Shown: in pieces, positions 1-64,000 of the stretch | How the letters are laid out: each line of letters opens with the position of its first letter | How positions within the stretch are numbered: the first letter of the stretch is position 1 | Origin: Stegostoma tigrinum | Lineage: Eukaryota | Assembly (NCBI RefSeq): GCF_030684315.1 | Contig: NC_081383.1 | Coordinates: 11,040,761-11,104,760 of the forward strand | Direction: 5' to 3' | DNA length: 64,000 bases | Program-made: the position numbers and the translations under genes | The notes under the pieces: model-generated | The model's input: only the letters and a program-made list of their open reading frames with translations | Told to the model about the DNA's origin: nothing | Database searches by the model: none

Positions 1-1004
1 CATCAGGTCAAGCAGCATCAGAAATAATTAATGTTTCACATTGAATACATTTGACCTTTATATGTGTCTATATTTGACCATTTATCACTTCCTTTTGCAT
101 TGCATCATTATCATCATGTTTGGTATTTAATCATTCCTGGCCTCCAACCACTTTGTTCCTATTTCAGACAACAGACTTGATTTGAATCTTTTCATCTCTA
201 ACAACTTGCATTTCCGAAGAAAGGTCATTGCTTTGAAACTGTAACCGTTCATCTCTCCACAGGTTCTGCCTGATGGGTGTTCTCAGCATTTTCTCTTTTT
301 AATTCCACTGGTGACACTGGCTGGGCCAACTAACTGCTATATTTAAATGGCCTGGTTTAAAATCTATATCTGTACAACAATATCAAGAGAACTTAAAAAA
401 ATCATGAATTTATTCATCTTTAGTCAACTCTTCTTTATGCATTGTCAGTAATCCTCAATGAGTTTTACGGAAACAATATAAATTCCTAATTAATATAGAA
501 GTTAAATAAATATTCACACTTAATCAAACAGACATTATTGATTGTGTTAACACTAAAATCGATGACATAAATTCTCTGTATTGACCTGCACAGTGATTGG
601 TATTAATACCTAAAAGGGGTTTGGTTGGGTCAGCTGACTGGGCAGCTGGTTTGCAATGCAAAGTTATGCAGTGTTGGGTCACATTTGCATTGGCTGAGGT
701 TATCATGAAGGACTCTTCTTCATAAGGTCTCCCTTCATCTGAAGCATGGTGACCCTCAGGTTAAACCACCACCAGTTGTCTCATTCCAATGTTGGAGCAG
801 CTCAATGAAAATTTTACCTATTAACCCATTAAGGACTGGGAATTAAGGATCTTGGAAGCACTTGGCAGATGTCATTAAAACAATGGATAGAAAATTAGCT
901 AACTAATAGAAGTCACAAACAAAAATTGCTAGAAAAGCTCAGTACCTGTAGAAAGAAATCAGAGTTAATGTTTCAAGTCCAATGACCCTTCCTTCTGACG
1001 AGGC

Positions 1005-1535
1005 ATTAGTCAGTCTAAAGCTGGAATACTGTAATCAGTTTTGGACCGCATATCCAAGGAAAGATATACTGTACTGACATTGGAAGCAGTCCACACAAGG
1101 TTGACTGTCTTATGAGGAGAGGTTGAGTACATTGGGGCTGTACTCATTTGACTTTAGAATAAAAAGAGGCATCTTCATTGAAACATACAAGATTCTAAGA
1201 GACCTCTGACAGGATGAATGCCAAAATGGTGCTTCTCCTTATGGGAATTTATGACCAGAGGGCATAACTTCAGAATTGAGGCCACATATTTAAGACACAA
1301 TAGGAATTTATTCTCTCAAAAGTTAGCAAATCTGTGGAGCTTCTTTTACCGCAGTGCTAGCTCATTAAGTATATCAAAGCCTGAACAGTAAGGTTTCTAA
1401 ACAGTAAGGAAATCAAGGGGTTATCAGGAAAAGGCACGGAAGTGGAGTTGTTGATGATCAGATTAGCCGTGGTGTCATCAAATAGCACAGCAGATTTGAT
1501 GAGTTGAATGGCCTATTTCTGTTCCTGCATCTTAT
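1005..1535 (+). mobile_element. CR1/HER1-like LINE 3' fragment
   Basis: Degenerate ORF2 C-terminus (ctggaatactg..cagttttgg, tatgaggagaggttgag) and the typical 3' UTR tail gaatggccta..tctgttcct. Confidence 0.75.
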
Positions 1536-3699
1536 TTATATTCTTCAAGGTTCATAATTACAGCTTGTCTTCATATACAATAATTAAGAATAAACATTGC
1601 TCAGTTTACCAAAAATCTATCTACTTAGGATTTACAAATCTCATGCCTTAAATGCTTCTTCAATTGTGACGATGTAGATTATTAAAATAAAGTCATTCAT
1701 GAGATGTATTTTTAGTCTTCTTTTAACTTGGCACATGAAACTGTTCCCATTCACTTCACTGTGGTATATGCAGAAGTATCTGTGTTGGAAGGTGAATTGT
1801 CAATAACACTGACAGCGTCTTTTATTTCCAGTCATTCAAATGATTTTTCCTCTACTTCCTTCCGAGCATGTTAACTCAGATTGATCAAGATACCAAAATG
1901 GTTTGGAAAGAAGATAATGATCTGGATTTTTTGTCTTCTCTCCTTCACTTTTGTATCGATGCTGTACTTTTCTGCGCAATGTCTTGGGAACACTTAATAT
2001 ATTAAAAGGACAAGTTTACAAATGCAAGTTGTTGTTACTGATAGGACTTATAGTCTTAAGCTGTAACAACATATGCTACAAAGACCTCTGAGTGATGCAC
2101 TGAATTGAATTCAAGTCTGTTTGTTCTCTACACCTTTATTAATCCTTAACCCAAAAACCAGTATATTCCAAAGTTTAAAAAAAAGCAGTTCAGTTGCCAC
2201 TGTACTCAGCAGTTGGCAACCAAAAATTGAGACCTGTTGGCAACAATTAACTCAGGTCTAAGCCTAGGAGGTTTGTATTTAAGTAATGAAGAATCCAAGA
2301 GAAACTGACTGTAGCTGTAAGTTCCAAAGTTTTATTGAAAAAATCAAATGTTACAAAAATCAAATAAAAAGTAATTTTAGCAAATAAGATTAATTTCTCT
2401 GAATATAATGAAATTAAGAAATTGTTTTTTGTTGAAGTCTTTTTTTTGAAGTATACTTATTCAGCTTCTGACTTTCTCTTGTCACTCTTCACTTAATCCT
2501 TGGATGTAGAAGTGGCACAGGCAATATGGTGGTGGTGGATGAAGAGAAGTATTAGACAAAGGATTTATTTAAGTCTTTAGCCACAGCACAAAATGGAACG
2601 CCCAAAAACTGGCAAATGAGACAAAGCATTAACAATTTAATTTAATGTGTTATTTGAGTGAATTGACTGCAATTCAGTGAGACTGAACCTTTGACTGCAT
2701 TCAACTTTTGGGGTAAAAACCCCAGCTTTGCAGTATCCCCATGGTTCACAAACTGTGGGTGGGGTGTCCCCCAAATCAACCTCTCCCAGAGTGTATCAGA
2801 GCATCAGATGCCAACAGCTAGGGACTTAGAGAATTTGACCTCTGGCTGTGGACAGAATTCCAGAGTCCTCTGGGGACTCAATCCCATTTAATAATTGCTC
2901 CTGGAAGTGAAGTCAGGGACAGCTCAGCATTGTACATTTAAAACACTAAGTATGTCACCTACTGCAAGTGATTAAGGTGCAGTGCTAGTGAGGCAGGTTT
3001 AATACTGCAGTCAGTACTATCTACTTCTACATGCAGTTCTGCTTAAAAGGCACAATTAAGGTGCTGCTCTGAAATCATTATAAGATTACTTACCTTACCG
3101 TCAGTTGGAGAATACAGGTCGTCAGCGGTATCTCCAAGGTTTGGGAGCATTTTGGGTTGAATATCCTTTGATATTGGGGGCTCCTGTAATTAGGACCTCT
3201 GTTGCCTTCCTCATTGCAAACATGGAAAATCATTAGTATCATTCCAGGAGGCCACTGAGCAAAAGCGAATTTAGGTGTCTCTCTCCCTCCATTCAATATT
3301 GCTTTAGACACAGAGGAGTTGAAAATAATGTACAAAATAAATAAGTTACCCAATTCTGTAAGTGTTTTTCCAAGCTTTTTATTCTGTGCCTCAAGCACTT
3401 CCACCCACTGGCACTGGCTGCCCTCTCTTTTTTCAGTCTCTCAATGTTTTAATGTAGTTTTGAGATCTTTTTATCCCTCTTCTGAAGTGGTGTTTGGGTG
3501 AAGGATATGGGGAAGTTCAGGTACTTGCTACACCCTGGAGAATTTTGCTTCTTCTTCCTGTTCCTGCGAACAAGAAGCTGGGTCATCCATTCCTCACTGT
3601 CCCTTTTCAACATAATTTCACTCATAATATTGGTGGGCCGGGCGTCTTGGGCTGCCTTGAGTTGGACCAAACTTTACTTTTGGAGAAGTAAGCATTTAG

Positions 3700-4300
3700 G
3701 AAATGTGAAGTCACAGCTAACAGAAGCCCTTAATATGTGTCCAAGACCATGTGCAAATACAAACAGACCTTGGCAAAATTTTCCTGGGCTGCAGTATTTC
3801 AGTTATTAAGAAAGACTAGACAAGCTGGGGTTGTTTTCCTTGGAGCAGAGAAGGCCGACGGAGGACCTGATTGAGATGTACAGCATTATAAGGGACACGG
3901 ACAAGGTAGATAGAAAGCAGCTGTTCATTGTAGTTGAAGGGTCAAGGGAGTATAGATTTAGGATAAAGAGCAAGAGGCTTAGAGGGGATTTGTTCATAGG
4001 GTCCTTGAGTTTACAGCCCAAAAAATACACCCTTGTTCCCAGAGTCTGTGCCAGTCAGGAAGTTAAAATTGTTTGCACCTAGAGGGTGGTGGGTATTTGT
4101 AACTGACTACTTGAAAGGGCAGTAGAGTTATGAATCATCATGACATTTTTAAGTATATAGGTGATCACTTGATGCACCACAGCATACAATTTATAGGCTC
4201 TGTGCTAGAAAATGGGACTAGAGTAGATGGGTGCTTGATGATTGGTGCAGACAATGATATGCCAAAAGGCCTCTCCTTGTGTTGTAAAACTCTGACTTAA
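3700..4300 (+). mobile_element. CR1/HER1-like LINE 3' fragment
   Basis: LFSLEQRRPTEDLIEMYSII (CR1 ORF2 C-terminal motif) plus 3' tail. Confidence 0.8.
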
Positions 4301-5899
4301 ATGAAAAGGTATTATTAATTTGCATTTATGAGTGCCCCCTTTCTCTTTCATCACCTATGCAAATGAATATAGTCGCTGCTGATATCTCAAAAGTGGTGTC
4401 CTTAACCATTGGGACCTTGTTTTGTATGTCACTATGCAACTGACTATCCCCTATCTCTTTGGCAGAGAAGGAAATTAAATTTAGTTTTATAGAATCCATT
4501 TTAGATTCACCATCGAATTACTCAAGGATCAAAGTTCCAGGCAAATATACTACATGCTTTTAATACAAGAATAAACATTACTAGTTCAAGCAGCGAGGGA
4601 ACAGATTTTTGACGTCCCTTGCAATGTCAACAATTCAGAGGATCTTGTCCATAAGGAATGTCATTTAGGCAAACTCATATGCAGCTATGATTGAAGCACA
4701 AAAGAGGCAAAGAGCAATCTAATTTGTCTTATTAAAGACATTCTAGAAAAAAATTAACCTCTAATTTGTCCAATAACAAAGGAAAAATTATTTTCTAATT
4801 TCAGTCACAGTATTTGAAGGAATCTTGAAAATCATTTGAAGCACTTGTCAATTTGTATCTTTTAAATCACTCTCTCAGCCCCTTTCTCTACATTTTTCTT
4901 TGAATTTCTGCAAACTAAATACAAATAAATAAGTGCATTGCCTGTTCAATGATTTCACTTCCAGCATAGATTGTTCTTTGGTGACACTGCTTGCTTGCTC
5001 GCTCGCTTTCTCTCTCTCTCCCCCCTCAGCAGCAGCCATGTACTCCCGAAAGTTCACTCCAAACTGGAGATTTGCAAGGAACCAGCACATTCTTGTTCCT
5101 GGGCCTCAGACTTTCAACTCTTTTGTGGCTGCAATGATTCGTGACTTGACTGAGGTTGCTCCAAAGGGGCCCAGGGCCATCACTCAAAACATTCCTGATA
5201 ATAATCCTAAAACTGTCTTCTGTCAGTTGCCTTATCTTTATTCACTTAGATATGCAGCATCATCCTGGGGTCTAAACCAAATGAATAACAACAAAATACA
5301 TTTATTTTACACATTTAATTTGTCTTGTTCATTTGAGGCTGCTGTACTTGTAATGAACAACATGGTAATAAAACATCTTCTCGTTGCTCCACAATGACAT
5401 CAAACAAAATTTCACTTGCAATCACATAAGATATCAGGACAGATGAAGAAGGGTCTCAAGCCAAAACATCAATTTTCCTGCTCCTCTCATGCTGCCTGGC
5501 TTGCTGTGTTCCTTCAGCTCCACACTGTACTATCTCTGAGGACAGATAACTAAACGTTTTTTAAAATTATGTAGGTTTACAGAGCACCTGAAGGAAGGAG
5601 AGTTTAGAGAAATTCAAAGAGAGAATTTCTAAGTTGAGGTAATTCTCCCTACCCAGTGTTCAGGACTATGTTGCCTGAAAAGGAGCTGGAAGCAAATTCA
5701 ACAGGCAAGTTTCAAAAGGGGAACAAAAACCAAAGGTGAATTAATGGAGACACCATGGCCTGAATGGCCACCTGAATTCTTTAATTGCCAATTAGGGTCA
5801 CACAATAAAGATTCAAGCTGGGGCAGGCAAATTAACAACAAACTAAGTGAAATAAAAATAGGAAAATGACAATTAAATCATTAGGTTGGAATCTCAGAT

Positions 5900-6200
5900 T
5901 GGACAGCAAATTTTTGTGGCAGCTTCTGGAAGAGATATAAAACCTCCATCCTGTTTGCCCTCTCAGCGGGATATAAAGATTCCATGGCAAGAATTTGAAA
6001 ATAAGCAGGGGAGTTCTCTTTGCTATTGTTGGCCAATATTTAACCTTCAAATAATAGATAAAAGCTTATCTCATTGTTATTGTTTGTGGGAGTTTAGTGT
6101 TTGTACCACAATTTTCATATTACAATGACTACACTTCAGAGATACTTCATTGGCTCTAAAGACAATTTGGAACATTTAAAATTGTGAAAGGTGCTATTTC
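5900..6200 (+). mobile_element. Old DeuSINE-like (SacSINE1/AmnSINE1-type) remnant
   Basis: ggggagttctc...ggccaatattta...tgtttgtgggag...ttacaa..gactacacttca...gtgaaaggtgctat core. Related - strand copies at ~39480-39800, 55820-56020 and 59450-59830. Confidence 0.6.
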
Positions 6201-7099
6201 TTTTTCTTCTTTTAGGTGTGGTTATGTGTTTATATATTGTGATGCTGGAAAATGTGCAATGAGTGTTAGCACATTTCAACTACCACACTGGCTAGTTTTC
6301 AGTTTGCTACTTAGGCAAATTCTTAGCACACCACCCTCGAAGGGGCAAATCTAGCCTGATGTTTCATTCCAATGAAGGCAGGAGAAAAACAGCTTGTTTC
6401 CCCCTTTGATAGCTGCGCTTGCCCAAGAACCAAGCATCTGCCGATTTACAGAACTTTCACTCCGTAATTAGAGTAAGCTTGGCTGTGTGCAAATTGATTG
6501 CTATATTTCCTTAATTAGGTGAAGGAGTTTGAAGAATACTTCATTAGTAAGGGGTTAAATTCCAGCAGTCACCTTTTGCAAGGTAAGGATCTGGAAGTTT
6601 AGAAGGAAAATGTTTTCAGCCAGAGAATGGTGGGTATCAGGATCTCACTGCTTAAAAAGGGTAGATGTGGGAACCCTCCGGGCGTTTTAGACACGTAAAA
6701 CGTGCAGTTGAAACACCATGGGCCAACTGCTGGAAAAAATGGAACAAAAATAGATGTGTTTGACTACTGTTACGGACAGGATGGGCTCAAGGTCATTTTT
6801 CGGTGCAATAAAACTCTAGGACTCCATAAAGTGTTTTGAGACTGCAGTGGTTGTAAAAGGTACAATGCAAAGTTTTATTTTTTGCTAGGCTTGTGGCACT
6901 GCAAGGTTTTGTACCTCACAACAATTTCTACATTACACTGACTACGGGGCAGGGAATAAATATTTCTAGACAGGCAGAGATTGCGGAGGGCGCTACATAA
7001 ATGCAAGTCGGTCTTCATCGTTGGGGAGGGGAAAACCAAAACAAATCACGGGGGCGACTCAGCAGGATTTATGAAGAGGAAGGTTGCCTCCAGAATTTT

Positions 7100-8160
7100 C
7101 CACACAATTTGTTTTCTTGTTCTAATTTCCAGCGTTCGCAGTTGCGTGAGGCTTCTCCCCCGCCCCGTTTTCGGGGATGGTTTGCCGTATGCGAATAGGG
7201 CGTCACCTACCTAACCGGCAACCACAATTCAAATTTCGGCAGAAAAGAATAATACAAAACGCGCATTGCCGACGAATTTGACGTTTCCTTCTCCTCCTCC
7301 TCCCAGTAAAAAGAAGTCCAAGCATGGCGGCTGCGGCAAAGGGAAACTACAACTCCCAGCGGACGACGCGGCCCGGTCCCGCCACACGGAGGGTCCCGGA
7401 TGGCGGGTTGCCATGGAGACGCTCTGACGTGCAGTGCGGGAGACCCCGTAGCGCTGCGGTTGTTGCGCAGTTTCAGCGTCGGTTGGGATTTTTTCCCCCC
7501 TTTTCCCCTCCCCCACCATCATTGCCGCTCTCGCTCGCTCTGTTTGTCCCTCTCAGTGTCGGTGAAGCGCAGGCGCCGAAGCAGCCGCCGGCGGTGCTGC
7601 TGCTGGAGGTGGAGGAGGAGGTGGTGGTGGTGGGGGTAGGAGGAAGGAAAAATAAAGTGAAAAGCGGAGCGCTAATCGATCCGAGCCGCTCGGTGACCGG
7701 ACCCGTTAGCTCCGGCGGAAAGGGGAGGGGAGAGAAAAAAGACATACAGACCGGCACAAAGAGAGATCCAGTGAAAATCGGAGAAAACGGCCGACCAACA
7801 CCGAGAAACCGCCTTGCCGTCGAGCCGCGCCGACAGCCCCGTTTCCTCCCCACCCGCCGCCATGAACAACCAGGGCGGCGACGAGATCGGGTAAGAGGCC
7901 GGAGAGTAGGCCCCGCAGCCTTAGCTTGAGTTTGGAGACCAAAGTTTTTCCCTTCAACGCGTGCGCGGGCAGCCGTTGAGGTTGATGGCGACGACTAGCC
8001 GCCGGAGTTTAATTTAACGTTTTCTTTTTTTCAAAAAAAGTCGTGTATTTATTTTTGTTTTCCCCGCCTCCCCGTTAATGACAAGGAAAGAAAACTTAAA
8101 AGGGACCCGGGAACAGAGGAGTACGGTAATGGCGCCTGGTGAAGGTCAATGTCCAGGCGG
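7100..8160. promoter_or_regulatory. DAZAP1: CpG island / DAZAP1 promoter and 5' UTR
   Basis: Abrupt rise in GC and CpG against an AT-rich, CpG-poor background. Contains a YY1-like ATGGCGGC (~7324), a ZNF143/THAP11-type ACTACAACTCCCAGC (7346-7360), an RFX X-box-like GTTGCCATGGAGAC (7407-7420) and a CRE half-site TGACGT (7425-7430). Confidence 0.85.
7862..7890 (+). CDS. DAZAP1: DAZ-associated protein 1, coding exon 1 (MNNQGGDEIG)
   Basis: CCGCCATG Kozak context, 29 nt, donor GTAAGA at 7891. Matches the vertebrate DAZAP1 N-terminus (human MNNSGADEIG). Confidence 0.95.
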
Positions 8161-8614
8161 GAGAAAGGTTTTTTTATTTTCCTTTCACCGTCTGAGTTTA
8201 ACCTGGCCTCAGTTCGTCCGTTTGATTTTTTTTTCTTCTCCCCGAGTGTTTCCTTTACCTCACACCAAGTTTTAAGTCCCTTTTTCCTCCTTGGTGCTCA
8301 TTTGTTTCGCTCTTTATTTAAAGCACGCTGACGGTGGGGGGTGGAGGGTTGGATGTGAGGGTAGGGAGGAAGAAGAATGGTGAGGGGACACAAGTCCAAA
8401 TCCTCGGCACGTGTAACCCAAACACACGACAGATCTTATGGTAAAATCCCGTTACTATCTCTAGGCTCTTTTTTTCTCCTCTTTAGAAGCGCCAGTTTAG
8501 CAGCGATTTCTTTTTTTTTGCAGAACTAGGAAATGCTACCTCACCACGTGCTATACCATGTGGCTGTTATCAGGGCCGAAGGAGTGTCATTGCTCCCAAA
8601 ATGTTATTTAAGAA

Positions 8615-8900
8615 AAATCCAAAGGACTGCGGTAGCTGCAAATCAAACAAAAACCGAAGTTGCTGGAAAAGCTCAGCAGGCCTGGCAACATCTTTTGAAG
8701 AGAAATCAAAAGTTAACGTGTCGGGTTACCATCCGTTCTGAGGAACGATCAACGGTCCGGAAACGTTAACTTTTGATTTCTCTTCACAGACGGTGCCAGG
8801 CCTGCTGGGCTTTTCCGCCAATTATGGCCTTGGCATCCAAAATGTTAACTCTTATTTTCTCCTTGCGGATGCTGAGTTTTTCCAGCGTTTGCAGTTTTTT
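8615..8900. mobile_element. Penelope-derived hairpin element with degenerate hammerhead core
   Basis: Inverted arms (gctggaaaagctcagcaggcctggca... / ...tgccaggcctgctgggcttttcc) around CTGAGGA...GAAACGTTA. Confidence 0.7.
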
Positions 8901-9479
8901 TGAATGTTATTAGTCATTTTCGCCGACCATGCCCAGGGATGGAAAAAGAAAGTTCAACTCGAAAAGAAAGTGTTAAACTTGCGTGTGTCGTAATAAAACC
9001 GAACATGTGCTATTCCTATCAGCCTGCCCATTAAGACTTGTACTAGTTGATGTTTGCTGGTATTTGTCGGGGATCTGGTAATGTCTTCAGGAATTTAAGA
9101 TGCAAACAATTTAAAGGCATGCACTCTTTCTGCCCCCCCCCCCCGCAATAAGGTTATTTTGTCTCCAAATCAATGCAAAATTAACTTTGACCTGTTCGAA
9201 AGTGGCCTTTCATTCTGCTACATGTGCTGCCCAAAATGAATGATTAATATGGTCTCTATAATTATTCCACACGTTTTCAGGAGTACGAATTTGAGAATGC
9301 AAGCAGCACTTTCTCAGCTGGTCTCTTTTTTTAGAAGAAGAAAGAGAAAAATAGACTGGTACACAGATCTAGTGTCCTCCAACTTTTGTGTTGGTGCCTC
9401 CTTTCCGGCATTGTGAGGAAGTGGATTTTGTCGTAAATAGACATGTTGAAGAGATGCAGGAACTGGGGTATACACAAGT

Positions 9480-9748
9480 GGAATCCCCACAATGCATATA
9501 GAAGTTGTTGGGCCCATTGCGTCTGCTCTGATCCTCTGAGGAGCATCCCTTCCTGTACATGTATTCCTGCATTTACCATAGCTAGTCTGCATGTTCTAGT
9601 ACTCTGCAGGGCAATTTATCATGGCCACTCAACTTAACCTGCATATCTTTTGAACTGTGGGAGGTAACTGGAACACTCAGCAAGAGGCTGGAATTGAGTC
9701 CTTGCCCCTGGTGCTATGAGGCAGCATTGCTAACCATTGTGCCACCCT
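9480..9748 (-). mobile_element. HE1-type tRNA-derived SINE, degenerate
   Basis: Reverse complement starts gggtggcacaatggttagcaatgctgcctca, same family as 48595-48955. Confidence 0.75.
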
Positions 9749-11449
9749 ACACAAGTTAACCAAAGGAAAATAATGTGGATCCTTAACAAAATATTTCAAG
9801 GTGATTCTGGAGAGAAACAAAATGAATGTTTCATTCCAGTGAACCTTATAGCATTGGTAAAAGTTTGAGGTGGGTCAGATTTCAGGCAAGGAAATGGAGG
9901 AAAGAACTAATGGGGTGGAAAACAGGGCTTTAAATGACAAAAGTGATTGTGAGAGGCAAAATAGTCTATAGACACCTCTTTTCTGTGACACAAACTTCAC
10001 TACACAAGTAGCTATTAAAGTTGCACTTGTTGCAAAAGTAAATATATAATCTTGATTAGATATCCCACTAATAGATATTGCTCACTGATTTTTTGAAGAA
10101 GGCGGTATGCGGATTGGTGGCAGTGTGATAATCATGGTGCCAACTACAAGTACTACGTGCTGTAAGAAAGTTGCATTTATGTAGCATCTCAAATTTACTG
10201 TCACAAGGTACTTAATCAACATTAATACTACATCTTGTAAGGTGAAAGTAGCAGATTGTTCAGAGTCAGATGTTGAGTATCTTAAAGATGTGTTAAGAAA
10301 TAGATTTAGGAACTTAAAAAGTCTTGACTACTGGGTGAGGCAGTTAAAGTTGGGTAATGTTGAAAATGTCAGAAGCATCAACACCTGAGGATTGAGGAGT
10401 TAGATTAAAAGGGGTGGCCCAAGCTAATGAAGGGATTGAAAGCACAGAGAATTTTTAAATGCACTGTGTTCGTTCATGAGTGCTATTACTAGCAAGCATG
10501 GATGATTGCAACCTGCATGTTAAGATAGAGGGAGGAGAGTTTTAGGTGGAGTTTATAGAGAGGCAAATGTGTGAAGTCAACCAAAACTGCCTTTGGAGTA
10601 GAGGCTGTAAAGGCATGAATGAAGGTTCAGCGTTAGATGCTTATCTCACTGTCACATGGCAGCAGTACTGGCTATGGAAGAGAGTTTGAGACAATGGTCT
10701 TTAGATGCCTGTAGGTTTGAAAAGTTTGAAAGACTGAAATTCTGGCACTATTGATGGATTTGAATACAAGATTAAGAACAGTAAATTGACTTTTATGGAT
10801 CATTGGGCGATAGGATATGTATAAAGAAAAACTAGTCTGGTGTTTGGCACCCTTGTGCTTTTTGGACAAGATGCTGAACCAAGGCCCCAATACCTGAGTA
10901 TTCAGGGCTAAAAGAACCAGTGGGACCCACCAAGGAAAGGAAAGGTTTAAAAGTTCTTCCTGTCTGTTGGCTCGTGCTATCTCTCGGTAAGTCTGCAGAA
11001 GTGGATTGTGATCTGTGGTTGTGTTGCTTTGCAGTCGAGCATTTAATTCATTTCCTTCTGTACAATCGGTAATTTAGTAATTTATGATGGAAATAACTAA
11101 CGGTAGCGATATTTAAGTATTATTTCTGTGTGAGACAACTAAGGTAATTTGAATGTCATCTGGAATAAAATTATGGTTTGTATTTAAGAATTTCATTGAA
11201 AATCTAATCTCTGGACTAATGTGAATTGATAAATCAATCCACAGGCTGAAACTGATGGGCACTTAAAGCGTGTTGGCGTTGTACAAAACTAAAATAAAAG
11301 TAAGGAGGTGTGAAGTGTTCGTCTTGAATCCAATACCAAATTTAACAGTGCAAACTTATGAAATCCTATTATATATAATTTCTTGATGAATATTTTAGAG
11401 GATAACATTGCTTCAGGAAAATGCTAATTCTACAGTTTTATATTTTCAG

Positions 11450-11490
11450 GAAGCTGTTTGTGGGTGGTCTTGACTGGAACACTACACAGG
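11450..11490 (+). CDS. DAZAP1: DAZAP1 exon 2 (KLFVGGLDWNTTQ; RRM1 RNP2)
   Basis: ttttcag acceptor, GTAGGT donor, 41 nt, phase compatible with exons 1 and 3. Confidence 0.96.
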
Positions 11491-11951
11491 GTAGGTTATG
11501 TGCTCTTTTATTAACATTACAGTTTGGTTAGCAATTGAAAGATGACTTTTAACCTTTTGGTTTGGTCTTGATAGAGTGCATCTTTGATTCTTTTATCAAG
11601 GAAACCTCTTCTGTTAGTAAAGTCTCCAAGCTGTAAGTAAGTTAAGTAACATCATTGGATGTTTTGAATGAATAATTTCCAATTTAGGTTTTCTGTCAAT
11701 ACATATCTATGGGTCGCAATGTCTGGGCTATTGCTTATAAATTTCAAGCAACTGCATAGCTTATTCAAATCCTTGATTTCCAGTTTTTGAATATTAGAAT
11801 TTGAGGATTTGAACTGAGCAACTTGAAAACAAATACCCAGTTATTCTGTTCAAGCACATCAGTTTGTAGGTTGGGAACCAATTTAGTGGCTGTGATAGCT
11901 ATTAAAAGTGGAAAACGATGGATTTGTCGATAATTTTTAATATTTTAACAG

Positions 11952-12118
11952 AGACGCTCCGTGACTACTTCTCTCAATATGGTGAGGTGGTAGATTGTGT
12001 AATCATGAAAGACAAGATGACAAATCAGTCTCGAGGTTTTGGATTTGTGAAGTTCAAGGATCCAAACTGTGTGGCCACAGTACTAGCCAGCAGACCTCAT
12101 AACCTTGATGGTAGAACG
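11952..12118 (+). CDS. DAZAP1: DAZAP1 exon 3 (ETLRDYFSQYGEVVDCVIMKDKMTNQSRGFGFVKF...LDGRT; RRM1 RNP1)
   Basis: acag acceptor, GTGAGT donor, 167 nt, RGFGFV RNP1 motif. Confidence 0.97.
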
Positions 12119-12296
12119 GTGAGTTTCCAATTGATTTTTCTCAAACAGTTTAAATAGTTATTTCTAAGTTTTCTGATCCTTGAACCATCTACAAACAATT
12201 AAAAGAACAATTTAAAAATCAGTTTGATATTACAGTTCTTCAGCTATTAATCATGTTCCTGCAAGTTATTTGTGTATACGGTTTTGGAGTAGATCT

Positions 12297-12916
12297 GTAG
12301 TTCGGGTTGTGGGTGTTGAGATTGGTTGGCTTGCCGAGCTGGTTTGTTGTTCCACAGATGTTTTGTTACCAAGTACGGTAACATCCTCAGTGCAGCCTCT
12401 GATGAAGCGGTGTGTTTTTTCGCCTGGATTTTTAAACTCGGGCCTTTTGCGATGGTTTGCCTCTCTTCCAGGTTTCCTTTGTAGTGGAATGTATAGGTGG
12501 TTGGAGTTCAATGTGTTTAATAGTAGCCTGCTAATAATAGCCTGTTAGTACACCAACTGGCTACAAAAAGACATGACAAATACTCATCTCAATGCACATT
12601 GACAAGGAGAACCATGACTTCGACTGGGACAGCACCAAGATCCTGGGACAGGCTAGGCAAAGACAAGAAGAGAATTCCTGGAAGCGTGGTACTCCACAAA
12701 GCAGGCTATTATTAAACACATTGAACTCTGACCCCGTATACATTCCATTACGGAGGAATCCTGGAACAGAGGCAATCCATTGCAATGGACCCCACAGTTT
12801 AAAAACCCAGGCAAAAAAATGCACCGCTTCATAAGAGGCTGCACTGAGGATGTTACCAAGTATGGTAACGAAAAGCGTGCGGAGCAACAAGTCAGCTCGG
12901 TGAGCAACCAACCTCG
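12297..12916. mobile_element. Penelope-like element: GIY-YIG C-terminal fragment between inverted pseudo-LTR arms
   Basis: Arms 12300-12532 and 12700-12916 are inverted copies. The centre encodes ..HIDKENHDFDWDSTKILGQARQRQ.. Hammerhead-like core CTGAGGA-tgttacc/ggtaac-GAAA at 12844-12873. Confidence 0.85.
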
Positions 12917-13189
12917 AGTGTAGTTTAAAAATTCAGTTAGTAGTTTTGACTTTGTATTTCCCTCTCCTATTTCTAAATCGTTCTACATTGCACTCATTAT
13001 ACAGATTGTTGCATTTTTAAGGCCAGGCCGAGTTTTGAAGTTTCAAATTGACGTGTAACCATCTGTCTCCTTCAGACAAGCTCACTTGGCAAGGGCAATG
13101 AGGATTAAGCAGTTGTTGCTTGTTGAGTAGATGATTGTTTTAAAGCAATGGAGCTTTTAAAACCAATTATATAAATTGACTAGTGGTTC

Positions 13190-14135
13190 TGCAGGTATCT
13201 GTACTGGACCACTTTGATCTATATAAATGACTTGGATGAAAAAGTAGATGGGTGGTTTAGTGAGCTTGCAGATGACCCAAAGATTGGGGGAGTTGTAGAT
13301 GGTGTAGAACGCTGTCAAGGGAAAGAGCACGATATAAGATCAGCTGCAGGTATGGGTGGAGAAATGGCAGGCGGAGGTTAATTCTGGCAAGTATGAGGTG
13401 TTGCACTTCGGGGATAAAATGTTGAGGGAAGGTATACTGTTAATGGTGGAACCCTTTTGGAACACTATTGTGCAACGGGATCTTGGTGTCCCTTGTCCAT
13501 AGCTCCTGGGAAGTGGTAACACGAGTAGATAGGGTGATAAAGATGGTGAACAGCATGCTTGTCTTTATTGGTCGGTGTTGAGTGCAAGAGTCACCAAGTG
13601 ATGCAGCCTTATAAACTTTGATTCAGCTGTGTTGTGCTGGTCACAATACAGGAAGGATGTGAGTCTTTCGAGAGGGTGCCAGAGAGGTTTACCAGGATGC
13701 TGCCTGGGTTAGAGACTGTGAGCTATAAGAAGAAGCTGGACAAGGTAGGGTTGTTTTATTTTCCTGGAGCAGTAGAATCTGAAGGAACACCCATTCAAAG
13801 TTTATAAATTAAGAGACGTCAATGAAGTTGCCAGTCTTTTTTTTCACAGAGTTGAAATGTCTAATACTAGAGGATGTTAAGGTGAGAGGGAAAACTTAAG
13901 AGGAGATGTAAGGGGCAAGTTATTGTTTGCACGCTGTGGTAGGTGCCTGGAACACGCTGCCAGAGTGAGTGGTGGAGGCAGATGCAATAGGGACCTTTTT
14001 AAGGTGCTTTTAGATCAGCACATGCATAAGCAAGGAATGGAGGGTATGGACAATGGGCAGCTAGGAAGGGTTAATTTAATTTGGTGTCATGTTCAGCACA
14101 ATATTGTGGGCTGAAGGGCCTGTTCCTGTGCTTGT
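13190..14135 (+). mobile_element. CR1/HER1-like LINE 3' half (degenerate RT)
   Basis: YINDLDEKVDGWFSELADDPKIGG (RT motif) and WVEKWQAEVNSGKYEVLHFG, plus 3' tail gggctgaagggcctgttcctgtgct. Confidence 0.88.
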
Positions 14136-14297
14136 TCTTGTGCAGACAAGAAGTTTCTTGGGTAGGTTTTTTCCTAATATACAAGAATAAGCAGAACGTA
14201 TGTCATGTTACTTCAGCTTTCATTCACAATTCTAGCAAACTCTTGATCAGTTTGGCCTGGTCCCACTCTAATTAGATGTTTCTATTTTACCTTGCAG

Positions 14298-14369
14298 ATT
14301 GATCCAAAACCATGTACGCCTCGATCCATGCAGCAAGAAAAACCAAAACCAAAAGAAGGTGGATGGGGA
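14298..14369 (+). CDS. DAZAP1: DAZAP1 exon 4 (IDPKPCTPRSMQQEKPKPKEGGWG)
   Basis: ccttgcag acceptor, GTAAGT donor, 72 nt. IDPKPCTPR is characteristic of DAZAP1. Confidence 0.95.
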
Positions 14370-14999
14370 GTAAGTATTGGGTAGGAAGTACGGTGCTGTA
14401 GACTACACCAAGTTGCTTGCTTTAAGAGAATTTTTACCTCGTGTGTTCTCCTGCAGTTTCGTGGAAATGTGAGAGACCCCTTTTTGTGAGAGAATCTAGA
14501 ACTAGGAGTCAGAGTTCAAAGTTAAGGAGTCTAAGGAGAAAATTTTTTTTTTAAAGATCAGTCTTTGAATTCTCTTCCTTAGGCAGGTGATACAGAATCT
14601 TAAAATATTTGTAAGGCAAAGATGGGTGATTACGAAGGAGATCCATGATTATCAGGGGTGCTCAGGAATGTAGAATTGAGGTTGAAATTGGTGACATTAC
14701 ATATGCTGCTCACCCTTCTGATTCTGATTGTGGGTAGATATCTAGTTGAAGATCAGTCATCCTTAATTTTCTGAGATTGAAAAAAAAACCTCAAATTTAC
14801 ACTAACTGGCAAATCTTCATGGAGGCAGTAAAGTGTAGGATCGGTTTTGGGATGTCCTATAATTTTAGCAATTTTGCAGGCAAGATCTGATCTTATTCTC
14901 ACAAGGTTGCTTTGAAGTGGCTTTACTTTTTACAGTTCTTTTACTTGTATTAGTGTAAATCTCTTATGGTGAGACACAATAAGTTGAAGGCACTATAGT

Positions 15000-15190
15000 C
15001 TGAGGACCACGGGGATACTTTCTCATTAGAGATGAGTGTTGGTGGTTTAACCTGAGCATCACCATGCGAGCGGAGAGGTTGAGAAGCAGTCTTTCATAGC
15101 AACCTCAGCCAGTCTTAGAGTTGAACCCGTGCTGTTGGCGTCAGACTGCATCATAAACCAGTAGTCCGGCGAATTGAACTAACCGACCCC
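15000..15190 (-). mobile_element. tRNA-derived SINE (family also at ~620-800, + strand)
   Basis: Reverse complement ggggtcggttagttcaa...gggttcaac (A/B boxes), body ggctgaggtt...caggttaaaccacca. Confidence 0.65.
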
Positions 15191-15330
15191 ACCTGCTGTA
15201 GAACTGCCCTATAACTTTTCAAATTCCGAGCAAGTCATCACATCTTCATAGCATATTTGAATGAGTTACAGCTATTTTTGTACCAGAGTACAAATTGTCA
15301 TTGGCATTTAATTTTTTCTAAACTTTGCAG

Positions 15331-15441
15331 AAGAGCTCACAAAACCAGAGCAGCAATAAATCAAAGAAGGTATTTGTTGGTGGAATTCCTCACAACTGTA
15401 GTGAGTCAGAACTCAGGGATTACTTCAAAAGGTTTGGAGTG
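15331..15441 (+). CDS. DAZAP1: DAZAP1 exon 5 (KSSQNQSSNKSKKVFVGGIPHNCSESELRDYFKRFGV; RRM2 RNP2)
   Basis: tttgcag acceptor (tandem CAGAAG, possible NAGNAG), GTGAGT donor, 111 nt. Confidence 0.95.
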
Positions 15442-16039
15442 GTGAGTAACTTATCAGTTTCAGACTTGACCCTAACTATTTGAAGAACATTAAAACTTCA
15501 GTTTATAGTCTGTGCTGAATGCTATTGAGTGCATTCTAGGAGCACGGGCTGCCAACTTGTAATACATAAGCAATTAAGGTATTTTCACTTAACTCTGTAA
15601 CCCTGTTTTGTTAGTAATTGTTCCAGTTTATCACGTACAGTTTTGAAATCAAATCAGACTAAGTTGGATAAACTAAAACTTCTCTTTTGTTAGCTCTAGT
15701 AGTTACATCTTCAAAAGCACTAGTTAAATTTTGTCTTAATTGTTTTTGTAGAACTGTTAACATTTATCAGTATTTATCTGCCAACCCCTTCAAACCCCTA
15801 AAACAGTAAAAACGGTTTAAAATTTACTGTTTTAAATTGATGACCTCTCATTTACTTTAGACATCAGGTCAGTATCTATATTCTTTAATGTGGGATATGG
15901 TCATCTCTCTACGAATGTGTCTGATGAACCTGTTTTTGTAATTGTTCTTCAAAGGGGCATGTATGCCATTTCTTTGGTTAGGAACCAAAACTTGTCACTT
16001 TGTACTCGGTTAACCTCAGCATCTTCTGTTTTAATCAAG

Positions 16040-16680
16040 TTGCCTCTTGCTATTTTAAACTCAAGCAGATATAAGCTTGGCCTATTCAACCTTTCCTCAT
16101 AAGACAACGTGTCCTATTTAGATATTAGAGAGATAGTAGGAACTGCTGATGCTAGAGAATCTGAGACAACAAAGTGTAGAGTTGGATGAACACAGCAGGG
16201 TAAGCAGCATCAGAGGAGCAGGAAAGCTGACGTTTTGGTTTGGGACCCGAAACATCAGCTTGCCTGCTGTGTTCATCCTGCTCTACACCTTGTAGCCTCG
16301 CAATCTAGATATTAGTTTGGTAAACTTTTAAACCTCTTCAGTGCATTTGTATTCTTTAAATAAGGTGACTAGTATTGTACACCCTATTCCATATGTGGAC
16401 TCAACTGTACTCTTATAATAAGCAAGACATACAATTTCCTTCGCAATAAGTTATGTATAAGATGCTAATATTCTATTAACTTTGCTAATTACTTGATCCA
16501 CCTTCATTCAAGCTACCTGCAATTCATGCAGAAAGACGTCCAGATCCCTTGGCTTTTCAGAGCTCTACAATCTTAACGTTCAGATAACATGCTTCTTTGT
16601 TTATTTTTCCTGCTAAAATGGACGACCTCATATTTTCCAACATTTTGATGTATTTTTCAGTTATTTGCCCACTTGCTTAG
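16040..16680 (-). mobile_element. CR1-like LINE fragment interrupted by a hairpin element (16129-16305)
   Basis: Antisense CR1 motifs. The nested insert is flanked by the direct repeat TAGATATTAG (16119-16128 / 16306-16315). Confidence 0.7.
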
Positions 16681-16894
16681 GTTAGCTTAACTAAAAGGAA
16701 TAATTTCCTTGTCCTGTATAGTTTTCTAGCTTTCTAAATGCTTCTGTCATATGCTGGATTGATGGGCCAGGAGCTTAAAGGAGAAGTGCATGAACTGATT
16801 TTTGTGCAAATTGAAATTGCTTCATAATTTTAAATCCTGTCTTTGCATTATTGTTCTGTCTTGCTGCTCTTGATATTTTGGTTCTTCCTTTTAG

Positions 16895-16943
16895 GTCTCT
16901 GAAGTGGTAATGATCTATGATGCCGAGAAGCAGAGGCCCCGAG
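16895..16943 (+). CDS. DAZAP1: DAZAP1 exon 6 (VSEVVMIYDAEKQRPR)
   Basis: ccttttag acceptor, GTAAAG donor, 49 nt. Confidence 0.95.
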
Positions 16944-18234
16944 GTAAAGGCTGATCCATTTTTTGATAATTTAATCCATTTTTATTATATTCAGATGACA
17001 AACTATCTTTTATAAAGCCATACAGTACTTTTCAATGGGTTCTCAAAAATGTGTATATGACTCAAGTTTTCCATTTTTTTTGCTTTTTTTAAAAAAAAAT
17101 CATTGAGGAAGCAAACGAGAAGTACTTAACTTGCCTCCAATGAGGGCAGGTTATACATATTAAGTTGCCATACTTAGGAAACCTGTGCATTCTATATAGC
17201 ACCATTAGAAACATTGGTCAAAACATGATATTTCAATAGCTTGTTAGACTACCAGTTTTCCATTTCCCAGTAACTGTTGCAATGCAAAAAAAAACTAAGA
17301 ATCAAGAAAACTTCATTGCAGAGATCTAGTGGACCCTGCAAAAATTGTAAAAGCACAGAGCTGCTGTTGCTTTATTGTATGAGATGAGTGTTCATTTATT
17401 TGGTCGATTGTTGTGCAATTTTAAGTTTGGGTAAGTGATTTGCAATTGCAAAATTATAAGATATAAAACAATTGGTGTGAAACCCAAGTTGTGTGAAAGA
17501 ATTTGTTTTGGCCACAGGTTTGATTTCCATAGCGTGTTTTTGTGTCTAATGGGGTTCGTGCTTCATTTTAGAAATACAAGTGCGCAATTCAGGCTGATAC
17601 TTTGCAATTTTTATGTGGTGGGTGAGATATTTTAACCTTCTGCCTGACCCTTATGTGCATGTGGAAGGTCCCCTGGCTGCTTTGAAGAAGATCAAGGGAA
17701 CCTTTCCCAGCAACTTGAACATTTTAATTATCGAAACTGCATCTTGTGGAACTCCTCATTGGTTGATGCATTTCCTTTATGAGACACCTTCAAAAGTGCT
17801 TTATTTTCTGCAGTAGTGCAGTGTGTTGGGTAAAATGCATGTTACTTGTTATGAAATGTTTTATTAGTGTTATAAGAATTTGTCCTTAGCTTGCAGCTTT
17901 TGATCAGGATTATTTCCATCGTTTTCAGTGCACAGTTGCAGCATTGCCCTGAATAGCTTCAAAGATTTTGTGATGTCTTTTGACCACTTATATTCAAAGA
18001 GTGGGATTGTGATCCGGGTATTATGACTCTTACAACTTTGGAATCCCTGACTCTGGATCCTAAGTGCTATGACTCCCCAATTAATAAGGTCTCATTATGC
18101 TGTAATTGTTTAGCTTGAGCTGCGCTGTTGAGTGGAACATACTTGGACAATGTGGTGCCATAATGTTGGTGCATGACCTCCCCTTCCATTTTTTCACCAA
18201 GGTACCATCTCCATTTTCACGTTTGTGGTTAATG

Positions 18235-18497
18235 ACTAGAGATTAGAGAGAGGTTTAAAAAAAGATACAAGGGGCAGATTTTTATTTACACAGGGTGGTT
18301 TGTGTGTGGAATGAACTTCCTGAGGAAATGGTGGATGTGGATATAATTATAATGTTTGAATATAAGTTTGAGTAGGAAAGGTTTGGAGGAAAATGGGCCA
18401 GGAGCAAGCAATTGGGACTAACTCACTTTGGGATTATGTTTGGTATGAATTGGTTGGACTAAAGTGTCTGTTGCCGTGCTGTACGACTCTTGACTCT
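18235..18497 (+). mobile_element. CR1/HER1-like 3' end fragment
   Basis: gtgtggaatgaacttcc.gaggaa.tggtgga...gtgtctgttgccgtgctgtacgactct tail. Confidence 0.75.
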
Positions 18498-21421
18498 TAA
18501 AAGTGAAAATATGACAACCGTGGCAATGTCAAAAGTTATACATTGAGAAATAGTACTATGTCAGAAAGGAGAAATGAAACCAATATTAGTGATGACTTTG
18601 TGTGGAATTGTTAAATCGTTGAGGTGAACATTCAGGGCTTCACTGAGGACTATTTGCATCGGTAAATTCAAAGAGTTAGATTCCTAGCTTAAGGGATGTA
18701 ATTGAATTGTGGAATAGGATGCTTTCTACATAAAGTCAGATGGGTTGCTACTGTATTCTGTTTTCTCTTCCCCACCCACCCAAAAACACACAATTGTTTT
18801 ACAGTGCTACAAACATTTTAAGTCTAAACTACTCCATTGAGAAGAAATAGTATCCAAATGTGTGGTAAGTGTATCATGTACACTGGTTCAGTGTCAGTAT
18901 TTTTATGACTATAAGTTGAAACAAACTTGTATATATGAAGTTGAGTCTAGGCACCCAGATTTTAAAGAGGTGGTGCAGTACTTGAATTAGCTAACTGGTG
19001 CGATCATAAATTGCAGCAGCTTGAGCTGTAAATTTTTTTTTGTAGTTTAATGTAAGGTGTGCTCACTTTCATATTTACTTTGAACTGTAAATTGCGAATA
19101 GAGTCTATTTGACATTTCTGAGAACCTTTTTTGTTTATGAAGAATCTGTATGTGAAAATCCATGTCAGTAAGTATGCTTGCTAAAATGGTAGTTCGAGCT
19201 TTTGAGCATCATGCTCCGTTTTTGAAAGTCAGTTGTTATTCCCCTCAATTTGAATGCACTTTTTTTAGAGCAGAGTTGCTTTTATTTTGTTGAATAAATT
19301 AAGTTTTCCAAGTTTATTTCTGTCCTGGGTGGATGTTAATTGATCAGTCGTTGCTTAAATTTTGTTGAATAAACTATTATTCCTGAAACTAGTTCTTTGA
19401 TCCTTCAATTTTTAAAAAGCTGAAGATAATTACGTGGCCATCACAGTCAGACAATTTGTGTTAGTTTGTCATCTGAATCCATTCATTTATTTTGGATATT
19501 CATTTTCAAGATTTTTGTCTTAATATATACGTAAGTTAATTAGAATTCAGTCTTTAGTTTTACTTGTTATTTAAGTATCATAATTTACATAAGTATTTAG
19601 TTAAATCTAAGTGCAATAATGTAAGAAACAAATGTGCATTGTTTTAATGTAATTAACTTATCTCTTTAGATTTTCTTCTCTAGGTTTGTGATAAGTTGTA
19701 TCACACAGGTACAGGCCAGTTCTACACACTCAGGAGGGATGGGATATGTCTGTCTGGGAACTGCAGGACTTTGGTTATTTGCTCTTGTTGCTGACAGCAG
19801 AATTTTCTGCTGCAAACCATTTTGGCCTGTATCTTTGTGTATCAGATGTTTTTAAATAGAACTTCTCTGGGCTGACCAACATCGTTGGATAAGCTTTGAG
19901 GGTGCTTCCTGTAGTGTATGTATATTATATATTAGTTTGGTTTATAAAGCATTAGCACTATGTTGCTGCTGTCAGCACTAGCTGCAAAGCAATGTGCCTA
20001 CCAAGAGGAAAAACACAGGGTTTCAGATAAAACTGGTTGGCCCCAAAATTATATCATTTCACCAGTGGTTTTCAAGAAATCGTTTGCAAATTGTGTAATT
20101 CAATTTTTCACATCACATTGTTTATTTAGAAAAAGCAATAGTAATGTTAAAATTATTTCTTGATTTTGTTTCCTTCTTGGCTGAGATCATATTCGAAATG
20201 ATCAAATGGTTGAAGTCCACAAGCAAATAAAAGGTGAAAGTGTATCCCTTCACATATCTGGCACTATAACTTAACCATGTTGTTGAGGCCAAGTGCGTTC
20301 TCCATTTCCTTGCTACGTAGTACACACTACAAAATGGAACACTGCTGCTGGGTATCCCTACCTCACACAGTTACGATTTCTTCTTGAAGAAAGCCAAATA
20401 CTATTAGATGGTGGATATTAGCTAATTGTATAACTTTTCTTTAATTGTTCTGCCTGCATTTCTGCTAAGCAACATCCATTCTTTTAGTCTTTAGGAGATC
20501 CTGTTAATTTAGGCTTAATTTATTATCTGATGTTCAGAGATTCCAAGCTGTGTCTCTTGGTGACTTGTTAGATTGCAGTACTATCTCAGAACCCATCTCT
20601 AATTCTAAAGTACAGATTTTCAGGATTACCTCTCTTTGCAACATAAAGAGCCTTTTTTCATATGAGGGCCAGCAATTATTTATGTTTTAAATGGCCAAAT
20701 ATTTAGCTAGAGATAAAGTATGTTAATAAAATTGGTTTGCTCACAAAAAATACACTTTTTTTGAAAAAAAAAGAGACTAGCTATTACAGTGTAGAGAAAC
20801 TGAGGCTGGTTGAAGAGCCCTGACACTAGTGCTAAGGCTATTCCTTCATCTTGTAGGAGTTGCACAGTTGCTCATGGAGAGGTCTCCTTTTGATGACTCC
20901 CAGCTTCTGTTTGCTTAGAATCTCGCCACAGCAACTGCTGATGTTGCGAATGTAATATTCCTATCATGAATATTTCTTCTTTTTCTCCCATGTGTTGCAT
21001 TAACGTAGAGTTCAATATTAATTTAATCAAAATCACTTCTCATTGGGTTACATTTATATTTTGCACCCTGAGGTTAGAAATGGCACATCTTTACTTGCTG
21101 TTCAGTTTCTTTCAACCTTGATGGTTGATCAGGTTAAAATGCAGTTTATCCCAAAACAGAGTCGTCATGCAACAGGTGGGGCTAATAATGTCCCAGCTTT
21201 TAAACCTCTCTTCACTTGGGAATCACCATAAAGTAGTTTTGAGCTTTTGTAATCCAGAATAGTTTTCACTGGTAAATTTCTGTACTTTATTATAGCTGAA
21301 TCCTGACTGGCTGAAACTTGTCCTCCTGTCAGTGATTAAACAGAAGGGGCTTCCAGTTATCTGAAACCCTGGGATAATCCTTTAAATTACCCCGCCCTAA
21401 TACTGTGCATCATCCTGTTTT

Positions 21422-21585
21422 NNNNNNNNNNNNNNNNNNNNNNNNNNNNNNNNNNNNNNNNNNNNNNNNNNNNNNNNNNNNNNNNNNNNNNNNNNNNNNN
21501 NNNNNNNNNNNNNNNNNNNNNNNNNNNNNNNNNNNNNNNNNNNNNNNNNNNNNNNNNNNNNNNNNNNNNNNNNNNNNNNNNNNNN
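21422..21585. other. DAZAP1: Assembly gap (164 N), probably hiding DAZAP1 exon 7 (RRM2 RNP1)
   Basis: Exon 6 ends in phase 1 and exon 8 starts in phase 0. The GFGFITF... segment was not found elsewhere in 16944-24477. A branch-point-like CCCTAAT (21395) and a pyrimidine tract run straight into the gap. Confidence 0.8.
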
Positions 21586-24477
21586 GAACCGAGGCTTAGG
21601 TGACTGGAGATTTCACTGGGGTTATAGTGTGTGGTCTCAGCATTAAAAGAATCCTATTAAGAGGTAACCTAACTCTTAGAAGGATCCAGATTTAAATCCT
21701 ATTTACTGTGGAAGAGGCACTAAATCTGTTGTATTTCATGTTTTTACCCTTTTCAATAATTTTATATACAAAATCTCTTTCAAAACTGTGGAATTTAGTT
21801 AAATTAATTGTGCCCATATATATAAATGAGTCTGCATGCATTTAAGCAGAATTTATTAGCTATTTGCACGTTAGTATTAATTAGCTGTGTTAGTTAGCTA
21901 TTCATCAGAAGACCGGTGAAATCTGTATTAATCATTTAAGTCTCCGTTTAAGAAACCACTCCTTCAGATATGTGTTTTTAAGAACAGAATTTGTTTACTA
22001 GCTAAGTTTGAGTTGTAAGAAAATTAGTAGTGTTTGTAATGAGTGTCATATCTGTATTGACATGCTGAAGGACTGGTGGTCAATTTTATTTTGTTTTGTC
22101 AGAGGTCACTTGCTGTATACTTTAGTCGATAATAACCTGCTTTAATGTAAAAATCCAGTTAAGTGGCCTCATTTGCTTGATCTTCATACTGTGTTGTAAT
22201 GCACCCTGTAAATGCTTGCTTTTATGTATCGGGAGGCAGTGAATTAAGCTGCCTGAGTTGGAAAGGGGTGGGGGTGGGAGTTATGTCCAGTTACCAGTCT
22301 GGCTCTTGTTGTACACGAGCTATACTCCAGTTCATGTAAAACAATTTTGAGTTTAAAGTGTCAGTTTAGAAACTTAGTAGATCAGTTCCAGTAGATTTGA
22401 TCCTTCCTTGTGGTCAGTACATTGGGCAAAATTTTTTTTTAAAATTCCAGTGTATTAACTTGGCTGTTACTAATGAGCATCAAAAGCCTCTGCAGGTCCT
22501 GATGATAAGCTATTTGTTGGAGCTTGTGTGTAATTTAGCCATCAAGGTTCATTGAAGGTGCAACAACCATAATATTCAGTGGTGCTCATGCCGTGTAACA
22601 GTGCTGCTGTGATGCAGTTGCTGATTGTTGCTGCTGAACTCTTGAGAGGCCTGCTTGTAATTACTTGCCAGCCCCAAAATTCAAATCTAATATATTTCAC
22701 TGCAAAATTGTTTGCTGCCCAAAGCCATATCTTGGGATTGGTGAGAGACTCATCATCTATTAAGTTTAATTTTGGGAGTGAGTGTACAATGTTGCAAGTA
22801 AAGTTTGCTTGACAGTCACAAATTTTCAACTTTACTGAGTATTTTAATAAAGTCTTCAATTATTTGCCAGTGATGTCCCTTGTTAATGCACATGTACTGC
22901 TTTTCTTTAGCATGGGGCTGTGAAAAGGTGAAGATTGAGTTTGGACTAGATTTTGACTTTGGAATAAGAATTGAAAAATGCTTTTGTCTAGCGCACTTAC
23001 CAAAATATCAAACTTTTTTTTTGCCCAGAGTATAAAATTCCAGTACCTGTGTAAGCCAAAAATGGCATAACATTTATTTGAGTGCTTGCCTTATCGCCTT
23101 TTCCACCAACCCACTCAGAACACAGTAAAGTATACCTGAGACTTCTTAAAACCAACAGGAAGTAGTTTTTCCAAAAATACTACAGGGACTGAGTAACACA
23201 AATGCAGTTTGCATGATAGTAAGCAAGCACAGGAACATCAACGTTCGTGTATGCATGTACCCAAATATGTAATGGTTAAATTAATAAGACATGAAGTCAT
23301 GACTTGAAAATTTTTAATTTTCTTTCATCAGTTCAATCCCAGATGTATTAAATTTGGAAAATTGAACAGTATAGTTTTTTAAAATTTAAATAATGATTCT
23401 ATGCTAATTTATGTAGAATTTTTAAGCCCATTAAATTGATACAAATTATTTTTGGTTCTGAGTTTTGCTTGCCAGAATGCATAGCAGTCATTTAGTTTAG
23501 CACTATCTTGCATCAAGCGGTATCACTGAAATTCAGACGTTCCATTTTACGGTTCAATAAGATGGATGTCTGGACAATAATTTGGGTGATTTTTTTTTTA
23601 CACTATTGATATAATTGGTTCTCCAATCTATACAAAACCATTGTATTGACATGAATACAATGACTTTGCTGATTTGAATGCTATCCAACTTCAAGTCAAC
23701 TTCAAAGGTAGCCATAAAAAGGTTAACAAAGCTGAATAAAATATTGTGTGCGAATTGTTGCGTTACATTTTTGAGCAGTTAATTAAATGTTTTTGACCCT
23801 TGTGAATGAGATGGTTTGTATGTTCTCTGAAAGTGGCAGTTTACTTTTGATGAACTTTGAATGCTGTTTGCTAAGTGGTGGTGGGGTTGTGTAATTTATT
23901 CAAACACAGTATGAAGATTTGCTTCTAATTTACTCAACTGTCCATTTTTATCTGCATGTATTTCCTTTTTTCTGTTAAAGATGTAATTTAAGACTCGATT
24001 AGCTCATCCATTCCCTTCTGACATTTTGTTTCAAGTAATTAATTGAGATTCTTTATGCATAGCCTGGGGAAGGTAAGTCATTATCTTCCATTAGATGTTT
24101 AAATAACATTTTTAAGTAAGGCCACGGCAGTCAAAAGGCTATGTTTCTCAGGTAGTATGAATCTGTATTTTTTAAAAAAGGGTGATGGTTAGATTAATTT
24201 CTGTTACACTAGATTTTGATATTTTCAAATGAGCTAATTACAAAACTAGATTTTAATTTGCAATACGCCTAACTAATGTAATTTACATGTATAAAGCAGT
24301 AATTTATACTTGAGAAACATATTTTCATATATTGGCCTATTTAAGCTATTTAATGTAGTTGTAAGTTATAAGATGTAAGTGTAATGTTAAGTTTGATAGA
24401 TGTGGGTGTGTCAAGGGAGAGGGGTATGCAAGCAAAGGTAGTGGTTTTTTTATCCTTCCCTCTGTTATCCTAATTAG

Positions 24478-24634
24478 GTTGAAGTGAAACGTGCAGAGCC
24501 TCGTGACAGTAAAGGTCCAGGGCCTGGCCAGCCAGGAGCACCACAGTGGGGCAGGAGTTTGCCAAATGCAGCTAATGGCTGGGGAGGTCAGCCCTCACAA
24601 GGCTGGCAGCAACAGACCTATGGTAGTCCACAAG
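24478..24634 (+). CDS. DAZAP1: DAZAP1 exon 8 (VEVKRAEPRDSKGPGPGQPGAPQWG...YGSPQ)
   Basis: taattag acceptor, GTAAAT donor, 157 nt. VEVKRAEPR marks the end of RRM2. Confidence 0.95.
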
Positions 24635-25976
24635 GTAAATGGGTTAATCATTCAAAGAGATAACCAAGAATGTGATTAAGGTGGTGTGCTTCTCCATTTT
24701 ATGTGTCATGTAAATTTTTCTGAAATTGCATTATTGAGTTCTAGAATTGCTTTCTACCTGCAAATTTGTGGTTAATCTGTTTTGGATACCTTCTTAAACA
24801 AATGTGTTGGTGAAGTACATACCACTAGCATTCTTCAGCAGCAGTATTGACTGTAACAATTGACATGCTCAGTACCATTCAGCAGACATACTCATGCATG
24901 CTACAAACTGCTGCTTTTCTGCCTCTGAACCTGTTTGCAGGATTTTTGAAGCCTCCTGTAATGGCCTTGCATGATTTGATACAGTTGGTGTTTCTGCCTG
25001 AGTTAGAACGTCTATTTGTGCTTGTTCCAAAATTTGAGTGGCATTCCAGTACAGTGTTCAATGTTTCCTGCATTGCTGTAGGAACCAGTGACCCAAAATA
25101 GACCTTGGACTAAATTGTTGCAGTTAATACCTTGATCCTGGATGCTATTGGTGAGCCTACATTCTGTCAGACTAGTGAGATTACCTTGTTTCTAGATGTA
25201 TCCTAATCAACTCATTCAAAGGTGTTTTATTACATATGTCTGGACCACTTAGGACTTAAGCCCACCCCTCCTGGCTCAGGATGGATGCTACCATTGGACT
25301 TCATGGGCCCCCTAAGATTAGCTTGGGTTTTTTCACAGAAGGGAAGACTGGCACGATTTGCTCCTGGGCTTAGAATAGGTTGAAATGAACTCAGAATTAT
25401 CAGAGACTTTAGGTGTCATTTGCTGACAGATACAGGATACATTTTAATCTTGATAAGCACAATCAGAGAGTATTAGGGAAGCGGGAAATGGAAAAGGCCC
25501 TTAATTCTGACGGTTTTTCCTGTCTGTCACCAAAGATGTTTAATGTCTGAATTATCCAATATTGTACGTGCAATTTTTAAAATCGGAAATAATTAAATGT
25601 CTGGTTTCTTTTATAATGCTAACAAATCTGACAAAGTGAGCATTGTTTAAGGTACTTTGCAAATGAGAGGTGGGAAGAGTGCCTTTTGTGTTGCCCACTT
25701 AATTCTTTTACATAGATGAGTGAGGTGTCAAAAAAGGCATAAAGTAACTTGAGCTATTTCATGCATCCTGTTGCTGTTGTGCTTCAAGACATTGTGATTC
25801 AGCTCAGACACAATTGCTTTAGGATATTCTAAATCAGATTATCTAGATGAGTGTTTGTGAATTGGCATAATAATAAACTTTCTAAAACACTGCAGGTTAC
25901 AACTTTTATTTTGAACCTTTTTGAGGAGTGATTGTAAATGAAGGTAGGCTTGCTTTAACTGTTGTATGTTTTTCAG

Positions 25977-26006
25977 GGATGTGGATGGCACCTGGTCAGC
26001 CAATGG
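25977..26006 (+). CDS. DAZAP1: DAZAP1 exon 9 (GMWMAPGQPM)
   Basis: ttttcag acceptor, GTAAGT donor, 30 nt, phase 1-1. Confidence 0.92.
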
Positions 26007-26102
26007 GTAAGTTTGTTCTTAAATGGATTAATGCTTTGTGTAACACATGTGGAGGAAGGCACACTGTGTTGACATAATCTGTCCTACGTTTCTTTTTCCT
26101 AG

Positions 26103-26252
26103 GTGGGTATGGTCCGCCACCACCTCCAGGAGGGAGGGGTGCCCCTCCACAGCCTCCCCACTTTAATCCCTATGTAGTTCCACAACCACCTCCAGGAGGA
26201 TTTGCACCACCTCAGGGATTTGGACAAGGTTTTGGTGCTCCTCCGCAATATG
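26103..26252 (+). CDS. DAZAP1: DAZAP1 exon 10 (Pro/Gly-rich GGYGPPPPPGGRGAPP...PPQY)
   Basis: tttttcctag acceptor, GTATGT donor, 150 nt, open frame. Confidence 0.93.
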
Positions 26253-27567
26253 GTATGTTTTTAAAATTTGCATTTCCACCAAACCAAAGAAAGTGAACAA
26301 CTAGTTTGATTGTACCATCAGGTTTTCTGTTAGAGGTGTTGAGAAGCAAACTTGCCTGTAACATGCAAACATTGCAAAAATATTAGGGCATCTGATCAAA
26401 GCAGTATTTCAGTTGACATTACATGTAGCAATTATATTGTGTATGATGAAGACATATGTTTAATTTTTCAATGTAATATAAATTGAGATGGGAGTGCTTT
26501 TTATGATGCATATTAATGTAACAGGTATCCATTACCTGCCGAAAGTGGTTTTTCATCACAAAGATAATGGTATACCATGTTGATGGAGCAGTGAAGCAAT
26601 CAGTTTTAAACTATGATAAAGCAATCTGGTGGCGAGTCCAGGAACTATTTCGGAATGGTGCAAAGAGGGAAATTGCATTGCATTACATTAGGCAACTGAC
26701 ACCATGTTCAGAACAACTGATTAGAACATGATGACCAGCTCTATCACTTACTTTTAATCTACAGTAAATTAGTTAGGCTTACAGGTAGGCATTTTCACAC
26801 TCTTTTATTTAGCTATTGACTTAACAATTTCAAAATTGTGAAATCATTTACTATTTAGTACAGGTTTTTTGTATCCTAACAGTGCAGCCTGTTGAAGCCT
26901 TGCTTTTGTATCTTCAAATGTATAGTTTTAAAAACTGTGAAAAATTTAGCGCTTTCTGTCAGAATGTCTTGTGTGGTTTCTGCATTGCTGTTCTTGCTGA
27001 CCTTTTTTTTTTGAAAAAAAGGCCCATTAAAGAACCAAGCTGGATTGCACTTTTTGCTTGGCAGTGTATCTGCTGAGCTTGATCTGTGGTTATCTTTAAT
27101 TGATGGTCCATTCTATTTGACCATATAAATGTTCTTACAGGTTTTTTTTTGTTTTTTGCCCGTCAGATAGGGTAATATCATTCCTGATCCCACATGGCAT
27201 TAAACATGCTGTGTGTTTTTTTTTTGTTTTAAGCAGAGAGCTGAGTGAACAGCACAGCACTGAATTTGTGACTGATTGCTTTCCTGCTGTCAATTTTACA
27301 AGTAGTCAAGAGTAAACAGCTGGGCCCATGTAGCACAACAGGATGCATGTATTGCATACACATTTGTACACCTCAGTATGGAATACGTCCAAACAAAAAC
27401 GTTTTCTTCCTGACCTTGCCTCAAGTTTTTCTTTTGTTCATAATGAGTAATGTTCTTGTCCCATTGTGACAAACGTTGAAACAATATGATCATGCCACCC
27501 ACTCCTTTTTTAAACATTAAAACATCTATCACCTGTCTGACCTGACCTAATTCTCGTTGCTATTCAG

Positions 27568-27741
27568 GCTATGGAGGATTTGGCGCACCTCCAGCTGACC
27601 AGTTTGGCCCACCTGGAATACCAGCTCCGCCTGCCACACCAGGAGCAGGACAGATGGGCTACCCACCAGCAACACAGACACCTCAGGACATGAGCAAGCC
27701 ACCTGCTGGACAGCCCGAATTCCCTGGGTACAACCAGTATG
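27568..27741 (+). CDS. DAZAP1: DAZAP1 exon 11 (GYGGFGAPPADQFGPPGIPAPPATPGA...QDMSKPP...YNQY)
   Basis: tattcag acceptor, GTAGGT donor, 174 nt. PPATPG and QDMSKPP match DAZAP1. Confidence 0.93.
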
Positions 27742-29011
27742 GTAGGTAATAGTAGTGTAGGTATTTTGAGGTGCTGTAGGATTAGAAAAGAACACAACCC
27801 CCTTCAGTGCAGATGACTTCCTGAAGTCAGAGGCCCTTCTACCTGCTGGGAATAGAAGCAGGTATTGCGTGAATACCAAAAGACAAGGAGGTAAAGAATG
27901 GTGGGTTGAATTAGATCATCCTTTTCTAGCATTTTGTAACTTATCGAATAGAATCTACTGTAAGGGTCAGAGCAGATGACAAGTGCAGATTATTAATTTA
28001 AAAGACATAACTTAAAAGTAGTAATTCACTTTTTACATCAATGCAGTGTTGTAATTTTTAATGCTGTGTCTCTTGATTTCTACTTTAATCTGCTCTTCCC
28101 TTCATCACCCTCAAAAATGTTGTAACTTTGAATGTGGAAGTTTCTAATCCAGCTGTTGGTCTGTCTACTGTTTCTGATCTGGATCTTAACCTTGGTCCAC
28201 CTACTTCCATTTTATTTAATAAACCTGGCTAAGTGCAGCTCTCTGCTCTTTGTTCTACATTGAAAATCTAACTTCCAGTTTTTTTTTAAAGTAAGCAGGA
28301 TGATTTTCTTCAGCCAGATTTCATTAAGGTGAAAAATTTATTCCAAGAAATTCAGGATATGAATAAATTAAAACTGGGCTACTTACCTAAGGACATGGTG
28401 ATTTATCAAGGGCTTTAATGTGTGAAAAGGGCTCCCATGTTAATTTGGATGTGGTGAATTATAATTCTCAATTTCTGGTAATATTCAATTTGAAAAGCTT
28501 TAATTTTAATGTTACTATAATGGAGTCTTCAAAATATGGTTGTAATATTTGTTTTATCTGGCCTTGCATTCAGATTTAACTTTTCCTTTTACTCATATGG
28601 AAGTAGCTGAACCAAAGCATGTAGTTCACTAAAATACACTCTGTTCACTTGCTGTTATGGGGTGCATGTTTGTTTTCTCCCTATACCCAAATATACTGTG
28701 CAGCTCAGTACCTTTTCTACAGGCTGTACGACAATCAATGAAGGTACTTGCCCATGGGGTGCAATTCAGATGATTAACTTAGACACCATTTGTTTTAACT
28801 TTTTTTATATATTGATAGTTTTGTTGCCACAATTTACCTATATGGAATTTAAAAGAAAAAACTGACCAAACATCTGCTTAAATGTATTTCTATTTCGCTG
28901 GCATTTCTGTGCATCCATATACCATTGGTGACCTGATGCATCTATGCCATGGATTGAAGCAGGCTCAGGCTTACTGGGGTAGTCATCCTGGTTTCCTCAT
29001 CTCCCTAATAG

Positions 29012-29104
29012 GCATGGGTAACTATCCTCAGGATCCTTCAGGCTACGGACCCACGCGTCCTTCTCAGACTTACGGTCAGGCTGAGCAGGGATATAGTGCA
29101 GCAG
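29012..29104 (+). CDS. DAZAP1: DAZAP1 probable cassette exon (GMGNYPQDPSGYGPTRPSQTYGQAEQGYSAA)
   Basis: Pyrimidine-rich ccctaatag acceptor, CAG|GTAGGT donor, 93 nt, symmetric phase 1-1. G/Y/Q/P composition resembles the flanking exons. Confidence 0.8.
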
Positions 29105-29374
29105 GTAGGTGTTGCATAGACTTTGAACTGCCTTGCTTCAACAAAGATGAGTAGCTTAAGTAGGATGTAGTCCTTACTCACTTAGTTTTTATTTTAAATG
29201 GGAGAATAGTGTGCTAAATCAGTTGAGCATTTGTTGTGCTGGTACAAGGATGATCTAATTATGCAAAATTAGTTTGATTTTTGTAAAGTTGCTTACTGTT
29301 AAGTTAATAATTACTTTAGTCTGCACCTATCCTGTTCAAGCAGTTGTAACTTTTCTATTCTATTTGTTTAATAG

Positions 29375-29556
29375 GTTATGGGCAAGATATGAGTGGTTTT
29401 GGCCAAGCCCCAGGTTTCTCGGATCCAAATCAGCCCGCTCCCTCATTTGGAGGACCCTCAGCACCAGCACCTCCAGGGGCTCCACCATCTGCACCAGGTG
29501 GATTTGCCCGCGGTCAGAACCACAATGCTCAGGGGTTCCACCCTTACAGGCGTTAA
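29375..29556 (+). CDS. DAZAP1: DAZAP1 last coding exon (GYGQDMSGFGQ...RGQNHNAQGFHPYRR*)
   Basis: aatag acceptor, TAA at 29554-29556. The C-terminus GQNHNxQGFHPYRR matches the DAZAP1 long isoform. Confidence 0.96.
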
Positions 29557-30008
29557 AACCATGGCAGGGAAAGGAAATAAAGGAGTATATTCTGGTGTAA
29601 ACTTGGCCAGAAATTCCTTAATTTTGTGACTCTTTTGTGACAATCACTTGATTAAATAACAAAAACAACAAAAAAAAATTTAAAAGGAGTTTGAAGGATA
29701 CGCTGTGGGCTGTGGACTGCATTTTTTTTTGAACTTATTCTCCTCTTTTCCCAACAGCACAATGATCTCTTTGTGCTCTGAGTGTTGCAAGGTTTAGGAG
29801 AAATATTCTGCTGTACCATATAACTCTTGATTTCATTTTTTTTGATTTGTTCCTTATTCTGAGCCTTTGTTTTACCCTAGTATACTTTATGTTTAAAATT
29901 GAAACATTTGAACACAGACGTTACAATTTTTAGGAGAAATTTTGTACTATTTACATCTGACTTATTTTTTAATTTAAAGATGTAGATTTCCCTTCAGAAT
30001 GGCTGTAG

Positions 30009-30051
30009 AATAAACTGCAAAATAAAGACAGATGACCCCAGTTTAAATAAA
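30009..30051 (+). terminator. DAZAP1: Cluster of three AATAAA poly(A) signals for DAZAP1
   Basis: AATAAA at 30009, 30021 and 30046 after a U-rich 3' UTR. Confidence 0.7.
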
Positions 30052-30479
30052 GAGAGCACATTTCGTTTAAAATATCTGGCCTCGAGTCATTTGTGCATGT
30101 TCGTAAAGTATTCTAAGTGTGATATGTATGTGCAAATACATAGTTAATTTTAATATTTTTAAGTTAGTGTATCTGGAGCACAGTAGAAGTAAGGAAATGT
30201 TCATGAACAGAATCTCTCGGCCTGAGCAACATACCTGTCCATTGCTCATGACTGTCACCTTTCTGAAAGTTTTTAGGTTTGATCTGAAGTTTTGTTTAAA
30301 TTGTTGTGATCCAGAGGCTTTTTCACCCATATGCATCAACTTCAGGTTGGGAGCAGCTCTGGATGTTAATGGTTTTCCTGTAGCAACTATTGAAACATAT
30401 TTGAGGGAGGACTTGCATCTAAGGGACAAATTTCACACACACACTCACCCCCAAACATCCGGATGGGGTATGTAAGTTA

Positions 30480-31720
30480 CTGCCAATGATGTGGGCGGGG
30501 GGTGCTCGTGATGCATTGGGGTGGACAAATAACACTGGAGGACACCGGGTTATTGTGCACCTGGTTGATCTGAAATCGCAAACCTTCATAGCATTGCCCT
30601 TTTGACAGGTGACATGAGAGAGAAGGACACAGACTTTATAGGCAGACAGATCGGAAGGCAGCCTTGGAGGCGCTTACCTGAGGATCAGAAGCTGAATGTC
30701 CTTCATTGTTGGAAGTGTTCCCCCAACTGCAAGGGAGTATTCCTGTCTGGCGATTGTTGCATGGTGTTCATTCATCTGCTGTCGTAGCATCTGCACAGTC
30801 TCACCAGTATACCATGACTCGAGGCATCCTTGCCTGCAGCGTGAGATAGACAACACTGGTTAAGTCACATGAACGTCTGCAGTGTACGTGATGAGTGGTG
30901 TTTCTGTGTGTGATGGTGGTATCAATGCTGATGGTCTGACCTATCTTGAGGTTGCCGTGGCAAGCTTGTGTGGTGTTGTGGTTGATGTTCTGAAGGCTGG
31001 GTAATTTACTGTGAATGATGCTCTGTTTTACTGGTTGTTTCAAGGCGAGAAATGGAAGTGTAGGGATGATCTTGATGAGATGCTCTGTATCATCGATATG
31101 TTGAAGGCTGTAAAGAACATGGCATAGTCTCGTCACTCTGGAGCAGTACTGTGACTAAGCATCCTCCAAGGCAGCTTTCTAAGATACACCACAATGCAGA
31201 ATTGCTGAGCAAAATCTGATAGCTGAGTTCGGTACCCATGATGACTGCTTCAACCTTGATCTTGGGTACATGTCGATTAAATTCTGTATCTGTAAAATCT
31301 TTACTGTCCAGTTGAGGCCATTACCTTGATAAATGTGATCTCTACCTGTAATTGGTTTATACAGTTTTAATTACTTATTACTTGGATAATAACAACTCCT
31401 ATCACAATTATGTTATTCTAGTCATTTGGTTTGTCTCCAGCACCTTTTTATATTTTGTAGTTATCTCTGCCTCATTTAGTTGGCTTATAGGTCACATCTT
31501 GGCATGTTAGTCAGCTGTTGATACTTGCACTGTCTGACACTTTATCACCTGTAGAAACCTGCTATTTGACACTTCACTCAGCATTTATATGATCTTGCTG
31601 CTCTTCATCTCTCTGCCTATCAATCTTCTGTGCTTTTTGCTACTTCACGGACAAAGGGCCTACGCTATAAAAGCCTGTGATTTTGAATAAACCTGTTGGG
31701 ACTATAATCTGGTGTTCTCT
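30480..31720. mobile_element. Penelope-like element with internal inversion (GIY-YIG on -, 3' pLTR on +)
   Basis: The - strand encodes SCDLTSVVYL..C..GC....YTGETVQMLRQQMNEH (GIY-YIG). From ~31155 the + strand continues the element to the aataaacctgttgg.actataa.ctggtg end. Confidence 0.8.
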
Positions 31721-32499
31721 AATTGCAGTGCAGTAAGGTCTTGCAAACCAGTAAGATAGATATCAGGTTTATCTGACTTAAGTGTTTGATGTTAGTTGGC
31801 ATAAAAGACTCCACAAATTGGTATTGGTCAACACCTGAAAAATAGTGGGCAAAACAAAATTGCAGGGTTTTTAACAGGCTTAATAGCTTGTCTGTGATTT
31901 CAAAATGAAAGCTAATTGATTTTCCTTTTTCATGAATAGTGACATTGCATTTCCTACACAGCATTTATTTCTTTTTAACACTTTATATGTCAGTTTGGGG
32001 ATTTAAAATCCAGTCTAATTAAGCACCTCACCACATTGAGTTCGTAAGATTCAACAATCTTCCATGTGCCTGAGCGAACCAAACATAATGGGGATATGGT
32101 TAACAGTGCAAGTATTGAGTGGAGATATAGGATCAATGGAATCTTGCAGTTAGCTTTATATTCAGCAGGTCGGTCTGTAGAAGAGCTTTACTCTTGTTGG
32201 TGTTTGTTGTTATAGTGTATTACCAAGTGATTTAATCTTTGCAAACAATAATTGGGAAATCTTTCAGCGTCTCTGTCTGAATTGCAATGTTAAACAGAAA
32301 AGACTCATCTGATGTAGGATGTGCTGTGGTGAACCCTGCTCATTCACTTTCTCAAGTGCGATTAAGGATGGATTGCAAATGTTGAGCCTTGCATTGTTTA
32401 CATCCTATGACAAAGTAAGGTTTAAAAAGTACCTCATGCAATGGCTTTGTGAGATCCTCCAAACACAAAGTGAGAAAGTGCAACAATGGCATCCTCTCC

Positions 32500-33715
32500 C
32501 AGTTCAAAAAGGGTGCAGAAAAATTTTACAAGGATTTTGCCAGGTTTGGAGGGCTTGAAATTACAAAGACAGGCTATTTCCCTGGAGCATTGGAGGCTGA
32601 GGGATATAAAGGTTTATAAAAGGGATTACGGATAAGGTGAACAGCCAGGGTGTTTTCCCCAAGGTAGGGAAGCACTAAACTTGAGGGAATGGGTTTAAGG
32701 TGTGAGAGGGAAAATTTAAAAGAGACCTGTGGGGCAACTTTTTCATGCAGAGAGTACTGCAGAGGAGGTGGTTGAACTTAGTACTAATATAACACTTAAA
32801 AGGCATATGGATGAGGACATGAATAGGAAGGGTTTGGAAAGATATGGGCCAAATGCTGGCATATTGGACTGGATTAATTTAGGATATCTGGTCAGCACAG
32901 ATGAGTTAAACCAAATGGTCTGTTTCTATACAATGTGTAACTCTATAATGTACCCAGCAATAAGTTACTAATTGCTCAAAACCAGCTCTGGCGAGCAGAA
33001 CCTTGCCTGCCAATAGACTACCAAAGCAACTGTTGAACTGAGCTTTAGCACTATTTACTTTGGTAAGATGAAAAAGGGCAGGACTTATATCATTAATGGT
33101 AAGGTGGTTAAAAATGTGTTTAACATACTTGACTTCATTTGGTCGGATCATTGAGTATAGGTGATGGGATGTGATTTTAAGGCTGTACAGGACATTGGTG
33201 AGGCAGTGTCTGGAGTACTGTGCGGGCCCGGTTGCCTTGTTATTAGAAGATAATTATTAATTTGGAGAGAGAGTTCAGAAAAGATTTACCAGGATGTTGC
33301 TGAGACTGGAGGGTTTGATTTATAAGGATGAGCTGGGACTGTTTTCACTGGAGCATAGCATTTAAGGGGATGACCTTTAAAGAGGTTTATAAAATCGAGG
33401 TCCTTGGGTAAGGTGAACAGCAAAGGACTTTCCCCTTGGTTGGGGAGTTCAAAACTAGGGGACATGCATTAAGGTGAGAGGAGAAAAAATTTAAAGGGTA
33501 CTGAGGGGCACCTTTTTCACACAGGGTTGTTTACATGTGGAATTAACCAACAAAGGAAGTGTTGGATGCAGACAGAGTTGCAACAAAGGCTTTTGGAAGG
33601 ATAGTGAATAGGAGAGTTTTGGAGGGATGTGGTGACAACGCAGGCAAAAGGGATCAGTTTAGTTTGGGAAAACTGGTTGGCATAGACAAGTTAGTGAAGG
33701 ATCTGTTTCCTGCAT
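32500..33715 (+). mobile_element. Two tandem CR1/HER1-like 3' fragments (~32500-32950, ~33045-33715)
   Basis: Repeated ctggagca..ggaggctgaggg...gaggtttataaaat...aaggtgaacag motifs and 3' tails. Confidence 0.8.
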
Positions 33716-33773
33716 ATAGCAAGGTCTTGTCGGTTGCATGTAGGTTATTATCAGCCATCTCCAGTCCCATTAA

Positions 33774-33953
33774 GAGATAGTAAGAACTGCTGATGCTGGA
33801 GTCGGATATAATTGGAGTTGGAGGAACATAGCAGGCCAGGCAGCATCAGAGGAGCAGGAAGCTGGTGTTTCAGATCAGGACCCGAAACACCATCTTTTCT
33901 GATCCTCTGATACTGCCTGGCCTGCTATGTTCCTCCAGCTCCACACTGTGTTA
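33774..33953. mobile_element. Hairpin Penelope-derived short element
   Basis: Inverted arms, flanked by TCCA(G/A)TCCCATTAA direct repeat (33760-33773 / 33954-33967). Confidence 0.8.
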
Positions 33954-35569
33954 TCCAATCCCATTAAACTGTGTTGGGTGTAAGTCATTCTCAATTTTGA
34001 AGGACTGTCAAAGTGAGGAGATCTAATTTACAAAATAAAAGTATTTTTTTAAAGGAAATATTCTAAAATCCTCATGTTACTTCCCTGGTTTCATATTTGG
34101 GGATAATTTCTAGTTTTTTACATTAGTTCTAGTTCTCATTTTCTTTAAACCCACTCTTCAATGCACAAACATTTAATTCTTAAGTTTCCAATTTTAATCT
34201 ATTTATTCATACAAACATATACAACACAACCCTTCTCTACACTCTACTTCCTCAGTGGTAATTTGTAACTTTTCCAAATCCGGTTTATGTATTTCCCCTT
34301 ATTATTCTTTGGTTCTGCTCACCATATTTTCTTTCCATTTAATCTGAGCAAGGTCATGTTTTATCTCTCTAATTAGCCACTCCCAAGTATGGTTCCTTTC
34401 AACTTTCCTGATCCTATGCTGAACCTACTTATGCGATTATCTCTCAAATGCCATTCTGCCTTTATGTTTTTATTTTACTACTAAATTTGTGTATTTCCAA
34501 CTTTTTTCAATGTTTTGTTCAGAGCTATAATTGCATTTGTGTCATGCTTTCAGTATAATAAAGCAACTCAGGGTGCTTCCAGGCAGTTTCATAATGCGGA
34601 ATCTGATGCTGAGCCTTATTGGGCAATAAAGAACCACATATGCTGGAAATCTGAAACAAAACTTGTTGGGCCAAAGGGGCCTGTTTCCACACTGTAGGGA
34701 ATCTAATCTAATCTTAAAAACAAAATTGCTGGTGAACTCAGCCGGTCTGGCAGCATCTGTGGGAAGAAGGCAGACTTAACGTTTCGACTCCAGTAACTGT
34801 CAGTTCTGAAGAAGATACAGTCAGAAATTTCAGTCCTGATCAGGCAATATTAGGGTAGATGACCAAAAGCTTGGGTCAGGCTTTTATGTGACGGAAGGGT
34901 AGAAAGAAAGAATGGTGGAAAGTGTTATGGCTGGAATTTCTGAACTTAACCTTGGGTCTTTATTTGTATTTTGGTTCTTTTCCCCAAACTGGACCCTGCA
35001 GAGTAGACAAGTAGTAAGCACAAAAAAAAAGAGGCAACTTGATGCAATACAAGACGTGAAGCAAATGTGACTTCCATAAGCGCAGCTCATCGTTGGATGG
35101 ATATCTCATCTTGAAGGAGCATAAAGAAGCATTTAAGACACATCATTGTTGAAAATTGGGCACTTGATGAGTACCTTTGTTCAGAAGGGAATTTTTTAAA
35201 CATTTAAATAAGTTTAGATTTTACTTATGTTTTGTTTTAGATGTTGGCATGTAAGTTGACCTGAAAAATCCCTCCAAGAATGGTTGATATGTATGCCAAG
35301 TATAAAAATGAACTTGCAGCATAAATATCGCTCAGCATTTTGAAATGTCAACAGCATCCAATGCTAAGAGCGGGCATGCCCATCCTTGGCAACGCTGCTC
35401 CTCGTGCCTACTTGATCACTTGTGCCCAACTATAAGGTATGTTTAACATACGTTTGCAGGAGGGAAAAATGATTCTGATTGATAGGTATAGCATGTTAAG
35501 CCTGAATAGATAATTTTAAGCAACCAGTTCAGACATGTATGACACATTCCTGGAGCAGGTGGGATGAGG

Positions 35570-35907
35570 GAGGTGATGGCCTCATTGAATTATTGCTGGG
35601 CTGTGACCCAGATAATATTCTAGGGACCCGGGTTTGAATCCTGCCATGGCAGATGGTGGAATTTGAATTCAATAAACATCTAATGATGACTGTGAATGCA
35701 TTGCCGGTTATGGGAAAAACCCATCTGGTTCTCTAATGTCCCTTAGAGAAGGAAACTGCCAAACTTTACCTGATGTGGTCTCCATGTGACTCCAGACCCA
35801 CAGCAATGTGTTTGACTCTTAACTGCCCTCTGGGCAATTAGGGATGGACAATAAATGCTGCCTAACAAGTGATGCCCTTAGCCCATGAATGAATAAAGAA
35901 AAAAAAG
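35570..35907 (+). mobile_element. tRNA-derived SINE, second family (copies at 62469-62812 and ~42285-42640)
   Basis: B-box-like gggtttgaatcc, body aaaacccatctggttc.ctaatgtcc, tail aataaatgctgcc...atgaatgaataaagaaaaaaaa. Confidence 0.75.
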
Positions 35908-36170
35908 TGAATCCTAGCCTTCTAACCCAGAGGTAGAGACACTACCACTGTGGCACATGAGCCCTTATGAATATTTTCTCATCGTTCTGTTGGGAATTGT
36001 AGGAGCAAATTACTGCAGATGCTGGAATCTGTACTGAAAACAATAAGTGCTGAGACTGCAGCGGGTCAGGCAGCAGCCATGGAGAGAGAGCAAGCTAACG
36101 TTTTGAGTCTAGATGACTCTTCATCTGAGCTGAAGTGACATTTGTAGGGGACTCCATTTATGCTATAGTT

Positions 36171-36321
36171 AGCACATGCACAGTGGCCCAGTATTCGCTG
36201 CCTTGGCCAAAATCCCATGATATTTGCTGCAGGGGAAACGAGATCTGTCTTTTCCAGAGACAGCAAGTGAACATGGTGGGTTGATGTAGATGGTGGACTT
36301 GAGAGAATCCACTATAAACCC
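36171..36321 (+). repeat. Diverged duplicate of the RPS15 core promoter/exon 1 (source 37563-37712)
   Basis: Colinear with the real promoter (shared GATATTTGCTGCAG, GGAAACGAGATCTGTCTTTTCCAG and GTGAACATGGTGGGTTG), with CpG>TpG/CpA changes. Confidence 0.92.
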
Positions 36322-36857
36322 AATAGAGTACAGTGGAAGAAAAGATGTTGATAGTTCAGATTAAGTGATCGAAATGTGAGAATGGCAGAACAATGGTGTG
36401 TTTAACTGCCAGATTTGAAATAACAGTTCCAATGGGGTGGGGAGCAAGGATCTGAGAATGTAACGATGAAAGCGAAAAGAAAGGGAGGAATGGGTGTTGG
36501 TGCATAATTTGCAGGTGTTGAATTCAATATTAGGTCTAGGAGGCTGTAAAGTGCCTAGTCTGAAGATGAGATGTCATTCTTCCAGTTTGTGCAGATTCAC
36601 TGGACTATTGTTATTGCATGTTTCTAGAGCAGGTGGAATTTGAAACCGATCTTCTGGTTCAGAGTTGGGGGCACTACCACGCCTCCAAATGAACCTTTAG
36701 AGTCCCAATTTTATGGTTAGTGTAGATTTTCTTTAAATCAACATACTGAAGATGTGTTAAGACAATATGTAGGGAAGGTATGACTTGAAGCTGGGCCTCC
36801 TGACCCACCGATAGGGACATTATCATTGCACCACGAGAACCCTAAAAGTCCTTTTAT

Positions 36858-36952
36858 TGAGATAACAAAGTGTAGAACTGGATGAACACAGCAGGCCAAG
36901 CAGCATCTTAGGAGCACAAAAGCTGATGTTTCAGGCCTAGACCCTTCTTCAG
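36858..36952 (-). mobile_element. Monomeric hammerhead-bearing short element
   Basis: Reverse complement CTGAAGA-AGG gtctagg CCT-GAAAC ATC AG. Flanked by AAAAGT(C/G)CTTTTAT direct repeats (36844 / 36953). Confidence 0.75.
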
Positions 36953-37300
36953 AAAAGTGCTTTTATATACTGGATCAATACACTGTGGATCTGGAGGAAC
37001 ACATTAGGTCAGACAGCATCAGAGGAACAGGAAAGTCAATGTTTCCATAAGACCATCAGACATCAGAGCAAAAATTAGGGTATTTGGTCCATTGAGTCTG
37101 CTCTACCATTCAATCATGGCTGATAAATTCCTCAACCCCATTCTCCTGCTTTCTCCCTGTGACTCTTGATCACCTTCATCAGAACTGGGTACGTGCAATA
37201 ATATGATTAATGAAACGAATAAATGAAACCATGTCTATCTATAGACTAAATAAAAAAAACAGAAATTGCTGGAAAAGTTCAACAGATCTGAGGATTAACT

Positions 37301-37330
37301 CTGATGAAGGGTCTGGGCCTGAAACGTCAG
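37301..37330 (+). ncRNA. Minimal hammerhead-ribozyme motif, intact core
   Basis: CTGATGA AGG-gtctggg-CCT GAAAC GTC AG: CUGANGA, stem II, GAAA, palindromic ACGT stem III and GUC cleavage triplet. The element is flanked by the 12-nt repeat GATTAACTCTGA (37293 / 37419). Confidence 0.7.
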
Positions 37331-37544
37331 CTTTTGTGCTCCTAAGATGCTGCTTGTCCTGCTGTGTTCATCCAGTTCTACACTTTGTTATCTTGGATTC
37401 TCCAGCATTCGCAGTTCCGATTAACTCTGACTCCTCTCCACAGATGCTGCCAGACCTGACGACCTTTTCCAGCAACTGCTAGGTTTTTATTTGTTTTATG
37501 ATTTACAGCTTCCGCAGTTCTTTCAAACTCAGCAACATTACAGC

Positions 37545-38050
37545 CAGCCGCCTTGCCAGATACGCGCATGCGCAGTGTCCCAGTAGTCGCCGCCCGGACT
37601 AAATCCCGCGATATTTGCTGCAGCGGAAACGAGATCTGTCTTTTCCAGGGAGACCGGGTGAACATGGTGGGTTGTTGTAGATGGTCGGGCTGAGAGGCTT
37701 TACTACAATCCCTTTCCATCCGCCCCCTGATTAATAGCGGAACCTCCGTATCGACAATGATATTGTACAACGGAGTCCGTGACCATAGTGTAGACTCATT
37801 ATCTTTTTGAAAAACAATTTGTATCAATCGAACGGGATGCGGGTGTCTGCGGGCCTCGGGCTGCTTCATAACGTTTGAATTATTAACCCTGGAGTAGGCT
37901 TATTTTTAGTTAAAGTTGGTGCCTCTTTAGTGTGGGTGATGGCGCGGGCTGGGCTGGGGTCTTTAAAGCTCGGTGTCATAGCGTTATTTAAGTTTGTGGA
38001 GTTAAGTCTCCGAGGCTTGGGGTTTCCTCAAGGCAGCATCGAACGGCCAA
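37545..38050 (+). promoter_or_regulatory. RPS15: RPS15 CpG-rich promoter with NRF1 palindrome and TOP-like tract
   Basis: GCGCATGCGC at 37564-37573. Pyrimidine tract CTTTTCC at 37640-37646, typical of ribosomal-protein TSSs. Local CpG enrichment. Confidence 0.85.
37664..37666 (+). CDS. RPS15: RPS15 exon 1 coding part (ATG only)
   Basis: AACATG|GTGGGT donor following the TOP tract. Vertebrate RPS15 exon 1 contributes only the Met, and exon 2 starts in phase 0. Confidence 0.88.
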
Positions 38051-38379
38051 CACTGTTCACCCCTGTTCCTGTGGGGATCTTATATGTCATTTAAAGAAAT
38101 ACAACTGAATTATCAACATTAGCAAACTGCTAAAGAGTGTGAAAATTGATTGCACGGCCTTTTGAACAGAACCCCTTTCGAAGCATCAAACATTTTTTAA
38201 GCAAAGAAAATGTGATAGCTGAAAGGTTTCCATTAGGTGTATTTTACAACACATGATTTACTAATTCCGTTTTAAAAATGAGGACTGTCCCTATGTTCCA
38301 ACAATACTTCACATAATATGTCTTAAGCTTATGTATTTGTTGCAGTTTTTTTTATTTTTATGATTTTTTTTAAACATAG

Positions 38380-38469
<90 letters not shown>

Positions 38470-38754
38470 TAAGTTGCATTGTGTTAAGTAATAACTTGTG
38501 TTGTACCAGATGTATACAGTACAGAGGAATGATCTGTGGCTATGTTTTTGACGTTAAGACTACAATTTGATTAGTTGATTTATTTCTGCTTTTTGGCTTG
38601 AAATATGAGGGAAGGTGGACTGCCACAGTATCTGTTGACATACTGCAGCCCGTCTTTGGTTCAATTTGTTGTTGGTGTGTGTGCCTCAGCACAGTGAAAA
38701 GTTGTGTTTTGTGTGCAGTACAGGCGGATCATAACATATAAGGATATAGATCAT

Positions 38755-38865
38755 CGGGTTTTGAGAAGATTTGTAGCTCAGGTTGAGTTTCTGGATGTGA
38801 GTTTGCTCGCTAAGCTGGAAGGTTAGTTTTCAGATGTTTCGTCACCATTCTAGGTAACATCAATA
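38755..38865 (-). mobile_element. Penelope pLTR fragment with degenerate hammerhead
   Basis: Reverse complement ...gatgttacctagaatggtgacGAAACATCtg..., same family as the 12297-12916 arms. Confidence 0.7.
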
Positions 38866-38939
38866 GGTGTTTAACAGGGCAAGACATACAAGCTTATGGC
38901 TGTGCAAGAGGTTCACAAAAGCAAGATCAGCATTATATT

Positions 38940-39400
38940 TGGAATTGTTTGGAATAGGGAAGAAATTGTTCTTAAACGAGTTGGAAGACAGTATTGCCAG
39001 GGTGGGAGAGTTCTTCAATGTTGGCAGCTTTTCCATGGCAATGAGAAGTATAGATTGAGTCTGCGGATTGGAGCTTGTCTTGTATGATTGTCTGGGCTGT
39101 GTATGTAACTTGCTGTAGTTTCTTGCCGTTCCAGGCAGAACAGTTGCTGTACCAAGCTGTTATGCGCTGAAATGGGATGCTTTCTATGGTGCATCTTTAA
39201 AAGTTGGTGAGGATCTGTGTGGACATGCCGAATTTCCTAAGCTGTCTGAGGAAGAACACGTGTTGTGCCATCTTGACCGTTGCATCTATGTGGGAAGTCC
39301 AAGGCAGATTTGGTGGTTATTGTCACTCTTAGGAACTTGATGCTCTCGACCCCTTCCACTTCACCTCCATTGATGTAGAGAGGGATGTGTCCTCCATCCT
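38940..39400 (-). mobile_element. Rex1/Babar-type LINE 3' fragment
   Basis: Reverse frames read FFLRQLRKFGMSTQILTNF*RCTIESI and ITAWYSNCSAWNGKKLQ, typical of Rex-Babar ORF2 C-termini. Confidence 0.75.
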
Positions 39401-40837
39401 CCCTTTGAACTACCATGTGAAACTTTAAACTTTTACCAAAAGAGATTGCAGGTATTTGTGTAAAATATCACTTCTTTTAAACAACAGCATTTTGAAGCAC
39501 TTCATAACCAATGACTTTTGAAGCATCATAATGTTGAAATAATAGTTCATTTGTGTCCAGTATGCTGTCAGCTTTCACAATGTGACAGTAATAAAGGAGA
39601 AGAAATGGCATTCTTTTTCTTTAAAAGAACATTTTGGGTGCTTTCACATCCAAAGCAGACTCCTTTTAAATTATCAACTGAAAGATAGCTCCTTCAGCAG
39701 TGCAGCCCACCTTCAGAATGTCAACCGTGGATATTTTGCATTGGACTGGTATTTGAATGCAGAAACGTGAGATTTAGGCCAAAGTGCTGTCACCTGAGCC
39801 ACAAGTGACATAATAAGAGCACTCTTATTAATAAGTATAGATATTTTTTTAATTAGCCTGCTAAGAGACATCTGTTGAATGGGACTTGAACTCAAATCTT
39901 TTTGCCTGGAGGTAGGGATACTACCATTGTGCCATAAGGGCCCTTATTAATGCAAGTGTATGTAGAGAGGTAAGTGCAGTTACCAGTCAACAAGTAGAAC
40001 TGTTGGCTATCAGATTTGGTAATCACAGGGTCTGAGGTTCCATAGTAGATGGAGCAGGGAATATTAGCGCCAGTTGAAAAGTAAAATAAGCTGGTATTCA
40101 TTGTTGTGAATGGAATTTTGTGCACTTTTATGAGGTTATATTGATCAGGAATAATCTTGGATGTATGCTAAGTATAGCATGCTTGTATCTTCCCCAGTCA
40201 TTGCTGTGCCACAGTGAGTTCACAGTTTTGAAGTTTCAGCAGTGTTTTATCACTCACCCCCAAAACATTGCCTTAATGGTTGATCAGGGATCCCCATTGG
40301 TCACAATTTCTTATGTTGGACCTGCCTGGATACATCCAGGGTGTGACATGACAGACTGAAAACCCACCACCTTGATCAAGGCCAGAAAGAGAATATGGTC
40401 GAGTTGAAGCTATGCTGGGCCTTGTTTTTATATGTACGTTTTTACTTTTCACCAGAGAATGGAAACCTTGGATATGTGTGGAGTTACACCCTTTTTCTCT
40501 GACTTGAGCACCACCTGCCACCTTTGTTCTTCTCATTGACTGCAAGAATGATGGAAAGACCTTGATTGAAGGGCAGTAATTTGCACACAAGATCCTGCAA
40601 ATAGTAAACATTTGAAAGATGTCAAAACAATTAGATCACATCTGAATTTCAAACTGGGACTACAACCAACAAATTTGTTTCCAGTGAGTGCTGCCATCTG
40701 ATCCCATCGCTTGCAGCATGCATTCATTCAAAGATGTAATATGGTCTAGTTTTAAAATGGTTCAGCTTTCAGAAATGCAATCCTATTGCAAACTCCATTA
40801 AATCTAAATTAATCAGCCTGTTGAGAATTTTCAATGA

Positions 40838-41098
<261 letters not shown>

Positions 41099-42469
41099 TG
41101 AATTCGCTGCTGAATTCCGTTTTCATTGGCAGCTTTCTAAAAGATATTTTGACATAGGCAGAATGCAATATTGAAAGCTGTTCACAAGATCATGTGCTGC
41201 TTTAGTTGGCTGCTTCAATTTTCCAATTCAGATAGATCAGCATGCTTTTTGTTTCTTCTGTGGGTATATTTCATTTACTGTTGCTGCTAATAGGTAATGT
41301 GCGAATAAGTAATTTTGGACATTGCCTTTGGGGACAGTGCTGTAATCGTACAATGGAATTCTACAGCAAAGAAACGGGATATTTGGTTCATTTTCCTTAT
41401 GCTGATGAGACAGTTTGACCTGTTTTGCCTTTGCTAGCTATTCAGGGGAGCTTCCTAATTAATCTCATTCTCCTTTTCCATTTTAGAAATTTGAGTATTT
41501 TTTACAATGGTGAATCCTACTGTGCTGCATCCTGCTAGGATAAAGGAGGCTGAGCAGCCTGGATGAAAAAGAGAGGAGTGTGTTTCAGTATTTTTGAGTT
41601 GAGAGAAATGTTGCCAAAGCTTTTCATCTCATATTAGCCAAAATAAATGTGTGAATACCAAATTTCAAACAATTGCAACAGCGTAAAGTACATGAGAAAA
41701 GGGTGCTAAATGGTCGCAGTGTTGCTATTGTGAAACAACGATTGCCCTGTCAAAATCCTGGGTAATTCTGAAGAGGTGCGATGTGTATCTGTATTCTGTT
41801 GCTCTATAAATGATGCGCCGACCCTTGGATGATTACTTGAGATGGCAAACATAAATAGTCTGTTTTGCAAAAGGTCATAGACAGAATCTTAACATTCCCA
41901 CATTACCAAATACTAGCACTAGAAGTTAAAATTTGCCCACGGTTTTTTGTTAGAAAGAGATCTTGTGCTAAGTTTTCTGGAAGGATGTTTCAATTTTCCA
42001 TTGCATTAGTCACTGCAGAACCTTCATCTCCAACAGATGGAATGAACTTTCTACCTCTGAGGCCACCATCCTCAGTTGGCTCAGATATTATGTATCTGGG
42101 ATGGCTTTCCCAAACTGAAAATAATTTCAAATCGTTCAAACTGCTTGCTGCTAAGTTCTGAGCACTACATACACTTCATTCATTTTTGCAACGTGATAGG
42201 TTAACGGTAACTTTGACCCCCTTAAATTCTGCCTGCACAGATTGAAGCAGATCAAATTTTAAGTTACGAAGGAGGCATTGGTGAGTGCTACTGTTGCTGG
42301 ACTGGTAGTTTAGAGACGAGTGCCCTGGGGCTGTTTGCTAAAGTCTCACTTTTGCAAACGGTGACATTTGAATATAAGTAATTAAACTGGAATGAGAACT
42401 AGTCTATAGATAATAAAATATGAGGCTGGATGAACACAGCAGGTCAAGCAGCATCTCAGGAGCACAAAA

Positions 42470-42503
42470 GCTGACGTTTCGGGCCTAGACCCTTCATCAG
42501 AGC
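42470..42503 (-). ncRNA. Minimal hammerhead-ribozyme motif, intact core with 3-bp stem I
   Basis: Reverse complement GCT CTGATGA A GGG-tctagg-CCC GAAAC GTC AGC, within a short element at ~42408-42505. Confidence 0.7.
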
Positions 42504-42639
42504 ATTTCTAATGATTTTGAAATCCCTGTCTGAGGCACTGTTCATTTAGTGAGGGGAAAAGCTACCATCATGTGGTCTCATCGGTAAGTGATTCAGGTCC
42601 ACAGTGTAATGTGTTTTGCCTCTTAATTGCCAGTGTTTG

Positions 42640-45270
42640 AAAGGATTGAAACTGGGTGGACCACTCAGCATTGACCCAAGTCACTGGAAATGACAGCAGC
42701 GCACAGACCTGCCGACCTTGTAAGCCCTCACTAATGTGTAGAGGTTTGTGCCTGCTAATGCTTTTCTCAGGCTTGTACCTAACAATGCCCCAGACTCAGC
42801 CATTGTCATCCCTGGCAGGTCATACCCACCAGAGATGGTGGCAGTGTGGTATACAGCCTGGAAGGGAGTTGTCCTTGGAGTCCTCAACATGACTGTGCAC
42901 CTTATCATATCTCATGCTATCAGGTTAGACCAGGGCAGGGAAATCCACTGCTCTCTCTCAGTGGATGAATCATCGTGCCTACATTTTGAACAACCCACAA
43001 AGAATCCTCGGGGTAGCAAGAAGTTCATTACCAAGAGTGAATCGGGAGGACCACTGCTGTCTAAACTGGGATAGTCTTAAAGGACATAAAATGTAGGAGC
43101 AGAACCAGGCCTTTTTGCCAATCCAGTATACTCCACTGATAATTGAAATCATGGCTAATCTGATGATCTGTATCTTTTCTCCATCACTCTTGACTGCCTC
43201 ATCAAAATTGTGTCTATCTCAGCCTTGAATGTACTTAATACTCCAGCCTCTACAGCCCTCTGTGGTAAAGATTCTGCCAATTTTTTGGAAAGTTCCCATT
43301 TCCCTAATTTTATATTTTATCCCAAAGGAAATGGAGACCAACGTTCCATTTATTTTCCCTATTTTATCTACTAAATTTGTATGAAGCTTAAAAAGCTTGC
43401 ATAGATGAGGACTCACAAATCCCTTATGTCAATATTTGAAAAGGAAGGAGACAGTAAACTGGTACCTGTATGCTAGTTAGCTTAATGTCCGTTATCAGAC
43501 TTTACCAGAATCCAAGGATTCTCGGGAAGATTACTGCCAATGCATCCGCTGTCTGTGTAGCTGCGACTTTTATTAGCCTGGGAAGCATCCCATAGCTGCT
43601 TGACTGGGTTTGCAGCAGGTGGTGAGGGAACCAACAAAGACAAGACTTGTTTTACCCTGTCCTTTCCCATCTACCTGACACACATGTCTGCCCATGATGA
43701 TATTGGTAGATGGATGCCACACAGTTCTTGGGGAGACAGAATCCTCCCTTCAAGTTGAAGGTGCCCATCATAGTTTTGTGTCGCATTGCTACCATGCTGA
43801 TTTATTTGTATTTCAAACAGGCATAGCCCAAAATTGATTGACAGTGGTGTTCTGTGGGCCATCAGTGGAATTGTATTCTGTCACATTCTGTAATCTCATA
43901 GGTCAGCAGTTACTTGGCTGATTTGAAGAGATCAGCCCTGGCTCAGTGAAGAGTATAGGAGGGTATACCAGGAATCACCGTCAGTTTGGGGAAGCTATAG
44001 CATGTTAGGCAGTGGATGCAACTTAATGTAAGACAAAGCTAAGTGATCTCACGACCATGGATCAAATCTAAGCTCTGCAGTCCTGCTGCATATTGAGAGT
44101 TAAGAATGGTGGTAGCAAATAAAATAACTCCCTCTGCGAAGAAGACCTTCCACAAATGAGCGCATATTTAATATTGGGAAAGCCTAGCACCCCTAATTGT
44201 AAAAGACAAGTCTGTTTCCAAGTCTGCCTTCATCCAGAGGTGCTGAGTGGTGGGTGACCTATCTTTGGCTCTTCCTGAGGTCCTCTGCACCACAGATGTC
44301 AGTCTTCAGCCAAATCGACTCACTCCACTTGATACAAAATGACTGACGGCACTACTTAGTGCACAGGTTGTGGGCTTTAACAGCAATCCAGAAATTGTTT
44401 TGAAGATTTGTGTTTCAGGTTTAGCTGCAACTTGTGTGGAGCACTTCTAGGATAATTACAGCAGTGGCATCAACCTCTCAGTTTGGGAAGTTGCTCGGTT
44501 ATGGCGGTCTGTCAGTGTTCATTGTCAGCAGTGTGATGGAAGGTGTAATCAACAGTGCTGTCAAGTGTCCTTCCACCATATCCTACTTGCAGATACTCAG
44601 TTTGTGTTTTACCAGGCCCCAATCGGCGGCTTACAGCTTTGGTCCAAATATAGACAAAAGAGTTGGTCTGTAGCGGGGTAGTGACAGTGACTGTATTTGA
44701 CCAAGAGTGGCAATAAGGAGCCCTAGCAAAATGAGTCAGTGGAAATTGGATAAGCTCTGTATTGTTCGGAGTCATACTTAGCAGCGAGGAAAGATGGTTG
44801 TGGTTTTGAAGGTCAGTCATTTCAGCCATAATGTTTCTGCAGGAATTCCTCCAAGGTAGTTTCTGCTTTAATGCCTTAGCTGCTTCAGCTGTTACCTTCC
44901 TAATATCATGACGTCTGAGGTGGTAATGCGGAATAATCAGCAAACAACGTTCCATACTACTTACGATGATTCATATCAGATTGAAGTAGCCTGTTTCCAA
45001 ATCCAGCAAGAGCTGGATAATATTGAGGCTTGGGCTGATGTGTGACATGAAGGTTACTTGTCACTTAAGAGCCAGGCAGTGAACATCTCCAATAAGAGAG
45101 CATTAAACCACCACCTCTTGACATCCAGTGATATTGCCATAGCTGAATCCCCTACTTTTGATATCCACGGGTTACCATTGACCAGAATCTGAACTAGACC
45201 AGTAGTATTCATACTGTGGGTACAGAAGCAGATCAGTGGTTGGGAAATCTGTGTCAAATAACTTAGCTCC
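42640..45270 (+). mobile_element. Degenerate long LINE of a second CR1-clade-like family (EN and RT remnants), with nested antisense CR1 piece at ~43085-43600
   Basis: RT-like ttcctccaaggtagt..., gataatatt.aggcttgggctga and gggttaccattgaccagaa.ctgaact motifs. The same family occurs at 53110-53965 and 59950-60590. Confidence 0.65.
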
Positions 45271-46435
45271 TGGAGTTGTACCTTGTTTTCAAAAATTGAA
45301 TCAGATTCCTTTTCATCTTTTGCAGTTATTGCAGTGTTGGTAAGTGCCTCTTAACACTAGAGATGTGTGTTACAGTATAAAGCCATTTTTCTCATGACTG
45401 ATTATCAGGGGCTGTTGGTATGTGGATTAGTTAATGCTTCTGGAAAAGCACCGTGTAAATTTCATAATTTGAGGAACAGTATTTGAAAGCAAGTCAACTT
45501 CATTATCACAGCAGCATAAATTTCCATGCAAAACATGGCTATGCTGTAGGCTTAAGAAAAAGGTGGAAGAGGATGAAGCCATGTTGCCTTTATATGTGAA
45601 GGTAGAGAGATGGCTGACCTATTCATCCTACTGTTTGAAATAGGGCTGTGGAACTTCTGTCATATTCACAACAGAAGTTGATAGACCTCTGGAGACTGGT
45701 GGCATCAGATGAAATGGAGACAGTGCAGGAATATAGCATTGAGTTAGATGACCAGCTGTGATCTAATTGCAGGGCAGAGTAGGCTCGATAAGCTGTGTAG
45801 TCTACATTAGTTGTCCTACATTGCTAGTGAAAGTTTCAAAAACTGTGAAGTGTCATGTCAGTAGGTGGATGGTAAAATCTTCTGACCAGGAAAAGTTATT
45901 TCATTCAGACAAGAAACAGTTAGCCAATGGTTGCTTAATTATGACTACAGCTTTTAGCCAATTTGTGGGATTTTTATTTGCCATATAGATAGTGTGCCCT
46001 CCAATTACCTATCTTCAGCTTAGATGGCATGACTTCTGAATGAGAAGTCACTGCTGGGATCAGCGTTGGTGCACTGAACAGCGTGCATGGACCAGATCTG
46101 TAACCTCATGTTGCATGTGGGGGACTGATCTACTTTACTGGCTTTTACATTTCTGTTGCCTCCATGTTTCTTCCCCTGTATCCAGCTCAAGGTGCCAACA
46201 TTTTATAAAGTCAGTATAATTGTACTTGTTTTAAAGATTGAAAGGTGCATGAGCTCTTTTTTCAATTAAGTGGGGGCCATTGTAAGCAATAATTTAACCT
46301 TGTTTTATTCAACATTTACAAGGTGAACGAGTATATGCACATCGCAACTATATTTAGTACTTCAGTATCAAAACAGTTTCCTGGCTAGTCCAGGTGTGTC
46401 TTGAACTCCTGTTAAAACTATAGAGGTTAAATTAA

Positions 46436-46600
<165 letters not shown>

Positions 46601-46623
46601 ACAGTTTGCAATGGAAATGTGTA

Positions 46624-46629
46624 AATAAA
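46624..46629 (+). terminator. RPS15: RPS15 poly(A) signal AATAAA
   Basis: AATAAA 24 nt after the stop, giving the short 3' UTR typical of RP genes. Confidence 0.85.
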
Positions 46630-47129
46630 ACTTGTTTCACTGAATTTAACTTCATGGTTATTCTTGAGCAGATTGACAACTTTCCCACTTCTTGCACTGT
46701 AGGCTGGAACGTAAATATTTTCTCTACATGTATTTATCAGGCATTTCTGTTTTTTGTTTGCATAGTTCTTTTTGCAGTATGTTTAAATGAAAGATTCATT
46801 TTTGCTTTGATCCTTTATTTGCGAATTCAAGCGCAACTTGCAACATTTAAATTGCTCCGCAACATCTTTGAGGACTTTTGTATAAATGGAACATGGCTGA
46901 TGACTTATGAGCCTTTTCTTCCACAGCAGATAGATCGGGAATTGGAGCAGTAGACCAATTCTGTCTAGCTTTATGTACCAGATCCATAGAGGCTAGATTT
47001 GATGACTTGGTGAAACTGAGTGGATGTCTGATAATTTGCATTAGAATTGCTTGTGAGGTGGTCTGCGGGGTTGTGGATCTGTTTCAAGTGGTGTCATTTG
47101 AGAATAATTGTAAAGAAATTCTATAGTAG

Positions 47130-48560
47130 AGGTTGGCACAGGGGAAGGCTTAGTGCTAACCATATTGAGCCAGGAGCTGGAGTAGCAGATGGTCTCGAGT
47201 GATGCTGAGATTGTTGTGGACAGTGCGTTTGTTGAGATGTACATGTTTAAATACTTCTGTGAGAATTACTTTCTTGGGATAGCAATGGAGGTCAAGCCCA
47301 TAGCATTATGTGTAGCTCTACTGCACAAAGGAGGAAGTGGAATGGCAGGGCTACAGTGAAGTGGACAGGCAGATGTTTCTGTAGCCACAGAAAATATTCC
47401 AGAAGAATGTTGAGGGAAGGGGAATTGTTAGTGCTTTAGGGGAGGCTTTAAACTAGAATGGCAGGCAGTTGCTAACTTGAGCAGGGAGACAGGATAGAAA
47501 CTGAAGACAAATATAATAAACAAATTTGGAAAGATGAGAAAACAGATCTGAAAAACAAATGGCCGTAGTGCAAAATAAAGCTACAATGACAAACAAGGTT
47601 AAAAAGACAGGTCTAAAGAGTTCATGTTGTAATGTGTGAAGCATTTTCAATAAAGCAGATGAATTAGCAGTGCAGATAGATATAGTTATATAGGTGCAGT
47701 TACAGAGGCAATGCTGCAGGATTACTAAGGATGGGAACCGAGCATCCAGACATATTCATTATTTAGGAAGGGCTGATGAAGGAAAGGAGGTCGGGTAGCA
47801 TTATTGGCAAAGTTGTTTCAATGTAGTGAAACAGGCTATTGGTTTAGATATGCATGATGTGGAATCTGTATAGGGAGAGATGAGAAACACCCAGGGGCAA
47901 AAAATGCCCATATGCAGTGTTTGCAATGTCAGAGAAGGCATTAAATGAGAAATCAGATTCATTTAGCACACAGTTAAAGTCACTTTTGTCTTACCATACT
48001 ATAGGCTGGTCTCTCATCAGAGAGATTCCTGGTAGATTTTTAACCTGAAGATCACGACATCTCAAGTGAGGGTGGCCTGATGGCTACCTCTTGGTAACCT
48101 TGGCCAGTGTGGGAAGATTGAACTCTCACCATTCTGTTGTAAAACATGTGATAACAGAATGTTTGGAAAGCAGTAATGAGATTCGACAGCCAGCATGGGC
48201 TTATGAAAGGCAAGTCATGCTTAACAAATCTACTGGGATTTTTTTGAGGAAATAGAATTATAGAATCCCTACATTGCAGATAGATGGTATTTGGGCCATT
48301 CGGTCTGTGCCAACCCTTTGAGGAGCATTCCACCCAGAACCCCTTAAGAGTATGGCATGCAGTTTTTTCTCTGTATTGGAGAGACGATTTCTTTGCTGTA
48401 GAGGAAGCACTGCTGCGGTTCACTAGGCTGATATCAGGGTTTGCCGGACTGTTCTAATGAGGAGTGATTGGTTTGACTAGGCTGTATTCACCAGAGTTTA
48501 GAAGGTTGAAAGGGAATCTGATGAAAACGTGCAAAATTCCAACAGCTGAGATAAGGAAAT
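47130..48560 (+). mobile_element. Fragmented CR1-like LINE (5'/endonuclease and RT pieces)
   Basis: NKADELAVQID-like endonuclease start, and cagcatgg.cttatgaaaggcaagtcatgcttaacaaatcta (QHGF.KGKSCLTNL). Confidence 0.65.
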
Positions 48561-48594
48561 ATTTCTTCACTTGTTATTAAAACTGTGGAAAAGG

Positions 48595-48955
48595 TGGCAC
48601 TGGCATGGTGACTCAGTGGTTAGGGCTGCTGCCTCTGTCAGGGACCCGGGTTCAATTCCAACTCACTGTATAGACTGTCTGTATGGAGTTTGCACATTCT
48701 TCCTTTGTCTGCGTGGGTTTTCTTCAGGTGTTTTGTTTTCCCCTCTCAATCCAAAGATGTGCAAGCTGTGGATTGGCCATGCTGAATTGCCAAAAGTGAC
48801 CAGGGATGTGTAAATTAGGTGCATCTGCGATGGGAAATGTGTGCTAACAGGGATAGGGAAGGGGGACTGCTCTGGGTGGGATTCTCTTGAGAGGGTCAGT
48901 GTGGACCTCTTGGGCTGAATGGCCTGTTTCCACTCCAAGGATTCTCTGATTCTGT
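48595..48955 (+). mobile_element. HE1-type tRNA-derived SINE, near full length
   Basis: A box TGACTCAGTGG, B box GGTTCAATTCC, V-domain-like tggagtttgcacattct...ctgcgtgggttt, and HER1/CR1-type tail gggctgaatggcctgtttccact. Confidence 0.85.
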
Positions 48956-50426
48956 GAATGGAGAGAAAGTGACTAAAAATGCAGCATTGAGTTAGAGGAG
49001 CAGTCGTACTTACACTGGTGGTACAGGGTCAAAGATTGGATAGTCTACTCCAGCTCCTAGTTTCTATACTTCTAAGTGTGGCAGCAGTAGGTTAAGCATA
49101 TACCCGAATGATAGGTCACCCTCACAGTGAATGCTATATGTGAATTCCTTGTTCTAATGTTAAGGCTGAGGATACATGGAATTGTTACAGTGTGGGAGAG
49201 GCCATTCAGCCCGTCATACCTCCGCCAACACTGTCCAATGAATATCTCACTTAATGCCATTCTTTTGTCTTCTCCATTGCCTTGCACATTGTTCTTTTTC
49301 AAATAACTGCCTTGTACCCTTTTGAATACCTCATTTGAACCTGAAAGCTGTAATAATTTGCAAAACAAATCGCAACCAAAATAGGTGTGTACTTTTTTCA
49401 GGATGAAAGCAAATAATATCCTCCCACTTTGAAAAGTTCTTATTTATGAACATCAGTTTGTCCCTCTGCTGCACGTTGCCTTGTAGTCTGTAGTATGTTA
49501 GTCCTTTACAGGTAGAAGCGTGGATACAGGTGATTTTACGTATTGACACATTTAATGCATCAAGCAAATAAAGTAAATTTGTTATAGAAAAAAAGTTGCA
49601 AGATTCCAGTTGCAATATTTTTGCGCACTTACTAAACAATGGGAATACAGTGAAAATTCACTAAGTGTTGAAGCTCATGGGAATAGGTAATGAGGGGGAC
49701 ATAACAAGTTCCAAAGTATTAAATATTTTAAAAAGGTAAAGGGAGACCTTGTTGCAAAAACTGTCAGGTTACTCTTCTTTATGTTCCTGCTATTGTTGAC
49801 CGACATGAGCCCCCAGTGAAGGAGTACCTTATACATCATTTTCAAGTGCAATTACTACATTGCTCTTCCCCAGCTCTCTTGCTACCTTCTCCCTAATTAT
49901 CAGATATCTGAACTTCACATCCTGATCTTAATTGTTTCCCATTGGTAACTCTGCCTTCAGCTGCTTCTGTCCAAAAACTGTCAGTTCCACACTCTCTCCC
50001 CCCTCCAAACTCTACCTTTTTTTCCTTTCCCCTCTGCTCTATGATGGTTCCTGAAGCCTGTCTCTGACCAAGGTTTTAGTAATGTTTCTTAAATAGATGG
50101 GCAAAGTTTAAAGGAAGTTGGACAGATGTTTGAAGGGAGCGGTGTCAAATATGGTGAAAAGGCTGGGAAATCAGTAATCATGTCTATGAAGAGAAGACCA
50201 TTCTATTCTTTTACGCTTTCTTCAGCTTTTATTGTTAGTTTAGTACATAACCAGATTGCCTGATCATTCCAACAGTTTTTCATCACCACTAGTTATTGCA
50301 ACAGAATCCAATTATTACACAATTCTCCACCACTATACCCAATCTTCATCCTTCATGTAACACACTTGAACATAAACCCAATTAACTGCTAACCAAACAT
50401 CATAACCCTGATTTATGACCGGAAAA

Positions 50427-50432
50427 TTTATT
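50427..50432 (-). terminator. Candidate poly(A) signal of the connexin gene
   Basis: TTTATT on + (AATAAA on -), about 80 nt after the stop. Confidence 0.55.
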
Positions 50433-50514
50433 TGCTATCAGACCAATTAATGAACAGGAGACAAGCTTACTCAATACACACAATCTGTGTATACCATGCA
50501 TGTTTAAAAAAAAA

Positions 50515-51111
50515 TTACAGGTGATATATGCCGCTTTTAAAAGTACATTTTGCTACTGAAGAGTATATCTCTGTAACCCCAATCAAGAGAGAAGCACATG
50601 AACATATGTACATCCATATCACAAAGACATCTTTCTGTTGGCTTTTCAACATTGTGCAAATCACAGTCTTTTCACAGGGAGTTATGTGACATTCAAATAA
50701 GTGTGGCCTCAGTATATTTGGGTAGAGCATATGATGCAAAAACAGGAAGAATCCTTCAATTAGTGTTTTGGCAATCATGTTGATAAAGCCTGTTGTCCAT
50801 TCTTTGGTCTGAGACACATACAGACTGTCTCTGTTGTATAAATAGTTTGCAGTCGAGAGGGTGAAAATGAACACTATTTGCAGTGTGAATAAGGTAAATG
50901 GTGACATAGGTGAAAACTGCGTATAACATTGGTGGTGACAGCCCACCCGGGTGGAATTACACTTCAGATCGAAAAAGTCATCCTTCCAAATGGTGAATGC
51001 ATTGATGATAAGAATGAGGGAACGAATACCGAAGATTAGAGCCAAATAGTTTCTGACACGGGATGAGACATGGGCTCCAGTGCCACTCAGGAATGTCAAG
51101 GTCATCTCCAT
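50515..51111 (-). CDS. Divergent small connexin (gap-junction family), 198 aa
   Basis: Four hydrophobic segments. EL1 C51-x6-C58-x3-C62 and EL2 C141-x4-C146-x5-C152. Connexin-like W-x-D, P-x-S, LQ, K..E in TM3, K.VF..M and TE in TM4. No stops in the ORF. Branch point (GCTAAT), pyrimidine tract and AG acceptor 20 nt before the ATG (exon edge 51131), as in typical connexin genes. Confidence 0.9.
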   Translation of the reverse strand: MEMTLTFLSGTGAHVSSRVRNYLALIFGIRSLILIINAFTIWKDDFFDLKCNSTRVGCHHQCYTQFSPMSPFTLFTLQIVFIFTLSTANYLYNRDSLYVSQTKEWTTGFINMIAKTLIEGFFLFLHHMLYPNILRPHLFECHITPCEKTVICTMLKSQQKDVFVIWMYICSCASLLIGVTEIYSSVAKCTFKSGIYHL

Positions 51112-53109
51112 GACTGAACCCTTCTGTAGTTCTATTTAGAGAAAGAAATTTTTTAAAAAAGCAGATTAGCATTGGCATCTCTTTAAGCATTTTTCTGTGT
51201 TACTTTTTGCAAACATTGAAGCCTTCCAATTCAATGTTTTCTACACAATTTAAGGTCAAGTTTGTTCATGCTGCCTAGGGAATTATCATCTGTTTTCTAT
51301 TGATCTAAAATACTTAAAAAATCAAAGCCTAAACTAAACTTCTCCCAGATCTGTTGAATTTTTGCAGCAGGTCAAGCAGCATCTGCGAACGTGTTAACAT
51401 TTTGTGTGAATGAGTCAGAGAGCCAAAAGGGCATAAAGTATGGAGGATATTCATTCCAAAGCTGAAAATCTTAAAATCAAGCTGTTGTTAGACTGGGAAC
51501 AGTTCAGTGATGGGGGTCTGGCCTTGGTAAGAATTTGGGTACAGTTAGTACAAATTTTGATCAGCTCAAAGTGAAATAACATCTGGTGATTCTGAAATTG
51601 AATCTGGCCATTCACAGTGGCAAGGGAGAGGAATAATGAAATAAATAGCTAGGGAATGGGCATTTTTTTTTAACAGAACACAGCCTACTATCTCTGAAAC
51701 AATTTTAACCACACTGCGAAGCCCATTTCTGAAGGAGGATCTAGGACCGAAATGTCAACCAACATGCTGTTTGACCTGCTGTGTTCATCCAGCTCTACAC
51801 CTTGTTGTCATAGAACATAACAGCTCAGCACTTGACATCACAATTTTGAGGAAATTTCTGCTCATCCAAAACCAGATGTCTGAAAAGCAGTGTGATAGGT
51901 TATGGGGAATGAAAAATTTAAGAAAGATGGACTTGAGCTAGAGCTGGATGAGCTTCATGTATTTGTGGAACGTGACATCTCTTGCTGCTTGGGGCAGCAT
52001 GTAAGTGAGAAAAAACTGGTTGGGTGACAAGGAGATGTCCTGGGGAGACTCGAAGTAACAGCATGGAAAGTGGGTAGAAAAGCCACGCTGAACTAAAAAT
52101 AAGATAATTTTGGAAAATAGATGGTTGGGTTTGGAGTTGAAAGTTAATGAAAACAGAAAATACTAGAAATAATAGAGCAGGTTGATGATGTTCAGAGAAA
52201 GAAATGACAAGCATTAACTGAAAGCAAAACATAAAATATCATAGCAACCCACAATCTCAAACAAAAATATTCGGCAGGTCCGCTCTGTAAGAGAAAGACA
52301 ATAGGGGTATCCTTTCAGTTCTGTGATTTTTCATTGAGAGCAAACATCTTTGAGGAAGAAACTGGAACCTAAAATGTTTTCACTCAATTTTGTCAGAGTT
52401 ACCTGGAGTTGTAGTATTCAACATGGAGGATGCAATTTTTCTAATTCTTCACCTAAGCGTTTCCAAAATTCCTTTCAATCCTGTTGACGGTGATTTGGAA
52501 TTAAAGTATTCTTGCTCCTCATAACGTGGACTCTGCGTATCTGCGTGTTTCTCCAGTGACAGGCTTTGTTTAAATGTGAACAAAGTCGAGGCAGTATGTT
52601 TACCTATAAAATGTTCAAATGAGATTATGCAATTCCCAGAATGGGCTGTAGCTTACTGCCACCAACTCTGTCTATAAACTGAAATTAAAAGCAAAATTCA
52701 CTTCCCTGTTTGAGTCTTAAAAATGTCAGTATATGAGTGGATGAAGTGGAAAAATGTTTTCAATTAACTAAGATAACATTTCAGGTAAGATAACTTGAAA
52801 CATAATAGTTGTACCTCAGTATTTGCTGAAGTACAGCATTCTGTTTCCCGTAAAAGACTGTGCTTATAGCAGTTTCATTTTTACTTCTGATGTTCAAAGT
52901 ACCAAACACACTTTTTTTGGTCACAGCTAATGTTTGTTTGGTTGTGTACATTTTATGTCCTGTGCATTATCACCAGCATTTCCAATAATCTCTCCAATAT
53001 TCCTGTCAAGTGAAACTCATTGCACATTCACCTTAGATCACGTATATCTATCAACCTGACTTTGACCCAGCCACACAGAAGGAATGTTGGAAGTGTTTTT
53101 TTTTTCAAA

Positions 53110-53965
53110 TCAGGCTGGTGAGCGGTTTGGAGAGGAACTCACAGGTGGTTGTGTTCCCATATATCTGCAACGTTTTGTCTGTAGATGAAAATGGTAGTGG
53201 GTTTGGAAATTTCTGTCCATGGTGAATGTCTGTAGTGCATCTTGTGGATGCTACTGCTCACTGTGGTGGAGAGAGTGAATGTTTATGAATATGGTGCTAA
53301 TCAAGGAGGCAGCTTTGTCCTGGGTGATATCAAGCTTCTTGAGTATTGTATTGTTGGAGCTGCAGTTGTTCAGGCAAGTGAGCACTGTTCCATCACACTC
53401 CTGACCTGTGTATTGTAGATGGTGGATAGGCTTGGGGAGTCAGGTGAGCTACTTGCTGTAGGGTTCCTAGCTTCTGACATGCTCTAGTGTTTGAACACAG
53501 CCAGTTTTTATAATGGCTATTCCAGTTCAGTTTCTGGTCATTGATAACCCCCAGGATGTTGAATGGATGCTGCTCCAACAGCTTCAAGAAGTTTGACTCT
53601 GTCCACCACCACCTTCATTCCTTGCCCCTCACCGCCAACGCACAGCAGCAATGTCTTCTATTTACCAGTGCACTGCAACAATTCACTGAGGCTCCTTCAG
53701 CATGTTCCAAACCTATACGTCCTTGGAGGACAAGGATGCATGGGAACAACTTGCACTTGCAAGACCCCCTCCAACCCACACGTCTGCCTAACCAGGAACT
53801 ATATCACTACTCCTTCATTGTTGCCAGAACCTGGAACTCTTCTTTTATGGTTATAAACTTCCCCTTGCCTTCCATTCCCTCAAGAACTGCAGTGATTCAT
53901 TAGCACCTTTCCCAGGCCAATAAATGCTGCCACAGCCAATGATGTCCACATCCTGTGAAGGAAAA
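53110..53965. mobile_element. Two opposed fragments of the same LINE family (- 53110-53565, + 53565-53965)
   Basis: Overlapping element segments in opposite orientation. The + copy ends aataaatgctgcc...atgaat. Confidence 0.65.
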
Positions 53966-56227
53966 TGAATTTCCAGTTCTCCTTTTAAGTTAGTGATTAC
54001 TGTTTAGTACAGAGAATGATGCTTTACAGTAAACAGTGCTGCACTGCAAACCTCTGCTGCAACTCCACCTTTCATTTATATAACCCTGCAATTTACATGC
54101 AGAAGAGAAACAATGGAAAAATGCTTTGCTGAAGCGTAATGAGACAACATTTGATACAAGGCTACCTAAAGGTGGTGTTGGCATAGGTGTTGGGTTCCTA
54201 CTTTACAGTGACTACATTGAAATCAAATCTATTTTTCTGAGCTGTAGTTTTATTTTTGTTGGTTAAGATTATGAAAGGTGCTATAAAAATGCAAGTCTTT
54301 ATTTCCAATGTAAGGAATATTAAGGTGGTCTGTTTCCAGTACATTGTAATCTTCACTTGCACCATGTGATCTGAATCATCAGTGGGAGGTTGACTCAAAT
54401 CTCCAGTTGGATGGCTGTAATATTTCTGAAAGTGCTCCAGGTTTTCAGGATAATTTGACTCCCAGTTTGATGGTTGTGTAAACCGGCTCATCAGATAGCA
54501 AAGCCCACTCTTATTCCTATTACCTTTGTGGTAATGTTCTGGAAACCACTGGGTCAGCCTGGGCAATCAATTTCAAGTGTTTTTGTTTAAATTTCAAAAA
54601 TATATTTTATTTGTAAAAAATATTTTTATAATGCAGTTTGGTTCTGTAAAATAGCATGTCAAGGAAATAAACACATCTGGTTCTAATGAGGGGTGGTCTT
54701 GTAATGCAGTGGTAACATCACTACCTCTGTGCTAGAAGGTCCAGGTAAAATCTCATCCATGTCTCCTAATCTAGTCTGGACCGATTCACTGAAAGTAATT
54801 TATAAACACATAGGAAAATGGCACATCTGTCAACACCATACCTCCATCTGTCTGGAAGTAGTACCAATATACACATATCAAACTGGTGGATATACAGTGT
54901 TAAGATCAGCTAATTCAAAAGAACTCAGCGTATACATAATTACAGATATACACGTAGTTTCAAAACCAGCTGATTTTTTAAGTTTGCTTCTTTAACATTT
55001 TAAACAAAGAATCTGGTAGAGGTATGATGTATTCAAGAGATTTAACTTTTTGAAATCCAGCAGCACACCAGACTGGTGTTATACTCCACAAAGGTAATAT
55101 GAAAGAAGCACTAACAGGATGGTTATAGTATATTCTAGCCCATATAGTGCAGACCCGATAACTTCATTAAACCATAATATTATATCAGGACAGCATTGCC
55201 ATTAGATTATCAACAGGGTTTACAGGCCCCACATTTCCTAAGTTTGTTCCCAGCACCACCTATTTTGGTCAAGAAGGTCTGGGGCCAACAGAACTACCAG
55301 GTGTTGGGCAGCCAATGGGTTTTATTGAGAATGTTGTCAAGGGTAAGTTTATGAACAGTCTGGGGTCTTCCGATTTCCTATCAAGCACAGAGTGGGAGTA
55401 GAACCACCTCCGAGTGGAAGGGTGCGTGCCCCAAGTGAGGACTGGGGAGAATGATTTCCAAGCAGACCCAAAGTACCCCCCATTCCTACCTGAGCAGTGC
55501 TGTCAAAATTTGTACCTTGTAAAGGATCTTTACACTAATGCTGCCAACAGTTACCCTTGGAGCAGAGAAGGCTGACGGGGACATAATTGATGTGTATATG
55601 ATTATGGATAGGAAGCAACTGCTCTAAGGTGGAGGGCAGGATGTTTGAAGGTTCAAGAACTGCAACTCGGTTGCGGTAAATAAAATGCTATTTGGAAAAT
55701 TTACAGCTGCCTGAATTTCAGATGCAGTATTTCTTTTTCAAAGTATAGGAAGATCTCAAGTCACAAATAAGTCACCAATCTCCTTTTAAAAAAATTATTT
55801 ATATTATTCTTTTAATTAACACGGTTTCTCAGTGTTTGATGAAGCACTTTTTGAAGTGCAGTTACCATTGTAACGTAGGAAACGTGGCACATAATTTGCG
55901 ATAGTAAACCGACAAACAGCAGTGTATTCATGTCTGATTATCAGTTTCTGGTGATAATTATTAATTATTATTAAATATGGACCAAGACACCAGGGTAAAG
56001 TTCCTTGCTGTACTTTGAAATAATGAAAATCATAGAATCCCTGTAGTGTGGAAGCAGGCCATTTGGCCTGCTGAGACCACACTGAGCCTTCAAAGAATGC
56101 CCCACCCAGACCTCACTCCTCCAACCTATTTCTCTAAACCCACCTTTCCCATGGCTAATCCACCTAACCTTCACATCCCTGGACTGAAGTACTCCATAAC
56201 ACTTTTTAGATCCAGTTGAGATGGCTA

Positions 56228-57350
56228 TCTAAGATTACAAAGAGATGTTGATCAATTGGGCCAATGGACTGAGGAATGGGAGATGGAGTTTAATTTGGAT
56301 AAATGTGAGGTATTGCATTTTGGTAAAACAAACAGGGGGTAGGACTTTACCCAGGGCCCTACCATTAATTGTGTTATGTTGTGGAACAGAGGGACCTAGG
56401 GGTTCAGGTACATAATTCTTAGAAATTTGCATCTCAGTTAAACAGGGTGGTTAAGAAAGTGTTTAGCACATTTGCTTTTATTGCTCAGACCTTTGAGTAT
56501 AGAAGTTAGAATATCGTGTTCAAGTTGTACAGTATGTTGGTGACACCTCTTCTGAAGTACGGTGTGCAGTTCTGGTTGGCCTGCTGTAGGATATTATTAA
56601 ATTGGACAGAGTTCGGAAAAAAAATCTTATCAGGATGTTGGGAACAGAGGGTTTGAGTTATAAAAATAGGCTGGAACATTTTCACTGGAGTATAGGAGGT
56701 TGAGGGGTGACTATAGAGGTTCATAAAATCATGAGGGGTATAGATAAGGTGAATAGCAAGGCTCTTTTCCTTTAGGGTTGGGTGTTCAAAACTAGGGTGC
56801 GTAATGTAAAGTTGAGTGGAGAAGGTTTTAAGAAGGACATGGCGCAATATTTTTACACTGATTTGTGTGTGGAATGAGCTGCCAGAGGAAGTGGTTGATA
56901 CAGGTCCAGTTACAACATTTGTTTTTATAGAATCCCTACAGTGTGGAAACAGGCCCTTCGGCCCAACAAGTCCACACTGGCCTTCAGAGCATCCCACCCA
57001 GACCCATCCACCTAATCTATACGTCTCGGAATACTGTGGTCAATTTAGCTTGGCCACTCTACCTTGCCTGCACATCTTTGGACTGTGGGAGGGAACCCAC
57101 GCAGACACAGGGAGAATGTGCAAACTCCACACAGACAATCGCCCGAGGGTGGAATTGAACCCAGGTACCTGGCACGATGAGGCAGCAGTGCTAACCACTG
57201 TGCCACCCCAAAAACATTTGGATGAGTACATTAATAAGAAAGGTTGAAGGAATATCGGCTAAATGCAGGCAATTAAGAGGAGTTTAATTTGGGAACATGG
57301 TTGACATGGACTGAAAGGTCTGTTTCCATGCTGTATGACTCTGTGACTCT
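56228..57350 (+). mobile_element. CR1/HER1-like LINE 3' part with nested antisense HE1 SINE (56927-57210)
   Basis: LQRDVDQLGQWTEEWEMEFNLDKCEVLHFG. The nested SINE reads ggggtggcacagtggttagcactgctgcctca... on the - strand. Confidence 0.88.
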
Positions 57351-57757
57351 AATGGGGTCCTCAGTTTAATGTCTCACCCAAAAAGCAACACCTGTGACAG
57401 TGCATCTGCTTCAGTCCTGCATTGGAATGTATTGATCTTGCCCTCAAACTTGAAAGGAAAGGTTTCTCACCTAGAGTGTGGTAAGAATCTGGAATGCATT
57501 GCCTGGCAGAGTAGTTGAGACAGGAAACCTTTAAAATGTATTTTGTGGATGAGCACTTAAAATAACGATCATTCAAGGCTATAGGTAAAGTGCTGGAAAG
57601 TAAGATTAATATAGTGATTCTATGCTGAACTGTGAGCCAAAGAATCTACTCTGTGCTGTATGACTATGATCCTCTCTTGGCTGGTTTCTCCACTTACCCA
57701 ATTTTTTTTTAACATTTAGTCCTTTTAAATATATAGCTGGCTGGATTTTGTTGACAA

Positions 57758-58798
57758 TGAGATCCTTGCCTGGGGTTGTTAACCTGGGCCAACGGGGAAG
57801 CCCTGGCTGACCAATATAAACAGGAGTTTTAGAATCCTTTCAGTTTAGGGGACTGACTCCAAGCTGGCTGGTCACAGCCAGTGTACTGTGCACGAGTAAA
57901 TAAAGGGGGACTTGGTGATGGAATACCAGCCTCTGTGCAGTTAGTTCAGTGGTGACAAGAGTGGGATCCCATGACTTAACAAAGTTTTGGGAGGTGAGGC
58001 AGCCCTGAGAAACATGTGGATCACCTGAAAGCTGTTACCTCACAAGCAGAACAGGAGCAAAACGTACCTGGTCCCTTAGAACAGCCGGAAGGCTTGTCAG
58101 AAACAATAGGTTCTCCCACTCTGTCTAGTATGGAGGAAACCTCAGAGTCCCAGTTGGATGCAGCCTCGATATCTTTACCACTGGAAGAAGAGGAGGGAAA
58201 TTTCCCAATAGGCTCCGGACACACGAGATGGGCTGCAGTGCAGAACATACCGCTTGTATCGGCATCCAAATCACAGGGCAATAATGTCGCAAGAAAAGCT
58301 ACAAATAACCAGGCCTAAATAACAAACTGTAAAGCCGGATGAACACAGCAGGCCAAGTGGCATCTTAGGAGCAGAAAAGCTGACGTTTCGGACCTAGACC
58401 CTTGATGAAGGGTCTCGGCCCGAAATGTCAGCTTTTCTGCTCCTAAGATGCTGCTTGTCCTGCTGTGTTCATCCAGCTCTACACTTTTGTTATCTCAGAT
58501 TCTCCAGCATCTGCAGTTCCTTTCATCTCTGAAACAATCAGGCCTACATCCCTGAACTTAGTGGGGGGAGGGATGTAGTGATCGGAACCAGGTGGACCTC
58601 ATTGACTGTGAGATCCTTGTCTGGGGTTGTTATACTGGGCCATTCAGGGACCCCCAGGCTGACCAATATAACCAGCGGATTAGAATCTCCTCCATTCAAG
58701 GGACTGGCTCAGAGCTGATTGGCCACAGTCAGTGTTCTGTGCTCAAGTCAATAAAAGGTGACTTAGTGGTGGATACCGGCCTTTGTGCAGTTATTTCA
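57758..58798 (+). mobile_element. Internally deleted Gypsy-like LTR retroelement
   Basis: Direct repeats ~57758-57948 (5'-truncated) and 58574-58798 (TG...CA). PBS-like TGGTGACAAGAGTGGGAT (57950-57967), PPT GGGGGGAGGGA (58563-58573), and integrase-tail-like ..HVDHLKA.. inside. Confidence 0.8.
58321..58531. mobile_element. Hairpin hammerhead-bearing element nested in the LTR element
   Basis: Inverted arms meeting at gacgtttcgg.cctagaccctt/gatgaagggtctcggcccgaaatgtcagc. Imperfect flanking repeat aa.aa.caggccta.at (~58305 / ~58533). Confidence 0.8.
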
Positions 58799-59949
58799 GA
58801 TAGCCTTTCCTGTTTACTTTAATTGGATAGAAAACCAGCCTCCATGCTAATTACAGGGAGCAAGCTAATCAAAATCCAGTGAGTGCCTCACTCACACCAG
58901 GCTCTTGGGGAGACAGGCATTTCCAGTATTTCACTGTCAAAGTGAAAATTCAGCCTTTAGACTTTGCAGCTTGTCTAGTATGTTTTCAGGTTTAGGTTGA
59001 AGAGGCATTTAACTATTTAATATTCTCTTAGTGTCATGTTGGATGTACATTATTCAAATAATTTAATCAGAATACACAAATTTATCACTGAAATCCTTCA
59101 TCTGCATAAATTGATTTATTTTATGCCACAGTGATAACCTTTCAAACATTGGGAACTACAGGAATTTGCTATGATGCAATGCACTTAGAAGAAGTGAAAC
59201 ACATGGTGATTAAGGTGCAATTTCAAAGAGATACTTTTTCAATTATGTACCTTTGACTCCTGCTCCTCAACATTATTTTAGTAATTAGGGATTCAGGAGG
59301 ACTGTCAGCCACATCAAACCCAGAACTTGGAAAATTTACATCGCCATGAATCCAAAATGCATTGGTTGTTTTTCAAAATATGGGAAAATCTCTGTCGGAA
59401 AAAGCCACCAATCTCCTAAACAAAGGCATTTATGAAATGTTTTTAATTGGATTTCTCAAAGTGTTTGATGAAGTAATTTTTGAAGTGCAGTTACCATTGT
59501 AATGTAGGAAACATGACAAGTAATTTGCCACATAAACAGCAGTGCGTTCATGCCTAATTTGTTCCTGGTGATAATTATTGAGGAATAAACATGGACCAAG
59601 ATGCCAGGCTAAACTCTCCTGCTCCACTTTAAAAGAACTCTTTCACACTTTCTAGATTCAGCTGAGGTGGCTGATGGGGTCCTCAATTTAATCTCATCCA
59701 AAAGCCACCTCTGTCAGTGTTGTACTGGAATGCATTGATTTTCACTCAAACCTTGAAGTGGCACTTGAATTCAGACTTTGTGATCTAGCGTGGAAGTGCA
59801 CTCTCAACTGAGCCATTGTTGGTACAGGTGAGGGGCTGTTCATATTTCCTGTCTGATTTCTTAATTGTGAGAAGTGAGCCTTTTTTGCCCAGTTGGATTC
59901 TCGCTTATGAAGCAGCTGTAACTCTGGTCCCACTTATTAAAAAATGTTA

Positions 59950-60590
59950 AGGAGATTTAGGCATCACTGCCTGGGCCAGTACTTATTACCCATCCTTCAT
60001 TGCCCTTGAGAAGGTGATGGGTGAGCAGCCTTCTTGAACTGCTGCAGTCAATTTGGTACGGGTATGCCATTAGGGAGGGAGTTCCAGGATTTTGACCCAA
60101 TGTCAATGAAGGAACAGCGATATATTTATAAGTCAGGCGGATGTGTGTCTTGGAGAGGACCTGTAGGCAAATGTGTTCCCATGTATCTGCTGCCCTTGAC
60201 CTCCTTGATAGCAGTAGTCATTTGGAATGTGCTGTCTAAGGAGCCTTCGTGAATCTCTGCAGTGCATCTTGTATTTGTTACACATAGCTGCTACTGAGTG
60301 TCAGTGGCAGAGGGAGTGAATGTTTTGTGGATATGCTGCCAATCAGTTGGGATGCTTTGTCCTGGATGGTGTCAAGATCCTTGAATGTTGTTGGGGCTAC
60401 ATCCATTCAGGCAAGTAGGGACAATTCCATTACTCTCCTGACTTGTGCCTTGTAGATAGTGGCCAGGTTTTAGTGAGTCAGAGAGTGAATTACTTGCTGC
60501 AGGATTCCTAGCCTCTGACTTACTTTTGTAGTCGCCTATGGCGAGTCCAATTCAATTTCTGGTCAACGACAGTCCAGAATGCTTCCACTT
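59950..60590 (-). mobile_element. LINE 3' fragment (second family), antisense
   Basis: Antisense of the 3' end seen at 53565-53965 (..attacccatcc.t.attgcccttgagaaggtg..). Confidence 0.7.
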
Positions 60591-62468
60591 AGTTTTCTGA
60601 TACAAGCCTTTATTCTTGACTAAATGTACTGGGCCTCTTTTCCTTAAATGTATGTTACTTATGGCTCTCATACCACAAAACCCATGTATTGGATCCATTG
60701 GCATTATTTATTTACTTATTCATAGGATGTTGTCTTTGCTGACAAGGTCAGCAGTTATTACCTATCCCAAACTGACCCTGACAATTAACCATATTGTTTT
60801 GGGTAGAGTTGCCAGCTGTGATTAAATGTATTCCTGGAGGTTTCCTCACATGATGTATTCCTGAACTCTAGCCATTGGTCAACAGTGCATCTGCCCTTGT
60901 GACATGCTGTCTCCCAACTCCAATTTCAGAGCAGAAAATGTCATTATCCTGTTTGTGATGTCGATCATTTTTTGTTTCTCATTTTCAACATTTTTATATC
61001 CAGTAAATAGAAAAGTTGAAAGAAAATTATTTTAAACAACTTAACAAAAAGACTTTTCTCCTGAATTGCACCGAGTTTTGGGGATTGATCTCCAATTTCT
61101 AGAATCTCCAGGCCAATTCTAGAGAGACAGCAACCCTTGATATGGAGTCACATGTAGACTCGAGCAGTTCAAGGAGGTTATTTTCCTTCCTAAAAATCAA
61201 GTTTAAAAAATATTCATTCATGGGATGTAGGTGTTGGTGGCTGGCATTTGTTACCCATCCCTAATTGCCCTGGACAAAGTGGTGACAAGTTACCTTCCTG
61301 AACTACTGCATCCCTTGGGCTGTAAGGCCACCCATAGTGCTGTTAGAAACAGAATTAGTGAACCTGATGCGATTTTACAACACTAGATTAGCTTTTAATT
61401 CCAGAGTTCTTTTTAAAAATGGTGAAGTTTATTAATTTAGTTTTATCTTTGCCAACTGCAATGGTGGGATTTTAAATTATGTCTTCAAGCTCAAGGAATT
61501 TTGCAATACACCACCATCTCACACAAAGTGCTAAAGAAGACATTACAGAGCTTCAGGCCTTGACTGGACATTGTCACTGATGTGTCTCCTTGGTTGTCTG
61601 ACTGGATGAGTTGGACATTTCTCGAACAAGATATTGGGTAGATTGAAGGCACTGTTTTTTGCAGTCTCATTTTCATCATTAACAACTGTTGTTTGTTGAG
61701 CCAGACTCTTTACAGCCCTTACGTTGTGATCCTGTTATCCCACCATGTATCTACTCCATCACTAAGACGGGCCATCTTCCACCTTTGTAATACCACCAGA
61801 TGCTATCACCACCTCAGTTTATCAGATGCCAAAATCCCTGCTTGTACCTTTGCTACCTCCAAGCTCCCTCCGTACCCTCCATTAATTCTGTTGCTCCATC
61901 ATTGCTATGTTCAGCTAGTACTTCCCTACATAAATCAGTAGGCGCACAGATAGGGTGAATAGCCCAAGTGTTTTTCCGATGGTAGGTGAGGCCAAAGCTT
62001 GAAGGCATATAGGTTTAAGATTTAAGAAAGACCAGCGTGTGGTGCGTGTATGGAATGAATTGCCAGAGGTAGTGGAAGAGATAGGTTAAATTACAATATT
62101 TAAAAGGCATCTGGTGACTCTACTGAGTGATAATCGCTCACAGTCTGATCACAACTCAGATCTAATATTATCATCTTGTTTTCAAAGCCCTGTCCCTATA
62201 TCGGTAAGCTCTGCCAGGGCCACAGTGAACGTGTTTGAGATCACTGACACTTTTTGCTACAAGCTCCTTAAGTATCCCTGATTTTAGTAATACCATCATT
62301 TGTAGCCTTGCTTCCAGATGCTTGAGTCCTAGGCCCTGAAATTATCCCCCTAAACTTCTCTCTCTGCCTTACTCTTCTCCTTTGTTACTTATTGAAACCT
62401 ACTTTATTGATGAAGCTTTTGGTTCTGATATCTGGTTCTGTGATTTGGCACCTGAAATGTTTTCATTT

Positions 62469-62812
62469 GGGAGAGGCAATGGCCTGTTAATCCAGAAATG
62501 CAGATAACTTTCTGGGGACCTGGGTTCGAATCCCGCCACAGCCGGTGGTGGAATTTGAATTCAATAAATATCTGGAATTAAGAATCTGATGATGACTGTG
62601 AATCCATGATCGATTGTCAGAAAAATCCACCTGGTTCACTAATGTCCTTTTAGAGAAGGAAACTGCCAAACCTTACCTGATGTGGCCTACATGTGAGTCC
62701 AGACCAACAACAACGTGGTTGACTCTAAACTGCCCTCTGGGCACTTAGGGAAGGTCAATAAATGCTGCCTGGTCGGTGACACGCTCATCCTGCAAATGAA
62801 TATAGAAAAAAA
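62469..62812 (+). mobile_element. tRNA-derived SINE, second family
   Basis: B box GGTTCGAATCC, colinear with 35570-35907. Confidence 0.8.
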
Positions 62813-64000
62813 ATTATTGCTAATGCTTCTTGTTTAAGTACCTTGGGAAGCGAGGCTATGTTGGCGGTGCAATGTGAATGCAAGTCATTGTTGTTTAAGA
62901 CATAACCTACTGTCAGCAGAGCAAGGAAACTTAAGACCAGAACTGGAGGAGCATTCAGATCTCACAGATTGGAGAGCTGGATAATATAACAGAGATAGCA
63001 TGGAGTGATTACAAAGCAAGGATGAAAATATCAAGTTAAAGTGAAACACTGTGGATGCTGGAAATCTGAAAACAAAGACAGAGACTGCGAGAGAAACTCA
63101 GCAAGTCTGGCAGCATCTGTGAAGAGAGAACCAGAGTTAAAGTTTTAAGTCCAATATGACTTTTTCAGAATTCAAAATGAAAATAACAAAATCTTTATTG
63201 CTATGTCTGAAAGGCTTCGTGCAGAAGATTAAAAGAATATTATGTCTACATTTTAGAAATGTTGCTGTTTAGAATGCTTTAGAGGTCAACGTGAAAAAGA
63301 AACAAGTGAACTAGAGGTGCAAATACTTTCTATGACCACTGGATGGTGCCAATGTTCGCTTTTCTTCAATTCCCAGATCAGTTTTAACTCGAGTGGGACC
63401 AATTAATTATTTTGTAAATCCTCCACTGAAACAGTTAACTTGCTGAATTCTGACCCAACAATTCTGCATTGCTGTCCATGCAAGTATTTTGCCGCCGAAT
63501 AATTACATCATTCTGTTTGCCTGTCCTGCATGGATACATTTCTCAGGCTGTGAATTTATTTGGTCGCAGACTGTTTATTGATGGTGAATGGATTTTGTGT
63601 TTTTATATATTGTGCATGGGCAGTGTCGGATGTAGCACAAATTCTGCCATCTACTGGGGAAGGGAGCACAGTGAGGCAGGAGGGACACTAGGCTGGAGCA
63701 GTAAGAGACGCAAACCTAGCCTACTGCAGGAGTAAGCGAGTCTCCCAGCTGCTGAAGGCAGCCCCTGGCCAGACAATCTTTTATGGGGTTGCTTTGGTTT
63801 CTTTCTTTCCTTCATTCTTCTGTCTTTGGAAATGAGGTAAGGCAGTTGTTCAATATCTTCTGTGCTGAAGTGAGTGTGCTTCTCACTATGTCTGTGGTTC
63901 GCTGTTGTGTATGTATACAGTTAATTAGCAATCGCAAAGAGCTATCTTCCAGGTTATTGCTTCGCTCATGAACAGCGGCACCCAAGGAGAGATGCTGAAG

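Follow-up and report, generated by a model that had tools for sequence, protein, structure and literature searches.

Minimal hammerhead ribozymes dispersed by the thousands have been read as truncated Penelope-like elements (PLEs), which carry them in their pLTRs (PMC4209133; Cervera & De la Pena 2014). PLE insertions are described as having 8-10-bp target-site duplications (TSDs), an optional 31-bp tail and solo pLTRs (Arkhipova 2013, PMC3846280), and TSD, inversion and tail have been published for ordinary PLE insertions (Craig 2021, PMC8557442; Arkhipova 2013, PMC3846280). The PLE protein is reported to cut both strands of its target and to extend them, and two internal starts of reverse transcription on the PLE RNA delimit the tail; in the anole Poseidon assay, uncut RNA was inserted, hammerhead mutants still inserted and 5'-shortened templates yielded shorter products (Frangieh 2024, PMC11167929). 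Drosophila Penelope is reported to have an internal promoter from which transcription starts within the pLTR. Among PLEs, a Cys-rich linker was described for Neptune and is also present in Nematis (Craig 2021, PMC8557442). Vertebrate retrozymes, including those of one chondrichthyan, are reported to derive from pLTRs (Li et al. 2026, bioRxiv 10.64898/2026.07.22.740005), and Penelope-like repeats are reported to be abundant in the whale shark. The present analysis concerns a 64,000-nt stretch of shark DNA (the window), for which an earlier note had proposed an abundant system of short hammerhead-bearing mobile elements.

Hammerhead repeats of the window and the copy at 37293

A search of the window by nhmmer with the copy at 37293-37430 yielded 18 matches at E<1. 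From the 13 sites at which the earlier note had seen the element recur, 12 were recovered by nhmmer; the site near 215 gave no match and was placed by eye. These sites represent two homologous families, A (younger) and B (older), the consensuses of which align over their whole length. Family A accounts for nine insertions with 12 arms in the window (~140 insertions per Mb), its subtypes being 71-95 % identical to the consensus. All public contigs of four out of 24 runs were aligned to the window at an identity of at least 82 %. The copy at 37293 and its surroundings comprise:

37255..37290, minus strand: inverted arm of the host family B element (loose contig ends at 37255 and 37290; runs X5 and X17)
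37293..37304, plus strand: 5' TSD (direct repeat with 37419)
37301..37328, plus strand: minimal type I hammerhead (motif descriptor and folding)
37329..37394, plus strand: family A body, ending at the short 3' end that eight arms of 12 share (offsets +90 to +101)
37395..37418, plus strand: optional 3' extension or tail (~35 nt, reaching into the TSD), found in 4 of 12 arms
37419..37430, plus strand: 3' TSD (direct repeat)
37431..37523, plus strand: forward-oriented arm of the family B host, own hammerhead core lost (comparison with family B and contigs)

The remaining copies are:

5445..5541, plus strand: family A, older subtype, 9-nt TSD (flanking repeat)
16129..16300, both strands: family A, head-to-head, tail on the minus arm only, 10-nt TSD, in a DAZAP1 intron (alignment, flanking repeat)
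33773..33957, both strands: family A, head-to-head, older subtype, tail on the minus arm only, 9-nt TSD (alignment, flanking repeat)
36859..36957, minus strand: family A, ending short, with a 7-nt TSD and an interrupted stem III palindrome (flanking repeat, core folding)
36968..37046, minus strand: family A, older degenerate copy, 93 nt from the 36952 core (alignment)
42408..42503, minus strand: family A, best-preserved core (42500-42473), short at the 3' end and antisense within an intron of RPS15 (nhmmer, descriptor)
51672..51811, plus strand: family A, ~45 nt of tail- or downstream-like sequence before the hammerhead, partial tandem or permuted (by eye; weak match, E 6.6)
58319..58535, both strands: family A, head-to-head, tail on the plus arm only, 8-nt TSD (alignment, flanking repeat)
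214..300, plus strand: probable family B, strongly decayed (by eye; no nhmmer match)
8625..8816, both strands: family B, head-to-head insertion (nhmmer)
34700..34810, minus strand: family B, degenerate (nhmmer)
36012..36134, minus strand: family B, degenerate core (nhmmer)
63048..63175, minus strand: family B, degenerate (nhmmer)

The 138 bases of 37293-37430 are made up of a 126-nt insert and a 12-nt TSD. The direct repeat GATTAACTCTGA at 37293 and 37419 is real and 12 nt long; its last six nucleotides (CTCTGA) match both ends of the insert, and in the 5' TSD they overlap the 5' end of the element and provide the CUGA box. As the bases upstream of the CUGA box are target DNA, the element itself does not contribute the 5' strand of stem I in this copy. 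The insertion target was an older family B copy: in organism D, a complete hammerhead of family B follows upstream of 37420 (508 and 498 contigs, with an agreement of 0.64-0.66), and because the contigs continue into family B there, the direct repeat belongs to the target. The 12-nt repeat was also considered as a terminal redundancy of the element, but this was rejected, since its sequence is that of the family B target. The contigs revealed no empty allele at 37293, the joint 37281-37421 being unlike a clean empty site. In family B at 37419-37445, 63110-63145 and 34750-34785, the bases after the cut resemble (by eye) a branch point, a pyrimidine tract, CAG and then ATG, and may possibly represent a PLE intron acceptor.

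A strict descriptor (CUGANGA, stem II of at least 4 bp, palindromic stem III) detected exactly two sites in the window, 37301(+) and 42500(-), while 195 of 200 dinucleotide shuffles gave no site and five gave one. The other cores are mostly degenerate, as had been noted, and the intact core reported at 42470-42503 was recovered as 42500(-). The core at 37301-37328 (+) reads CTGATGA-A-GGGT/CTGG/GCCT-GAA-ACGT-C; that at 42500-42473 (-) is alike, but with GGGT/CTAG/GCCC as stem II. In the former, CUGAUGA (37301-07) and an extra A (37308) are followed by stem II (37309-20; pairs G-U, G-C, G-C and U-G), GAA (37321-23), the palindrome ACGU (37324-27) and C17 (37328), after which the cut is predicted. 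The PLE-type core (CUGANGA, GAAA, UH, with one extra base before stem II) is present at both sites, and the palindromic 15.1-16.1 segment is ACGU in both, leaving little or no helix III; the assignment to minimal PLE-type hammerheads with stem III reduced to ACGT was correct. Helix I comprises 2-3 contiguous pairs in these two cores versus 6 bp in the canonical hammerhead. At 37301 it has only two, with the upstream strand contributed by target DNA, and the 10.1-11.1 pair closing stem II is G-U, compared with G-C at 42500. The conserved bases at 37301 are complete, but the description of this core as intact was an overstatement in view of these two features. Rfam gave no hammerhead match, either at the gathering threshold (whole window) or in E-value mode (36000-43000).

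Nearest-neighbour models without tertiary contacts, meaningful only as a comparison between copies, gave +3.3 kcal/mol for the modelled active dimer of 37301 and -14.7 for that of 42500. In the predicted monomer fold of the 37301 copy, CUGA pairs with UCAG across the cut site, the modelled pairing probability of CUGA being at least 0.95 in both local folds and, with the widest context, 0.67-0.92. With 89 % identity to the consensus, this copy does not differ from its siblings; it is probably catalytically dead or very weak.

Between families A, B and C (the last described below) the core is kept, and stems I and II differ in sequence yet still pair, as expected if selection acts on active parents. 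Core and body are conserved alike among genomic copies (60/66 vs 317/348), as expected from neutral decay.

Insertion anatomy and lineage-restricted amplification of family A

The longest exact repeats flanking the nine family A insertions, with bounds set by eye, measure 12, 10, 9, 9, 8, 7, 6, 5 and 5 nt. Repeats of at least 8 nt flank five of the nine and repeats of at least 7 nt six, at a chance of 1.7 % per site for at least 8 nt (4969 random controls). Independent insertion, as proposed earlier, is upheld by these values, and the flanking repeats are real; their range is 7-12 nt instead of the 10-17 nt originally given.

Head-to-head inverted arms were found in three of the nine insertions (16129, 33773 and 58319). 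Counted from C3, the 3' ends of eight arms lie at +90 to +101 and those of the other four at +127 to +130, i.e. two ends ~35 nt apart, and in all three inverted insertions the long end (tail) is restricted to one arm. This combination of TSD, inverted arms and tail is the anatomy of PLE insertions. The postulated dependence on a PLE enzyme was supported. At the other end, five of six solo copies start at most 2 nt from C3 in the alignment (the sixth is too decayed to be placed), and none of the 12 arms starts at the cut site (+28). The 150-nt upstream flanks of the solo copies are unrelated, except for the neighbouring 36952/37045 pair. With the 5' ends clustered immediately ahead of CUGA, a defined start of the RNA seems indicated. 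Tandem repeats number zero in the window, and the only same-strand pair of cores within 2 kb has a degenerate partner.

Contigs of run X1 match unique parts of the window with 0-1 differences, and public contigs of the same species show the same element boundaries. Summed contig depths are not copy numbers and are used here only to conclude that the amplification of family A is huge and uneven: they reach 6-23 million in the family A bins of run X1 versus 16-25 at single-copy sites, 0.5-3 million in organism B and ~150-380 in organism D, where family B attains up to 92,600. The claim of a very abundant family was right, and the mass amplification of family A is lineage-restricted.

Among the best 24 of 2747 loose ends in X1, the top ones fall on the short 3' end (36858-60; 1249, 1372 and 1098 contigs; agreement 0.38-0.39), and others lie 3-4 nt upstream of CUGA (36955-56; 747 and 626 contigs; agreement 0.35 and 0.33); agreement of 0.33-0.39 denotes mostly unrelated flanks, clips at both places also arise from the edge of the window's own copy, and sequence shared by copies collapses into few contigs, so that loose-end counts favour unique flanks. 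The consensus behind 36955 opens with a G-rich run, i.e. some copies extend into shared, C-rich upstream sequence.

In nine of the 15 joints listed (of 1077), a forward arm that starts at 37299 is connected to an inverted arm, the length of which varies; where the intervening letters are given, they number 1-5. The same 15 include a go-back joint from 37338 to 37299 (depth 304), which implies that another place in the genome has a 40-nt tandem unit consisting of hardly more than the hammerhead; such a unit would form a natural dimer, with 3 bp in stem I. At 51672-51735 (+), a permuted or partial-tandem junction places tail and downstream-like sequence upstream of the hammerhead (by eye). Together, the go-back joint and the 51672 copy show that some short tandem or permuted forms exist.

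PLE remnants, host genes and promoter duplicate

Coding remnants and the nearest host exon are:

12250..12930, both strands: PLE-like inverted remnant with a family C hammerhead and a frameshifted, endonuclease-like C-terminus; unrelated to family A
30746..31275, both strands: PLE ORF remnant with end of RT, Cys-rich linker and GIY-YIG, internally inverted (protein relatives)
37640..37666, plus strand: predicted RPS15 exon 1 (sequence motifs: TOP-like start, ATG, GT donor)

The earlier note had seen GIY-YIG remnants at ~30700 and 12550. The former was confirmed, since the relatives of 30746-31275 bear RT and include an 881-aa protein (P0049) with RT domain, Cys-rich linker and GIY-YIG-like motif. 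By its linker, which Nematis shares, this remnant was tentatively labelled Neptune. GIY-YIG identity at 12550 is a weak lead (nearest cluster with a family assigned: score 0.83, family on 18 % of members). Neither remnant is linked to family A: 12550 bears a different hammerhead, with two damaged family C cores (12844+ and 12390-), and no family A copy lies within ~2.5 kb of 30746-31275, to which no hammerhead copy is attached. Pattern scans of viral, metagenome and prokaryote genome contigs for an autonomous element with family A sequence gave 0 matches, a search for the P0049 locus in viral contigs gave no relative, and protein searches with the family A open frame and with the 36505-36627 and 12577 fragments found nothing. 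Because these searches returned no autonomous bearer, family A is linked to a coding PLE by its anatomy only.

The segment 36322-36620 (-) is repetitive in all four contig runs. It resembles the C-terminus of a PLE endonuclease followed by a UTR, the putative C-terminus lying at 36505-36600; a profile built from four relatives of the 30.7-kb remnant gave no match there. Across the promoter duplicate described below, the segment may run on into the family B copy at 36134. The 36505 fragment showed no significant link to the sequence that precedes site 215 (7 % of 1963 controls).

DAZAP1 was identified in the window by an RRM match to DAZ-associated protein 1 (E 8e-32). RPS15 was confirmed, with its last exon near 46480-46600; its transcription start was placed by motif, as CTTTTCC at 37640 is followed by ATG/GT at 37664. 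The cut predicted in the 37301 hammerhead lies 312 nt from this putative TOP-like start, matching the ~300 nt of the earlier note. A second copy of the RPS15 promoter with TOP-like start, ATG and GT donor is located at 36166-36321 (+). It is 81 % identical to 37557-37712 and contains two CpG versus 12 in the real promoter. The duplicate is present in organism B contigs, several alleles of which are nearer to the real promoter. If the duplicate were used, the 37301 hammerhead would lie in sense orientation within its first intron; run X6 has no cover over the duplicated exon 1 and is uninformative either way on expression.

Further features of the window are a SNORA13 match above the Rfam gathering score (61.9 bits; 25680-25794, +) within the DAZAP1 span, an apparently divergent or partial connexin-like open frame of 206 aa (50518-51135, -; domain E 1.8e-29), a high-copy repeat with inverted pieces at 37037-37180 (contig depth up to 588,000) adjoining the older family A copy, and an assembly gap of 164 N at 21422-21585.

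Origin of the copies and relation to known systems

The probable origin of these elements is retrotransposition of the end module (pLTR plus ORF start) of an endonuclease-positive PLE, itself probably of Neptune type. TSDs, head-to-head arms, two fixed 3' ends and 5' ends upstream of CUGA, none of them at the cut site, are the direct observations from which this reading proceeds. Judging from published PLE biochemistry, the PLE protein would nick AT-rich DNA, and reverse transcription would begin internally at two sites, ~95 and ~130 nt downstream of the core. Uncut RNA would be copied through the hammerhead, with the RT stopping a few bases beyond, and priming on both target strands would generate the inverted pairs; inserted copies would then decay neutrally. 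Ordinary random 5' truncation would not be expected to leave a 5' end of such sharpness, which counts against the end-module reading. Since Penelope transcription starts inside the pLTR, run-off at the RNA's own 5' end would be a natural cause of the boundary and is the most likely one, next to a strong stop, for which the C-rich upstream tract would be a candidate. The absence of tandem arrays from the window and of any arm starting at the cut site among 12 argues that the copies probably stem from uncut PLE RNA and not from rolling-circle retrozymes.

A less likely explanation, not mutually exclusive with the end-module reading, is that family A is a self-propagating, non-autonomous, SINE-like PLE of ~100-135 nt, in which short masters with an internal promoter just before the hammerhead are copied in trans by a PLE protein binding the 3' part. 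It would account for the sharp 5' and 3' ends, the density of ~140 insertions per Mb, the contrast in depth between X1 and organism D (not copy numbers) and the existence of subtypes 71-95 % identical to the consensus; Penelope is reported to possess an internal promoter, pLTR sequences to suffice for mobilisation in trans (PMC3846280), and non-autonomous PLEs have been described in Chlamydomonas. Against it stand the contigs that run on into shared C-rich upstream sequence and an inverted-arm, tail and TSD anatomy that is that of ordinary PLE insertions. As for the template, full-length PLE RNA is the probable one and short masters a less likely one. Somewhat bolder and quite doubtful is the proposal that family A is a self-propagating ~100-130-nt retroposon, consisting of the bare ribozyme and the RT-loading module of a PLE and transcribed from a few bases before CUGA, which underwent ~10^5 copyings from uncut RNA in one shark lineage, with CUGA/UCAG pairing across the cut site holding the ribozyme off. 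If this were true, the genomic ends would map the PLE RNA 5' end and two internal RT starts in vivo.

Very improbable is a non-LTR retrozyme, the tandem monomers of which would cleave as dimers, circularise and undergo rolling-circle reverse transcription. The palindromic stem III suits dimers, one copy appears permuted (51672, by eye), the 40-nt go-back joint was found in X1, and Li et al. report pLTR-derived retrozymes in one chondrichthyan; yet the window holds no tandem repeat, its single same-strand core pair within 2 kb has a degenerate partner, none of the 12 arms has its start at the cut, head-to-head arms and tail are PLE traits, and retrozymes as described have canonical hammerheads in 150-450-bp tandem units. 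The term retrozyme in the earlier note was therefore not sustained, on account of the missing tandem arrays in the window, the missing canonical helix I and the missing cut-site starts.

That the 37301 hammerhead is kept for a role at RPS15, e.g. cutting read-through RNA from DAZAP1 or from the duplicate promoter (36166-36321), is scarcely credible, for although it is one of only two complete cores in the window, in sense, and sits between the duplicated RPS15 promoter/exon 1 and the real one, its stem I has 2 bp, its closing pair is G-U, its modelled dimer is unfavourable relative to 42500, its CUGA is mostly paired in the folds, its identity to the consensus is that of its siblings, and the duplicate promoter is CpG-depleted. 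With nine family A insertions in 64 kb, the closeness to RPS15 to which the earlier note had drawn attention has no functional support.

For the end-module copies, the nearest described relatives are the minimal hammerheads of PLE pLTRs (PMC4209133), with which family A shares the type I core, the extra base between 9 and 10.1, the palindromic 15.1-16.1 segment and a short stem I, as well as the occurrence of mostly dispersed single motifs and of opposite-strand pairs, 100-700 bp apart in that account. Stem II has 4 bp here versus 7-8 bp in the schistosome families of that paper. A search of two of its supplementary files for shark terms gave no hit, and no discussion of 5' ends clustering at the core was found in its main text. 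A literature search, which did not extend to Dfam or Repbase, brought up no paper on this shark family; Li et al. and Cervera 2020 may already list it in their supplements.

Non-LTR retrozymes (PMC7229834; Li, Clavereau and Pollet, bioRxiv 10.64898/2026.07.22.740005) are likewise described as non-coding, with a type I hammerhead, kinship to pLTRs and dispersed monomers, but here tandem arrays are absent, the ribozyme is minimal instead of canonical, and inverted arms with a tail occur. The SINE-like Sm-alpha/Sj-alpha elements of schistosomes, as reviewed in PMC6765202, are also short dispersed hammerhead repeats; they use Pol III and tandem multimers, whereas no tandem multimers were seen in this window.

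The insertion unit described for endonuclease-positive PLEs consists of a 5'-truncated copy, an adjoining inverted copy, an optional 30-40-bp tail and an 8-10-bp TSD (PMC8557442, PMC3846280, PMC11167929), all four of which are found here, and the putative origin of family A from uncut RNA resembles the anole Poseidon assay (PMC11167929). Unlike such units, family A copies are uniformly tiny and have a defined 5' end, and their autonomous partner was not found. Dispersed truncated PLE hammerhead copies as such have been known since 2014, and as a further instance of this kind family A matters little; what is unusual is that most copies start just before the ribozyme and not at the cut site. The useful part is this geometry: many copies with two fixed 3' ends and a fixed 5' end, none at the cut site, constitute a natural read-out of PLE reverse transcription that agrees with the in vitro result of cleavage being dispensable for insertion, and by which the role of the PLE hammerhead and the start of PLE RNA become testable from one assembly.

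Follow-up and report, generated by a model that had tools for sequence, protein, structure and literature searches.

An unnamed, fast-evolving connexin orthogroup of jawed vertebrates with a conserved glycosylation motif on a docking residue

A short open reading frame next to RPS15 in the zebra shark, Stegostoma tigrinum, raises the question of whether it is an intact connexin gene, to which branch of the family it belongs, and whether a connexin with so many altered positions could still connect 2 cells. All positions given here are those of the window, i.e., the whole stretch of 64,000 nucleotides that was analysed (assembly GCF_030684315.1, contig NC_081383.1, positions 11,040,761 to 11,104,760 of the forward strand). 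The gene and its neighbour are laid out as follows.

38380..46644, plus strand: RPS15 exons 38380-38468, 40858-41092, and 46487-46644, from spliced contigs and PF00203; tail to tail with the connexin
52403..52545, minus strand: upstream exon, from a contig of run X12 and RefSeq model P0002; the 5' limit is the contig end
51132..52402, minus strand: intron of 1271 nt, GT..AG, from one X12 contig; the acceptor lies 20 nt before the ATG of the 198-aa frame
50065..51131, minus strand: second exon with the entire connexin domain and the 3' UTR, from the contig with 0 differences; the 3' limit is the contig end
50515..51111, minus strand: connexin ORF of 198 aa (P0001), from translation, Pfam, and structural model
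50427..50432 and 50228-50233, minus strand: first and second AATAAA, candidate polyA signals from sequence

Translation of the minus strand from 51111 to 50515 gives 198 aa and a stop codon without any internal stop, exactly as described in the initial annotation. This ORF is enclosed in a stop-free frame of 206 codons, the second longest such frame in the window, and a length of 206 codons is reached in 0 of 40 shuffles of the window sequence. The splice acceptor proposed 20 nt upstream is confirmed by a 1210-nt contig from run X12, which spans 52545-52403 and 51131-50065 with 0 mismatches and skips the intron, thus joining 52403 to 51131. Since X12 also contains contigs with spliced RPS15 ends, this run is likely RNA; the splice evidence is a single contig from a single run with unrecorded library type, and data of the same kind may underlie the RefSeq model. 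The joint at the connexin intron is absent from runs X1, X4, and X6 (4 runs compared over 38300-56000). The connexin gene is intact and probably expressed. As for the downstream AATAAA pointed out initially, the signal is indeed present (50432 and 50233), but the contig runs past both copies to 50065, so both are candidate sites.

The 198 residues match positions 15-212 of the S. tigrinum RefSeq entry XP_048415672, "gap junction beta-7 protein-like," without a difference. The 212-aa form begins at an in-frame ATG at 52424 in the upstream exon, which makes 198 aa one of 2 possible starts; the Kozak context is better at the 198-aa ATG than at the 212-aa one. The upstream exon also contains an out-of-frame uORF of 15 codons (52522-52475, minus strand). 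Within 51112-51131 (minus strand), bamboo sharks and rays have a Met 4 codons before the first Met of the zebra shark protein, where the zebra shark has Lys, and an ancestral start may have been lost in this species.

The adjacency to RPS15 holds: the plus-strand ribosomal gene ends near 46644, so that its 3' end faces that of the connexin. The first coding exon of an APC-family gene, which we take to be APC2 rather than APC, lies on the same contig 89 kb beyond the connexin start codon, with one or more further APC-family exons 200 kb on. The position of the connexin between RPS15 and the APC-family gene is seen in this one genome. At the other end of the window, positions 7862-7890 (plus strand) carry the first coding exon of a gene inside a GC-rich island, presumably DAZAP1, the expected RPS15 neighbour.

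The zebra shark gene is a member of the connexin family. A PF00029 search, suggested in the initial annotation, reports a clear match of 103.6 bits versus a cut-off of 31.3 (E 1.7e-29). The best solved-structure relatives by sequence are Cx32 and Cx26 (E 4e-25), Foldseek assigns the predicted fold a TM of 0.84 to Cx32, and the nearest ESM Atlas clusters, which have no usable taxa, are connexins. The AlphaFold2 model, computed from a 15-row alignment (pLDDT 78), has 4 long helices (17-42, 71-94, 101-129, and 157-197) and 2 beta-hairpin loops. The 4 membrane segments initially reported are therefore seen in the model, although a plain hydropathy scan reveals just 2 peaks at the threshold chosen. 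The connexin domain lies within one exon behind a 5' exon, which is the layout of the family, and the connexin cysteine spacing noted before is found at the expected places.

50926..50961, minus strand: extracellular loop 1 cysteines C51, C58, and C62 (C-x6-C-x3-C), from sequence; present in 28/28 of the clade described below
50656..50691, minus strand: extracellular loop 2 cysteines C141, C146, and C152 (C-x4-C-x5-C), from sequence and clade alignment
50632..50649, minus strand: LKSQQK replacing SRPTEK (R184>K, E187>Q, K188 kept), from alignment

All 6 cysteines are kept in 28 of 28 clade proteins, with spacing C-x6-C-x3-C in the first loop and C-x4/5-C-x5-C in the second.

To which connexin the gene corresponds can be judged from the remaining family members in the same genome. 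A six-frame PF00029 search yields 29 matches, comprising 25 ordinary connexin loci, this gene (2 matches), one very divergent locus, and a fragment beside locus L010. Beta paralogues, labelled after those whale shark entries with matching starts in the available part of the PMC7914757 supplement, are gjb1 (L013), gjb3 (L016 and L018), gjb7 (L020), gjb8 (L012), gjb10 (L017), and gjb11 (L021 and L023). The query is 28-32% identical to beta paralogues and 20-29% to the remaining ones. The divergent locus (L028:1471-2190, plus strand, contig C61) is RefSeq gjz1 (P0018). Since gjb1, 3, 7, 8, 10, and 11, and likewise gjz1, each have their own gene in this genome, the locus next to RPS15 is an extra paralogue and not gjb7, gjb11, or gjz1. 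The trees show no well-supported sister group for it among gjb1, 3, 7, 8, 10, and 11, and it is absent from the 24 sequence headers seen in the PMC7914757 supplement (30 of 45 places).

Individual identities fail for the following reasons. The RefSeq label gjb7 is rejected because the true gjb7 is L020. The cartilaginous-fish beta connexin gjb11 (Mikalsen 2021, available in part) resembles this gene in being small (one copy has 222 aa) and in its position at the base of the beta subfamily, but its sequence in the accessible part of the PMC7914757 supplement has canonical motifs, and its 2 copies lie elsewhere in the genome and are 28% identical to the query. gjz1 is equally very divergent; however, it is a separate gene on another contig, has 15% identity, and falls outside the clade in the tree. 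Cx23/GJE1 is also small and divergent, and mouse Cx23 makes hemichannels rather than junctions, according to partly available sources. In contrast to the 6 outer cysteines and single domain exon found here, it has 4 extracellular cysteines and 3 coding exons; its rejection is based on these features. The trees contain no GJE1, and the genome search does not return multi-exon GJE1.

Regarding the distribution of the lineage, 3 word-based searches report sharks and rays alone (9, 14, and 14 proteins). The elasmobranch-only range that these suggested is overturned by a full profile search of 1.84 billion representatives, for which 150 matches were listed and organism names covered 10 of the 150. 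Among the 150 matches listed, the proteins ranked above the first ordinary beta connexin (127 bits) include P0007, chimaera P0024 (181 bits), caecilian P0025, axolotl P0026, sturgeon P0029, lungfish P0030, and frog P0031, as well as 2 teleost double-domain proteins, and a motif screen of the same matches adds 2 unnamed records, P0043 and P0075. Because one representative per 50% cluster was searched, absence of the clade in teleosts or mammals cannot be read off these results. The teleost "Cx32.2-like" doubles (P0027, P0028, P0039, and P0041) are rejected as members: they keep W77, have neither the 159 residue nor the motif discussed below, and those of their domains that were placed in trees group away from the clade. 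With 9 isoforms or same-species duplicates set aside, the clade comprises 28 proteins with support of 100/100, representing 26 named species and 2 unnamed records (12 sharks, 6 rays or skates, 1 chimaera, 3 sturgeons, 1 lungfish, 3 amphibians, and 2 unnamed). Existing names of its members are beta-1-, 2-, 3-, 4-, 5-, 6-, or 7-like.

The 15 elasmobranch proteins form one clade (100/100 in a 40-row tree with gjz1 left out), and their tree follows the species tree. The chimaera-to-frog clade is supported by 100/100 and has a stem of ~1.6 changes per site (14 family rows of 33, with 8 of 41 rows left out). When long branches are added (gjz1, gjd3, and teleost doubles; 34 of 41 rows), 13 family rows group together with 100/100 and the long branches are not attracted. 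The clade sits inside the beta clade with 98/100 in the 34-row tree, which is unrooted; within it, lungfish and sturgeon are off their species-tree place with weak support. Position 159, which follows the third helix, is occupied by an extra residue in 28 of 28 clade proteins and 8 beta paralogues, and is a gap in the 17 other paralogues. According to AU tests on the wider set, 2 of 5 placements are rejected, namely, union with gja1 (p 0.0003) and with gamma/delta (p 0.043), while gjb1, gjb11, or a place just outside all beta connexins (p 0.39, the tree being unrooted) are not. For elasmobranchs alone, union with gjd2 is the sole rejection among 8. The gene may have originated as a derived duplicate of gjb1, gjb11, or gjb3/7/10, which is compatible with these tests. 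A reciprocal profile made from 7 bony-vertebrate members is just partly positive: zebra shark, 5 other sharks, devil ray, and chimaera score higher than every beta connexin, but the electric ray and skate proteins are ranked among them (147-151 vs 140-155 bits). Support for the orthology of the bony-vertebrate members thus comes from the tree and shared changes, and not from synteny.

Judged by its sequence, the gene belongs to an unnamed, fast-evolving, beta-related connexin orthogroup of jawed vertebrates. The unnamed lineage proposed in the initial annotation is upheld insofar as no orthogroup name was found and the phylogeny gives one clade (100/100) without a well-supported sister among the named beta orthogroups. 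However, orthologues are already annotated as beta-like, the chimaera one was noted in 2021, the range extends far beyond sharks, and AU tests do not fix the exact place relative to the beta groups. No paper naming the lineage, and none joining connexin, RPS15, and APC2, was found in the literature searched, the scope of which stopped short of subscription journals and preprint supplements. In the available text of PMC7914757, gjb11 is the sole cartilaginous-fish-specific group named, and some connexin-like genes are left out; gjz1 is named, on zebrafish chromosome 12, in PMC9073686 (available in part). The PMC7914757 supplement, as far as accessible, prints first and last codons for an elephant shark orphan, "Cm-gjb5like-XM_007898730," that equal the termini of P0024, the chimaera member of the clade. 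There it is a singleton omitted from analysis, whereas here it is tied to 27 other proteins and a shared motif. The present results add an orthogroup omitted from the main vertebrate survey, which databases misname in 7 ways.

Residues are compared in Cx26 numbering, which is taken from shark gjb8 (L012), gap-free versus Cx26 over 1-224, and the Cx26-type protein P0035. All substitutions listed in the initial annotation are borne out by the alignment (E47D, Q48F, D66T, H73P, R75T, W77F, P87L, SRPTEK>LKSQQK, and no W3). E47D, however, is mainly a cartilaginous-fish trait, with D in 19 and E in 7 of 28 clade proteins. Positions W3, H73, R75, W77, P87, D179, R184, and N206 are each kept in 0 of 28, and N176 and E187 are nearly lost (1/28 and 2/28, respectively). 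The gating network was initially described as rebuilt; it is certainly changed, but with R75, R184, and E187 retained in 0, 0, and 2 proteins it looks dismantled rather than rebuilt. Best kept are Q80, E147, and K/R143 (28/28 each), R32 and N54 (27/28), and W44 (26/28), followed by D50 (25/28), D46 and K188 (24/28), and an N-terminal L-S-G (27, 27, and 26 of 28). Position 184 is K in 16/28 and position 61 is R or H in 19/28. The docking positions Q57, K168, and T177 are partly kept (13/28, 10/28, and 14/28), and positions 57, 168, 176, 177, and 179 each hold 7-8 different residues within the clade. New residues have appeared in the loops, with E at 175 in 23/28, P at 73 in 26/28, and F at 77 in 24/28; at Cx26 P175/N176/D179 the query has E147/K148/I151.

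The minimal size reported before applies to the cytoplasmic loop, where the Q80-to-E147 span is 41 residues versus 67 in Cx26 (35-52 in the clade vs 55-69 in beta connexins), but not to the tail, which has 17 residues after E209, the same as Cx26 (5-47 across the clade). A class II PDZ ligand at the terminal IYHL is dropped, since C-termini vary widely across the clade, a Y-x-L/I terminus occurs in 5 of 28 proteins, and 2 sharks end in a shifted frame. In these sharks, P0011 and P0009, the tail beginning at the E209 codon corresponds to the query read in a shifted frame (50515-50575, minus strand), which suggests that small frameshifts arose independently where helix 4 ends. The whale shark protein P0003 is without 8 residues of the N-terminal helix that are kept in all other sharks, owing to a deletion, a model artefact, or decay.

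The first extracellular loop contains a motif directly on a docking residue.

50950..50958, minus strand: N52-S53-T54, N-x-S/T on the Cx26-N54 docking residue in extracellular loop 1, from the motif count across connexins

The pattern N-[^P]-[ST] at N54 is found in 27 of 28 clade proteins, 0 of 144 other connexin matches scored, and 0 of 25 shark paralogues; the latter 2 groups make up the 169 other connexins, with 1 of 145 matches unscorable and gjz1 counted apart. N52 is the sole N-x-S/T in the query protein. In the clade the motif reads NST in 20 proteins, NSS in 3, NTS in 3, and NAT in 1, the exception being P0075 with EAA. Its middle residue is S in 23, T in 3, and A in 2 of 28 proteins, the third is T in 21 and S in 6, and the next residue has 8 states. 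In other connexins the third position takes 15 different residues but never S or T. The motif behaves like a selected one, as seen in the alignment, because the middle residue varies, T and S alternate at the third position (in separate branches), and N and S/T are lost together in P0075, the lone protein without N. The 28 proteins are related, so that 27/28 does not stand for 27 independent events. According to the model and sequence, N52 directly follows a disulphide cysteine, ~10-13 residues past the first membrane helix, which is at the edge of the minimum distance for glycosylation. The inclusion of docking residue N54 in a conserved glycosylation motif is new here; this motif and the loss of EL2 docking residues both go beyond the initial annotation.

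In pannexins, glycans on the outer loops block head-to-head docking, and to our knowledge connexins are generally unglycosylated and docking. No paper on glycans blocking docking was found in the literature searched. As described in the available part of PMC5414816, Cx26 docks through N54, L56, Q57, K168, N176, T177, and D179, with N54 in the EL1-EL1 docking bond; D46/E47/R75/R184/E187 with D50-K61 form its calcium-linked network, and the outer acidic ring, residue 61, and the N-terminal segment are pore-side features. Human Cx31.3 forms no junctions, with loss of N54 and D179 as the suggested reason, and the R75/R184/E187-type network is almost fully conserved across human connexins, Cx31.3 included (PMC7455182, available in part). 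Pannexin-1 is an unopposed channel whose outer loops are N-glycosylated (PMC3808535, available in part). Compared with gap-junction connexins, the clade has neither their complete docking-residue set (N54, Q57, K168, N176, T177, and D179) nor their salt-bridge network (D46/E47/R75/R184/E187), and it does carry the mark of the pannexin-like mode, a conserved outer-loop N-x-S/T (27/28).

The best reading of these sequence features, with a probability of about 0.5, is a glycosylated, non-docking, pannexin-like hemichannel. The gene is real and spliced, its product has the connexin four-helix fold in the model and 6 cysteines, and it falls into one clade from chimaera to frogs; in the alignment, the EL2 docking residues D179 and N176 are lost, Q57 is unconstrained, and N54 lies within N-x-S/T. 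The asparagine of the motif would be glycosylated in the ER, and every subunit tip would then bear a glycan that prevents head-to-head docking. A predicted glycan on the docking asparagine makes an unpaired single-membrane channel likely, rather than a cell-to-cell junction. The subunits would still make a hexamer with a pore, because R32, Q80, E147, R/K143, the N-terminal helix, and the acidic ring (D46, D/E47, and D50) are kept. With R75/R184/E187 gone, gating would depend on the calcium site around D50, and calcium would close a pore that passes ions or small signals, e.g., ATP; this step is the weakest one.

The formation of a pore is the point at which another reading enters. In Cx26 the network joins neighbouring subunits, and it is kept even in the hemichannel-only Cx31.3, as far as the available sources state, so a homomeric pore may not assemble here. 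In this other reading the protein is a glycosylated, non-docking, non-conducting tetraspan, i.e., a modifier subunit that assembles together with beta connexins and leaves them undocked, or a fold-only membrane scaffold. This we consider somewhat unlikely. The inter-subunit network is lost wholesale (R75, W77, H73, and R184 in 0/28; E187 in 2/28), as are P87 and W3, evolution is fast, and the whale shark model is shorter by 8 N-terminal-helix residues; however, the acidic ring (D46, D/E47, and D50), basic residue 61 (19/28), and L-S-G (26-27/28) are conserved.

As for docking, the clade could alternatively consist of true gap-junction connexins with a private docking code, in which N-x-S/T is structural and unoccupied and the remodelled loops self-dock alone. 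Variation of positions 57, 168, 176, 177, and 179 (7-8 residues) is unlike a conserved self-recognition surface, and S/T at position 56 occurs in 0 of 169 other connexins scored, which makes such a code seem clearly improbable despite the 6 cysteines, the retained N54, and the fixation of E175, P73, and F77 in the loops. Zebrafish Cx23 forms junctions with 4 cysteines and an aberrant loop (PMC3920103 and PMC10598745, available in part), which suggests that sequence-based docking predictions can fail.

Selection metrics bear on whether the protein functions at all. Over the long term constraint is visible, with 41 of 162 gap-free columns invariant among 15 elasmobranchs at a tree length of 3.7, whereas simple arithmetic gives ~4 invariant columns at a uniform rate. 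Recent evolution is fast, as estimated from the coding sequence, with dN/dS about 0.5-0.9 on 9-16 differences. A 253-nt contig piece from a related species has 16 coding differences, a level similar to the 5-10% in nearby non-coding pieces of the same run, compared with 1 of 233 nt in an RPS15 exon, the latter being far below the connexin piece. The 9 differences listed out of the 16 give 5 changed and 3 silent codons, and all 5 changes equal those in P0003. For these 9 the pN/pS ratio is 0.5-0.6, rising to 0.7-0.9 if the others, too, are as in P0003 (95% ranges 0.08-4.7). A beta-connexin duplicate in decay, under relaxed selection and largely or wholly without function, would fit a dN/dS between 2 close sharks that is indistinguishable from 1 and the frameshifted or truncated tails in several sharks; moreover, databases list intact models alone, so broken orthologues would be missed. 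Decay is, however, highly improbable given that 26 named species, among cartilaginous fish, sturgeons, lungfish, and amphibians, have an open frame, that the 15-elasmobranch gene tree follows the species tree, and that there are 41 invariant columns and a spliced contig. The signs that the initial annotation regarded as damaging are accordingly mixed: dN/dS is indistinguishable from 1 and 2 tails are frameshifted, but the frames are intact and the contig is spliced.

Returning to the non-docking hemichannel, its nearest relatives by sequence are GJB1/Cx32 and GJB2/Cx26, to which its best structure matches belong and with which it shares a probable place in the beta clade (98/100 in the unrooted tree), the 159 residue, the short loop, and L-S-G. 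It differs from them in identity (28-33% over conserved domains), a stem of ~1.6 changes per site, the loss of W3, H73, R75, W77, P87, D179, R184, and N206, and the N54 glycosylation motif. The closest functional precedent is Cx31.3/GJC3 (mouse Cx29), which also has no D179 and makes no junctions, but Cx31.3 is a gamma connexin with N54 changed to His and R75/R184/E187 kept (PMC7455182, available in part). Pannexins resemble the clade in working mode alone, as unopposed channels with glycosylated outer loops (PMC3808535, available in part); unlike them, the zebra shark protein has no innexin family match and has connexin cysteines and a connexin fold.

The wider view, that a subfamily of at least jawed-vertebrate age became a non-docking glycoprotein by capping N54 with a glycan and discarding R75/R184/E187, converging on the pannexin solution, perhaps matched independently by gjz1, is tentative, and we would rate its chances as slightly below even. 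If true, a conserved glycosylation motif on a docking residue, from sharks to frogs, would break the unglycosylated-and-docking rule and provide a natural hemichannel-only connexin, as well as a natural experiment for separating the conserved residues used in docking from those used in the pore. Human Cx26 mutations at R75, W77, D66, P87, and R184 cause deafness or skin disease, and the clade tolerates losses at all of these positions, which bears on the role of those residues. D66H is listed among Cx26 disease mutations in the available part of PMC7455182.

Several other divergent connexins were encountered. In zebra shark gjz1 (P0018), the first loop cysteine is likewise directly followed by N-S-T, and R75, D179, and SRPTEK are missing; judging from this single gjz1 sequence, gjz1 is possibly a second, independent glycosylated non-docking connexin. 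The unnamed records P0054 and P0145 are further short divergent connexins without R75, which fall outside the clade, on the alpha side. In the teleosts Centroberyx, Seriola, Anabas, and Channa, proteins P0027, P0028, P0039, P0041, P0175, and P0177 have 2 divergent connexin domains per chain of 360-460 aa, and the unnamed P0038 is double-domain too. These could be true tandem connexins or models fusing neighbours; the layout recurs in 4 genera.
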